Of a DNA stretch of 64,000 bases, positions 1 to 64,000 are shown piece after piece. The first letter of the stretch is position 1. Every line of letters begins with the position of its first letter. The translations under genes and the position numbers were made by a program. This DNA comes from Paraphysomonas bandaiensis (Eukaryota; Protista; Chrysophyceae). The stretch spans positions 1 to 64,000 of the forward strand of contig CBFFRP010000096.1 in assembly GCA_965644295.1 (NCBI GenBank), read 5' to 3'. The notes under the pieces were generated by a model that was not told the DNA's origin, made no database searches, and was given only the letters and a program-made list of their open reading frames with translations.

Positions 1-26
1 TGTACTTCGTTCAGTTCTGTATTACT
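1..26 (+). other. Residual Oxford Nanopore ligation adapter (technical artefact)
   Basis: TGTACTTCGTTCAGTTCTGTATTACT closely matches the ONT adapter AATGTACTTCGTTCAGTTACGTATTGCT and directly precedes the telomere. Confidence 0.93.
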
Positions 27-2952
27 CTAACCCTAACCCTAACCCTAACCCTAACCCTAACCCTAACCCTAACCCTAACCCTAACCCTAACCCTAACCCT
101 AACCCTAACCCTAACCCTAACCCTAACCCTAACCCTAACCCTAACCCTAACCCTAACCCTAACCCTAACCCTAACCCTAACCCTAACCCTAACCCTAACC
201 CTAACCCTAACCCTAACCCTAACCCTAACCCTAACCCTAACCCTAACCCTAACCCTAACCCTAACCCTAACCCTAACCCTAACCCTAACCCTAACCCTAA
301 CCCTAACCCTAACCCTAACCCTAACCCTAACCCTAACCCTAACCCTAACCCTAACCCTAACCCTAACCCTAACCCTAACCCTAACCCTAACCCTAACCCT
401 AACCCTAACCCTAACCCTAACCCTAACCCTAACCCTAACCCTAACCCTAACCCTAACCCTAACCCTAACCCTAACCCTAACCCTAACCCTAACCCTAACC
501 CTAACCCTAACCCTAACCCTAACCCTAACCCTAACCCTAACCCTAACCCTAACCCTAACCCTAACCCTAACCCTAACCCTAACCCTAACCCTAACCCTAA
601 CCCTAACCCTAACCCTAACCCTAACCCTAACCCTAACCCTAACCCTAACCCTAACCCTAACCCTAACCCTAACCCTAACCCTAACCCTAACCCTAACCCT
701 AACCCTAACCCTAACCCTAACCCTAACCCTAACCCTAACCCTAACCCTAACCCTAACCCTAACCCTAACCCTAACCCTAACCCTAACCCTAACCCTAACC
801 CTAACCCTAACCCTAACCCTAACCCTAACCCTAACCCTAACCCTAACCCTAACCCTAACCCTAACCCTAACCCTAACCCTAACCCTAACCCTAACCCTAA
901 CCCTAACCCTAACCCTAACCCTAACCCTAACCCTAACCCTAACCCTAACCCTAACCCTAACCCTAACCCTAACCCTAACCCTAACCCTAACCCTAACCCT
1001 AACCCTAACCCTAACCCTAACCCTAACCCTAACCCTAACCCTAACCCTAACCCTAACCCTAACCCTAACCCTAACCCTAACCCTAACCCTAACCCTAACC
1101 CTAACCCTAACCCTAACCCTAACCCTAACCCTAACCCTAACCCTAACCCTAACCCTAACCCTAACCCTAACCCTAACCCTAACCCTAACCCTAACCCTAA
1201 CCCTAACCCTAACCCTAACCCTAACCCTAACCCTAACCCTAACCCTAACCCTAACCCTAACCCTAACCCTAACCCTAACCCTAACCCTAACCCTAACCCT
1301 AACCCTAACCCTAACCCTAACCCTAACCCTAACCCTAACCCTAACCCTAACCCTAACCCTAACCCTAACCCTAACCCTAACCCTAACCCTAACCCTAACC
1401 CTAACCCTAACCCTAACCCTAACCCTAACCCTAACCCTAACCCTAACCCTAACCCTAACCCTAACCCTAACCCTAACCCTAACCCTAACCCTAACCCTAA
1501 CCCTAACCCTAACCCTAACCCTAACCCTAACCCTAACCCTAACCCTAACCCTAACCCTAACCCTAACCCTAACCCTAACCCTAACCCTAACCCTAACCCT
1601 AACCCTAACCCTAACCCTAACCCTAACCCTAACCCTAACCCTAACCCTAACCCTAACCCTAACCCTAACCCTAACCCTAACCCTAACCCTAACCCTAACC
1701 CTAACCCTAACCCTAACCCTAACCCTAACCCTAACCCTAACCCTAACCCTAACCCTAACCCTAACCCTAACCCTAACCCTAACCCTAACCCTAACCCTAA
1801 CCCTAACCCTAACCCTAACCCTAACCCTAACCCTAACCCTAACCCTAACCCTAACCCTAACCCTAACCCTAACCCTAACCCTAACCCTAACCCTAACCCT
1901 AACCCTAACCCTAACCCTAACCCTAACCCTAACCCTAACCCTAACCCTAACCCTAACCCTAACCCTAACCCTAACCCTAACCCTAACCCTAACCCTAACC
2001 CTAACCCTAACCCTAACCCTAACCCTAACCCTAACCCTAACCCTAACCCTAACCCTAACCCTAACCCTAACCCTAACCCTAACCCTAACCCTAACCCTAA
2101 CCCTAACCCTAACCCTAACCCTAACCCTAACCCTAACCCTAACCCTAACCCTAACCCTAACCCTAACCCTAACCCTAACCCTAACCCTAACCCTAACCCT
2201 AACCCTAACCCTAACCCTAACCCTAACCCTAACCCTAACCCTAACCCTAACCCTAACCCTAACCCTAACCCTAACCCTAACCCTAACCCTAACCCTAACC
2301 CTAACCCTAACCCTAACCCTAACCCTAACCCTAACCCTAACCCTAACCCTAACCCTAACCCTAACCCTAACCCTAACCCTAACCCTAACCCTAACCCTAA
2401 CCCTAACCCTAACCCTAACCCTAACCCTAACCCTAACCCTAACCCTAACCCTAACCCTAACCCTAACCCTAACCCTAACCCTAACCCTAACCCTAACCCT
2501 AACCCTAACCCTAACCCTAACCCTAACCCTAACCCTAACCCTAACCCTAACCCTAACCCTAACCCTAACCCTAACCCTAACCCTAACCCTAACCCTAACC
2601 CTAACCCTAACCCTAACCCTAACCCTAACCCTAACCCTAACCCTAACCCTAACCCTAACCCTAACCCTAACCCTAACCCTAACCCTAACCCTAACCCTAA
2701 CCCTAACCCTAACCCTAACCCTAACCCTAACCCTAACCCTAACCCTAACCCTAACCCTAACCCTAACCCTAACCCTAACCCTAACCCTAACCCTAACCCT
2801 AACCCTAACCCTAACCCTAACCCTAACCCTAACCCTAACCCTAACCCTAACCCTAACCCTAACCCTAACCCTAACCCTAACCCTAACCCTAACCCTAACC
2901 CTAACCCTAACCCTAACCCTAACCCTAACCCTAACCCTAACCCTAACCCTAA
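27..2952 (+). repeat. Telomere, (CCCTAA)n = (TTAGGG)n on the minus strand; 487 full units at 31-2952
   Basis: Uninterrupted CCCTAA array at the contig start with the C-rich strand 5', as expected for a left chromosome end. Confidence 0.99.
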
Positions 2953-3028
2953 AGTGATTATTTATACCAACACAATACTTAACCCTACCCCTAATAGCTA
3001 CTATTACCTTCGTTCAAAGAGAGAAATT

Positions 3029-3388
3029 CTAGCCCACATAGGAATCTGAAGGGTTGATTTCATTTCCTCGATCGATTGCAATGATCGGAGTACACAAGCG
3101 TCAATTTGTGACAAATGATGAGATTCAAATGTTTTTGTGAGTGCCCTCAGCTCTACAATACGGGCATCCGGAATTGGCTCGTGATCCCAAAGTTGGACGT
3201 CGTGGTATCATCAGCTCTTTATCATTTCTAGCCACTTATACGCCAAACAGATCATAGATATTCCTTCGTCAGCTGGAAAGCAGTCGTACCCCCTCGCACA
3301 GACAACCTTCCGATCCAGAACATCAGTCGATGCAGTGCATGAACTTCCTTGACGAAAGCCTTCCGATGGAATCGAGACACCAATATCT
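3029..3388 (-). pseudogene. Degenerate tandem copy of the 3' ~385 bp of the adjacent REase-kinase gene
   Basis: 3029-3388 aligns with 3389-3773 (e.g. GTACACAAGCGTCAATTTGTGACAAATGATGAGATTCAAAT and CAGCTGGAAAGCAGTCGTACCCCCTCGCA occur in both) with substitutions and short deletions. Confidence 0.9.
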
Positions 3389-5011
3389 CTAACCCATATA
3401 AGATTCTGATGGATTGGTTTTCATTTCCTCGATCGATCGCAATGCTCGGAGTACACAAGCGTCAATTTGTGACAAATGATGAGATTCAAATTTTCTTGTG
3501 AGTGCCCTCAGCTCTACAATACAGTCTCGTACTGCATCCGGAATTGGTTCGTGATCCCAAATTATCTTCGCGAGTGCTGGACGTCGTGGTATCATCAGCT
3601 CTTTATCATTTTTTAGCCACTGATATGCCAAATAGATCATAGATATTCCTTCGTCAGCTGGAAAGCAGTCGTACCCCCTCGCATCAGCAATCATCCGATC
3701 CAGAACATCAGCCGATGCAGTACATGAACTTCCTTGACGAAAGCCTTCCGATGGAATCGGGACACCAATATCTCGGAATGGCTTGGCTGAACTCCAGTCC
3801 ACTAAGTATACCTCTTTATGATTATTGTTCGGTTGACAATACGCAATATTCGCAACCCGCACGTCGCGGTGACAGACACCAAGTTCATGCACAGAGCTCA
3901 ATATTTTCCAAGTCGCATGCAAATGACTACTTTTCAGAGTGTTCATGTTAAATGGAGAGAAAACAATGGACTGTGCATTATAAAAGGGGAACTCGCTGTC
4001 GGGGAATCTCTGAAGAAGGCTCTCTTGCATATCGGAAATAGTTGGAATTCTAAGTAGACTTCCACTACTTGCTTCCAAGTATTTCAGAATAAGTCGCTCT
4101 GTTAACAGCGCTTCACAATCCCTTGAAATTTTCAAAGCAACTTGTGTTTCATTGAATTTGACCGACAGACAGGTTGCAGTGGAGCCTCTGCCCAGTGGGT
4201 GGAGAGGGGTGCATGTCTCAAACGGAAAGAAAGGTACAAACCCTAAAAAAGATCGATCGCATGATAGAAAATCACTCATTTGAGCGCTTGCTTCCTTTCC
4301 AGAAAACACTTTGGAGTGGATAAACATCTCAGTACCATCATCGGCCAGAAGTACAGCGCAAAATACGACTGTTCTGATATTGTACACCGCAGTCACAAAA
4401 AACTTTCTTCCAGGGCAACACAACAGCGTACATCTCGAATAGTACAGCGCTTGGTTAATGAAATTAATGACTTCGACGTTTAGTTTTTTCAACTCGACAT
4501 ACGAAACAACCGCCCAAGGAATGAAGCGGTAGGAAGGAAGAGTGGTTTCCCTCCCAACAACTCTCGCATTAATCTTATTTCCGACTTCGTCATCAAAAGG
4601 TATACGAATAGTAAGATCCGGCCCTTTACATTTTAGACTAGATGAACCAAAGTTTAATTTTCGAAAACCAGCAGAAGCATTACAATTGCTAAGGACTGCT
4701 TCACTTGTATTCTCCAAAATATTGTCTCCATAACTCTTTATATCAGAAAAGAGAGTGCTGTGAAATTCAAATTCGGATATATTCTTGTAATCACTGCTCT
4801 CTGATAATTTACTTTCAATCTCTTCTCGGATTGCTTCTAATTCATTGTTGATTAGTAGATTTCTCTCGATCGATATTTGATTGTTTTGTCGCGTGTAAGT
4901 CATCAATTCCGTCAAAAAATCAGATAATTTAATGGCCCGAGAAGGTATAACATCTTGAGCCGGTATGCCAAAGTCACACGTTGACGAAATTTCTGTTGAT
5001 TGTAAACTCAT
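3389..5011 (-). CDS. Crinkler/RHS-like protein: PD-(D/E)xK restriction-endonuclease-fold domain + protein kinase-like domain (possible extra 5' exon at ~5080-5185)
   Basis: REase motifs KGPDLTI...VSYVELKK...QALYY...GRKFFVTAV; kinase motifs LGRGSTATC, VALKIS, E of helix C (LTERLIL), VCHRDVRVANI, YLVDWSSA; 540-aa ORF without stops. Confidence 0.8.
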   Translation of the reverse strand: MSLQSTEISSTCDFGIPAQDVIPSRAIKLSDFLTELMTYTRQNNQISIERNLLINNELEAIREEIESKLSESSDYKNISEFEFHSTLFSDIKSYGDNILENTSEAVLSNCNASAGFRKLNFGSSSLKCKGPDLTIRIPFDDEVGNKINARVVGRETTLPSYRFIPWAVVSYVELKKLNVEVINFINQALYYSRCTLLCCPGRKFFVTAVYNIRTVVFCAVLLADDGTEMFIHSKVFSGKEASAQMSDFLSCDRSFLGFVPFFPFETCTPLHPLGRGSTATCLSVKFNETQVALKISRDCEALLTERLILKYLEASSGSLLRIPTISDMQESLLQRFPDSEFPFYNAQSIVFSPFNMNTLKSSHLHATWKILSSVHELGVCHRDVRVANIAYCQPNNNHKEVYLVDWSSAKPFRDIGVPIPSEGFRQGSSCTASADVLDRMIADARGYDCFPADEGISMIYLAYQWLKNDKELMIPRRPALAKIIWDHEPIPDAVRDCIVELRALTRKFESHHLSQIDACVLRALRSIEEMKTNPSESYMG

Positions 5012-5519
5012 TAGTAATATCTGTATTGATATGAAATGTGAAGGGTATTATGAAGCGAATGAAGTGGATGGAGTCACTAACATCAAAACACACAGAAAGG
5101 CGACAGGGGGCACGGGCGCTCTGAGCCGCCTAGGCATTCCTCTTGCGCCGGGAGCGCTCCGCATCGTAATAAAACTCTCAAGCATTCTCTGGCTTCATCT
5201 CTTTATTTATTTCACTTTTTCTTCGAAGGTACTCCAACTGTGTGACATAACACACAGCAGTGCTTGTACATGTATGTAGTAGTATCATAAAAAGAGCCCC
5301 CCAAAAAATAGGGCGGCAGGAATGGATGTATTCTTTCATAATACAGTGTGAGTGTGGTATGTATTCTCTCTGTTGATGGTAGGACACTGCATGACTATGA
5401 AATTCCACGCATGAGTTAATGACAGTATACCTTATATCATCAGTGTAGAGCACGAGTCGCATCACACTTCCGTAAATCTTATTAATAGAGTGGGAGAAGT
5501 TGTCACTAAACACTCCAAT

Positions 5520-5990
5520 TCACAGGTGACAACAGCATTAGATTGTGCTTCGATATGAAGCAAGTCGAGCTCTCTTGGTGACCTTGGCGCTGTCCAGAAC
5601 ACGCTGTGCACAATCAGTTGCTTCACTTTTGTCGTGATTGCTGTCGGATGAATCCAGTTGCAGATGTCTAACTTCTCTTCTCTCATTGCTTGTCAACTCT
5701 CTTACATCGTTCCCTTGAATTTGCCACTGCGTTCTCAGAATTTGCACTGGCAACAATGGTTTCATTCGGAGAAAGATACTAGATCTTTAAAACGCTTAGT
5801 TCTATATATCACATATATCAAGTTCCATTAAATCTATAAGTACTGGGTTCATATCAATGACATCATCTGCATTGTCGCTGAGGGCTGGAAACAATGCAAC
5901 ATGTCTCCACTCAAGATCGCAATCCACAAGACTATGACGAGCGATCTATTCGACACTTCCATTATGCGCCCACTCCGCTGTAATATCTGA
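5520..5990 (-). pseudogene. hAT-family transposase relic (C-terminal half; frameshifts and stops)
   Basis: Joining frames gives YLSPNETIVASANSENAVA/KIQGNDVRELTSNERREVRHL...AQRVLDSAKVTKRARLASYRST, colinear with the hAT relic at 29261-29533 (YLGDSAAIIHNAAFEKVVVKIR...AQRLI...RKRARL...YR). Confidence 0.7.
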
Positions 5991-7111
5991 GGTCAAATAG
6001 AATCATTTAGTTTCGTTGTCCACGCGTCAAACCGCTCGCCATTAAGTAACTCACTGTTCGCAACTCTACCCCAGTTTGATATGTATCAAAACATAGCTCA
6101 AAGTATCCCTTGAAAGAACGATAGATAGTGGTCAATGACTGATATAAGTAGTGTCAATACTTGAGAAAGCTATCTTTCTTTAATGGAAGTCTAAATATAT
6201 ATGATAACCTTAAATATACCTCGAAATATACCTTATTATATTTTTTTTAAATACTATAGGAGTACAGTCAGTAGATATGACCAGTTTATACTACGTATTA
6301 CTTTTTACTACCTCTACTAGGTATAACAGGGTACAGGCAGTAAATACTACCACATTCTATCATTACAAATTCGAAGAATCCTGTTAGAATTGGACACTTC
6401 ACTGAAGTAACTTTGTAACTTTTCTCTACACGTAAACCCAAATCTTGTTTTGTTGAACAAAGTACACAAGAAATATTATGACTACTAATCTGAACACTTC
6501 GCTGCATATTCGTGTAATATCTGTTCTCAACAACAACATCTGTTTATCATATGTTCACCACTCACTCCTATATCTTATATAGTTACACATCAGTAACTGA
6601 ATTTAATTTCTTTGAAACCATAACCATCCGTTACACCTACGAGTTGACTTCACCTATTGCACACTATTAACTCACTTTAACTACACTATATATATCACAT
6701 CATATTGCAGAACTCAACACTCCCACTCAATTGGATGTAGTCAACATTCTAAAATTTATGAAGAACATTGCCATCGGACCTCATAGGACACAGGTGGACG
6801 TAATATATATATGTATATATATAGCTAGCTCCCACCATTCATACACTCCAAACTAGTTACGTCGAGCTCTCTTTACCTTGGGTACCTCTGCAATAGTTTG
6901 TTCAGTAGTCTTAAATTTTCCCCATGATTTCGCTCCCTTCTTCAATGAATATTGAACCACACAAAGCCTTGGTATAAATATCAGCCATCTGTTGTCGTAA
7001 GAATATAATAAGAATTAACATTTATTTTACGCGCTCGTAAATGATTATCAGCAACTACTTTGCAAATGGCTGGTAGTGTACCAACAGGGTTGTCCCCAAA
7101 AAACGAATCCG

Positions 7112-9370
7112 CTACTGAATACTGCACGATGCCTGTTGCGTTCTATTAACCGACGGCGGGGCTGCAACACATGTTGTCGTAGTAGAAGACAACAGCAACT
7201 GGTTGGCAATTGTAAGAAGACTTGGATCAAGGATGGCATTTACCACCCAATTACATCCTGATTCTACTTTCACCTCAAACCTTGACCTTAAAGCTTTATC
7301 AGACCTGGATCGAGAAGTCATTCTAAAATGTTTCAGAATATCTTTTTCGATCACTACACCTCCAGCATTTCGCCACGACTTCAATGTCTGTACGCAAAAT
7401 ACATTGCATTGCTTGGTTGTGGTTACAATTAGCCGTCGTGGTGTAATGATCACACCAGGAATGGTTCTTCGTATCGCCTGCACGATGAGACAGACTCCAA
7501 CTTGAGCTTTCATTACTATTTCAGTAATATGCTTATCTCCAACATCCTTTAATTGATAATTCTTCTTGTAGTTAGTAAGGGCAGTGATCATCGAATTATT
7601 TCCTCCCCCAATTTCAACATTCCGTCGTCCTCCTTCGCATTGCCAGAGATCTAAATACCAGGAGTTGTTTTGCGACTCATCTTCTTCGAAGCAAATTCCA
7701 TCTAGTCCGTGCTCCTTTATCCAACGTATATGTTTGAGATTCAGTTCCCGAAGAGAATCAAGGGTAAGCGGCTCGAGCAGACCGTCTGCACTTTGAATAC
7801 ATAGTTTTCTGTCATTATTTATGATCAGCACAACATCACGGTCATATTGAGCATACTCATTGATGTTTGCACTGGTGTACACACCTTCACGGACGAGCTC
7901 TTCCAGTGCATATCCCGCATTCACATCGGTTACATTGCCGCCGCCACTAATGAAAATACCACAAACCATTAGGTGAACTGCAGACAGAAGCAACAGTTTG
8001 TGCTGTGGAGGGGGCAGCTCGCTATTGAAAATGATCGCATCTACAGGGCGTGAAAATTGTACACTGCCATTTGCATCAATGTAAATAATACTATTAGCTT
8101 CCGCTGTGTCAATAATATCACTTGGAGAGCCAACACCAACTGCTGATAGTGCTTGTCGAAGCATTACTTTATCTACACCACCACAATGTGAGATATTACC
8201 GAAGGCATCTTTCTCTGGCTGTGCAGCCATCAGTAAATAAGCTATTAACACACGATTCTCAGCACTCTCTAGCACTTTCTCGTGTTTTACTTTTCGATAG
8301 ACCATGACGATTCGAATACACTCTTCACTGCACAGGGGTATTTTTAGTGTATCAGGATATCTGAGCATACACTCCTCCCACACAATGTGCACCCATCGTC
8401 CGATTCCTCCTGTATATGCCAACAGTAACGACAGGTCGTTTTTCTTCAAATCCCACAGTGGGTACCGAGTGTGGATATAGGCCTCCAGCACTTCAACCGT
8501 TCGCAGGGCGGGGACAGTATGCGGCTCGTATAATGTGCCGTTGAAGTCAGGATAGCCACGCTTTCGCCAATGGTCTGTACTTTCTCCACTACCCTGCTTG
8601 AACAATAGTGAGGGCATGTCAACGGATGATCCTCCAATCACGCAAAATGTTCCGCACGTGCGCGAGTATCGATGGAAAGTAATGGCGGCATCCCTACCAG
8701 CAATCCAAGCGGGATTATCCGCAAATATAAAATTGTGTTGAAACTCATCTAATAGAAGAAAAGCATTTTGACAGTGACCATTCAGAACATCCAAAGGATC
8801 CGCCTCAGAATCAGGTTCAAGAGAGTGGTAGATATCTAGTGCCTCCCATAAGATACATTCTGGTGTTTTGAAAACCAAGTAATCGTGGCAGATTGGTATC
8901 ATATGTTTTAAAAGTGCTGCAGAACTTAGAGCCAGAGCCCGCATCAAAGTTGTCTTCCCCACACCTTCCACACCTCCCAAAACCAAATGTCCTGCATTGT
9001 TGGCGCTGCCAGTAATCATGCCAACTTCACGCTGTAGCAAGCGCTTCACGGCTGTTTCCAAAATTAATACTAGTGTGTCGGATTTATACAGAGGGGGCAG
9101 ATAACAATAATGCTCAACTGGAAAACTCGAAAATATCTTCCAAACTTCAAAGAAATACGGTATGGCAGTCAGTATTCGTCTCTTGCCTTTGGAGAGCAAA
9201 TTTCCAACTTCATTGCGGATGCGTAACAACTTGCAAAGATTCTCTTCTTCAGAGCTATCATTTCCCTCGTTAGGCTTCAACTGTTCACACTTCAGGACGT
9301 CCTCTCTCAGGTTGTAAAGATCAAGTGTAGTGGGCAAGTACCGTTTTTTATTTCGTTCAAAAGCAGACAT
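7112..9370 (-). CDS. Crinkler/RHS-like P-loop (STAND-like) NTPase + C-terminal restriction-endonuclease-fold protein
   Basis: Walker A LVLGGVEGVGKTT, Walker B FLLLDEFQ, sensor strand VIGGSS, YTGGIGR motif; C-terminal AGYALEE...GLDGICF...LDLWQCEGG pattern; single 752-aa ORF. Confidence 0.72.
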   Translation of the reverse strand: MSAFERNKKRYLPTTLDLYNLREDVLKCEQLKPNEGNDSSEEENLCKLLRIRNEVGNLLSKGKRRILTAIPYFFEVWKIFSSFPVEHYCYLPPLYKSDTLVLILETAVKRLLQREVGMITGSANNAGHLVLGGVEGVGKTTLMRALALSSAALLKHMIPICHDYLVFKTPECILWEALDIYHSLEPDSEADPLDVLNGHCQNAFLLLDEFQHNFIFADNPAWIAGRDAAITFHRYSRTCGTFCVIGGSSVDMPSLLFKQGSGESTDHWRKRGYPDFNGTLYEPHTVPALRTVEVLEAYIHTRYPLWDLKKNDLSLLLAYTGGIGRWVHIVWEECMLRYPDTLKIPLCSEECIRIVMVYRKVKHEKVLESAENRVLIAYLLMAAQPEKDAFGNISHCGGVDKVMLRQALSAVGVGSPSDIIDTAEANSIIYIDANGSVQFSRPVDAIIFNSELPPPQHKLLLLSAVHLMVCGIFISGGGNVTDVNAGYALEELVREGVYTSANINEYAQYDRDVVLIINNDRKLCIQSADGLLEPLTLDSLRELNLKHIRWIKEHGLDGICFEEDESQNNSWYLDLWQCEGGRRNVEIGGGNNSMITALTNYKKNYQLKDVGDKHITEIVMKAQVGVCLIVQAIRRTIPGVIITPRRLIVTTTKQCNVFCVQTLKSWRNAGGVVIEKDILKHFRMTSRSRSDKALRSRFEVKVESGCNWVVNAILDPSLLTIANQLLLSSTTTTCVAAPPSVNRTQQASCSIQ

Positions 9371-10647
9371 TACAAGGGAGATAGCTCTACTTCATGCTAA
9401 CAGCTCAACTGCCCCAGTACTGTGCCATGGGTGTACTGGTTGGTTTGTTAGGCAGAGAATGTGTCAAAGGAAGCAGCAGTTCATATCACACAAAAAAGCC
9501 GTGATTTTATTTCTATTCTCTTTGTAAGGTCTACACAGTAAAAATAGGGTCGCACGAGGCATTGAAAATTACTGTTTTCCAACTTTCTGGTCTACAAAAA
9601 CACTCTCCACAAGAATATCAATAGCTTACTTCTTTGATCCACCAAAAATCCACCTACACAACATATCCGGCTGATTGCTTGATGGTAACCACACTATGTA
9701 TACATAAACACATAGTGATTTCATGGCACATGCTACTGCTTCTTGATTTAGCTGGTAGATGATATGGTGAAGTGGAAATCACACTGGGACAATTGGTCTT
9801 TGATATCTATTTCAAAGACAGACATAGCAGAGTTGATTCCATGACTAACACCAGAAGACTATCGGGGTTCATACTGCAGCTGATCAGTAGAGAGACTCAC
9901 ATAAGAACTGCACTTGCTTTATATTTACGTTCTCATAGTACCCTGAGCGTACTGATGTACTTGAGGACATCGTGTTAAAGCATGGCAATCATAGTCTACA
10001 TACAGTCTACTCTGCGGAGGACTGTCGTATGAGCCGGCACTTTATGGAAGATATATATTATGTGTTCTGTATCTGAATATGTTATATTTTGCCTTCATAG
10101 ATCATTGTGATTAGTATTCTGGAATGTACTGTCTAGAGTAGCAATCTCCTGAGGATGGATATCATACCAGTCCAAGAGTAGATTGGTATCAGTTTTCCAT
10201 ATGTTGCTGCACCTGTCAAGGATAGCCATGTTTACACATAATGTAATTGTTAATAATATTAAAAGATTGTTGTGACTATGTTGTTGTGTTTATGAGCATA
10301 CTGATAATAGTGTGCTTATCAAATGCATTGCGAACGCAACCACTATTCATCCGAGCTGTCGAGCAAACATATATATCAAATCTAATCCGTGCAAACAAAT
10401 AAAGTCATCACTCTATAGGCCCTACAGACTTCAAGAGTCACTTCTTAACTAAATAGGAACACGCTTGTATATTCCTGACCTGTACACTGTTGAGTTTTGC
10501 TGTTTGTGAGCAATTCAAAGCTGTATTTCTAAGGTATTTGAATTTTTACCGCTACTTGGAGAGTAGTGAAATATTTAACAGTATTACATGAACTAATGAG
10601 ATGATAGGAATAATAGTTGTATATTGACTGTATAAAATCATTTCTAT

Positions 10648-10762
10648 CCAAAGAGCTCACTTTTAGTGGGCACACCTGGGGATTCGATTATCCAATGATT
10701 AATCCAGAGATACATAGTGGCAGTTCATATACACTGTAGTACAGCGTACAGGTGTGCAGGTA
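10648..10762. repeat. Dispersed repeat family B, copy 1
   Basis: CCAAAGAGCTCAcTTTTAGT..ACCTGGGGATTCGATTA..CAATG.TTAATCCAGAGATACATAGTG is shared with 47361-47492. Confidence 0.8.
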
Positions 10763-12082
10763 CTATCTAATATCCGATAGTAATAGTTGGTAGTTGAGAA
10801 AGTATCAATGAAAGGTGAGACATATATGTAGACTGCAATTTAAATAATAATCACTCTTTATCATTTAAACACTCTTTAAATAATATATATATTATTTTGA
10901 AGTGCGTTTAATATTTTGGTATGAGCGGCCCCGTATTCTCTCCCTCTATTGGTGTGTCAAGCATCGATTTTTTACTGGGAGCGGGTTATCAAGACAACAT
11001 CTAGGAAAGAGGTGTGTAAAATAAACGTTACCGTTGATATTTCAGTATATATATGTGAACTGTCTCTTTCGTCAAGAATATAAATAATAAGTCAGATGTG
11101 GCTAGCAAGGAGTTATATGGGAGTTTCCGCTATAGACTCGCTCTGCGAATGAAAAGTTGCAATATATTAAGGACACCCCCCACCATATAATCCTGGTGAA
11201 CATCGGTTTATCCTGACCACTTTTTCAGATCCTCTTTGAACTTGTTTCGAATGGCGATCGGTGCAATGTCGGCGGGTCTCACTGGCCGTTCCTCGAGTTC
11301 TAAATGTTTTTTTCGTTCTTGCGCTTGAACCATGCCTTGAGTTTCTTCGTCCCTAGGTGATCATATTATATCATAAATCGACATGTTTGGATGGTATAGA
11401 CTAAATTTACTAAACGTAATTTACACTCAATGCTTTTCGAACTTTGAAAGTTGCTACCAATCTGAACTACCATCATGCCAACTTCGGACATTTTGGATAT
11501 GGTGAAAGAAATAACTTAAGTTACTGAACTTCAACTCAAGCAATAATCAATTATTATTTAATGCTGTAACACGAAACACGTAACACGTATGTTTCTCAAA
11601 TATAGAACTGTAGAATTCGTTAAATACAATGAGAAACACTGTTATACGTAGTCGAAAATACTATGTAGCTAAACCTGTGATACTGAAGTATATTGACGAT
11701 TCAAGATACGGAAGTTGATCAGAGTTGATATGAGAGAAGTATGAAATTACGTTGTTGATATGTTTTACATGACAACGCATAATTGCCTGTTAGAAATAGA
11801 CATTTTTAGTAATAAGACCTTTTCGTTAACACTTATATGGAATATTATATAATTATGAGAGATACCATACTTCATTCATTGACGTTCACCAACTCTTTCT
11901 ATCTCTACTACACCAACCATTTCTAGTACGATCTTACATCGTCACTATCTTGTACAGTCAGTATATTTCAGTTTTATCACTACAATGGCTATCATATTAT
12001 TGGTTCTCATACTACAGCTAGCTACTACTGTATTCTTTGAGTAACGGATATAATTCTAATATTTTGGAAACTACAGCTTTTA

Positions 12083-12308
12083 ATTGCTCACAAACAGCAA
12101 AACTCAACATTGCCTACGCAATAATAATCATCTATCTTGTCTAACAACATGACTGTTTTTTAACGATCTAAACAAGCAACATGTTCAAAGCCAATGTTTA
12201 AATTGTAATTAACAAGTATTCGCTACAATTATATTCTCTCAACTACCAATCATTATTAGATCTCAGTAGATAGACACGATTATTGCTCACAAACAGCAAA
12301 ACTCAACA
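12083..12308 (+). repeat. 27-bp exact direct repeat ATTGCTCACAAACAGCAAAACTCAACA (12083-12109 and 12282-12308)
   Basis: Both copies read directly from the sequence. Confidence 0.85.
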
Positions 12309-12400
12309 ACCTTAATCCTAATCGAATAGAAAAGTAAAATGAAATGACTGAATTCTTTAGACGTATATATAGTATGCACTCACATGTTTTACAAATATAA

Positions 12401-15400
12401 TTATAATATCCTTGGCAGCAGCTCCAATGGCGACTGGCCATTACGTTCTTTTACTTTATTAGCCTTCAAAGCATGTAGCTCGTTCGGACACACTTCCCAG
12501 CAGAAAGACAGCGCATCACCCTTTGGTTGATCATAAACGGCCAGATAAACAGCAGACGCAAGAGTTTGTCTAGCATATATCAAGAAATAATTATTGATGT
12601 ACGTGTCGCATGTCTTCATTCCATGTTGACTACGAAGTGCTTCACTTAGCTTCAGTGCGTCGTCATCGAATCGTTTGCGATATAATTTCTTGAGTCGGTC
12701 ACTGATGATCTCACTGTTTGTGCTTTCACCACTGTAGTACATCCGCCAGGCTGCATTATAGGCCACCAAGTGTTCACGCCACTCGTCTACTAGCTTATGA
12801 TGTTCGCCAAGAACGTCGTCCAATACTAAATCCTCATCTCTCACATGGATCCTACTCAGACAACATAGTGCATATAAGTTCTGGAGTACACAACACACAC
12901 GATAACTCACGTATTCGACAGCCATATAAACGTTCGACACTGGTTTTCTCTATATGTTTCCATAAGTAATTATCCGAGGAACAGGAAAAAATGATACTTA
13001 CTTTGGCTTCCGGCAGCAGTAAAACTTCCTACCCTGGTTTTCACCAGGCTTATTTTGTGTATGCAGCTGGCACGGCAGATCACACTCGCACCTGGGAATA
13101 ACATATCTTCCGTCAGAGTTGAAAAGAGGATCGGGTGAAATAGACGGTTCCGCTAGAACTAAACCATTAACTCGGTCAAAGAGTCTACCAAGAATAGACT
13201 TGCTTCTGAAATATTTCTTCGTGCAATTGCCGGTACAAGTATAATGGGGCATCATGACATTTAAGAGGTCAGGGTTTTCAGTAATGATCTTTCCTGATTT
13301 GGCACAGTCTAACAAATCCAAAACTAAATTATAGCAGGATCGTGTCACTGCGGGATCTCCCCCTTGGGATTCGTTCTCGACATGCGCGAGCAAGGAATTC
13401 GTGTACCGCCCGAGTAAAGACTTCTGAGCCATTGTCACAAGACCTGCATCGAGTGAGCATCTAAGATATGTATTAACATATAAGGTAAACACTCACTCTC
13501 CAGCCGCTGCCAATGCCACTCAAAACTATTAACTCTTCTGCATTGGACTGGCGTATCACTTATCGATAGAGACGTCATCACGTCAACCAGATAATCTGCT
13601 GTATTATCCTGTTCTTTCACTGTCACGGGAGGTGTATCTCTCAAAGCAGTAACAAATTCATTGTTGCAAAACATGACCATATATAAGTCCCCGTCGAAAT
13701 CTCCACCACCCTACAATCCCAGAATTAAATTCAGCTATCTCATTTGCAATTTACACACTGACCATTTCATCGGCCGCAGACCTATGTCCCTGGGTAGAAA
13801 AAAAAATTACCCCCCCTCCAGTACCGCGCAAAAAGGATGAAATGATAGGACTCTTCACAGCTGTCAGAACTCGTATCTCATCCTCATGTAAAGTGGGGGG
13901 GCGAATAACTACCACCTTACCAGTCACCACGGTCCCTGCCTCAAGATCCACGCTGGCACCACGCTTCAGCGCGACATATACTTCTCCCGTCTTCAGGGTC
14001 CCAGTGGGATCAGGTGCACCCGGTAGATAACAAGACCCGCATACTCTTATATTGAAACGTTTCATGCGGTTAAGTTCCATCGCCTGAATATAACGCAACA
14101 AACGTTGAAGCGACGGTTCACGGATATCATGTCCGGCCTGCAGGAAGGCTAATGCCTTTTCATACACAAATCGATCTCGCATAGAAGCACTGCCTATTCT
14201 TTGCTCAAAACTTCTCCATCCCTCACTCCTTCTTAATTCATTGTCATCGTCATCGTCGTAGTCACTCCTGCCTTGAGTCTCAGATGGACAATGATCACTT
14301 CTTCCCATCCCAGAACTCATGATGCCACGACCGATCACCATAAGGGCTACTTCCCGACTGCTGCAAAGGTAAGTCAATCGACTGAGCTCCTCCTCTTGTA
14401 CAGCTTCAAACATGGCAGCCGGTACACCCCGCCGCTCCAAAAACAGACAAGAGAACTTGTTGAGATTCGCAAAACAATTGTTTCCACCCACCAGTTTCCT
14501 AGTGGTGATATCCGGTAGTTCAAAGGTACAGACAACATCCACAGTGATCGCCGCCGAAGGACGCGGACAAAAGCCAGGACCCTCAGCTTTTTTCATGCTT
14601 TCCCGCATGACAAGGCACCCTTCCGGGCAGATATATGGGTCTCCTGTCACCAGGAGACAGCCTTTGAACAAGCCACGTCCGCAGACTAACCGCACCTGAA
14701 CTATAACCGGCAGGGGGAAAGAAGGCGGACGAGGAACGCCTGGATGCAGAGCCCGTCCATTGCGCACGCAATAGGGGATCTGTCTGGCCAGACTAACCTG
14801 CAGCATGCGTTAGCTACTAAAACACAATAAGTAGATATTACACTGATGAAGCCACATCCGTCCGTCATGATACCGCCCCTGGAAGAAACTAAGTCTGGGA
14901 TAACAGAAACTTGGTTATTTTTAATCATACAGCAGGGTAAAGTCTTTGAAAATCCTAACGCTAATCGCGCCGTAAGTTTTTCCGGAGAGATGTCAATGGG
15001 AAAGCATCCAAGAGTGTCAATAGCATTGTCCACAGTAACTGGATATAGACGGTGAGTTGTGTAGAGAGCTGCCTCATCATTATTATCCACAGCAAAAAAA
15101 TATGCCTTGAGAGATGTATTCGTCTTCGACTTGTGTTCTTTACCATATATAAATTGGAAATTTCTACCCCCGAGATCAATGCCTTTCTCGTATAGTCTAC
15201 GGAGGGCATGGTGTTCATTCCACCGAGGTTCAGACGAGGATGGCAAGTCTTTCAGAGTGACGACCATGAATCGACTGGCCCCAAAAACACGGGCGAAGAA
15301 AAAATTCCCCCTGCTACTTGGACCATGATGAGTCACTTCGTATAAACTACAGTTTGTACCGAATGATACATCACAATGCCACAGCAGATCACTCCCTGCA

Positions 15401-15624
15401 GAGGGGTCCAGATACTCACGTATACCATCCATATCGATATCCCTTTCGCGACTCTTCTCGCTTATAATGCTTATTACTTTGGAGCACATCTCTTTGTGTT
15501 CACAGCTAGCAACGCTGCACACGAGAGGCCCATAATCAACACTCTCGACACCCTTGAGCTGAAGAATAGACAGCAGCCTAAAGAGATTCTCTTCTGAAAT
15601 ATCAGAACGTATGTCATTGCTCAT
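12401..15624 (-). CDS. RDR: Eukaryotic RNA-dependent RNA polymerase (RNAi RDR, gamma-type DFDGD), multi-exon, with a GRF zinc finger near the C-terminus
   Basis: KLTARLALGFS, MTDGCGFIS, QVRL..GLFKGCL, GAPDPTGTLKTGEVYV, VVVIRPPTLH, IFFSTQGHRSAADEM; the 52-bp intron 13711-13762 joins to GGGDFDGDLY; SKSILGRLFD; CECDLPC...PGENQGRKFYCC...QCRTFIW. Confidence 0.95.
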
Positions 15625-16008
15625 GATAGCCGAAATTTACTCGCTGTTACAGTATTAGCATCTACTGTTGGCTAAACATGTAATGGTATTATACGCCCAC
15701 ACGATACAGTCATGCATAGTATAGAGATAGACACACAACGGGAGCTTCGGGACATCACTGTATACTATACTGGTACTCCCACATACCTCACCTGCAAAGG
15801 GATCCTTCGTAGTATCCTAGCTACAGTACCTACCTCTGTACATACATACATAAAATACATACACATATACACATACTTCGTACATACGTGCATACATACT
15901 GCGGTATATACATATACCGGTATATACATGTATGTATTTTGTGGAGATCCATTTCGAATATTTGTAATTGGAATGAATGCAGTGAGGGCATGAATTGTCA
16001 GTGCTGAT

Positions 16009-19000
16009 ATGTCCAGGTCTAGGAGAAGGAAGAAGGAAGACAGCAGTGAGAGTGACCAGTCCTCTGACTCATGCAGTGATGCTAATGCCGGTGAGGGCGA
16101 AAGAGATGAGATTGATTCCGATAATGAGAATGACATGAAGAGAGAACAAGCGGCTCGTTTGGAGCAACTGCGCCGAGAGCAATTTGAGAATGGCGTCTCT
16201 GATAATTCCGAAAGGCGTCTCGAGTATCTGATGGCTCAGTCTGAAATATTTTCTCATTTTCTTCCTGAGGGAGAAGAGAGTGCTCTCAGTAGTAGACGAG
16301 AGGCATCAAGTAAGCGCGGAAGGACCAGAATATCAGAAGAAGACGAGGACAAAAGATTAATGAAAATTGCTCAATCTAAATCACGTGTCACTCGCCTCCT
16401 GACTCAGCCATCATCTGTAGTGGGCGGTACGATGAGACCGTACCAAATTGAAGGTCTTAATTGGCTCATAAAACTTAATGAAAACGGGATAAATGGCATT
16501 CTTGCTGATGAAATGGGTCTCGGCAAAACATTGCAAACGATATCTCTCCTCGCATATCTAAGTGAGGCCAGAGATTTGCCAGGGCCGCACATCGTCATTG
16601 TTCCAAAATCTACTGTCTCCAATTGGCTGAGAGAGTTCTCTCGGTGGTGCCCGTCGCTGCGAACCATACGACTGCTTGGCAACAAGGCAGAGCGCATAGA
16701 TGTGTGCACGAAACAGATGATTCCCGGTCTGTTTGATGTCATGGTAGCTTCGTACGAGTCTTGCCTCAGAGAAAGCAGGTACATTCGAAAGATAAAATGG
16801 GATTACCTTGTAATAGACGAAGCACACCGCATCAAGAACGAGGAGTCTTCTCTTTCAAAGCTCGCCAGAATGTTCCACTGTCAGAGCCGACTTCTCATTA
16901 CTGGCACGCCCCTGCAAAACAACCTCCATGAGTTATGGGCTCTACTTAACTTCTTAATGCCAGATGTATTTTCAAGTGCTCAGACGTTCGACTCGTGGTT
17001 CAATACTGACGATGAAACTGGAAAGGAGAACACCATAAAGAAGCTGCACACTGTACTGCGGCCTTTCATGCTCCGTCGTGTGAAGGCAGATGTGGAGAAA
17101 GATCTACCCCCGAAGAAAGAGACAAAACTTTATATTGGTATGACTGAGATGCAGCGGGAGTTGTATCGGCGCGTGCTCACTAAGGATATTGAGAGTCTAA
17201 ATGCTCTCGGTGGTCCGGACAAAGTGCGACTGCTAAATGTTCTCATGCAGTTGAGAAAGGTGTGTAATCACCCGTACCTCTTCGAGGGGTTAGAAGAAGG
17301 ACCGCCCTATGTAGATGGCCCGCATCTATGGCAGAACTCCGGCAAGTTGACCTTGCTTGATAAACTTCTTCCAAAGCTTCGGTCACAGGGGTCTCGGGTT
17401 CTTATATTCTGTCAAATGACGCGTATGTTAGACATACTTGAAGACTATCTGCTTTTGCGTCGGTATGCTTACTGCCGTATTGATGGGTCTACAGATGGGG
17501 CGTCCAGAGATTCCGCCATGGAGGAGTTTAACACACCTGGATCGGAAAAGTTTTGCTTTCTTCTCTCTACTCGGGCGGGTGGACTGGGTATAAACTTGGC
17601 TACTGCAGATACCGTTATTTTGTACGATAGCGACTGGAACCCTCAGGTGGACCTGCAGGCCATGGACAGGGCGCACCGAATTGGACAAACCAAGCAGGTG
17701 TTACAACTTGTGTAAGGTGTTATTTTTTTGACATTCTTTCTCTGTAAAGGTGCGAGTGTTCAGACTAATTACGGAAGGTACTGTAGAAGAAAAAATTATT
17801 GAGAGGGCCGACAGAAAGCTTTACCTGGATGCGGCAGTCATACAGCAGGGTCGCCTCTTTGACCAACACAAGGGCTCTCTTACCAAGGGGGAGGTCATGG
17901 CTATGGTGTGAATAATATCTTTATGTATCTACTATACTGAATATCTTTTGTGTTTAGGTTAAGTTTGGTGCAGATGAAATATTGAGCTCTAAGACTGGCA
18001 TACTCAGCGACGAAGATATCGACACACTGTTGATGCGCGGGGAAGAAAGGACTGCAGCCATGAATAGCAAGATATCTACTGAGGTGCAACATAGTTTGGC
18101 CAATTTTAGCGTGGTGATGGAGGATGGAGTAGAGTTGAACATGTTCACCTTTGAGGGAGAGAACTTCAACAAGAAGGAAGGTGGACGCAGACGGAATACT
18201 GCTGAAAACTCTTTTCAGATTAGTTTACCTCAACGGGAGCGTAGACGTAACTTCGAGTCAAGCGATTTCGTTGTTAGAGACCCATCGGTACATGGATATC
18301 ACTTTCTCGTCTTAGCATTTACCTGTTTTGGATAGGAAACTCAAAGAGCGGCTCCACGGCGCGCAGCTAGGAAAAGTGCTATGTCGATTCCTGATTACCA
18401 GGTGCTATTCCCTCACTTCTCTTTGATTCATTATAGTAATTGTGCTGTTCAGTTCTTTAACAAAAGCCGTTTGGATGAAATTTATGCCATAGAAGCCGAT
18501 CTTGCTGCAGAAAAGGCATCTCGCGTTGCGACTGTAAACAAGCTACGACACGAGGACGCTAAGGTCTTGGATTCAGGAAGTTCGGATGTTGTAGATGATA
18601 TTTTATGCAGGAAAAGCGGCGTGCGCTGCGCAAATCATTAGGCTGGAAGTTGCCCAAGGGGCAAAAACTCAGTCTTCATACTATAGCATCAGGTTGCGTA
18701 GGTGAGAAAGAGAAGCAAACGACCTCTGCTGGCGGTGTAGACACAGCTGGAGGTGATAGGAGTGACGATGATAGTAGCGATGAGGAATTAGAAGAGGATG
18801 GGGAAATTGAAGCGAATACAAATCAGGCAACTTCGCGAAATTCTTCTGATGCACCCTCTGCATCCAAAAGCGAGATGTGCGTGGCTGCAGATGAGATCGA
18901 GGCGGAGTTACAGAGTGGTAAGTTCGACCTCCCAACCGAACTTGAAAAGGAGAAGTCGGAATTGCTCGAAGAAGGCTTTCCGGACTGGAATAGGGCGGAC

Positions 19001-19750
19001 TTTCGAATTTTCTGCGGGGCACTGGAGAAGTACGGCAGACATAATCCACTTGCTGTTGCTGAGGATGTCGCACTCGAAACTGGAAAGACTAAAGATAACG
19101 TTTTACGGTATTTCAATTCTTTTTGGAAAAGTTATCGCGTGCTGTCTGATTGGCCTCGGATAATGGACAGAGTGGACAGGGGTCAACGACGCATAGACAG
19201 ATTGCAGAATATCCAGAATGCTGTCCATACGAAGATCCGATGCTACCAAGAGTCGTCAGGTGTTTCTACAGAAGATGTTTGCACAAGCCTTTGCGTCGGT
19301 GGGTCGACGGTATCTGCTTTCAGTTACGGCTATGGAGCAAATAGAGCAGGACGCCAGTTCACAGAAGAGAACGACAGGTTTCTTGTTCACATGATGAGCA
19401 GACATGGATATGGAGTGGCTGCTTGGGATAAAATTCGACGGGAGATTCGATCTGCCCCTGCTTTTTCCTTCGATTGGTTTTTACTATCGAGAACGGAGGT
19501 GGATATACAAAAGCGGTGTGACTACCTGTTGAAGCATATAGAGAAAGAGTTGGCCAATGACGCTGCTAGGGCGAAACATTCTTCGAGTAAACAAGAAAAT
19601 ATGTCAAGATCTAAGCGCTCTGCTGATGACATGGATCAGATTAATTCAGGAACAGGTGGGGTGGAGTGCACTGTGTGCAGTGAAAGCTGACTTTGTTTAC
19701 TAGGTAAGAAGCGGAAGAAGTCGCACGTTTCAAGCTCCAGTAATTCTTGA
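16009..19750 (+). CDS. ISWI: ISWI/SNF2H chromatin-remodelling ATPase (SNF2_N, helicase C, HAND-SANT-SLIDE), multi-exon
   Basis: [67 protein letters not shown]; [15 protein letters not shown]; [14 protein letters not shown]...FDWFLLSRT; spliced last exon ends TGA at 19750. Confidence 0.97.
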
Positions 19751-20070
19751 CTGTGGACACGATATGTTGACATCTGTACAAGTGTTCTGCCGTAGTAAAT
19801 GGAATCCACACTATTACTCTATGAGTTCAACAAAGGTTGTACAGAAATGTATAGGTGCGTGATGGCTAATTATTGCGCGATACTCTCCAGTTTTACCTCT
19901 ACATATGCTGTAGTGGCGTCTGATGACTTCGATATATACTAATGATTTAGATGATATGAGCTCTAGACAGTTTAGTTTTGTAATAAAGAAATTCTACTAA
20001 ATATCACAAGATAGAATATGATCTCGGTACTGAAAATTACCTTGTGAGGAATGTGATGAATCTATAAGAA

Positions 20071-21424
20071 GTAGTAATGTCTTATTATTAGCAATATGCG
20101 TTTAAGAGTCAGGACTACTTTAGCATTGCAGTTTAACTAAATCAATAAGAAACTCTCAGCGAAGATTTTATTGTTGAGCTTTAAGTAATTGTAAGAAATT
20201 AAAAACTTTTGAAGAACATAGTAGCTATAACACATAACACAGTATTACATGAATCAATGGTATGATATGAATTATGTTAGTAAAGTAATATATTGACTGT
20301 TTAAGATCAGATAATATTTATTGGTAGTGGTGAGGATATAAAGTAAGTAATGACAAAGAATAAAGAGATGCTGATCGAATATTTCATTAATTAATTCTTG
20401 ATGAAGCATGTTATATCATATATTGTCAGCAGATAATTTTCTGCCCACTCATAGTCTAATGCTTTTGTTGACGTTTTAAGGTCCTAAATGAACAGGTATC
20501 CGGGAATGGGCCCGCCTCAAAGGCATCCGGGGTATTGAGCTTCCTGCTAAAGTCTAGCGTTCGGACTGTTCACCTTAAGCACTCAAAAATTATGAAGTCA
20601 GTAGATGTCATGCATATCAATAATTTGCTTGCTCACTGCGTTTGCTCTTTGAATGATAGAGCTTGCGGTGACGTACAACCAGCGCTCGTAGCGTTATGTA
20701 GTAAGATACCAGTTAGTTAAATTGCAATAAAGTCGAGGTAATACCAAAACGTGTAAAAGCGATTTCACCAGGTTTCATATATAAGTATTGAGTTATATTT
20801 TACTGTAATTTGTATCTGAGAGGTTAAAGATACAGAAAAAGTCGCAAGTATAGTTGTTATTAGCAGTATTTATTGCGTTACAAGTTGGCCCTGCTACTTG
20901 TGTTTTGTAATAATATCATATTCTTATATAGCTACATCTGCCTCTCTTGAGACTGCAAACGCTCCAAAGGAATAGCCTGATTTTGGATACATTGCATATA
21001 CTTAATTAGTTCTGACTATTAAACCCCTATTGCTTATAATACGTCATTCACTACTACTAACTAACTACTACTATCATAATAGAGAAAGTTGTGGTTATTG
21101 AAGCTTGCATGCACCTATTCTCAATGTAAAACTAGTTTCTAAACACAACCGTTCTCATGAAATAATCAGACATTCTTAGACACCTATTCTCATACCATGA
21201 ATCAATGGTTCAGACGTAGCAATTATATTGCAGTTTGTGCTAACTAAATCATCATAGATGTTTAGTATTGATAAGGAGCTAGTTAGTATACTATAAATTT
21301 CTTCCTGAACACTGTGTATCTAAAAGCGTACCCTCAACAAAGTCGGACTCGCACCTTTTCGTGGTGTTCTGGGGGATAAGTACCGGAGATATTTCTCCAG
21401 GAAACTAACGTGAGCCGCAAACTA
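20071..21424. repeat. Three fragments of dispersed repeat family A (20071-20140 +, 20487-20718 -, 21331-21424 -)
   Basis: Matches to 36577-37096 and 44205-45122, e.g. CCTCAACAAAGTCGGA.TCGCACCTTTTCGT.GTGTTCTGGGGGATAAGTACCGGAGA and TGTTCACCTTAAG. Confidence 0.85.
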
Positions 21425-22187
21425 ACGGCAATGACAATGATGTGATTGGACCTGTTATGTCTTCTCACACGTCTACTGCCTAGTCTTGGTTTCTCCTGAC
21501 CCAGGTCATTGAGATTATATCAAGGCTCTGGCACTGTTCTCCAAGCAGTGTCAGGTACATTTGTGGTGCTTTTATGTTATTCTTGCTTAGTAGGTTTTCA
21601 TCCGAGCGGGGAAGGTGCACGGTTTCCTACTAGTGTAAGTCACTCGGGAGAAGAGTGCAAGGTGGATGCATGTGCTGGACGAGTGCACACAATGGAGGGA
21701 AGACATCGGAGTCAGCTTGAATTTGTAACAGATTTAGTAGATGTCTGTTTCATGCGTCAGTGTGCAAAATTGCACCAGTGAGACCGCTTCGTGACCGTGG
21801 GAGGACCCGGCGCTAGAGCTACTTTATTCTCCCTTCCAGACTACCTGCTGCTGTGAACACCACCTTGAAGAGGGCCCTAAAGATCTGCCGCATATACAGG
21901 AGACATATGCCGAAGACACCGACCGCAAGTTGTTTGTGTTAGGACAAGTAGATTGGGCAGGAGCGTATGATCCAGCTTAAACACGCAACTCGTCGTATGC
22001 CCATGTAGCTAACTAAATCGTGTTGTATAGTTGAGCACTTGTCGGTGCATGCAATAGTAACTAGATGAGAGTCATGTTATGCATAGTGTCGCGCGAGTTG
22101 TTAGGTTGGTCGCGGCAACGCACAAGCTTGCGCTTCTTAATAATCAGACATTCAATATCTAAAAGCGTACTGTGTATCTATAAATAC

Positions 22188-22282
22188 CAGGGCTGCGTAG
22201 TAACAATTAATTGAATTGCATGGGATATACGTAATAATTGCAATTATAAGTGTTCGCTGGAAGGTTGGCAATTATTAACTGT
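22188..22282 (+). mobile_element. Truncated hAT-like terminus (same family as 28679)
   Basis: Starts CAGGGCTGCGTA, followed by AATTGCAATTA-type subterminal motifs as at 28679. Confidence 0.55.
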
Positions 22283-22694
22283 ATTGTATAAGCACATAAT
22301 ATTAGAATTAGAAGTTGGAAAACAGATACAGGGGATACAATGCACCGTAGTCGTTAGTGTATTGAATATCATTGTGGTAAACTATATCTTCCGGTAGGGA
22401 TTCTGGATACTACAGCTAAAGTTGTTTATACAATGCCCTATTAACATATACACCTATATTACTTCAAGTGACACATATAGTTTATGAGTAATGGCTTCAT
22501 TACTTCATTACGTTGCATATAATTCTTAGTAGATATCATTAAGGCACTCACACCAGCAACACCAAAACTAAAAGACTGTAATCACACTCATTACAGTTAC
22601 CAATAGTCAATACAGTTATATAAAAAACACTACCACGACAAAATTAAGCAATTATCTAGAATAGGATAAATCACATAATAGGTGCACCAATTGC

Positions 22695-23768
22695 CTAAGA
22701 AATCACCAACGCGTCAGTACGTCCTACGTATACCCGAGCAGCCTCAACGAAATTAGAAACATAGTCTGGTAGATTTTTTTCATATTTATCACAACTAAGG
22801 CGAAATTCCTCTAAAGCAGAAAGAACATCCTCGTCAGCACGACCCGCTGAGAAAGACTCTAGTATAGACAATTCATATTCATTTGAGTGCACCGCTGCGC
22901 ACACATCTGGGTATCTATCTTTTATGTACCCCACCAACAGAGCCAACTCGTTTTGAAGATTATTTCCAGAAGAATTTCTCCAAGTATTCAGAAAAGAGTG
23001 GCATGATTCAGTTGGCGTTGTACACTTCGGTGTGCAGTAGACGGGGAACATGGAAAATCCACGGAAAAACATTGAAATGCAGTACCGCTTCTCACATTTA
23101 CTGGGTAACACTCGATGAGGAACATTGTTTGAACTGAAAAACACAGCACGACCAGCTATTGGATTTATGTCCACTCTACACGGCGTGATACCATCCTGCA
23201 GGGGGTACAAGCGCAACTGGCCACCATGAGTAACTGGGGAATAATCCTCCCTGGGAACTCCCAAGTACAGAGTCATCGTCAGTATTCTCTGACTACAAGG
23301 CAGATTGTCGGTGTGGACCATAAAAGCTCCCCCTTGATGTATAGATGCTATTTTTATTTGCTCCAACATACTGAGCTGAATTCCAGTTTTAGATGATAGG
23401 AGTGTCAAGAAGGAGTTACGTTCGTTCCAAAAGCTGGCAAGAGACGGCACCATTGACATAGTTGCTTCACCCGCAGATAGTTCGCAATTTAACACAAGGC
23501 TTCGCTCGAAAACATTGGGTTTAACTCTCACCACTTGTCCACTGCGCATCTGCAGCTTATTAGATGAAGGTTCTAACCACTCTCCATTTTCTAACAATTC
23601 CACATCATCACGCAGCTTCAGGACAAACTCATGATCGAAAGCATCATCAAGCACTGAATACCCAGCATGGAATAAATCGTTTCCAAGGCTTTTGCATTTA
23701 TCGATTGACTTCTGCAGCTGCTGGAGCATGGGAGGTGCTGGTGCTGGTGCTGTGCTGGGGTCAGACAT
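22695..23768 (-). CDS. 2OG-Fe(II) oxygenase, prolyl-hydroxylase (EGLN-like) family
   Basis: HTDN (HxD), RILTMTLYL, GGQLRLYP, PHRVLP (distal His), RYCISMF (2OG-binding Arg). Confidence 0.88.
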   Translation of the reverse strand: MSDPSTAPAPAPPMLQQLQKSIDKCKSLGNDLFHAGYSVLDDAFDHEFVLKLRDDVELLENGEWLEPSSNKLQMRSGQVVRVKPNVFERSLVLNCELSAGEATMSMVPSLASFWNERNSFLTLLSSKTGIQLSMLEQIKIASIHQGGAFMVHTDNLPCSQRILTMTLYLGVPREDYSPVTHGGQLRLYPLQDGITPCRVDINPIAGRAVFFSSNNVPHRVLPSKCEKRYCISMFFRGFSMFPVYCTPKCTTPTESCHSFLNTWRNSSGNNLQNELALLVGYIKDRYPDVCAAVHSNEYELSILESFSAGRADEDVLSALEEFRLSCDKYEKNLPDYVSNFVEAARVYVGRTDALVIS

Positions 23769-24299
23769 ATGTATATATAAATACAGAGAGGCTCAGAGGA
23801 AAGGGATGTCCTCAAAGAATGTGAGGATGTCAAATGAAATGCCTTCATAATGTCACAGAATAGCAGTGCACAGTAAATGGCAGCATATAGATATCCATAT
23901 GTTACCAGTGTTCCACATGTTGTATCCACATATAGCCACATGGGCACATTGGTACATACAGTATACAGTATACAGAGCGGAATTAATATAGAAATCCTGG
24001 AAATCCTAAACGGTGGGTCATAAAAATACTGATTTTTCACTTTTTGGAGACGAAAAGACACCAGTCTGTGCATGACAAATACTGCCTCCTATTGCTCTGT
24101 ATATACCGCGTATACTGCTGTGTAATACACCAGCCACCACAGCGTTCACTTGTCCATCGGGCTGCAGAGGCATCGCTTGCTTCAATCGGATTGCCATGAT
24201 AGAAATACTGTGTTCTCAATGTTCAGCTGGGATCTGCTGCGCCTTCACTTTCACTGATTCAGAGTTGCGTTGAGTTCTTAAGTGAACTGATCCATAGAA

Positions 24300-25665
24300 A
24301 TGACATTCAGTGAGCCGTCTGCGGTAGAGAGTCAAATAGTTGGCATCATAGGCGTTCTTCTTTACGGATTTATTTTTGTTGTTTCAGTCGTTAATCTGTG
24401 GAGGTCTGAGAAATTGATGCCTCGGTATTTCTTTCTAGCTATGACACTGATGTCGACATTGGAACTCCCTAGATACATAGTCATGGTTATTTTCAGAAGT
24501 TATACCTCTACATTGGCATATTCTTGTCATATCATTGCGAGTTATCTTTACTTTCTCTGTGTCTCACTGGTGTGCTTGATGTGGTGTTGGTTGTTAGAAC
24601 TTGGCGTATACACTAACGTATTATACAGCAAGAGTGGGCTTCTACTTGCCAATGTAGCTCTTGGTCTATCAGCTATTATTGCATGCAGTTTTTGTATTGT
24701 GTCTCCCAATCTGACAACCTTTTTCAGAAGCCCAGTAGATATTGTGTACATGTCAATGGAAGCGGTAGCTATAGTGTTCTATACCACAGTCATATCTATG
24801 TACGGACTTCGATTGATGATGAGGTATGTGTAATTGCCTTCAGTTGAGTTACTTACGTATGGAGCAGATTCAGAAGTTACATGCACGACCGCAGTCATAA
24901 TAATAAGCCCGCACTTACTTTTTTTAACAATGCGCTCACCAAGGTATGCATACGACTTTTACCGCTTATGTTTCGATTTTCACGGGTTATGTGTTGCAAC
25001 TTTCAGGTGACCTTCATGCTAATTACCAGCTGCCTCTGCGCCATCGCGAGACTATCACTACTTCTCCTTAAATTACTTACCTTTCATTCTTCTCTTGCAA
25101 TTCGCTCGGTAAATCTCTGATATATATCCTTTCTATTTCCCTGTAAATCTCCATTCCAACAGGATGTGTTTCCGCAGTACGGTGTGCTCTGGTTCTGTTG
25201 GAGCGATTTCATTCCGCGGGTGTTGGGCTCCATTGCATTGCTCAATATTGTCATTGTTAAAGCACCTGCGGTTACTCATACAAATGGCGATGTCCTCAAG
25301 GTGAGCAGCTCAGAGCATCCAGGTGTAGACTAATATTTGGACAGGATAATACATTGACATTGGATGCTGGATCCCCTGTGCGATCGAGAGCTGCTGACGG
25401 CTGGGTTAGCACTAACAATCCTATAGTAAATAGTCCATCCGGTATGGGCCGTGCAAGTCGCAATACGAGTGTGTGCAGTGGCAGGACTGCAGCACTGGAT
25501 GAGGACCGGGAGAGAGGTGCCGACAGTATATGTTCATCTGTTCCTCCACAAATAACACGATCGGTTAATTTATTTGCTGCATTTTACAACAATATGGCTG
25601 CAGAGGAAGAGGAGATAGCTGCCCGGAATAGAAGCTTGAGTGGGACCAGCTCGTGCTTTGACTAA
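24300..25665 (+). CDS. Multi-pass (~7 TM) membrane protein, possibly THH1/TOM1/GPR137-like; multi-exon
   Basis: Successive hydrophobic helices across exons, short GT-AG introns and a Ser-rich cytoplasmic tail. Confidence 0.65.
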
Positions 25666-26265
25666 ATTATTTACTATGATTGCGACTGTATTCTTTCCTT
25701 GTTGTATTTGTGTATATTTAGCAAGTATATGCTTCTGAAGAGAGTTTTTGTTTCATGTATCTCATTTCACAAATAAGTATCTGTCTTGCCGTTTTTCCAT
25801 TTTTGGAGGCTATTTATATTCGAGCCGGACACATTTTATAAGAGTAGGATAGTTAACAATTGTGACAAGGTAACTATCTAGTTTCCTGTTCACTGCAAAC
25901 CATAAACACATCTAAATCATATATAGTCACTAGTCATTCATAAAAAACTTTTAAGTTTGAGTACCTCGCGGTACAATTCTCAACACTATTTACCCCTAAG
26001 TTTAGATAACTTACTTGAGCTGATGCTAAGGTAGTTGTTGGCTAGTACCATCAGAGGAGTCATATCAAGTGATCACATGGTCGATAGTCGGAAGAGTAGT
26101 TTTGTCGCAGGCACCAAACTAAACGGTGTGCCATTGCTAGGTGTTAGTTTCTTCGTGTCTACGAATATTGCGGTGCTTAAATTCCAATGGTTCAGCTTTG
26201 GTTGGTGTTCCCCATGACTGTCTGCACGAATCCATTGAGGTCTGGAAGGTGACCAAACTATTCGA

Positions 26266-26287
26266 TTAGGGTTAGGGTTAGCTAACC
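26266..26287. repeat. Short interstitial telomeric tract with inverted junction TTAGGGTTAGGGTTAG|CTAACC
   Basis: Read directly from the sequence. Confidence 0.6.
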
Positions 26288-26895
26288 TGGGCTAGAAATA
26301 TTGATTCCTGAGCATTCCCTGAATGAAACAAACATGAGATATTTCTGTAGACTTATTCTTTGATCCTCAATCACTCCCATGTTGCCAGGATAGAGTGGAG
26401 GGGAGGGTTCTTGGGCTGCGCACAACGAATCATCTTCAGACTAGCAGAGAGAGGAAGAGTAAACACAAAGGTTGGATAGAGCATAACAGAGAATGGTGAT
26501 AGATGGGAGGAATTCTTCTAATGGATATTATGCACACCACTCTTGACGTTTATGCATGAAGAAATCTATGCAGAGAATATTCCAATCTTGCAACTATCTA
26601 CGTACACCAGTACAGTATCTTCATACGCTACTCACCCCAAAATCCAAGAAACTCTCAACTCTGCATGAAAAGCGTCCATTTTAGTGAATATTATCACATA
26701 CAAATTCCCTCTATTCGTTTTTTTGAGGTATTTTTTCGCTCTTTGCATAAAAGCTTCTCATCACAACTTGGAAAACACACAGCAGTACGAACGTAGTGTG
26801 GAGTTCATGTTGGTATCAGTGCACTGTGTCTGAGTGTGTCCATATCTGACGTGAATAGACGAGGAATGAGGTATCCAACTGACTGAAGTCGAGTT

Positions 26896-28297
26896 ATGCC
26901 CTATTCTTTCTTCGAGTCTATATTTTTTGGTGTTCCTGGAGTAGGGCTTATCTCGAGCCTCCTTCGCTTCTATGTGCTGTTCTTCTGTTCGATATGGTTC
27001 GAGTTGAGGAGCAAAGACTTCACAGTACTGTCATTTCACAGAGTTGTGGTACTGACAATGCTCTTCATTGGTTTTCCGGCTCTTATGGTGTGGAATCATG
27101 TTGGATTTATCTTAGACGATATACTCTTTCCTGAGTGGAGGAATCAACCTGTAGTCAAGCCTGTGTTTATTGTTGGAAACGCGAGGAGTGGAACGACTTG
27201 GATTCACAGATTATTGGTGGATCTATTGGAAGATAGATTCACCACAATGCTAACATGGGAGATCGTTTTTGCGCCATCTGTAACATGGCGCAGATTATTT
27301 TTATGGTGTTACGATGTGGACCAGCAGATAGGATCCCCTTTATATCGCGCTGTTTGCACCTTTGAAAAGTTCCTGATTGGGGCAGGGCGTGGGCATAAAC
27401 TGCATGAAGTAGGCTTGCAGATGGCGGAGGAAGACGAGTGGCTGATGGCACATATTGGAATGGCGCAGCTACTATGTTTCTTTTTTCCTTATGGAGCAGC
27501 GGTACTATCACCTCTGATCAGTTTCGATCTCCCAAGCCCTGACTCATCGGCTCCCACTCTATGTGGAAGCAGTAGACGGATGGTGCTTGGATTCTATCGG
27601 CAGTGTGTCCAACGACACTTGTATGCCAGGAGGGCGGGAGAGCTGGTATTCTTATCGAAAAATCCGCCCTTCACTCTGCGTATTGAGAGTATTTATGCGA
27701 CGTTCCAGGACTGTAGGGTCGTGTGTATGCTGCGAGATCCTGTTCAGTCCGTGCCGTCTATGGTGTCATATATATCCAAGGTGTATCACACGTTTTGCTC
27801 ACCGCATATCACGTACCCCAATGCCAGGGAGCTATTGCAGTACTGCATATCCCATTATCAATACCCTCTGGAGCAGCTTAACAGCCGTAAACGCCCTTCT
27901 TATCAGTGGGCATTTGTGAAGTATCATAGTCTTCAAACAAACTTGTGCGGAACACTTCTTGAGTTATTAAACTCCTTAGGTATCCTGAAGCCAGAGAGTA
28001 AGCGAAACAAGAACTTTTATAATGCGCTCAGGAAGAAACTCGCTGCGGAGCAACACAGTATATGTAAGCTGAGTTCTGCAAATCTGATCTTTATGAAATT
28101 GTATCGTACCCTTTTACAACCCTCTTTATGTAGGCCATTTCAAATCCACACACAGACATTCTGTACAAGAGTGTTGTGGAATGAGTGAATCTGAGGTGCG
28201 TGTGGAATCATTACTTGTTTGAAGCTCATGCTGTCATACTTCATTGCAGTTGAAGAGCATACTCAGGGTTGTCTATCAGGCCCATCAATTTGAGTAG
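26896..28297 (+). CDS. Sulfotransferase family protein (Sulfotransfer_3 type) with N-terminal TM segments
   Basis: PVFIVGNARSGTTWIHRLL (5'-PSB loop), LSKNP, MLRDPVQSVPS (3'-PB); spliced 3' exons end TAG at 28297. Confidence 0.9.
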
Positions 28298-28678
28298 CTG
28301 TTCATTATATCCCCAACTCATGAATTCAAGAGTTGTACTTTATTGATACATGATCGCGCCTAATGGGGTAAAACTTTCCAGCACTGGACAAGTATTTGAC
28401 GCTCTTTGTTATGTGATTAATGCAGGTTGTCTACCCTTTTTTCAGGATTTTTAATTGAGACGACATATCTTATAAATAAAACTTCCCTCAAATTTTACCA
28501 TGAGTTAGGTTTCTATTAATTTGTACGGGCCTAAGAACAGCTACTGTTTTGTGTATAATTTTAGTAATCGAATTTATCCAAGAAAGCCTAGATATTATTA
28601 GCTCGAGTGCTTGACTAACTAAAGTAGAAATGGAACTGCACAATTTCTTTATGCTATTTCGTATATAGTATATCGAAT

Positions 28679-29820
28679 CAGGGCTGCGTATCAATTTATT
28701 GATTTTAAATTAATTGTCAATTTGTAATAATTGAAATTGGGACATCGAATCATAATTGCAATTATAATTGACTCCAGCTCGCTTCAATTAATTGTCAAGT
28801 AATTGCAATTAATTGATATAAGAAACCCACCTTTCATGCTGAAAAGTTGTTAAACAATTTTTTAGGATAAAATTCGAATATTGGTGAAAGACTAACTATA
28901 ATATCCATTGGATTATCTCACATAGAAGTTCATATAACTTATTAGCAATATGAGCGGCAAATTGGCACCAGAAGTCATTGCACGAGTGTTATTTTAGAAA
29001 GTAAATGATAATAACGAAGAGGCTGTAATAGGGATTTGTCCTGCAGGAAAAGGGGCTCCACATTTTCCATGATTGACCGCTAGTCATATGCGACCATTCG
29101 AGTTTAGTTCCGACGTGTTAAGTCTAATGCTAAGTGAAATGGAGCATGCCAAGCTCGTGCAATACGGGAGAAATAGGAATTGTTTTAACTAGTGTCCTTA
29201 CAATTGAATTACAGAAGTAAGGTTAACACGAGCTTGACCTCCACGACATTTGTACATTGATTGACGCACCCGATTGCTGAGCGTTATCTGGGCGACAGTG
29301 CTGCTATTATTCATAACGCTGCTTTCGAAAAGGTAGTTGTGAAGATTCGATGTGGCAACGAAGCCGTAACTCGGACGGCAAAGGATCAAACTATAATATA
29401 TTTGTTCGATGAGGAAGAAGAAGATTATGACGGTGCAAGTCTAGTTCCGAATGGCGACGCCGCGCAACGTTTGATTGGTTGTAGCAGGCAGCGGAAGCGA
29501 GCAAGACTTAACCAGCAAACTCGTTACCGATGAAACGCTTGCATACCAAAACCAATAAGGTTGAAAGGTTATTCAGTAGAGCTACGATTGTTATGACGGG
29601 CTTGCGCAAGAGCTTGACTCCTCAACTTTTAAGAGCTAATTATGTTTTTACGCATGAATCGTCGCCTCTGGAATGAAATGACAGTTGAGGTAGCTATTTT
29701 GGCAGCTAGTGTATTTTAGTACTAAATAATTGCAATTAATTGCAGTTAATTGCAATAGTTGAAATTGAGACAGCAAGTAATAATTGCAATTATAATTGAC
29801 TGCAAGGGGGAATCATAATT
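28679..29820 (+). mobile_element. Decayed hAT DNA transposon with C-terminal transposase/dimerisation-domain remnant
   Basis: 5' CAGGGCTGCGTA terminus; AATTGCAATTA subterminal arrays at both ends; 29550-29700 translates (one frameshift) as TNKVERLFSRATIVMTGLRKSLTPQLL/ELIMFLRMNRRLW. Confidence 0.85.
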
Positions 29821-30200
29821 ACTTGTCTAAAGTCTAAACACTTCACAACATATATATGTAACATCTGGAGAACGTCTGTTCTCCTTTAAACTTGCTTATC
29901 ATAAGTGTTTCCAGGTTATTATTTCATACCATATAAATAACAACCCCATGCCCCTAAACCATTCATTAATAATGGTCTGACCAGATCAGATTTCTCATTA
30001 TCAAGCACAGGTTTATATTACCAGGTGATATAGCTCCTCGACTTGTTGCATGTGCCGTGAAATTATCAAGTTCACTGCTTTCATAGTCATTACTTCTATT
30101 CGAGACACCATAGTCATTACGTACTTGAGATGCGTACGAATAATTAAATCAAAAGTACCTCAACACTTACCCACAAACGACTGCGTAAATATAAAATAAC

Positions 30201-32977
30201 TTAAAAGCACACAGGGTACGATGATCCCCTGTCGACACTGTGGTAGTCGTGCCCTGCGTCGCCTCGAGTTCGTTCCATGTAATTAATAGCTGCACACCAG
30301 GACGAAGACAGAGTCCCCACAAAGAAATCGGCTTGGATGGATACGTATAGGTTCGCCATTGACAAGACAAAGTCCTGGAAAAAGTCAACATGGTCGATTG
30401 ATTTTACTGTGTGAATGGCTTCGTGTCTAGTCTGCTGTAGGTAATGAAAGCTGTATTGCGGATAGTCTCTACGTATGCAGAGTTAGTGCACAATCTCATG
30501 GCATCATTGACAATACCTGGTTAAATTTCGAATCACATCAACTGTTTCGGTGGACACAAATACATGTCGAATATGTGGAGCCTTGGTAGACAAGATGTGC
30601 ATATACTGTTTGAGGGGAACTGGCGAGACTTCAATAGCTTTCTCTCCGTAGCGCACATGCATGCTGGCAAAAGGATGCGGAGGGAACGAGGATGGACTAG
30701 GAGCGATGCGTCCACGAACAGCTTCCTTCAAGTATTCTGAAAACCACCTCCTCGGGCGTAATATGTACCTTGCCATTTGTGCCATCCAAGGCATTTTCTG
30801 AATACCCATGAATTTCCGGAACTCTAAGCGCGATTCCGTTTCACTTCTATGGTGGTCGAAAAGAGACCTGCCCCTAACAGTAGTCCCGTCAAAAAACGCC
30901 GTGCTTCCATCCCAGGGACTACCACAGACGGTACATTTTCCTGTCCACGACATCTGGAACATCGCCAATGTTTTCATATCCCGATAAGGATACTCCTCTA
31001 TCTCGTGACCATTCGCCAGCACATATGCATCCGCCATCTCATCGTCCGAGGGGCGGCATGACGTGAGCGGTCGGAAAAAGCATTCAAATAGTGAGTCTTC
31101 GCATAGTGAATGCATCCATCTGTTATGTGTCTTTGGGTTTCTTATGAACCGTCTCGGTGTCAAATAGAGTATTCGGTCGTTGCATATGGCAAACCGCATC
31201 ATGACAGCAATCTGCGCCAGCATACTGCCGATTCCATTTTTTTCAGTTGACGGCTCAAAGAGAAGGTACTTGGCCCCTGAACAGCCACGCCTTTGATGTT
31301 CAGTACCAGAGTTCATAGAGCCTGAAGGGTTCTGCCAAATTTCCAGGCGACGCTGAAACTCCAAAGTATGATTGCACCAAAGAGGATCCGTGCAAATGAG
31401 GGGATCATATTGTATATCAAAGGGTTCTGGAAGTGGATCCCCACCTCCTGAGCAACGCCCTGTTGTCATCAGTTCGGCATACATCTCACTCAGATATATC
31501 ACGCAAGCAGACAAGCCGTCATCAAGCTGCTGTTGCTCAAGAAGGGAGCTGAGAGTACTCATCTCAATCATGCCAACGCAATAGTAGTCCGCGTAGGCAG
31601 TTGCAGAGGCGGCAGTAAGGTGTGGTGGAAAGCGCAATGTGTAGGTCGGAAAGATATCGATTTCTGATGATCGTTGGGCAGCATCGCCCATTGAGGTGTA
31701 TCCATCAGTACGCACACTAAACGGTACTGGGAACGGTTGGAGAGGAGGAACAGGTGTGTCAAGATAGGTTGCGAGGTCGAACGCAACCGAAAAACTAGTA
31801 GGGATACTAATATGCGGACACCCGCGTGCAAAGATTGGGAGACTCATTTCAGTTGGTGTTAATCCTCCATCTCCATCTCTTTGTCTGATGCGCCGCACCT
31901 TGAAATTACCAGTAGAGCTTATCTCTTGTGTCCACGACCCAGAAACAATCGAGAACCAACTGACTGCAACGAAGTCATTACCTGAATATTGACCATCCAC
32001 TTCATACAATTCAGTCGTATGCAATACCTCCTCCTGATACGCAAAATATATATCATACTACAAAAGTAGAATCATTAGACGGTGTGACGTATGGTATGAC
32101 ACTGGCTTGCCTCCTCCAATAGAAACATGCCGGGGCGAAAGGGAAACAGAAGGAAGTCGCCTGTGTGGTCACTAGACATCCTTACATAGAAGTCATGGGC
32201 GGTAGCAATAGGGACACCAACGATGCCGATAACAACAAGGGAATCTAATTCCGAAGCTGATATCGGGAAGGCTCTGATGGTCTCTGATCGCACCACTGTA
32301 GACACGTGCCAAAAAACTGCATAGCCTGCACACCACAACTTACAAGAACGAGAATAGCTGCACACGCCAATACCTTCAGATGTAAGGAGCTCTATAACAT
32401 CTCTCGAAGGAGTGGAGAAGTCATTTGACAGATAAAGGAGTGGTTTACATTTCATCAGAATATTCGAGTTGTGAAGTAAAAGACTGCTGACGTCGGATAA
32501 TTTAATGAGAGTGGGGCAAGTAGAGCCAAAGTTGGCCTGGGACACAATATTTGTAATCGTGTCAATCGTCACGGCAGGTTTAGTTGTATCATTGCTAATG
32601 TATTGCAGATGGCCTGTAGCAAAAAGAACATTGGCACTCAGATGCTCACGACAATTCACTACATAATCAAACGCTGTTTTAGCTTGTTCAATTCCGACGA
32701 AGTGATTTTTTTCTCCGAAATGAGAAGCTAATTGAAATATGTGATATGCAGTCTGTGAATCGACCTCCACATACACGGAGCCGCTGTGCAGCACTGTCCT
32801 TAAGAAGTTTTGTACCTCTGGTTGCCATTCGCCATAACGACGAAGAAAATGAAGTGATGAGTGATTGTGGGAACTGTTGCTGCATTTTGTTATGATGCTC
32901 TCATCGAGATCATTAGAGAAGCACACTCCTCTGGCCAATACAATACAGCATGTGGTAAACCAGAGAATATGGTGCAT
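30201..32977 (-). CDS. Secretory-pathway protein: signal peptide, degenerate FkbM-like methyltransferase fold, C-terminal GT23 alpha-1,6-fucosyltransferase-like domain; multi-exon
   Basis: N-terminal ILWFTTCCIVLARG; YGEW..TVLHSGSVYVEV..PTLIKL..CKPLLYL; GIGSML, FECFFRPLTSC, SMHVRYGEK..E, VFVSTE, last exon ADFFVGTLSSSW. Confidence 0.75.
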
Positions 32978-33236
32978 ACAGTGCGATAGAGACAATGATT
33001 CGAGGAGGCGAAGAAGTGGATTTGATGTTACTGTGTACTGCTCTGTTCACCTGTAAGGCACTTGCATGTGCAGAGGGACCGTGTCATCAACTACACGATA
33101 TCCATCGTATGTACTTCTATTGCTAAGGGATCAGTGATCTTGTTCCAGTACCGAGGCACCATATCCAGATACCGTACACAGCATCAGGGCGAAGACAGGC
33201 AGGAAGTGGAAGTGAGCCCAACACTATGAACAGCAT

Positions 33237-33514
33237 CATACATACATACATACATACATACATACATACATACATACATACATACATACATACATACATA
33301 CATACATACATACATACATACATACATACATACATACATACATACATACATACATACATACATACATACATACATACATACATACATACATACATACATA
33401 CATACATACATACATACATACATACATACATACATACATACATACATACATACATACATACATACATACATACATACATACATACATACATACATACATA
33501 CATACATACATACA
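33237..33514 (+). repeat. (CATA)n microsatellite, ~69 units, in a divergent promoter region
   Basis: Perfect tetranucleotide array. Confidence 0.98.
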
Positions 33515-33797
33515 CCCCTCACCGCATAGAGAGTGCCGCATACATGTACATGTCCGTACACTGCTGTACTGGGTGAGTGTATACAGTAGTATACAGTAGT
33601 ATACAGTGAATCAGCACCTTTTCGTCTCGCTTCTGTCTCATATGCGTGCCCGTGTATGCTACACTGCCATATGAACACTCTGGCTCTGTAGACTAGCAGA
33701 TCATCCGCTGGAATGAGATGAACATGAGGGGGACTGCACTGGGTTAGATACTGACGAATTTGATATCAGTTGAAGCATAATTTACGAGTTATTATCT

Positions 33798-35736
33798 ATG
33801 TCTGGAGTCGACAGTATTGAGGTGAAGGATCTTTCATCCCTGCCGAATATTATGGCCGTTGAAATGCCATGTTTAGTACAGAGTCCTGAAGCGACTGCGG
33901 AGATGCTGGGCGGATATGAGGCTATATCCCGTGCAGTTGACTCTCAACTTCCTCATATGGTCGCCAGCTTGCCTTCAAGCGTGCATCCCCATCAGATAAG
34001 GGGAAGGGTGGTGGGGGCTAACGGCATTCTTCTGCGTGTTCGGCGTAAGAAGAAGTCAGGTGCAGGAAATGTGCCGGAATCATTCGGAGCAACTGTTATC
34101 GGTCGTGTTCAGAGTTGCTGTAAGTTTGATACTCCATGTGACTACAAGGTACGTCACGCTGCACGTATTGACTAGTGTTGACTTGATGTGATATACAGTT
34201 CGTGGCAATGTCGCAGCTGCCTAGTTATAACCCTCAACGCTCTGTTATTGAGATAATGCCGAGTAGATTTTTGAGACATAAGAATACCTCAGGTCCGCTG
34301 CATTTGTTCCTCAGCCATGGTGAGCAGGTGGCCAAGGAACGTTCGAAAAAAGAAGATGGCGTATTCTTCAAGTACGGAGAGACTCTTCCAGGTGAAGCAG
34401 CTTTTCCTCCTCTTGCGAGAGAAGATTCCACACTGCACGTTGGTTCTCGTGAAAGAGTGCGCACCTTTCTCACTACCGCCTTCAGCCTCCGCGAGTGTTG
34501 GTCAAGACATGATTTGATGTCTCTTTGCGCCGCCTGGGTGCTGCAGGTGGAAAACTTGGCTGGGGTTCCTGTCACTGACAGAGAAACAGTGCTGACGGAC
34601 CTGTCTACAGAGTTACGCGTCATTGCTTTCAAGTTTTCATCTGGACCATGGAAAAACCTTTGGGTACGCCGCGGTTTTAACCCTCTTGCTTCCCCATCTG
34701 CCTGCTTGCAGCAGGTAATTGAAGCCCGCATTCCACATCGTGAGTTAAAGGCCATGATCAGCAGGTAAAACCATTCAACTCATTAGCAGACTAATATCGC
34801 ATATTGCTTAGATTAGCAGCAGTATGCCCTGTTGACAGAGTGGTGGATCTCGATACCATGCAGTTCCTCCCAGCAGATGACATTTGGTATCGAATATATA
34901 ATCAGCTTCGAATTACACATCCTCAAGCCCAAGTTCAAGTGATCTGCTTCGGAAGACCATTGACCACTCAGCCCAAGATGCAGTTGTGTGCGGTGCAAGA
35001 TGAGAGAATACTTCAGTTTGTGCAGCAAATTCACTCTGCTCGCCCTAATTCATTATCTCAAGCTTCTAATAACAGTAGAGTTGACGAGGTGGCAGGGGCT
35101 TATAAAGAATGCACCAAGTCCTGTGGTTGGCTCACGAGTGACGAGATAGAAGGCGCACGAAAAACTCTACAAAAGGTTGTGGCGATGCGAGTAGATGAAT
35201 TTCTTGCACGCCATTCTACCAGCGACTCAGCTGCACAGAAGGAAGACAACAGTGCTGGATATGCCTCAGGTGATACAGAGGACTGTTTTGAGTATCTGCG
35301 TCGTAGCCATCCGCTGGCGTGGCGAGAAAGATACGATCCATATCTCCATGGTTGGGATGTATGCGCAGCAAGTAGTAGTACACCTCTACGAAATCGTAAT
35401 GGAGGTGAGTCTATTCAGTATGTTGAGGGAAATAACAATACGATGATGCACTTATCAGACTCGAACTCTGTATGGAAAGAAGATGCTAGAAAAAACAATG
35501 ACCACAGCGACGAAGATGATGATAGCACCCCCATTTTATCAACGAAACGTCCTCGTCGTGACGATACCAGATCGCCTGATCTAAATATAGACCGTGAAGA
35601 GATGCATCCGGAGTCTAGTAGTGATTCAAGCGTCAGTGAAGAGGAGAATAATGACCATGCTGTGCAACCGTTTGAGATATTTGAAGATAGTGGGGAGCTG
35701 ACAGATAGTTCTAGTGATGAGAGTTTTGTTGTATGA
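33798..35736 (+). CDS. GTF3C5: RNA polymerase III transcription factor IIIC subunit 5 (Tau95/Tfc1); multi-exon
   Basis: AVEMPCLVQS..AEMLGG, LLRVRRKK, ATVIGRV...FDTPCDY, AFKFSSGPWKNLWVRRGFNP; acidic C-terminal tail. Confidence 0.85.
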
Positions 35737-36576
35737 TAATCGTAAAATATTCTTTTTTATGTATCACTTATCACAGTTCCATTGCAGAATGCATCTCTTG
35801 TGACAATGTATTGTTAAAGTTCCATAGTGTGTCAGTCAAGTCTTGAGTGATTACTTACATATTTCTAACGCAAAACAGAGTGAGTCTGATTTAACAAGTC
35901 GTAATACTATATTACGTATAGAGCCTTTCTATTTTCATTAAATAATGAGTATTCCTTGAAGGCCCAGCATAAAGCGTACCCGAATATGTGGATACGATTG
36001 GCAGTCACTTCTCTTCATATACACAATAGGAGTGAGCGAATAGTATATACCATTGACCTCTGAAGGTGATGTATAATTTATTAAAACCTTTACTTAACAT
36101 AATATAGTACAGAATGCTTCTACAGACATTAAGTATAATTGAACCTGTAATACTCTAAGATTAATATATATTATTGTATATCTAATGCTTTGTCAGATAT
36201 GACAGGATTATCTCATCTCTGGGGAAAATTAATGCTGACACCACCAACTTATACTCTCGGACTCAATTTAACATTACCAAGAAGAGAGTCATTGCTATAG
36301 AATTTCTACACTAACCCATAACACAATCCAATCACTAAGCTATTAGAGCTCATCGACAACTATTCTGATGCTATTAGATACTTAGCTATACATTCTGCAT
36401 TCACTGTTGATTCGAGATCATGTTGCTGGAGAACAACTGGACCTAATAAATTTTGAAGAGAGGTTAAAGATTTATGAACGGGAGAAGATTTCATACTCTC
36501 AGTAGTATTCAACAAAGTGGTGACGTGAATGTTATCTATTACAAACCATGTAATTAAGGTTAGATTCTTAGAATAA

Positions 36577-37096
36577 CAGTAGTGAATGTCATATTATAAG
36601 CAATAGGTGTTTGAGTGTCAGAACTAATTTAGCATTGAAATTTAACAAAGTAGTGCTATCCTACTCTGATATCCAAAGCTGCTTGTGAATCACCGCAGGT
36701 GTAGCCATTTTCGCTCTATCACTCAAATCAAACGTAGTAGTGAGAAAGTAGAATGTCGATATACCTGACATCTGCTGACTTCACAATTTTTGAGTCCTTA
36801 AGGTGAACAGCCCGGATGCTTGACTTCAGCAGGCAGCTCAATACCCCGGATGCCCTTTTGGTGGGCTCAGTCATGGATGCGTGTTTTTTTTCGGCAGAGC
36901 TCAAAGTCTTCTACAACAGTGACACCTTGTACTGGCTATGAGTGGGCAGAACGTTTGCGTTCTCTCTCTATGTTTGCGGCTCACATTAGAATCCCAGATA
37001 ATGTACTTATCCCCCAGAACCCAGAACATCACGAATATCTGCGGTACTTATCCTCTAGAACACCACAAAAAGGTGCGAGTCCGACTCCATTGAGGA
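36577..37096 (+). repeat. Dispersed repeat family A, near full-length copy (~520 bp)
   Basis: Colinear with the copies at 44205-45437 and 62921-63243. Confidence 0.88.
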
Positions 37097-37486
37097 CTAG
37101 TATAAAATAAAACATAAAGTACAATGTAAGGTCATTGCACTTTAGTTTCTTATCGATAATTATTAATACATTATACTTCTATGTCTTTTCGTATATTATA
37201 CATCACGTATAATGTACTGTCTTAACGGTTTCATGAGAGAATAACCCATGCTATATAAAACTGTCTTCGCACTATAAATCTAGAGTAGAATGCAAATGGT
37301 ATTCGTTATTCTGTCTTAATTGAGATATGATATAATATAATATACACACCTCACAATACAATTATGCTTTTTTATTTTCACATTATTGCACGAAACATAA
37401 GGACAAAAGGAGTTTTAAAATATTTTACTTATTTTAAATAAATCAGAGAACACTCCCACGACCACTAAAATGTCCTGCTGCTTAAA

Positions 37487-38257
37487 CTACGTGCTTTCAA
37501 CGAACACAACTGCAGGGGGCGGTCCATTGACTGGTGGGTTTCCCTTCAACTTCACATACTCCCGACATGCATATATACTATCTGCAGTAAAATGTTCTCC
37601 CGCCTCAGCTCGTTTCAATATCTCCTCCATTGACATCAATACGACATCATCAACCTCTTCCTGAACCGAGAGAATGATGAACACATGTACAGCATAACGA
37701 ATTACCTTCTGCATCTTGATTGGTCCATCATATTGACACTCCCATGCGTCCCCCCAACACTTTACCCTGTGAGACAATATACCATAAGTTAACCGCCATT
37801 AGATAAGAAAAGCATACCTACTATCTTCAAAATAAAAAGTGAATAGATGGTCCATTCTTACTCCTGTTATACCCATTTCCTCCTCGACTTCTCTGAGGTT
37901 CGTGACTTCGTAAGACTCCCCGGCAGCAACAACACCACCAGGAGTAGGATCAAAATACCCAGGACAGTAGTCTTTCAACATGCTTCGCTGCGTGAGAACA
38001 TCAGAGCGGTACAATGCATTGATTTAAAACCTTTTGAACATAAAAATAATTGTTAGAAGTTCGGATGAATCCATACGTCGCTCGATGAATGAGTTTATTC
38101 GCTCTGCAACAGAGGACGTTAACGGCGGGGTATTGTGAGCAGCAGAGTACAATGACCTCATGACGGATCGTGTGGTCGGAGAGAGCGTGTTGTTGTCTTC
38201 ATCCACGATCTCAATTAATTCTTGAGCAGATTTTGTGATGTATTCCTCGTTTTGCAT
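37487..38257 (-). CDS. Nudix hydrolase (YfcD/IPP-isomerase-like); multi-exon
   Basis: EIVDEDN, QRSMLKDYCPGYFDP, Nudix box GGVVAAGESYEVTNLREVEEEMGI, EEVDDV. Confidence 0.9.
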
Positions 38258-38696
38258 GATCTGTGCGATATTTCTCAGGAGTATCTTTAGATGGGCAGTA
38301 GCTTTAGATGGGCTGCAATCATATGAGAGTGTTGACACGGCACACAGCAGCACATACATGTATAGAACACTGCTGCTTATGGGGATAATGCCGTTTTTTT
38401 ACGATCTCTGCTCTGTATGTCCCTCTAAAACCTGGTATTTTAATAAAAATATAGGTTTTTCAATTCGCATTTGTTGGGAATCTCCAACACTGGCAGTTTC
38501 TCTATGGTGCACTGAGCTGAGCCACTGCGACTGTTAATGTCAGCATATAGAAACACCTGCTCCATACTCTTCACTGCTTTGCTCTCATATCACTGAAAGA
38601 GGAGCATTCATATCTCATTATCATATCGTGTGAAGCCCGTATACACTATAGCAGCCCTGTGTCATCATGATATGAGTGACAGTCGTTAGTATCGTC

Positions 38697-41600
38697 ATGC
38701 GGGAACTTACAGAAGAGTTGTTGCTTAAAGCTGGAAAACTCCCTCCCAGCGAAGTAGTGGTCATTGTTTTGGAGGTAGAGCACACTGCTTGTGCATGTGG
38801 AGTGTTTAACTCTCTATTCGTATGCACGCAGCGTCTAAATTTAGGGAAGTACGGCGGAGTTTTAGCGCCCAAAGCTGAAATTTTGGCATGCTCGCATAAT
38901 GTGTTCCAAACGCTTCACGGTGTTTTCGACCAATTCCCGTCAGTGTGGTGGCTGGATATGTCATTCAATAAGGTTCGACACAGTTAATTATGTGCAATAA
39001 AAGATTAATTATGAACAGTTGACTTCTGGCTTTAAGCCGCCATGTCCATATTCGTTAGGCCTCTTGGACATCAGGTATTATTTTCTTTGTGTATCTACAA
39101 ATCACATTTTTTGTAGGGGAAATGGCATGACATTAGAGACCTTAAAAAGTTTGTCCAACACACTCATTCTGAGACTACGGGTGGATGTGGACAGTAGCGA
39201 GCATCTCCCAGTGAGCCGCAAAAGGGGTTTTACTCGGGGATGCGTACTTCGATCATTACAGGTTTGGGTACTTAATGACGACTTCGTCACGAGCGAAGAG
39301 CTTGCCGAAGCATCTAAATTACGGGACATGAATGAGGAGCGTGATACATCTGGAACCATAACCGATGGTGAATGGTTTTGTTCTCGAGTCCCTAACGAGC
39401 GCGAAAAGGATATGATGGGAGTGCTTAACAGGGTACTACCCTGTCGACCGTGCTTCTCAAATCCCTACAGGCTTGACGTAGTTGTGGATGATTACCTGCA
39501 GCAGGCCTTCCTCTTTAACGGGTCAGAGGCTGTGGCAGCAGCGTCTATACGCAAGCTACCGACATTTGTTCCTGAAGTCCTTTGTCGATTGCCGCATGGA
39601 GTGAGAATCGATCTTTCGGTGCTCCTGACTGCCCACATTCTCTTCGACACACCAGACGCGCTGTTCACTGAGACTATGGAAATACTGCTTGCGCGATACT
39701 TGGCCCTGCCAGACATACACGACCTGCTAGCATTGCCTAACTTCGTCAAAACTGGGGTCGTGAGCCTCCTCCGTCGAGTATGTCGGCGTGAATTAGAGGA
39801 ACTCAAAGTCGTGGGATTCACTTCAGAAAAACCACCAGTCCCTGTAAAGGAGGATGTGCCTGTTGCAGATGCAGTATCCTTGCTTCGAGGGGAGTGCAGC
39901 GCAGAGAACTGTAGACGCGTTCTACCATCATTGGACAGCGATGGATTTCGGTTTTTGAAAGCACTACGCCGCTACCTGTCCCAGGGTATATCCGAAAATT
40001 TGCTTCGTGCTTCTTCTGACGAGTCGGAGGTTTTGTATTCGGAGATGGAGATGGATCTGCTCTTTCACCTTCCTGATTTTCCCACGAAAGCGTCATGCCC
40101 AGCCGCATCATCAGCTGCTTATCGCGAATGGGTTTCACTAGCAGCTCGACACACCGTTATTCTCATGACGCGTGCACCAGGCTGTCCTCCTTTAACTCTA
40201 CCGCAGTGTTCACGCGCCCACACAGCGGTCTACAAGCTCATGCAGCCACTGCTTAAGGCATCTGGTATGACCTATGAAGATTTGGAGATATCCACATCGG
40301 GTCCAGGGTTGGATGGAAGGACTGTGGTACCTAGTGGTGTCTTGGGGTTCGGCTGCGGTGTGCCTGATGGAAATCCTAAGCAGCTTATATGGAACAATTC
40401 GGAGCTCTCTCGCGGTTACAGCAGACCGTGGTGTGAAAAGAATTCTGCTAAGCATCTAGAAGAAGGCCAGGTATGATTTGAAGTGCAGGATCTTATTCGC
40501 TATCGTGCCCTGACTAGATGACTGAATCAGGAACTTGAATTGCGAGGAGGTGCACTCCCTCCTCTTGATAAGACGAGGAGTATTGATGATGACGATGTTA
40601 CCAGCATTAGTTCGCTTGGTTCCGATGTTGTTAACCCAGAAAATCAGCAGACGGGGGCACTTCCTTCAAAGAATGTCTTAAGGGCAAGTGTTAGAAGCAA
40701 GGGTAGTATGTCTGCGTCAGATATAGGTGCGTGTGGCGTGATGACAGGGAGTACAATTATTTTACCGCAGGTTCTGGTGTAATGTACGTCAACTCTGGTC
40801 AAGACGACAGTGGAGAAATGGAGAGAAATATTTCCCCTGGTACGAATCGTGACGTTCTTGCAATTTAAACTGACAATTTGTAGACATGGCCCACAGCATT
40901 ACTGATATTGACCACTTGGCAGAAGTCCGTCCGTGGGGATCACAGCACTGGATGCATTACCAGGTAGGTCGGAGTGTAACAGCTTGTGGAAACTGACAGA
41001 ATTTCCATAGCGGTACCTGTCGCCGTCGTCACCAAGTACCATTCAAAAGGAACCTCGAAGAGTATCAGGTTTCAGTTCAGATTCAAGAATCGAAGCCACT
41101 TTCATCCTGGCTCCTGAGGATAAAATTTCCTTGGTTAAAAGGTTGAAAATAGTATAGTATGTTCTTAACATTATAATTTGCACTAAGGCTGGGAATGAAC
41201 TCTATTAGTAGCTGGAACTCGATTGCAAGGGCCCCTGTATTTATTCATCCTCAGTAAGTTCTCTTTTTTATGAGAAAGAATCTTATTTCACTTATTCATG
41301 GTAGTTCACTTATTCCTGTTTCCACAACGACACCTCCAAGCGACACCGCTGTAAACGATGACAGCGTTTGCGATCTGAAAAGAGCAGTGTCTGTACCACT
41401 CGCAGTTCTCAGTCGACAGTCCAGCTTAGCGAGTGAAATTGGTCGCAGCAACAGCAGCGTTTCTGGTTTGGGCCTTTTTTCTAGAACGAATAGTTTACTG
41501 CCAAGCAAAAGTTTTGATAGATCGGAGAGTTTACCTCTGAAAGAAGACATGATGACACCTCTCGAGCGCCGAATGATGCGGTTTGTGATATCATAACTGT

Positions 41601-43774
41601 GTTTTGACTCTGTTTTAGTTCGTTTCATAGTCGAAATGCGAAGGCAATAGAACAGCACAAAATTGAAACCGAGAAGTGGTTAGAAGCCTTTAACGGCGAT
41701 TTGATTCAATCTTTTGACGTCGATGACACTACAGACAGCTTTCTAAATATGACAGATATTTTGTCCAAGATAGGAGATGCGGAGCACAGGTGAATTCTAT
41801 TCGCGTTATTCTATTTTCAGAGCAGTTTAATTGTTGAATAGACTGAGGCTGAGTTCAATGGGTATATCTACGGATGACGAATCGGTGAATGACTTCACTG
41901 CAACGAAATTAGGTCAGTATATTGCGATGAAGTGAAAGTATTTAACATCGCAATATTAGCTGAAATCGCTGAAAATGTATCTGTGGAATCATCACATGCT
42001 TCCGAAGCATCTAACTCAGCGAAAATTAGACGAAAAAGCGATGTCCAAGGTAAAGAAGATCTTCTAAAAGCAATGGGAACTATTAGAAACGTAAAGTTAT
42101 TATCTGACACTAACAAAAAGCGGGCAATTATGCTGAAAAAGCAAGAAAAGCGCGATCGAATGAAGCAATCAATGAAATTTATGGGGCTATGCAGTACTCC
42201 AGAGTATTCTCCCAAAGGTATGTCGAATTGAACTTTTCATGTAAAGGGAGTAACACTTGTTTAGCTCCCAAAGTGCAGAGTGCATCCAATTTTTCGTGGT
42301 CGTCGTTTGTTAGGCGAGACGATAGGTCTGATAATAAATCGGAAGCGAGCATTAAAAATTCGGATGTTGCATCAGACTTCTTTTTGACTGAAACGAATAG
42401 TGAGTTATCGTCATTTGGAGGTAGTATTCCTGGACATACAGCTGCAGTCTCGTCTCCCCCTAGAAATAGCAAGGCTCCCAGAAACACTGCCAATCAACCT
42501 GGCGGTATTGTAATAGAGACTAGTGGAGGATATGACGCCACACGTCCGATTGCCGAGCAGCTGCGCGAAGCTATCAGATACACCGAGGTGTACACTCTCA
42601 GGTCAGTTCATGTGGTGGACGCAGTGTTGCATATCTTGCTAATCTGTTTTTTGCAGTAATGATATCGAGTGGGGTGGACTGGGACCATCTGGTAAAATGG
42701 GATTAAATTGGTAAATATAAATTCATGAAATCAATACGCAGTAGTTATGACTGTAACTTCAGGTACCCAAAGTATCCTAAGGTAATGTATACTCTGGACC
42801 CCATGACTCCGATGAATATTGCCAGAGAGAAGGGGACAATAGCTAAAACGGAAAAAACTACAGAGGTGGAGTCGAAGTTGCTGCATGAATCATTGCAGAT
42901 GGAAACAGAAGAAAATAGAGGTGTAGACTCGAAACATGCCCCTCGAATGCCTTGTTTTCGTGTGAAGCCCACTGCCAAGAAGACTGCAATCAAACCCATT
43001 GATTTCGTCAATACGAGACTGAAACATGTTGAACCAGTCCAGCTGGAAGCTATACCTCAAGTTTGCGTTGAGGGTGAATATTTTTCAAGGTGTGTACCTG
43101 ATGTTGCCAGTTTTGAGGGCCCTTCATCCCCGAACACTAATGTGGACAACGCCTCCATCGTTTCCTCTGCGATCGTAAAGTTGAACGATCTTGGCACTCC
43201 TGTTACGGATGCTCTATCAGCAGCAGAAGATATTGATTTGGATAGTATTGATAGTAATCGTGTCAAGGGCCCGGTACCAGGGTATAACCAGGAGGTAAAC
43301 GATTCGTCATTCTAATTGTGTACTTTGACCTCTATTCTCCTGTTTCACACAACAGAGACTAAGCACTCCTGATTTAGTGACAACTCCAGTACGTGCTAGA
43401 ACCCCATCTACAGGGGCTCCAAGATCAAGGGATGGAAGGTCGTATAATTACAGTGGTAGCGTAGGTCGACCTGGGCAGTCATCCGTAACTGTCCCAAGTT
43501 TCCGGGTCGCTGCCGACGGACTGCCCCCTCTCTTCAACACCAGGTGAGAACCTCACACCGTGGGATATATAGGTTTTATTCGTTTTACAGGTGTAGCGCA
43601 CAAGCTAATTCCTTGGTTGTTCAAGTTGATAGACACCGCGTCTCTACTGGTGGGCTAAAGAAGCAGCCTATATCTGTGATGAAGCCTGCATCTCATACAT
43701 TAAAGCTCAGTAAATCGTTCAAGCAACCGATTCCTCGATTGTATAGAAATATCGGTTCCGTAAATGATGATTAA
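38697..43774 (+). CDS. Large multi-exon protein with short N-terminal leucine-rich repeats and a low-complexity C-terminal region; function unknown; may be more than one gene
   Basis: LRR-like EILACSHNVFQTL, WWLDMSFNK/LTS, LGLLDIR; chain of + strand ORFs joined by ~50-bp GT-AG introns. Confidence 0.6.
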
Positions 43775-44204
43775 ATGTCTCGGTGAAGTCACTTCGTTGC
43801 ACTTTCAATGTACAGACTTGTGTGTCTTTGTTCTCGTTTGCTACTTCAAGATTGTAAAATACTTCGAAGTACATTTATGTTCATTCAAAAACTTAGTTTT
43901 AGAATTGTAATAGTTATTATAGAATCTCCTATCTTCTACGGGTGTCGCTCATAATTAACAGGAAAGCACCTGCATTTTTTCTCTGTTACGCGATTGTCTC
44001 CAGAATGAATTCAATTGTGGGTTACGTTATTAACTACAACTCATAAGTGTATAAAAAAAATAATGAGAAAGTGTGTCGCTATGCAAGGTGTATGATACGT
44101 ATCCTTAATGGCTTCACGTCTGAGATTACTTCATGTAGTCAAGACTAATGGTGTTATTGTAAACATTTAAACCTTCAAAAAGTCGCTAACTTTACAAATT
44201 ACAC

Positions 44205-45437
44205 AGTAGTGAATGTCTGCTTATTAGCAATAGGCGTGTAAGAGTCACAACTAATGTAGTAAACCAATTTCACTATCTAGTGCTTAACTCTGATATCCTA
44301 CTATTTAGGGCTACGAAATGTCCTACTTCAGTAGGCAGCCCAATACCCTGGATGCCATTGAGGCGGCCCGTTCCCGGATGCTTGACTTCAGCAGGCAGCT
44401 CAATACTCCAGATGCCCATTCTCGGATGCCTGTTCCTCAACAAAGTCGGATCGCACCTTTTCGTTGTGTTCTGGGGGATAAGTACCGGAGAGATTCTCTC
44501 TGGGAAACTAACGTGAGCCGCAAACATAGTCAGCAGATATTCTTCTTCCCACTCATAGCCGAATGCTTGTGTGGTACAAGGGACATCAATAAGTGTCACT
44601 TGTGTAGACGTCTTTGGGCCCTGACAAATAAACAGATATCCGGGAATGAGCCCACCTGAAGGGTAACCGGGGTATTGGGCTGCCGCTGAAGTCACGCATA
44701 CGGGATGTTCACCTTAAGAACTCAGAGCGGAAGTGGTCGCATCTTGGTGCTTGCGGCGACGCACAAGCAGCTTCCGTAGCGTTAAATAGTAAATAGTACG
44801 ATAAAGAAGATTAGTTACAAGTAGAGGTCTAACTAGGTTGACTAGCATTCATCTAGCTACTAAGTTGGTGCAGGTTTTTAACGCCTACTGCTAATAATAA
44901 GACTTTCAATATTGGATGCCTGTTTCTTCATCAGACCCAAAGACGTTTACGAAATTGACACTTATTAGTCTCCTGTGTACCACACAAGCATTTGGCTATG
45001 AGTGGACAGAACAATATATGCTGACTATATATGCGGCTCACTTTAGTTTCCGTAGAGATATCTCCTGGGGGTATTTATCCTTCAGAACACCACAAAAAGT
45101 GCGAGTCCGACTTTGTTGAGGGCGTTGATAACAAATACCATCCAGACAGTTATTAAAAATCCGGTGGTAAATAAGTAATGTAAACACCTAACTTCATTTT
45201 GGTATAGCAGAATGCGTTTGATACTCATCCAACAGATAGATGTTGTGCATATAGATAATACACACAGCTGTAGCAAAACAATTTAAGAACAAACTAGTGC
45301 TTAACTCTGATATCCTACTGTTTTACGCGGCGAAAACTGTTTGTGTGTCACCGCAAGCACCAAAGTGTAACCACTTTTGCTCTATCGTTCAAAGCTAACG
45401 CAGTGAGCAAGCGGAATGTCGATATACCTGACTTCAG
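44205..45437. repeat. Cluster of repeat family A copies in alternating orientation (44205-44433 +, 44434-44910 -, 44913-45122 +, 45293-45437 +)
   Basis: Reverse-complement matches, e.g. CCTCAACAAAGTCGGA (44435) vs TCCGACTTTGTTGAGG (45106) and CACTCATAGCCGAATGCTTGTGTGGTACA vs TGTACCACACAAGCATTTGGCTATGAGTG. Confidence 0.9.
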
Positions 45438-46159
45438 GGTTTCGTACGTAAAGACGCCGCTTCTTGGATTGATGTTGGCAAGACGACATCAAGGTAGTCA
45501 AGTGACGACTCTTGAAGTGGCTTGTAGTTAAAATAAGTGTGAATCAAATTTCAGAGTGTAGAACGTGGGTATGAAACATAGTCCAACAAAAGGCACAATG
45601 CAATAGCTATCCAACAGTCTGGAATGGAATGGTTTGACTGTACGGAGCTCAAACTCAGACCAACTCAACTCATACACACAAGACTGTCCCTCTAGAGGAC
45701 CCTCATGGCTGAAGAAGAAGATTTCCATACGTTATCACACACTGTTCCAGGCGACAATGATGCTGACGTTTGTCACTGAGAGTGAGTGATGCACATCTAC
45801 AACAGATCCAAACATACGTGTGGATAAGGAGAGCAAACTCTCCTCCTTAGACTGATTTCAACATATGAAATTCACAGAACTGAGAAAACAGAACAAGAAA
45901 ATACCGATTTCTTCGATTTGGTCCATTTTTTTATTGTATTTTGGAGGAAAAAAGGCTGAAAATGATAAATATGGCGGCTTTTAAAAAAAAACTCGCTCTG
46001 TGATCGCGTCCAGTCAGATGAGAGGGGCGGTATGCCAGGTACATGTTTGTACAGGCCAACGCACAGTGCTGTGAGTGAGGTGTGGATACCAGTGACAGCA
46101 CAGAGCAATAGCAGTACAGTACATGGACAACAACACATCACGAGTAATGTAAATAGTGG

Positions 46160-47248
46160 ATGTCAATGGAGCCTTTAACTGTTGTTCCTGCTCTCACTAG
46201 CGTTAAACCCGATGTAAAACAACAGCTACGGGGCGACCACACTGACCAGTTCATGTGCTGCGTAGAGGACCAGCACTGCAGAGAGAGCATGAAGAAAGGA
46301 GAAGTTCCCTCGTCTAAAGATATACTTTTCATCGATGGGGTTCTCAGCTCACAAGAATGCAGTCGATTTTGTGATGCGTTAGACAAATGTGAGAGCTTAA
46401 GCTTCTGGAGCAGCTCAGGACGGGAGAACGGCAACGCTAAATATTTCCGTGATGCAGATACAGTTGAAGTGGAGCAAGTGGCTCTAGCTACTGCGTTGTG
46501 GAACCGGATGAGTTGCCTCGTAGATGACAGTCCAATACACATTCCGGAGGAATATGACGGGGACAGTATGTGGGAGAGAGAGCTCCCTGGTAAATGGTAC
46601 CCGTGCGGACTTAATCAAAACTTCTTATTTGCTAAGTATCCGGCGGGTGGTCATTTTGCTCCTCATACGGATGGAAGAGAAATACACTGTAAGTCTCCTA
46701 GGACGTACCTTGTTTTACAGAATGAATGACGACTATGTTCATGTTATCAGCTTTCAACCGGAGGTCGTTTTACTCTGTCATAATTTTTCTTAATACAATT
46801 CCTGTTGAGGGCGGAGGAGGAACCCGGTAGGTGTATTGATCAGCATGAGTCTAAACAATACTGATTATCCCCCAGCTTTTACGCAGACGCTGCTCTTAAT
46901 CGTCTGCAGCAGAGTGAGAGTGGACAGTGGACCTGCAGTGATTCCGATAGAGACGACCTCGTTCTTGGAGAGGTAGCAGCGGTATCTGGAAGAATGCTTA
47001 TATTTGATCAGCGTCTCGTGCACGAAGGCATGTGCTGTATCCCTCCGCACTGTAAGTACATAATTCGCTCAGACGTAATGTTCGAGAGACTACCCGCTGT
47101 TTGTGATTCGGAAGACGAGCAGCGGGCGTACAGCATGTTTAAGGAGGCGGAGGCACTTGCCGAGGCAGGAGAAATCGATGAATCTATTTTATTGTTTAAA
47201 AAGGCCTGTAAAATAAGTCCTGATCTATCAGCGATGATGGGTCATTAA
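46160..47248 (+). CDS. 2OG-Fe(II) oxygenase, prolyl 4-hydroxylase-like; multi-exon
   Basis: IDGVLSSQEC, FAKYPAGGHFAPHTDG, GGGTR, LIFDQRLVHEG, KYIIRSDVMF. Confidence 0.9.
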
Positions 47249-47360
47249 TGATTTTTAATAATATGGAGCAGTCAATTTCATAAAAGTTGTTGTCTAGCTG
47301 CTATTATGTATAGCAATTACAATTACTAAATATATTACTCTATATTTCGTTATCTCATAA

Positions 47361-47492
47361 CCAAAGAGCTCAATTTTAGTCGGCGTACCTGGGGATTCGA
47401 TTACGCAATGGTTAATCCAGAGATACATAGTGACAATTCAGATATAAGAAACGAAAAGTTGGTTTACCATATAGTACAGATGTACAGGTACA
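47361..47492. repeat. Dispersed repeat family B, copy 2
   Basis: Matches 10648-10762. Confidence 0.8.
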
Positions 47493-48777
47493 CTTAATAT
47501 AAGCTCTACTACATGAAAGCTGATCGACACGTGTGGCCGGATGGATGCATATTCAATTAATTTTGAGTGAATGTGGTGATGATGACATCACCGATTACGG
47601 CTCGCTTAGAGGATGAGCGTGAGGAAAATTTTGATTAACTAAGCGCTAGGTAGTAGGTAGTCTTTGCTTGCCATCGTAGTGGGTTCCGTTATCTTGTGAG
47701 CTGAATAGCGTGTATTAAATATAAAATATACTCGTATTTAATTGCTGCTTAATGATCCTGATATATTGTAATGTTGCTTTTGGGCGGGTTGAAGAGTATT
47801 TCAATATTATCGATGGGGCGCAATGTACCAATAGAATTGCAGTATATTGTTCCTAAGCTCTGACATTTCCTGGAGACATGGATACAGTTGTTGTCGATGG
47901 TACTGCAATGAGGGAATTTTTGCTGCTTCACACAATAGTTGTCATCAATCGTTTTGGCTTTCCAGTGGTACTTCGGTTACATTTACTACATGTGGGACTC
48001 ATATTTATTCATGGAAAATTCTACTCTTTAACTGGTGGTCTTGCTGCCACTCCATTTTCTCCCTTCCTTGTAAGGAATATCTCGAAAACTCTCACCCTTT
48101 ACTCAATGCTTCCCTCCTTGAATGGCCGAACAATAGATTGTTAAGGTTTGTGTTAGTAATGTACTACTGGTAAATAAGCACAACAAATACTACACAAAAT
48201 GTTAATAAAACTGTATATCAAACTTTATTGTATCATGCTTTCGGCTTTTGTCAATTGCATCTATACAAGATACTTCGTGACGCATACATAGCATAATAAT
48301 TATAGTTGGCTGAACTAGATTTACTCATCAAGGGTTTTGTATAATATGTGCAGAACTTACTCACAAGTTAGTGCTATTCACTGGATATTTAATTTTTATT
48401 TAACTGAAAGCTGTGTCTGTTCATGTGGACAGCTTATGTGATAAACAATAAACATTAACGATCATGTTAACATGTATTTATTAATTAATCTGGGTATTCA
48501 GTATTAACTAGACTTATATGTACTAATTTGAATACTCTATACTATCGCCAATAGTAGAATACATATAAAACACAAGCAGAACTCACTATATGAGTAATGA
48601 AACTGGGATAATATAGATATAATTCACAATGACTACATCGTACAAGACAATACAATACTGCACACAGCAGAGACAGACATACCGAGTTATTTTAACTCAA
48701 TAGATCGTCAGTATAAATAGCCCTCTGGAGAGTTTTAATTCAACTATGAAGTGGTGATGAAATATACTATGAACATA

Positions 48778-51700
48778 TTACACAGTCATCAATGTACGCA
48801 GAACTTGCTCTACGAAATCATCAATGCAGTCCTTATCGTTCTCCGCCGAATTGTGTCCGAGTGACCACGGATAATCACGAATAATCGCAAGAGCTGCTTC
48901 TCTGCATAAGTGTGGAGCGTTGATAGCGTTGGCAACTTGAAAAATCTCAATACAATTCGAGGACGTCAATCGCCCGACGAGATCGGACTCAATCCTCTGT
49001 TTCATATTAGGAACCAAATACTCATCTGACATATATACTAAGTCCAATAGCGCTTCCAAATTGCTACCTTCACTCCCGTCTAAATCTATGGGCGGTAGAT
49101 AGCCCAAGTATAGAAAATGAAGCATCCATCCCATCAACTGACCTGTGGCGTCTTCGAGCACCAGGGTTCCATTCCAATTGCCAGCTTGCAATCGCAGCCG
49201 CAGTAAAGATTCGAATTTCGCGCTACCATTGGCCACAACTGCTTTATGTGCTTTATGAACTACACCACCTGCACATAGGATGGTCATGTCGCAGCTATAG
49301 TGAACGAACTCCGTCAATAATACATGGCCAGTGAGTAGCATGTACATTTCATCCGACACAAAATCCTGTGGTAGAGACCACATATCTCCCGTTGTAACCC
49401 TGCTCACTGAGGAAAGCGTATTAATCACATTCGTGAATGCAAATCGAGAAAATTCGTATAGAGAAGGAAAAGAAAATTGCAGCAACTGAACAATAGCCTT
49501 CATACATTCAGGGTAAGACATATCAATGTGGTAATACTCCACGAGGGTGGAAAATGGCAATGGGGTGGATGGAGCTGATGAGTAAGCTTTGAACAGCAAA
49601 GTACAAAGCGTCGTTGCAGTTGCCTTAGATAGACATACCCTCACAAACTGCATTATTTGTTGAAGACTGTCAGATGAAACGATGGCCGGAAGCCTCTTGG
49701 AGAAAATATATGAAAGGAATGCACGATCGGGCACATTCGCTGAAGTTTTCGTCTTTGAGTACCCCATGCAATTTCCCTTTATGGCCTCACTTACTGTTGC
49801 ACGACCTTCCAAGTTTTCGTCATCGATGTCACATACTGAAAGTAGGCGTTCTTTTGTATTGCTCTCTACATCATCAGATTCCACCGCGAAATAGCCGAGT
49901 AAGTGAGTGAGATTTAGAGCAGCAGCAACGTCGCGGATCACTATAGCAGATTCTGTGTCAGCGCTTAATTCCATACACCACCTACCCATAGTGTGCTCAC
50001 AGAGCCTTTGTAAACGTGTAACCAAGAGTTCATTGGAGAGCATAATCAAATCCACAACATCTTGTAGTTCAGCTTCTAAAGTGACATCCGTTCCGGTGTA
50101 CATCCAATGCAGCATTCTTTTCATAGTCGAACCTGCGTAGTGAGGAAAGCGAACTACAATTCCACCATCAGGACGAGTTTCCACAAGGTTGGAATATAGC
50201 ATGGCTCGCAAACAGTCCGAGTGAAGAGAAAGAATAAAGGCGTGACACTCCAAGGTAGTGTCTTCGCATAAAATAGACACGTCAGCAAGCTGAAGTTTTA
50301 CAGTGCTCCACGGTGCGGGGACAGGAGCAGCCACAGTAGTAGTGATATCCGTGCTGCGTCCTTTGTCATCTCCCACCATCCAATTACGCTCAGAGTATCG
50401 GCACATACGCCGCAGAAACCTCGACGATACAACTGCGCCAGCTTGCAAAATTAACGGGATGCACCGACAGCATTGTAACCGCTCCGTTGGCAGAGTCTCT
50501 TGATGAGCGAACCGCGACACTGCCTCAAGAACAGTCTCATTGTCGAAGTAACGGTAGGTAAAATTTACACAATCGGGGCTGAAAGCAATGAGGGCTTTTG
50601 TACATTCTCTACTTCCTCCAATACACGAATACCCGAGTGCAGTCATGCCGAATGCATCCGTTAAATTCAAATGATTCCGCGAGCATGAACTCATCCCGTC
50701 AAGAAGTGTGTGCACCATCCGTATATTACCATCCTTGCATGCACGCATCATAGGGGACATTCCCCTGGCAGAAATCACAAGCTCATTGGGGTCGGCACCA
50801 AAGGAAAGAAGTAATCGCGCGCAAGCAGTGTTTCCACTGCGAACAGTCTCCATCAGAGGTGATTTCCTTCGCTCTGATTCTGGCTCTCGTCCCACTTGCC
50901 CTCGCCTCTGTGTGTTGCACGAAAGCAGCGCTTCCAGAATATCACAAGCACCCCGTCGAGCAGCAATACATAACGCGTCATCTCCACATAAATTCACAGC
51001 GAAGGGATCACCTCCCGCCCTGAGAATACATACTACTACCTCCCTTAACCCAAGGCCAGCGGCCGCCATAAGAGGTGTTTCTCTCTTTCTATTTCGGCAG
51101 TTAATTTTTAAACCTCTGCTACATTGCCGACAAAGAAACTCAACAACAGACAGAGCTCCATTCCGTTTCGATCCCACAGATAAATGAAGTGCACTATTGG
51201 AGTGCTTGTCTCTCGCCTGTATGCTCGCCCCAGCATCGAGCAAGGCTCTCACACATTCCACGTGGCCATTTTCGCAGGCTATTAATAAAGGGGTCTTCTT
51301 CTCTCGATCCCGGGACTCAAGAGATGCACCTGACATATAACCCATATAATAAGTAGCCGCTGAGCTCAATTGCATACCTTACCGTTACCGATCAGCACGA
51401 GGAGGCATTCGGTGTGCCCTAACTGTGCAGCCAGGTGCATACCTCCTCCGCCCCCTTCCTCCGTTAACACAGCAGAGGACCATTCAGTCCACCCACAACT
51501 TATCATACGCTCAACCTCCTGAAATTTATCCCCTCTTAAAGCAGTCCACCACTCAGAGAGATCGCACTTCGTTTCATTATCTGGAGGTTCATCTGATTCC
51601 GCAGACGAGCTTTTCGAGTTCTGACGATCTCGACGCAAGTCGCATGCACCTTCTCCGTAGCACTGCCCATATGTCATGGTATGCACACCAGGTGCAAGGA

Positions 51701-52238
51701 CCCGATGCCATCCGATATAGGATTCGTGACTACTATCGACCACATGCTGTGTGCTTTTAGTGTTACAGGCATCGGACTCCATCTCTATACGCTTCCTTCT
51801 CGCCATCTGTGCCCACTTTGTTTTAAGTTGACTAACAGCTTTTTCATGCGGGCGAGTTATATGTAACACACACGGGACTGTTGACTCAACTTCCGAAAGG
51901 CAGATCGCCTCTGCAGAGGTCACTTCCACTGTATCTGTATCGATGGCCTCCACTGATTCTCTATCACTGTGTACATCTTCATGTATCGACCACTTCCTCG
52001 TCTCGTACCACTCCCCGTCAAGCCTTTTCTCGTCGACATGCTCTGCGGTCTTATCTTTAGATACCACAGCAGCAACAGCGGCATAAGAGCAAGTGTCTGT
52101 TGTGTGTGGTCTGAGTCTGCCAGATGATCGTGTGGCTGGCGTCTCTCCTATGGGGGGATACTCAGACACATACGACAGGTGGCGAACACACTGCTCAGAG
52201 GGAACCCACGCGGGTGCCAATGGGTTCAATGCAGTCAT
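48778..52238 (-). CDS. Ankyrin-repeat + two BTB/POZ domain protein with an N-terminal PAM2-like motif
   Basis: TALNPLAPAWVP; ankyrin repeats (TPLLIACENGHVECVRALL, TPLMAAAGLG, SPMMRACKDG); BTB1 ADVSILCED..CHAFILSLHS, BTB2 CDMTILC..AHKAVVANGSAKF. Confidence 0.88.
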
Positions 52239-52609
52239 AGTTGTACATTGATTATTGCAGGCTTGTGGGTGGAGTGATCCGATCAACTGCAGAGGACAGC
52301 CAGAGTACTGCTGTACATACGGCTACAGAGATCGACAGAGGAATGTACACCGGTACACACACACAGAGGGTTACACCAGGAATCCCTGTAGAATCTGCTC
52401 CACTGTGCTTCTCTAGCATGTACGTATCCACCACTGCACTGGTACGTATTTCACGTATTTTATCTTTGAGCACGTACTACGTAAGCCAAAGTAATACACG
52501 ATACAGTACTATGAGGCGATATGGACACACCTGCATCGAGCACCATCACAACACAATACACTCATATGCTGCCGGTCCTGTGCGTCATGCTCTCATCCTG
52601 AAATACATA

Positions 52610-55600
52610 ATGGAGGGCTCTGAGTTTAAACCTGAAGAGTTAGAGAATGAGCTTGATGAGCTCGATGAGACGCAGAGTACAGAGGACGACAAGCCTGATG
52701 ACTCTTGTTTAGACATCAGTCGCCCTGATGCGGATGAAGTGGCGTCACTCTTTGGTCCGGGTGTAAAGAATGTGTGGAAGTCAAAGAGGAAGGGTCGGGG
52801 GAGGTCAGGACTTACTGCGGGTAAGTTTTATTCTCGTTGACAGCGTCTCTGATAATGTGGCTGCAGGTAAACAGCTGCCATTGGCTGTGTGTGCTTTGTT
52901 GAGCGATGCTCACAGTGCCTATATATGTGGCGATTTTGAGCGTGCGGCTCAGTTGTTTTCAGAAGTGGCCAAGGCAGCCCCGAAGCATCCTGATGCATAC
53001 ATGGCAATGGCTCTCATTTACGAGGAGTCTGGCGATAGTCGTACTGCATTGCAGCTATTCGCCGTCGCTGCTAAATATACTCCGAAAGCACAAGATTTAT
53101 GGCTGAAGGTAGCAGATACAGCTTATAAAATAGGCGAATTGGAACAGGCTCTTGCGGCAATTAACCGTGTCTGCCTTACTGTACGAGAACCTGAGGTGGC
53201 TGCCAAGCGAATCATTTTACTTGTCGAGAACGATGACATTACCCGTGCCGAATCATTCTTGCGCAACTTCCTACGTACATACCCATCGGAATATGCATTT
53301 TTACTTGATTACGGGACGCTATGCTCTCGACGTGGGTTCAGAAGACAGGCCACGCAAGCACTTCTTTCGTGGGCGGAGAAAATCGAGCGAAATGAACATA
53401 GAATGGGAGGTGAAATGGACCAGCAGCAACTGTGCGAAGGACTCATGTTTGCCTGCCGTACTGTGGCGGCGGGCTACCTGTATCATCAGGTGTTATCTTC
53501 TCACGATTTTCCAGCCTCTCCCGACTGTGCGAAACAACTGCGCGAGCTTAGGATGGTGCTGAAGGTAGCACAAGGAGCGGCGCACAACTGCGAAGGCTAC
53601 ACCAATTCATCCGGACAGCTGAGGTTGCCTTTCGATATTTCTCTGGCGCTTTGTGTAGTTGAGTGTGAGAGTGCAATCGAGCAGCAATCAGAAGATGAGC
53701 AGAGTGCACGAACAGCGGTAACGAAGGCGGTACGGATGGTATTTCCTTTGCTGGGGTTACTGCGGGATGAGGAGAGCATAATCAGGGCAGGGATGGCTTC
53801 CAGAGCAGATGACGAAGCTGTAGATGATGATGCGTGGTTGCGCGGTAGTGTGCTCACCAAAGGGGGCCAGGGAGACAAGGAGAATGAAGATACCGTGAAG
53901 ATTACGGATGGGAATACAGGTGGCACTAATCTTTGCTCATGATAGTTCTTTGTTGATTAGATGATAGGGGAAGTGTATGGCGAGGTTCCGGTGCGTGATA
54001 TTGATGACTGGGAATACTTTTTGCTTTGCCGCTCCAGACTCTCTGCGTTATTGGCTCGTATGGGGTTTGTTAGACAGAGTATGTCACTGTCTCGTGAGAT
54101 GTCCAACAGCCCTATGCTATCATCTAAGCTTCTCAGTCCGCGCACCACGGCCGCACTTTTGCTCTCCCACTGCCGTCTACTCCAGGCCCATACTCCGGAC
54201 GATCAACGAGATGACACTTGGTATCAAGAACTCATTTTGATATGCACAAGGACTCTTCAGGCAGACCCAAACGATGTTGATGCATTGCTGCTATTTCATC
54301 AATTATGCGCTGGACACCGATCTGACTTACTGTGTGAGGCTCGTGACATGTTGGCCGTACATTTCTTGGCATTACTTGCTGAGTTTCAAGGAGAGAAGTC
54401 ATCGTCAACAGCCCTCAGATCAGCCAGGAGAGTGGAGGGTGCGACTTCAGGGACTGAGGGTGTCTTCCCCCCCATCAACTTGATGCAGTGTGTCAGGGAT
54501 ATGTTCGACGTGGCAGGAGGGGATACAGGTGAATTGGAAAGGGAGGACAGAGAAGTCGGTGAGACAGAGGACGAGGGGCGTGTACACCCAGAGGATGATG
54601 CTGAAAGTAATTACGGTGAGGATGTGGGAGAGGAACAACATGTGGAGGGACCGGGTGGAGGAGATAGTGGTAGAACTTTGACTCAAGATGAGATGGTAAA
54701 GGAGCTCCGCGCAATTTTGTATTGGGCTAAAGTTGCCCGAGAGGAGAATGGAGACACGACTAGTTTTTGCTGTGTAGTGTTGCCGATTTTGGAAGCGTAC
54801 AACAATCAACGACGTAATGGTCGGCAGCGACAGAAACAGAGGCCGGTCTCGTTGTCACTCATGTGGTCGGAGCAGTCGGTGGTGGATTACCAAGTACCGC
54901 GATGGCTTGGCGACACGCAGGGATATATGGCTCGTATGGTCTTCGCTCTTGCTCAACACACTCGCCGATTAAGAGATGTTGCGAGTGAAGAACACGTGAT
55001 TTTTATGGCTAGAGAAATAGCCAATGACTTATCCATCTCCGGAGACCCGGAGGCAGAACAACTGTGCGTCCGAGTAACGACCGCGTTGCGGGAATTAGGA
55101 AGTGACAGGACAGCGGAGCAACATATGCAGTCCAGCTTGGGATACGACGAAGCTTTTCCGACTAGTGGATCCCGATCTAAGCGGCGCAGAGATTGGGAGT
55201 TTGATGATGACGATTATGAAAGTATCCCCGACCTTCTAAAAGAATTTGTTGATGATGTAAGCAACATGAGTTCGTCTGCCGGAAAATTGGCGTGGACTGT
55301 TATGAGAGATCCGTTTGATATAGACGCAGCAAACTTGTTGTGTCAGGAGCTTAGGAATTGCACCAGTTCTCTAATTTTTGAAAATGTTTTCCCAACGGCA
55401 GCCTTCGTACGGTAATGCTATTTCTCATCCCGGAATGTGTTTAATGTGTTGCTATCGTTCTTTATTTTAGGCACTATCCTGATTCAGCAATAGGATGGTT
55501 GCTATCCGGCCATGATGGTGTCTTGAAGTGCAATAATACGCAAGTGTTAGATGCATATCTACGTGCTTTCGTTGTGGACCCTCACCAGCCCCTCACCTCC

Positions 55601-56002
55601 CTATGTTTGCTGTCCTCCCTGATATACGTTTCTACACATTCGCAAATTAAGAATAAACAGGAGACGTGTGCCAAGGCTCTATTATTCTTTAGTCATTACG
55701 CCAAACTTCGCCTTCGCAGTCAGGAGGCAAATGGTGACTCTGCAGAGCAATACATACACCTGTGTTGCATGCAAGAAGTGTATTACAACCTCGCCACGAT
55801 GTATAGAGATATTAGACTGAATCATCTGGCCGAGAACATGCTAATTCGAGCTCTGAAGGTTTGTGACGGTAGATGTGAAACAGATAATGAACTTCCTTTA
55901 ACGAAAGTTGCGGCATTCAATCTCGTAACATTATATAAGTGTTCTGGCAATCTTAGTCTAGCTTATGACGTTATGAAAAAATACCTGAACCTCGATATGT
56001 AG
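52610..56002 (+). CDS. GTF3C3: TFIIIC subunit 3 (Tau131/Tfc4), TPR protein; multi-exon
   Basis: LLSDAHSAYICGDFERA..EVAKAAPKHPDAYMAMALIYEE; C-terminal YLRAFVVDPHQPL..L and QEVYYNLATMY..L.HLA...AAFNLVTLYK.SGN..LA..VMKKYL typical of the Tfc4 C-terminus. Confidence 0.85.
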
Positions 56003-56218
56003 TGTTTTAAGCTGATGGAATACTATGTGATATAGTGTAATTTGTATAGAAGCCCTTATGTGGCAGAGTATTTTCATGATAAAATGAGTCCTTTATTTAG
56101 GTCTGGTATTTTCTCATATCTAGTAATATCTTGACAGTTTCTTTTTATATATTGATTTCCCTAATTATTGGAGGTTTTAACGTTTTAACCAATCGACTGA
56201 ACTATATTTTAACAAAAC

Positions 56219-57061
56219 CAGGGATAGGGAACAATATATTGTATTGCAATATATTGTACAATATATTGCAATATATTGTAAAATATATTGATTGGTGGAC
56301 TGGTCAAATATTCCATCAATAGTGTTTCTGTTAATAGAGCTCACAATACTATTGCAATATATTGCAATCAATATTATGATAGTCATATAAGAGAAGATCC
56401 TCAACTGTATGGTGCAAAATATACGCCTCTGTATACAAATATCCGGAAAATAAGAAAAAAAGCCTATTTTTGATGTTATTTTCTATTTTTTATGTATCGC
56501 CAGCTCAAACAGCACTCTACACCTCTCCACATGTATGTACAGTACTTCTCTTAATATAGTATATATATCCTATAGTGACAAGAAGAGACAACTGAATGAT
56601 GAGTGCATACAAGAGTAGGGACATTTACCGCTGTTTTTGGAGTCCGGTCGAAGGTGTCCCGAACAAACACGAGTGTAAAATCTGCGGACGTAAACGACAA
56701 CAGAATATTCGGAATGGATACAACAATCTAAAGGATCACACTTTCTCTCATGATGTGTGGGAGGAGACATTGAAGAGGTATTTACGGGCTGTCTGCACCA
56801 ATGGTCCCATGGATGCTTTTGTTCTGCAGCCTTCAGACAAAATCAAGTGACCTTAGACCTTATAAAATATGGCAAGTACTAAAAATGAAAACTACGGATG
56901 TGTTTACTTACTGATTAGTCATACTAATATATTGCAATATATTGTACAATATATTGCAATATATTGCAATAGTATTGTAGGGCCGGTTTAAAAAATCCAT
57001 CAATACTATTGATGGAACGCTACCTAACAATAGTATTGCAATATATTGTTCCCTATCCCTG
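56219..57061 (+). mobile_element. Non-autonomous hAT element (843 bp) with 23-bp TIRs, 8-bp TSD and an internal BED-finger fragment
   Basis: TIR CAGGGATAGGGAACAATATATTG ... CAATATATTGTTCCCTATCCCTG; TSD AACAAAAC at 56211-56218 and 57062-57069; ORF 56596-56850 HECKICG...GYNNLKDHTFSH; CAATATATTG subterminal repeats. Confidence 0.95.
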
Positions 57062-57069
57062 AACAAAAC

Positions 57070-57106
57070 AATATATTGCAATATAATATATTGGACCCTA
57101 GCCCTG
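57070..57106 (-). mobile_element. Orphan terminus of a related hAT element
   Basis: Reads CAGGGCTAGGGTCCAATATATTATATTGCAATATATT on the minus strand. Confidence 0.7.
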
Positions 57107-57302
57107 TCCTCAACATATATATCACCAAGAGGAAGATTAAATTTTCTCCGGGCACGACTCGGGAGTAATTGAGCACTAGAGCACATTGCTTTAGGTAAAG
57201 AAATTTCGCATAAAACCCAAACGACAAAAAACACAGAACCAATAACATACGGATGTATCACTAAATTATTAATATATTGTCATTGTAAACTCAAAATATT
57301 TA

Positions 57303-57782
57303 TTATATTCCAGCAATATATTCCTCTAGCTTCTTTTCAAACAGAGGACATGAAATTACTTGATTCGGCTGGTGGCGATAGAGCGGGTTACGAATTACAC
57401 ACTCCACAAATATACTACTGTATATATGCTGCAAATTATGATATAAATCTAATACGGCAATAAAAATAAATAATTAGTTGGCATAAAAGCAAAATAACAG
57501 GAAAGTACCTTGCGAGCCTGGATCAGAGTTCATAACAAACGTCATTCCAGTGATGCTCTCGAAATGATGTAGTGTATATGAGTTCGTTTTAATTACATGA
57601 AGACCCTCTGTGCCAACAGATGGGGCCATCTTATTCGTTAAATCCTTCAACGAATAAATCATTCCAAACATGAGTCTTTTCTCTTCGTCTGGATCATCTT
57701 TCAGAGTGTTCATCGGTCGACTCCACTCCTTATAGAAAAGACACTCACCTTTCCTATCATATATATATAAATTGTAAATCAT
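57303..57782 (-). CDS. TRAPPC1: Trafficking protein particle complex subunit 1 (Bet5); two exons
   Basis: MIYNLYIYDRKGECLFYKEW, EEKRLMFGMIYSLK, YTLHHFESITG..FVMNSD; exon 2 LQHIYSSIFVECVIRNPLY. Confidence 0.95.
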
Positions 57783-58316
57783 TACTTGTAGTTCGGTGAT
57801 GCGATAATTGTTATCAATCAGAAGTGTTAGATAAGGGTGCTATGCAGTGATTATGACTCGGCGATGTGGTTAAGACAAGAGCACTCAGCACAGAGCATCC
57901 AAACAGGAGCAGATATACACTGCCGTACAGAGCGCAGTATAATACTCTGTATTCTGCAGTATACGGTGTGCTGTAGTTTGGACCCTTGCCTGCGGTTGGG
58001 TGATGAAATTTTAATCCCCAGAGAGCACCAACGTCAGTGTGCTGCTGCTGATGATGTGTACAGAGATTATATATAATCGATACAGTTGTGTTTGTATTGC
58101 AGCGTGGTGTAGTGAGCCGTACGCTGAAGTATATTCTCATCAAACACCCGAATATTAGCCACCACTTCACTTCACTTCACATCACAGGTGTCACACTTCA
58201 GTCAGTGTTGTTATCTGTGTGTGTCTATTAGCATCTGCTGTATCCTGTATAGGCATTGTGTTACTATCCTTATAGTTTATGTTAAGTATGTCTACTAATT
58301 GATGGCTGATTAACAT

Positions 58317-61300
58317 ATGAAGAAACCTCTACAACACGATAGTGGTCGTCCTGCCGCTAGCGGTGTGGGTGTTGCTGAATCTCAGAGCAGCAGCAGTGGT
58401 TATGGTTTTTCAATGATGTCATTGAGCGGTCTGCTGGCCTCCTCTCAGGATACCTCCAACACCACTAACGGCTCCGTGAGCACTAACGGGAGGGCGAATG
58501 GGCACTCCGCTAAGACAGGTAGTGTGTGTTTGTGTGCATGTGTCGGTCTCACTCTCTCTGTAGCATCAAGCAGACAGTCAGTGTCGAATGGGTCCATGAG
58601 CATCGTGGGGGCCTTCAGTGGCGTCAAGAACATGATGAACGGCCTGTCCAACTCAACTCGAGATGTCAACCCCCAACACCAAAAACATGCAAAGTCAGTA
58701 TCATTTGCAATGCAGAAATTCAGGTACATATAATAAGGATGTACTCCATAGTTGTAACGTGTTCAACAGAATTCAAACCCCTATATCTCACCTTGGACTC
58801 GTTTTAACATACAGCGACTCGTTGCTCTCTCCAGTCATGAATACCGATTATTCCTTTTCCTGGCTTCGTGTATCCGGCGTCGGTGATTCAGCAGTGTGCA
58901 CCCCATTATCAACCCCTAATCTGACCCCTCGTAACGCCTGGTATCCGCCAAGTGCAGATGATATAGGGTGTGTGATACGCATGAGGTGTTCTGATACTCA
59001 TGGTTACGGCCTGTGTCGGGAGGTAGACTCTGGAGTTCTACAGGTTGATCCTATTGTGGCTTCAAAGGTTGAAGAAGCTGTCAGCAAGGATCGCATCGTA
59101 GCCAAGGTAGTTATTAGCTCACCATCTGGAGAAAATTCGGTGACTGGATCATCCCCATCATCAGTGCGTAGCCGAGCTGCTGTTGCACGAACCATGTCTG
59201 TTGATGGCTCAGATTTACCTGTACTTCCGGTGCACGAATTTGAAGTTGGAGGAAGCATAGAAGTAGGATCAAAGGGAGTGCTACTCTGTGAGAAAGGGGT
59301 AGAGTATGGAGGCCTTCGCCTCAAGCCCTCGAGTAATATCCAGGTCGTGTGCTGCCAGCCGGCATCATTCCTCCTGCGCGTACCAGTGTATTTGGCGGAG
59401 GGATCTCCCGGCGTCTTTTGGATGGGGACGGAAGAGGGCGAGATGTGCGACGCTCTTTACGATACCGTGTGCCCTGCGACGGAGGTGGGCAGCAACCAAG
59501 GGCCCTCTCAGAACGATGGAAGTAAGGCTGCCGCGGGATCACTGCCGTCCTCGTCCTGTGATGACATGCAGGCCGAAGCAGACATTCGCCCGGAAGTGCA
59601 AGACAGGAAGCAAGGCGTGGTTGAACTTCTTGTGAGTTGTCGCGACCGCACTATCCGGGATAGCATGGTGCTCTGCATACGCAGCATGGCCGCGACACCA
59701 GGCGGGGAGGTGTGCTTAACCGGGGTAGAGAAACCACAGGAGGAAGCGATTGCTCGCCGACTTAACGTTCTGCCATGGCGGCGAAATCCAGCATTACTTC
59801 ACGGCGAGCCGAAAAGTTCGAGTGATATGGAGGCGGCATATCAACATGCAACAATGGAAGTGGATCGATTGACACACGAGAATATGATGCTCAAGCAAGA
59901 GCTACAGAACCGGGCTGTGCAACGTACCCCCACGGAAATATCGAGTAGTGGGTGTTCTGGACTGTGTAAAGAAGTAGTTGCACGACTGGAACAGGAAAAC
60001 CAGACGTTAGTTACGGAGAGATCTGAATTGCAGAGTCGGCTAGAGATGCTAGCTGAAGACAGAAATTTTGTGGGTAAAGATGAGAAATCATCGCTAATTA
60101 CCGACGTTAAGGCGGTAGCTGAGATGCAGGACGAACTACAGCACCTGCGCTCCCAATGCACGACCCTAACCAGCAGACTAGAGGAGTCATCGTGCACAGT
60201 CCTGGCTTTACAGCAAAGGCTGACAGACGCATGCATATCTGCGCCCACTTCGAGAGAAGTCAGTCAGGACCAAATGGTGTTCCCTGTGTATGAAGCGTCT
60301 TCAGGCGAAATGGTGGTCACTAGTCCTGTCCGCAGTGTGTCCAGCGATGGTGATGAGACATCTGTCACTCCCCCTGCGTGCACCGATGTTCCTGTGAAGT
60401 CAGGCCAAAGTTGTGGCGAAAACGTTACTGTAGATATGGATGCGGAGGATGCCGCACGCTTACAGGAGTGCCTGGCCTCCCTTCGTCATGACTATGGAAA
60501 TAAAGAGGACAGTGAAAAGGGGAGAAAGGAGGCAGATGAGGCAGTGCGTGCAATCCAAGCGTTACTTCAGCACATGTGCTACGAGAGAATTCGATTCTTA
60601 CAGACGAATGCTGACCCGATTGATGTACCGTGCAGCACGGATGGAGACAAGCGTGAGCAGAGCGAGTGCACAGTGGAAAGGGGTGTGCACAGTACGGCGA
60701 GCGAAGAGGCTCTGGTGCACTCTCTACAAGCTATTTTGGAGGAAATAATGGGATCCAGCCACGAGACTGAGATTGGCAGCGCCAGCACGGACTCTGCAGC
60801 AAACTCAGAAGACGAGGAAGGTGGACAAGAGCATAACTGCAGTCAGGGTCAGGTGGATAAACTGGTGGAAGCAGTGCGGACCAGAGTATCGCAGCTCTGT
60901 AAGCAGAGGTCACAGATATGTGGCAGCGCGATTGGCAGTCGTAGAAAAAATAATGAATCTGCCAATGATGCCACGAATAGCGTAGCAGATGAATTGGGAA
61001 GCACTTTAGAGAAGTGTCACCGACTACAGAGACAGCTGGATGGGGCAGAAAATGTCAAGCGGAAGGCGATCCAGAAATGTGAGGAACAGATATCAATTCT
61101 ACGTGAGAATCTTGCTGCCAAAGAAAAAGAGGCAGAGGGAGCTCGTGCAGAGGCGGATGAAGCGAACTCCAAGATACAGGAGCAGGAAGCGGCGATAGAG
61201 TCTTTTAGAGTGTCGTATTCGAAGCTCCAGGGCGTGGTATCGACCTTCAAAGAGAAGTACTCCGCACTTGCTTCCGAGGCTGAGCGCACCAAAGCTGCGC

Positions 61301-62652
61301 TGGCCGAAAAAACAGCTACCACGGAAAAATTAGAGAGTGTGGTGTTAAAGTCATCCGATGAGTGCACTCGACTGAAAGCAGCCCTCGCGGAGGCGAATAA
61401 GTCGGTGGATGCACTTTCCAGGACGAAGAGTGACATGGATGCATTGTCAGTGCGGCTGGCTGAGGAGAAACAGGCCGCCCTTGCAGCCAAGCAGAACTCG
61501 TCCAAAGAGATTCGCGACCTGACAGCCCGTAATTCTGAGCTGTCAGCACAGCTTTCAAAGTCGAAAGAGCGGACAGACGCTCTGGAGAGTCGACTGAGCT
61601 CACTGCAGGCAGAAACATTAAATCTGAGCGACGCTAGACAGCAGCTATCTAAACAAATGTCATCATACGAGGCCCTTCGGAGTCAGATTGTTCAAATGAG
61701 GGGCCAGTTGGTAGAGGCTGATCAAGAGGCTCAGGCATCGAGGGCGTTGCTTACTGAGGGCAATGCGGAAATAGAGCGATTACGCAAGGCTAATAGTGAC
61801 AGCAGCGTCGAAATCGCGTCTCTCAAGAAGACTTTGGAGAAGAAGTCTGCACGAGTCGCTGATCTGAAAGGTAGAATGGAGGTGTTGGAGCAAGAACATA
61901 GAGCGGTGGAAAAGGATAGAAACAGTCTTCGGAAAGAAAATAATAAGCTTCGGGGATCTGTGAGGAGCCTGACGGAAGACAGGTTGGCGCTAGAGAAGCT
62001 TCAGCCACTCTATGACCAACAACTCGAACTTCTTGCAGCCAAGCATTCCCGATCATCAGAGTTGGAGAATGCGCTATCACGAATGACGAATTTGCAGAAC
62101 CGATATATTCTTAATATAGTATCACTTGAATTGCAGTGCGGAATACTTCACAGACGGTGTGAAAACCTCCTATTACAAAGTAACAGGAGTGGGATGTGCA
62201 TGGAAGATGCCTGTTGTAGATATGCTTCTCTCTGTGACCGTTTCAATAGTAGCTGCCTTACTATATCGCAGCTGACAGAGGATTTGAGAGTAGCACGTAC
62301 AGCTGAACCGTTTGCAGTGAAAAAATTAAACTTCATGCTATCGAGACTTCTGGGAGAGAAAAATCATTACGAAAACAAGGTAATGTGCACTTTACATCTA
62401 AGTTTGTCTCATTTTTGGATAGGCTAAATCACTCTCGAAGGACTTACAGCGCAAACTGCTAGCAGGTACGCCTCTACAGAGGGAGTTAGGTCGCGTGTCA
62501 CAGCGATTAGAAGAGGTGCTGTTTGTATGGATATTATCTCCATTTTCTAAGTGCTAGTGCAGGTCGAAAATGAGAGAAATGCTTATCGCGACGCGATGGT
62601 TCTTGCGTGTGAAACGTACGGTGTCAAGAGTGAAAACCAGTCCTGGTTTTAG
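58317..62652 (+). CDS. Large coiled-coil protein with N-terminal Ig-like and PH-like segments; multi-exon
   Basis: FSWLRV...WYPPSADDIGCVIRMRC (Ig-like), LLVSCRDRTIRDSMVLCIR (PH-type C-terminal helix), several hundred residues of heptad-rich sequence. Confidence 0.7.
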
Positions 62653-62920
62653 ATTGCTGTAATTTCATGTTTGTAAAAAGTATAATTGCAATTTGTAATT
62701 AATGGAATGTAATAAATATATATAGCTAACTTTGGTAGCTTATGTATACTTAAACGACAAAATGAGCATCTATGCTACAAATAACAAGTATTAATGGGAT
62801 TCACCAGAGTAGTATAGCTATAATATTGTACCACCATCATCTGCATTGATTTACCTATATGCACGTACCATATATATATATTGAACAAGCACCGAAAGAG
62901 TAAAAGTTTGTCCATATTCA

Positions 62921-63243
62921 ATAGTGAATGTTTGCTTACTGCTTATAAGCAAAGGCGTGTAAGAGTCACAACCAATATGTAGCAAACCAATATATCTAAC
63001 TAGTGCTTAACTCTGATATCTGATATCCTACTATTTAGCGCTATGAAAGCTGCTTGTGCGTTGTGCGTCACCGCAAGCACCAAGGTGCAACCACTTTCGC
63101 TCTCTGTTAAGGTTAACTAGCCCGAATGCTTGACTTCAGTAGGAAACTCAATGCACAGGATGCCTTTGAGGTGGGCCCATTTCCGAAAGTCTGTTTATTT
63201 GGCAAGGCTCAATGACGTCTACACTAGCATTTGGCTATGAGTG
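62921..63243 (+). repeat. Dispersed repeat family A copy (internally deleted)
   Basis: GGCGTGTAAGAGTCACAAC, TAGTGCTTAACTCTGATATC, ATGCTTGACTTCAG, GCATTTGGCTATGAGTG. Confidence 0.88.
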
Positions 63244-63514
63244 ACTGTAAGCTGGTAACTATATCATGCATAATGCAGGCTACATATACTACATAACACA
63301 TCAGCCAAGTATTTTAGCTTTTTCAATCACGTCAGAGCTTGAGATGCGTTGTTTAGATCAATAAAATTCAAACTTCTACACAACAGCTGAAGTAGCAACC
63401 AAACACAAAGTAATGTGACCCCAGTTGTGCAAAAACCACATATTTTTTAATTGTACTACTCAAAAAAGTATTTGTGTGACAAAGCAAAACATGTAACCAA
63501 TAAGAGCATACAAC

Positions 63515-64000
63515 CTACGACTGAATTTCCACAATAAGGTCGCCAACACCCAGCTGCGCTCCTTCGACGACATGCAGCGCTTTCACCACACCCTCTATTG
63601 GTGAGCTGACCATTGTCTCCATTTTCATCGCTGATATGACAACAAGAGGATCACCTTTGGCAACAGGATCACCTTGCTTAACTCTCACATTGAGAATAAC
63701 TCCAGGCATGGGAGACCCAACCGACCCGGGAACCAAGGGGTCAGCCTTCGGATGTGCCCCAGCAGCTGACCCACTGATTGATCGATCTACAACTTTCACT
63801 ACACGCTGAGTACCGTTCAATTCGAATGTGACCTCTCTACATAAGTCAGGTGAAAAGAAATATACACTCCAATGATTAATACATTACCTGGCGCCGAGAG
63901 CATTAGGCTCCGAAACGTGTTTCAGACTGATAATCAGAGTTTTACCTTTCTCAAGTTCAACGGCGATCTCCTCTCCAACTTTCATTCCCTCCACAAATGT
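63515..64000 (-). CDS. PYC: Pyruvate carboxylase, 3' end (biotin carrier domain); gene continues beyond the window
   Basis: FVEGMKVGEEIAVELEKGKTLII, VTFELNGTQR, VGSPMPG, VISAMKMET biotinylation motif. Confidence 0.92.

Follow-up and report, generated by a model that had tools for sequence, protein, structure and literature searches.

The last two genes before the telomere in this window (the whole stretch of DNA analysed, 64,000 nucleotides) had been described as a cassette of Crinkler/RHS (CR)-type nuclease genes flanking a transposon relic, and the locus raises the question of what these genes encode and whether they belong together. Our analysis confirms part of what that preliminary description observed and lends partial support to its interpretation. 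A telomere array occupies positions 27-2952, with CCCTAA on the plus strand (TTAGGG type) in 487.7 hexamer copies with 100% matches; the window's outermost bases, 1-26, are non-telomeric, lie beyond the array (no strand assigned) and are probably read or assembly residue. ORF1 (3389-5011) and ORF2 (7112-9370) are the last two genes before the chromosome end and lie within the final 6.4 kb before the telomere. As described, both are long uninterrupted reading frames (540 and 752 aa, complete and intronless) on the minus strand, with their 3' ends toward the telomere.

Because their starts and ends are kept in homologues at 55-69% identity (the upper value from ORF2 homologues), we consider ORF1 and ORF2 to be real genes rather than chance reading frames. 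The window's core neighbour genes are broken into ORF pieces, and one of the gaps, in the RdRP gene, spans 52 nt with GT...AG boundaries, in agreement with the claim that most core genes carry introns of ~50 bp. Relatives elsewhere are intronless too and stand amid fragmented, intron-bearing neighbour genes. ORF1 and ORF2 are slightly AT-richer than their neighbours, and their GC3 is below that of 13 other coding stretches in the window.

Between ORF1 and the telomere lies a decayed tandem partial duplicate of the ORF1 3' end (3028-3389, minus strand; source match 3388-3774), which demonstrates local rearrangement. The copy gives an 87.6% self-match over 388 columns (17 mismatches and 9 gap openings in a second alignment), contains at least two stops in each frame, and matches ORF1 residues 413-533 at 72% identity in tblastn; direct-repeat families D1-D4 were recorded at the same place. 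The start previously given for the locus, 3029, thus corresponds to the end of this duplicate and not to that of ORF1, which ends at 3389. A relic of a hAT transposase had been placed in the intergenic spacer (5012-7111, no strand assigned). Positions 5000-7130 hold 28 open frames of 40 aa or more, and the 20 largest gave no Pfam match to hAT or any other transposase. The spacer gave no Rfam match, and neither terminal inverted repeats nor a dispersed repeat when it was compared within the window, and we do not retain the relic.

These features bear on the idea that the two genes are cargo or remnants of mobile or selfish elements that settled in the subtelomere, with the NTPase+REase protein serving in maintenance or transposition. 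The intronless structure in an intron-bearing genome, the low GC3, the duplicate adjoining the telomere and the position of several relatives 0.05-2 kb from a contig end are in keeping with such an origin, as is the link between prokaryotic NTPase+REase pairs and transposable elements drawn in PMC5289972. However, no transposase, integrase or reverse-transcriptase domain was found between or beside the genes, the window lacks terminal inverted repeats, long terminal repeats and dispersed copies, relatives are located among ordinary eukaryotic genes, and none was found in 2.9 million viral contigs. We regard an element origin as decidedly unlikely.

ORF1 combines a putative REase-like domain with a protein kinase. 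Its C-terminal half (aa 263-540; 3392-4225, minus strand) adopts a protein kinase fold with a complete set of catalytic residues: GxG 274-276, K294, E305, H381-x-D383...N388 and D405 are invariant across 12 sequences. The Pfam Pkinase match (E 0.003) is under the gathering score, the PDB match is CK2-alpha (E 3e-4), and Foldseek matches of the AlphaFold2 model (pLDDT 76) include ULK1, CK1, TTBK and ERK2 at E about 1e-8. The region before the kinase (aa 78-262; 4226-4780, minus strand) is a putative PD-(D/E)xK domain and the best conserved stretch of the protein, with E100, P131-D132, (E/D)173-x-K175, Q187 and a CC-P motif at 198-200 conserved in alignment A1. The predicted order of strands and helices is compatible with PD-(D/E)xK, at low model confidence in this region, and the region gave no profile match in Pfam, PADLOC or the PDB. 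Of the REase+kinase assignment in the preliminary description, the kinase therefore stands on Pfam, PDB and Foldseek matches, and the REase part is carried at the motif level by the PD...(E/D)xK columns and topology. The 11 homologues (34-57% identity) are all hypothetical proteins, and the family is tiny (~11 clusters out of 5.8 billion), its members having come from metagenome contigs alone.

ORF2 is organised as a helical N-terminus, an AAA+ NTPase, a winged helix, a putative REase-like domain and a flexible tail ending in a CaaX box, and its AlphaFold2 model has a pLDDT of 86.4 and a pTM of 0.80. The N-terminal region (aa 1-100; 9071-9370, minus strand) forms three helices (15-30, 40-60 and 63-80), and residues 92-93 beyond them are an invariant PP motif. 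The ORC/Cdc6-STAND-like NTPase (aa 101-340; 8351-9070, minus strand) carries Walker A at 132-141, Walker B at D208-E209, S248, R290 and T-G-G-x-G-R at 320-325. For the window's protein, Pfam matches to AAA_16, AAA_22 and nSTAND3 are weak and under the gathering score; among 65 relatives, AAA_22 was found in 21 and ATPase_2 in 7. The helical lid and winged-helix region (aa 341-470; 7961-8350, minus strand) was delimited by predicted secondary structure and Foldseek, and the alignments to ORC/Cdc6 and CED-4 extend over 430-490 columns, demonstrating an AAA+ plus winged-helix fold.

The best Foldseek matches of ORF2 are to ORC/Cdc6, the archaeal ATPase_2 protein PABY2304 (PDB 2qen) and the STAND proteins CED-4, Apaf-1, NRC4 of the plant NRC resistosomes and bacterial Avs3, with RFC also matched; ORF2 shares with these ATPases the Walker motifs and the succession of core, helical lid and winged helix. 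Like STAND proteins, it appears to couple a switch to an effector domain. ORF2 differs from these proteins in sequence, reaching none of the Pfam gathering scores, in lacking a repeat-type sensor domain (LRR, WD40 or TPR), and in its putative nuclease effector and C-terminal CaaX box.

The putative PD-(D/E)xK domain of ORF2 (aa 471-728; 7187-7960, minus strand) has a topology of helix, three strands, helix and strand, modelled at pLDDT about 86-96 with a dip near aa 471-480. Its conserved columns are E490, G555-x-D557, Q577-x-[K], K621 and TT-x-K 650-653, and the E...D...QxK columns persist across the 65 relatives at 17-31% identity (E490 in 56, D557 in 53, Q577 in 61). The Lys column holds K in 53, N in 3, T in 2, Q in 2 and E in 1, this last being the window's copy. 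As Glu replaces the family Lys here alone among the 65 relatives, the window's ORF2 may be a nuclease-impaired paralogue. Residues 471-728 gave no Pfam, PADLOC or PDB profile match, and PADLOC gave motif-level hits only. As with ORF1, the described architecture (P-loop NTPase+REase) thus holds for the NTPase, through the Walker motifs and Foldseek, and at the motif level for the REase. Whole-model Foldseek results were dominated by the kinase in ORF1 and the ATPase in ORF2. From the motifs and predicted topology, we infer a nuclease fold and activity for ORF1 residues 78-262 and ORF2 residues 471-728, each of which is conserved as much as, or more than, the remainder of its protein.

An ordinary cellular function would offer another account, in which ORF2 is an ATPase of replication or chromatin that has diverged from ORC/Cdc6-like proteins, ORF1 is a diverged signalling kinase and the nuclease motifs are coincidental. 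The ORC/Cdc6 and clamp-loader subunits at the head of the structural matches would suit it, as would the match to no nuclease family and the large size of the ORF2 family (626 clusters at 50% identity, representatives at E<=1e-3), one member of which lies among intron-bearing genes, ~17 kb into a contig of 49.5 kb. We nevertheless judge it very unlikely: the motif columns are conserved at the low identities given above in domains among the best conserved parts of the proteins, no Pfam ORC or Cdc6 family reached threshold, a CaaX box is no ORC/Cdc6 feature, and the ORF1 family is minute. The ORF2 family is eukaryotic (protist) and wholly unannotated, and its members share the AAA+ switch, the winged helix and the C-terminal domain with PD-(D/E)xK topology. 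One generic 'Cdc6-like AAA' label is the nearest approach to a replication-factor name that any source gives to a relative.

The Ser/Thr-rich tail of ORF2 (7115-7186, minus strand; low confidence, pLDDT 31-36) ends in the CaaX box CSIQ (7115-7126). Cys is present at position -4 in 15 of 17 close-set ORF2 sequences (window's copy counted) and in 43 of 160 family proteins (fragments counted), the middle residues are mostly aliphatic, and the last is M, Q, S, A, C or T. We predict from these residues that the box is a prenylation signal providing a lipid anchor. As a functional analogy only, a C-terminal CaaX box places the nucleic-acid-directed defence protein OAS1 p46, a prenylated human innate-immune sensor, on endomembranes (PMC9041830); its fold and enzymology are unrelated to those of the ORF2 family, for which prenylation is a prediction. 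Because the box is conserved, it argues for an intracellular role, tethered to the producer's own membranes, and against the suggested toxin sent into other organisms.

This result bears directly on the possibility that ORF1 and ORF2 are true CR effectors, toxin modules with divergent, non-Ubl headers that other organisms would receive or be attacked with. The claim that both domain orders recur among CR proteins agrees with PMC5289972, which summarises Zhang et al. 2016: the C-termini most often seen in CR proteins are the two orders NTPase+HTH+REase and REase+kinase, and headers can be alpha-helical, as are the three N-terminal helices of ORF2, although the REase parts here are putative. ORF2 has the order of P-loop NTPase, (winged) helix-turn-helix and C-terminal REase-like domain, and is lineage-restricted, eukaryotic and free of housekeeping annotation, like CR proteins. 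ORF1 likewise resembles the REase+kinase class of Phytophthora infestans CRN8 (PiCRN8; PMC5289972) in domain order, placing a putative REase-like domain before a kinase with intact catalytic residues, but ORF1 has no header and belongs to a very small, metagenome-only family. The subtelomeric position of both genes also fits. One relative comes from the chrysophyte Chlorochromonas danica, which makes the 'protist' host of the preliminary description plausible; this species is a stramenopile, as are the Crinkler-bearing oomycetes. Against CR membership at the sequence level, neither Crinkler nor RHSP was matched in Pfam by any of 77 family members (ORF1, ORF2 and 75 relatives), and not one of the 30 clusters looked up bears a CRN or RHS name. 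Neither protein has a Ubl or LxLFLAK header, as had been noted for LFLAK, or a signal-like N-terminus. The ORF2 family ends in a CaaX box, of which the Crinkler papers that we found report none, and the window holds one copy of each gene. We consider CR effectors unlikely.

The explanation that we favour, at roughly even confidence, is that ORF1 and ORF2 are two unrelated, intronless, lineage-restricted subtelomeric genes with the domain order of NTP- or kinase-regulated nuclease modules of biological conflict. ORF2 would be a sensor-effector switched by ATP, farnesylated and tethered to membranes, that remains within the producing cell. It would combine the AAA+ switch and the winged helix, as a nucleic-acid-binding module, with the PD-(D/E)xK-like domain, and its target would be nucleic acid at membranes (for example foreign DNA that is invading or replicating) or at the nuclear envelope. 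ORF1 would join its conserved PD...(E/D)xK-like domain to a catalytically complete kinase in the order of the PiCRN8 class. We infer both the prenylation of ORF2 and a conflict or defence role for the two genes. To our knowledge, DNA nucleases seldom carry a membrane anchor, which counts against this explanation. The window's ORF2, off-family at its motif column, maybe cleaves nothing, and this also weighs against it.

The genes had further been proposed to form a two-gene cassette enriched at subtelomeres. In 29 related loci, representing 5 proteins of the ORF1 family and 11 proteins or matches of the ORF2 family, no contig carried both families, showing that ORF1 and ORF2 are not a conserved two-gene system. 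No telomere array was present on any relative's contig in this set, and with the member ~17 kb from a contig end, this leaves the proposed enrichment without support. ORF1 and ORF2 would be neighbours here only through their shared subtelomeric location.

Positions 27-2952 of the window are a telomere array of the vertebrate-type repeat CCCTAA (487.7 copies, 100% matches), preceded at the very end by 26 non-telomeric bases (1-26) that look like read or assembly residue. The two genes closest to this array, ORF1 (3389-5011, 540 aa) and ORF2 (7112-9370, 752 aa), are long uninterrupted ORFs, as the preliminary description had reported, and because both lie on the minus strand their 3' ends point at the telomere. 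The first and last residues of both predicted proteins align with those of their homologues, to which identity is at most 57% for ORF1 and at most 69% for ORF2, indicating that ORF1 and ORF2 are complete, intronless, real genes. The genes located further inward, among them those for an RNA-dependent RNA polymerase (RdRP), an ISWI-type SNF2 ATPase, a 2OG oxygenase, a sulfotransferase and an Ank-BTB protein, are fragmented into ORF pieces. We scanned these intron-bearing neighbours as separate ORF pieces, without spliced models, and a 52-nt GT...AG interval in the RdRP gene agrees with the short introns previously ascribed to the core genes.

We observed a decayed tandem copy of the ORF1 3' end (source: 3388-3774) at positions 3028-3389, ~75 bases from the telomere array. 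Self-alignment of the two segments gave 87.6% identity over 388 columns; a second alignment had 17 mismatched positions and 9 gap openings. None of the frames of the duplicate is open. Position 3029, where the locus had been taken to start, is therefore the end of this copy and not that of ORF1. Apart from the decayed fragment, the window contains one copy each of ORF1 and ORF2. The GC3 of the two genes is 0.37 and 0.41, compared to 0.42-0.50 in all 13 other coding stretches sampled. The lower GC3, the lack of introns and the decayed duplicate make the placement of these genes consistent with the turnover that is typical of subtelomeres.

The preliminary description also placed a relic of a hAT transposon between ORF1 and ORF2. 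Elements of this type encode a BED domain, an RNase-H-like core and a C-terminal dimerisation domain, and are bounded by short terminal inverted repeats and an 8-bp target duplication. The 2.1-kb spacer between the two genes (5012-7111) contains 28 open frames of at least 40 aa. We found no transposase or other meaningful Pfam match (E<=1) in the 20 largest of these frames, taken from 5000-7130 with the eight shortest (40-45 aa) excluded, and no Rfam match, terminal or flanking inverted repeat, or copy elsewhere in the window for the spacer. On these grounds, we no longer assign a hAT relic to this interval.

The AlphaFold2 models and fold searches used here cover full-length ORF1 and ORF2 as whole models. 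The model of ORF2 (pLDDT 86.4, pTM 0.80) contains three long helices in the first 100 residues (helices within aa 15-80), an AAA+ ATPase with a helical lid and a winged helix (aa 101-470; assigned from the model and Foldseek), a putative PD-(D/E)xK-like domain (aa 471-728; assigned from motifs and predicted topology), and a disordered Ser/Thr-rich tail that ends in a CaaX box (aa 729-752; assigned from the model and the translation). The best Foldseek matches to ORF2 were ORC/Cdc6, the archaeal Walker ATPase PABY2304, clamp loaders, RuvB, CED-4/Apaf-1, plant NRC resistosomes and bacterial Avs3, with E-values of 4e-7 to 1e-5 for ORC/Cdc6, 2qen, CED-4 and Apaf-1. Residues G133, G138, K139 and D208 are present in all 65 ORF2 relatives that were compared and E209 in 63 of them, while the Walker A and B motifs, a sensor-1-like Ser, Arg 290 and a T-G-G-x-G-R motif are kept in at least 58 of these 65 proteins at 17-31% identity. 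Pfam recognizes AAA_22 in 21 of the 65 relatives and ATPase_2 in 7, and ORF2 of the window scores below the gathering threshold (16 bits vs 27-33). Together, the Walker A (GxxGxGK[ST]) and Walker B (hhhhDE) sequences and the predicted core, lid and winged helix identify ORF2 as an AAA+ protein of the ORC/Cdc6-STAND-like type.

The core of PD-(D/E)xK nucleases has the order alpha-beta-beta-beta-alpha-beta, with an acidic residue starting strand 2 and a (D/E/Q)xK motif on strand 3. The C-terminal domain of ORF2 is modeled as a helix, three strands, a helix and a strand. Its conserved columns place a Glu on the first helix (56/65), a G-x-D before strand 2 (Asp in 53/65), a Q-x-K at the end of strand 3 (Gln in 61/65), a Lys on the following helix and then a T-T-x-K on strand 4. 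This layout is the one expected of a PD-(D/E)xK nuclease in which Gln would occupy the second acidic position, a pattern that presumably resembles that of Mrr-type enzymes. An alignment of the ORF2-family C-terminal domains (A5) had no sequence match in the PDB, and none of its members matched a Pfam family of the restriction-endonuclease (REase) clan (E<=5), so we treat the nuclease fold of this domain as putative. Thus, the P-loop NTPase half of the NTPase+REase architecture proposed for ORF2 is supported by Walker motifs and fold matches, and the REase half by motifs and topology, without a profile match. Overall, the C-terminal domain is as conserved as the ATPase (72% vs 77% identity to the closest relative). 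The Lys column of the motif contains K in 53 relatives, N in 3, T in 2, Q in 2 and E in 1; the Glu belongs to the window's copy of ORF2, which may be impaired in its nuclease motif.

The last four residues of ORF2 are CSIQ, and the disordered tail that precedes them has a pLDDT of 31-36. In 15/17 close-set sequences, that of the window among them, a Cys occupies position -4 and mostly aliphatic residues come after it. Across the ORF2 family, 43 of 160 proteins, many of the 160 being fragments, have a Cys at this position, and the last residue of these 43 proteins is M (17), Q (9), C (4), S (4), T (3), A (2), N (2), V (1) or R (1). None of 11 ORF1 relatives has a Cys at -4. The Cys, the aliphatic pair, the specifying last residue and the flexible tail are the sequence features of a CaaX box, and we predict that ORF2-family proteins are lipidated at what we take to be a farnesylation-type signal. 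A CaaX box points to an intracellular, membrane-bound life rather than export, and ORF2 is predicted to be tethered to the cytoplasmic face of its own cell's membranes or to the nuclear envelope. Prenylation of a defence protein directed at nucleic acid has a precedent in human OAS1 p46 (PMC9041830). We found no link between Crinklers and CaaX boxes in the literature.

The C-terminal half of ORF1 (aa 263-540) is a protein kinase. It matches Pfam Pkinase (E 0.003; 17.4 bits vs a gathering threshold of 31.7) and CK2-alpha in the PDB (E 3e-4), and the ORF1 model (pLDDT 76) retrieved only kinases with Foldseek (E about 1e-8). All 12 ORF1-family sequences share, without exception, the Gly-rich loop, beta-3 Lys, alpha-C Glu, HxD...N loop and metal-binding Asp, and nine of them, ORF1 included, are matched by Pkinase. 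These catalytic residues and the predicted bilobal fold identify ORF1 as a eukaryotic-type protein kinase. Conservation in ORF1 is highest in the N-terminal domain (aa 78-262); among the 12 sequences, P131-D132 and K175 are invariant, position 173 is Glu or Asp, and a Gln is located in the following helix. The predicted order of this domain, strand-strand-helix-strand, is compatible with a PD-(D/E)xK fold, with low model confidence in this region. Searches with single sequences or a domain-only profile gave no Pfam, PADLOC or PDB match, the alignment of N-terminal domains (A6) had no PDB sequence match, and no member of the full-length ORF1-family alignment (A1) matched a REase-clan Pfam family at E<=5. 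Of the REase+kinase architecture ascribed to ORF1, then, the kinase is borne out by Pfam, PDB and Foldseek matches and by its invariant residues, and the REase is suggested at the level of motif and topology, with no profile match. We considered a common origin of the ORF1 N-terminal domain and the ORF2 C-terminal domain and rejected it (hhalign probability 0.4%). If ORF1-family proteins work as the CRN8 class does, their active-looking kinase would regulate the nuclease-like domain to which it is joined, or mark targets.

The ORF1 family is tiny: of 5.8 billion clusters, about 11 belong to it, and a search with an alignment added a single fragment. All of its sources are JGI or Logan metagenome contigs, and one ORF1 relative was labelled Bud32 among the 30 clusters of both families that we looked up. 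Three divergent members that are 34-41% identical to ORF1 (loci L025, L028 and L029) come from the same JGI sample (3300073941), and may either be paralogues within a single organism or stem from several related ones. The closest ORF1 homologue (locus L001) is adjoined, in divergent orientation, by a gene for a 562-aa protein (3739-5427 of L001, minus strand) that matches Pfam DUF5898 and has no detectable similarity to ORF1; DUF5898 is listed among the kinase-clan families (PMC9758233).

ORF1 and ORF2 had been described as a telomere-proximal cassette, and we asked whether this arrangement is found in their relatives. In the 29 related loci that we fetched, the ORF1 family is represented by 5 distinct proteins and the ORF2 family by 11 proteins or matches. 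No contig carried both families in tblastn searches of these 29 loci, several of which have flanks of 1.5-10 kb, and no neighbour of a relative is itself related to ORF1 or ORF2. In one sample series, an ORF1 homologue (57% identity) and an ORF2 homologue (55% identity) are both present, on different contigs and with different neighbours. From these loci, ORF1 and ORF2 do not appear to be a conserved two-gene system. None of the 29 loci contains a telomere array, the only match being a single 12-nt, two-unit stretch in L028, a locus with an ORF1 relative. One relative is ~17 kb inside a 49.5-kb contig. Three others are 0.05-2 kb from a contig end, which could reflect repeats.

The preliminary description assigned both genes to the Crinkler/RHS-type (CR) effectors. 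According to PMC5289972, which summarises Zhang et al. 2016, about a quarter of CR C-termini are of the NTPase+HTH+REase type and about a sixth of the REase+kinase type, with the REase thought to be the toxic part in both, and the headers, or N-terminal domains, are Ubl domains or various alpha-helical domains. CR genes also undergo multicopy expansion within lineages, with copies clustered at subtelomeres in the case of RHS. ORF1 and ORF2 between them repeat both of these domain orders, with putative REase parts, which is a likeness of build. They have no Ubl header of the LxLFLAK kind, and ORF2 has a CaaX box. We consider a Ubl header absent because neither protein has a Pfam Crinkler match and neither model contains a beta-grasp, in agreement with the earlier remark that no LFLAK-type header was visible; aa 15-80 of ORF2 form three helices, and the headers of CR proteins may also be alpha-helical. 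Pfam Crinkler or RHSP matches were found neither in ORF1 and ORF2 (E<=1) nor in 64 ORF2 relatives (E<=0.001) or 11 ORF1 relatives (E<=5), and no CRN or RHS name occurs among the 30 clusters looked up. Thus, the domain orders agree with CR membership, and the Pfam Crinkler/RHSP results, the names of the relatives and the lack of a Ubl/LFLAK header speak against it. Given the missing Ubl/LFLAK header, these negative proxies and the CaaX box, we file the pair as headerless and CR-like in architecture, with kinship unproven. For ORF2, a better description is that it belongs to a new, unannotated family of AAA+/winged-helix/nuclease-like/CaaX proteins.

At E<=1e-3, an exhaustive profile search for the ORF2 family recovered 626 cluster representatives; stricter cut-offs of E<=1e-10 and E<=1e-30 left 317 and 133, respectively. 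The 30 clusters that we looked up were unnamed, 'hypothetical', or carried generic labels or bare EukProt gene identifiers, and only one of them was named 'Cdc6-like AAA superfamily ATPase'. Three EukProt proteins were among those listed, two of them from the chrysophyte Chlorochromonas (Ochromonas) danica. Despite the vertebrate-type telomere repeat, this chrysophyte relative, the RdRP gene and the tiny introns suggest that the window comes from a protist or fungus-like eukaryote and not from human DNA. The visible neighbours of ORF2-family members are fragmented, intron-bearing eukaryotic genes, and the member itself is a single long ORF; a metagenome scan for further contexts returned only five short loci. 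No relatives were found in GTDB bacterial and archaeal species genomes, which is weak evidence as narrow search patterns of limited sensitivity were used. We rejected a virus-borne origin, since no relative was found in IMG/VR viral contigs and the fold matches in BFVD were generic AAA+ proteins. Known defence families were likewise rejected, as PADLOC matches were confined to the P-loop or catalytic loop. Upstream of the ORF2 homologue in locus L005, three long single-ORF genes (612+, 675 and 711 aa) are located at positions 2-6617; these match Pfam weakly or not at all and resemble neither ORF1 nor ORF2.

We propose that an ORF2-family protein could act as a farnesylated, membrane-tethered ATP switch, in which the winged helix would engage nucleic acid and ATP-dependent assembly would license the C-terminal nuclease-like domain. 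Such a protein would most likely serve in defence against, or conflict with, invading DNA. A bolder reading, which we think improbable, is that the ORF2 family is an undescribed and widespread class of protist innate-immune proteins, in which a lipid-anchored ORC/Cdc6-STAND-like ATPase detects foreign nucleic acid at membranes and sets off the nuclease fused to it. Such proteins would be the eukaryotic counterpart of bacterial ATPase-nuclease defence proteins and, like mammalian OAS1 p46, would be placed on membranes by a CaaX box; subtelomeric copies such as the one studied here would then form a stock of paralogues that are diverging and in some cases nuclease-impaired.

Innate immunity and genetic conflict are poorly charted in protists. 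The layout of an ATPase switch plus a nuclease, known from bacterial defence proteins and Crinkler/RHS modules, is seen here in putative form in a large eukaryotic family that is unnamed in databases and many members of which carry a lipid-anchor signal. If this layout can be taken at face value, the family becomes a testable candidate for membrane-based nucleic-acid defence in algae and other protists. Large, without a name and with a conserved lipid-anchor signal on an ATPase-nuclease-like protein, this protist family is worth following up. The first reading of the locus is thus confirmed in part as an observation and supported in part as an interpretation: the genes form no conserved system, no transposon relic separates them, and the nuclease assignment needs proof.

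Several other features of the window were observed. A gene-poor gap of 3 kb (9371-12400) separates the distal genes from the intron-bearing core genes and contains just two ORFs of at least 60 aa (65 and 68 aa); GC is 0.35 at 10001-12000. Within this gap, between ORF2 and the RdRP gene, an inverted repeat of ~70 nt with 86% identity (10488-10556 and 12040-12109) encloses a 1.5-kb AT-rich, ORF-free stretch. This stretch has no clear target-site duplication and may be a relic of a non-autonomous DNA transposon, located outside the interval of the hAT relic described earlier. The RdRP gene itself (12401-15624, minus strand) lies ~3 kb inward of ORF2, with Pfam RdRP matches in four ORF pieces and a C-terminal GRF zinc finger, and the next gene is that of the ISWI-type SNF2 ATPase (16009-19690, plus strand). 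Between these two genes, a 60-80-nt stretch at 15839-15918 resembles a tandem array of 8-nt period that shows as a self-match ladder at 33234-33514, within or beside an ORF at 33184-33678. Pfam-less ORFs of ~300-500 aa are located at 30504-32024, 32075-32995, 39019-40476 and 53961-55415, and a 1254-aa uninterrupted ORF at 58663-62427 (plus strand) is likewise without a Pfam match. Short dispersed repeats (43-175 nt, 77-93% identity) are common to AT-rich intergenic stretches at 20070-21422, 36578-37086, 44205-45122 and 63107-63243, and are probably relics of one repeated element.
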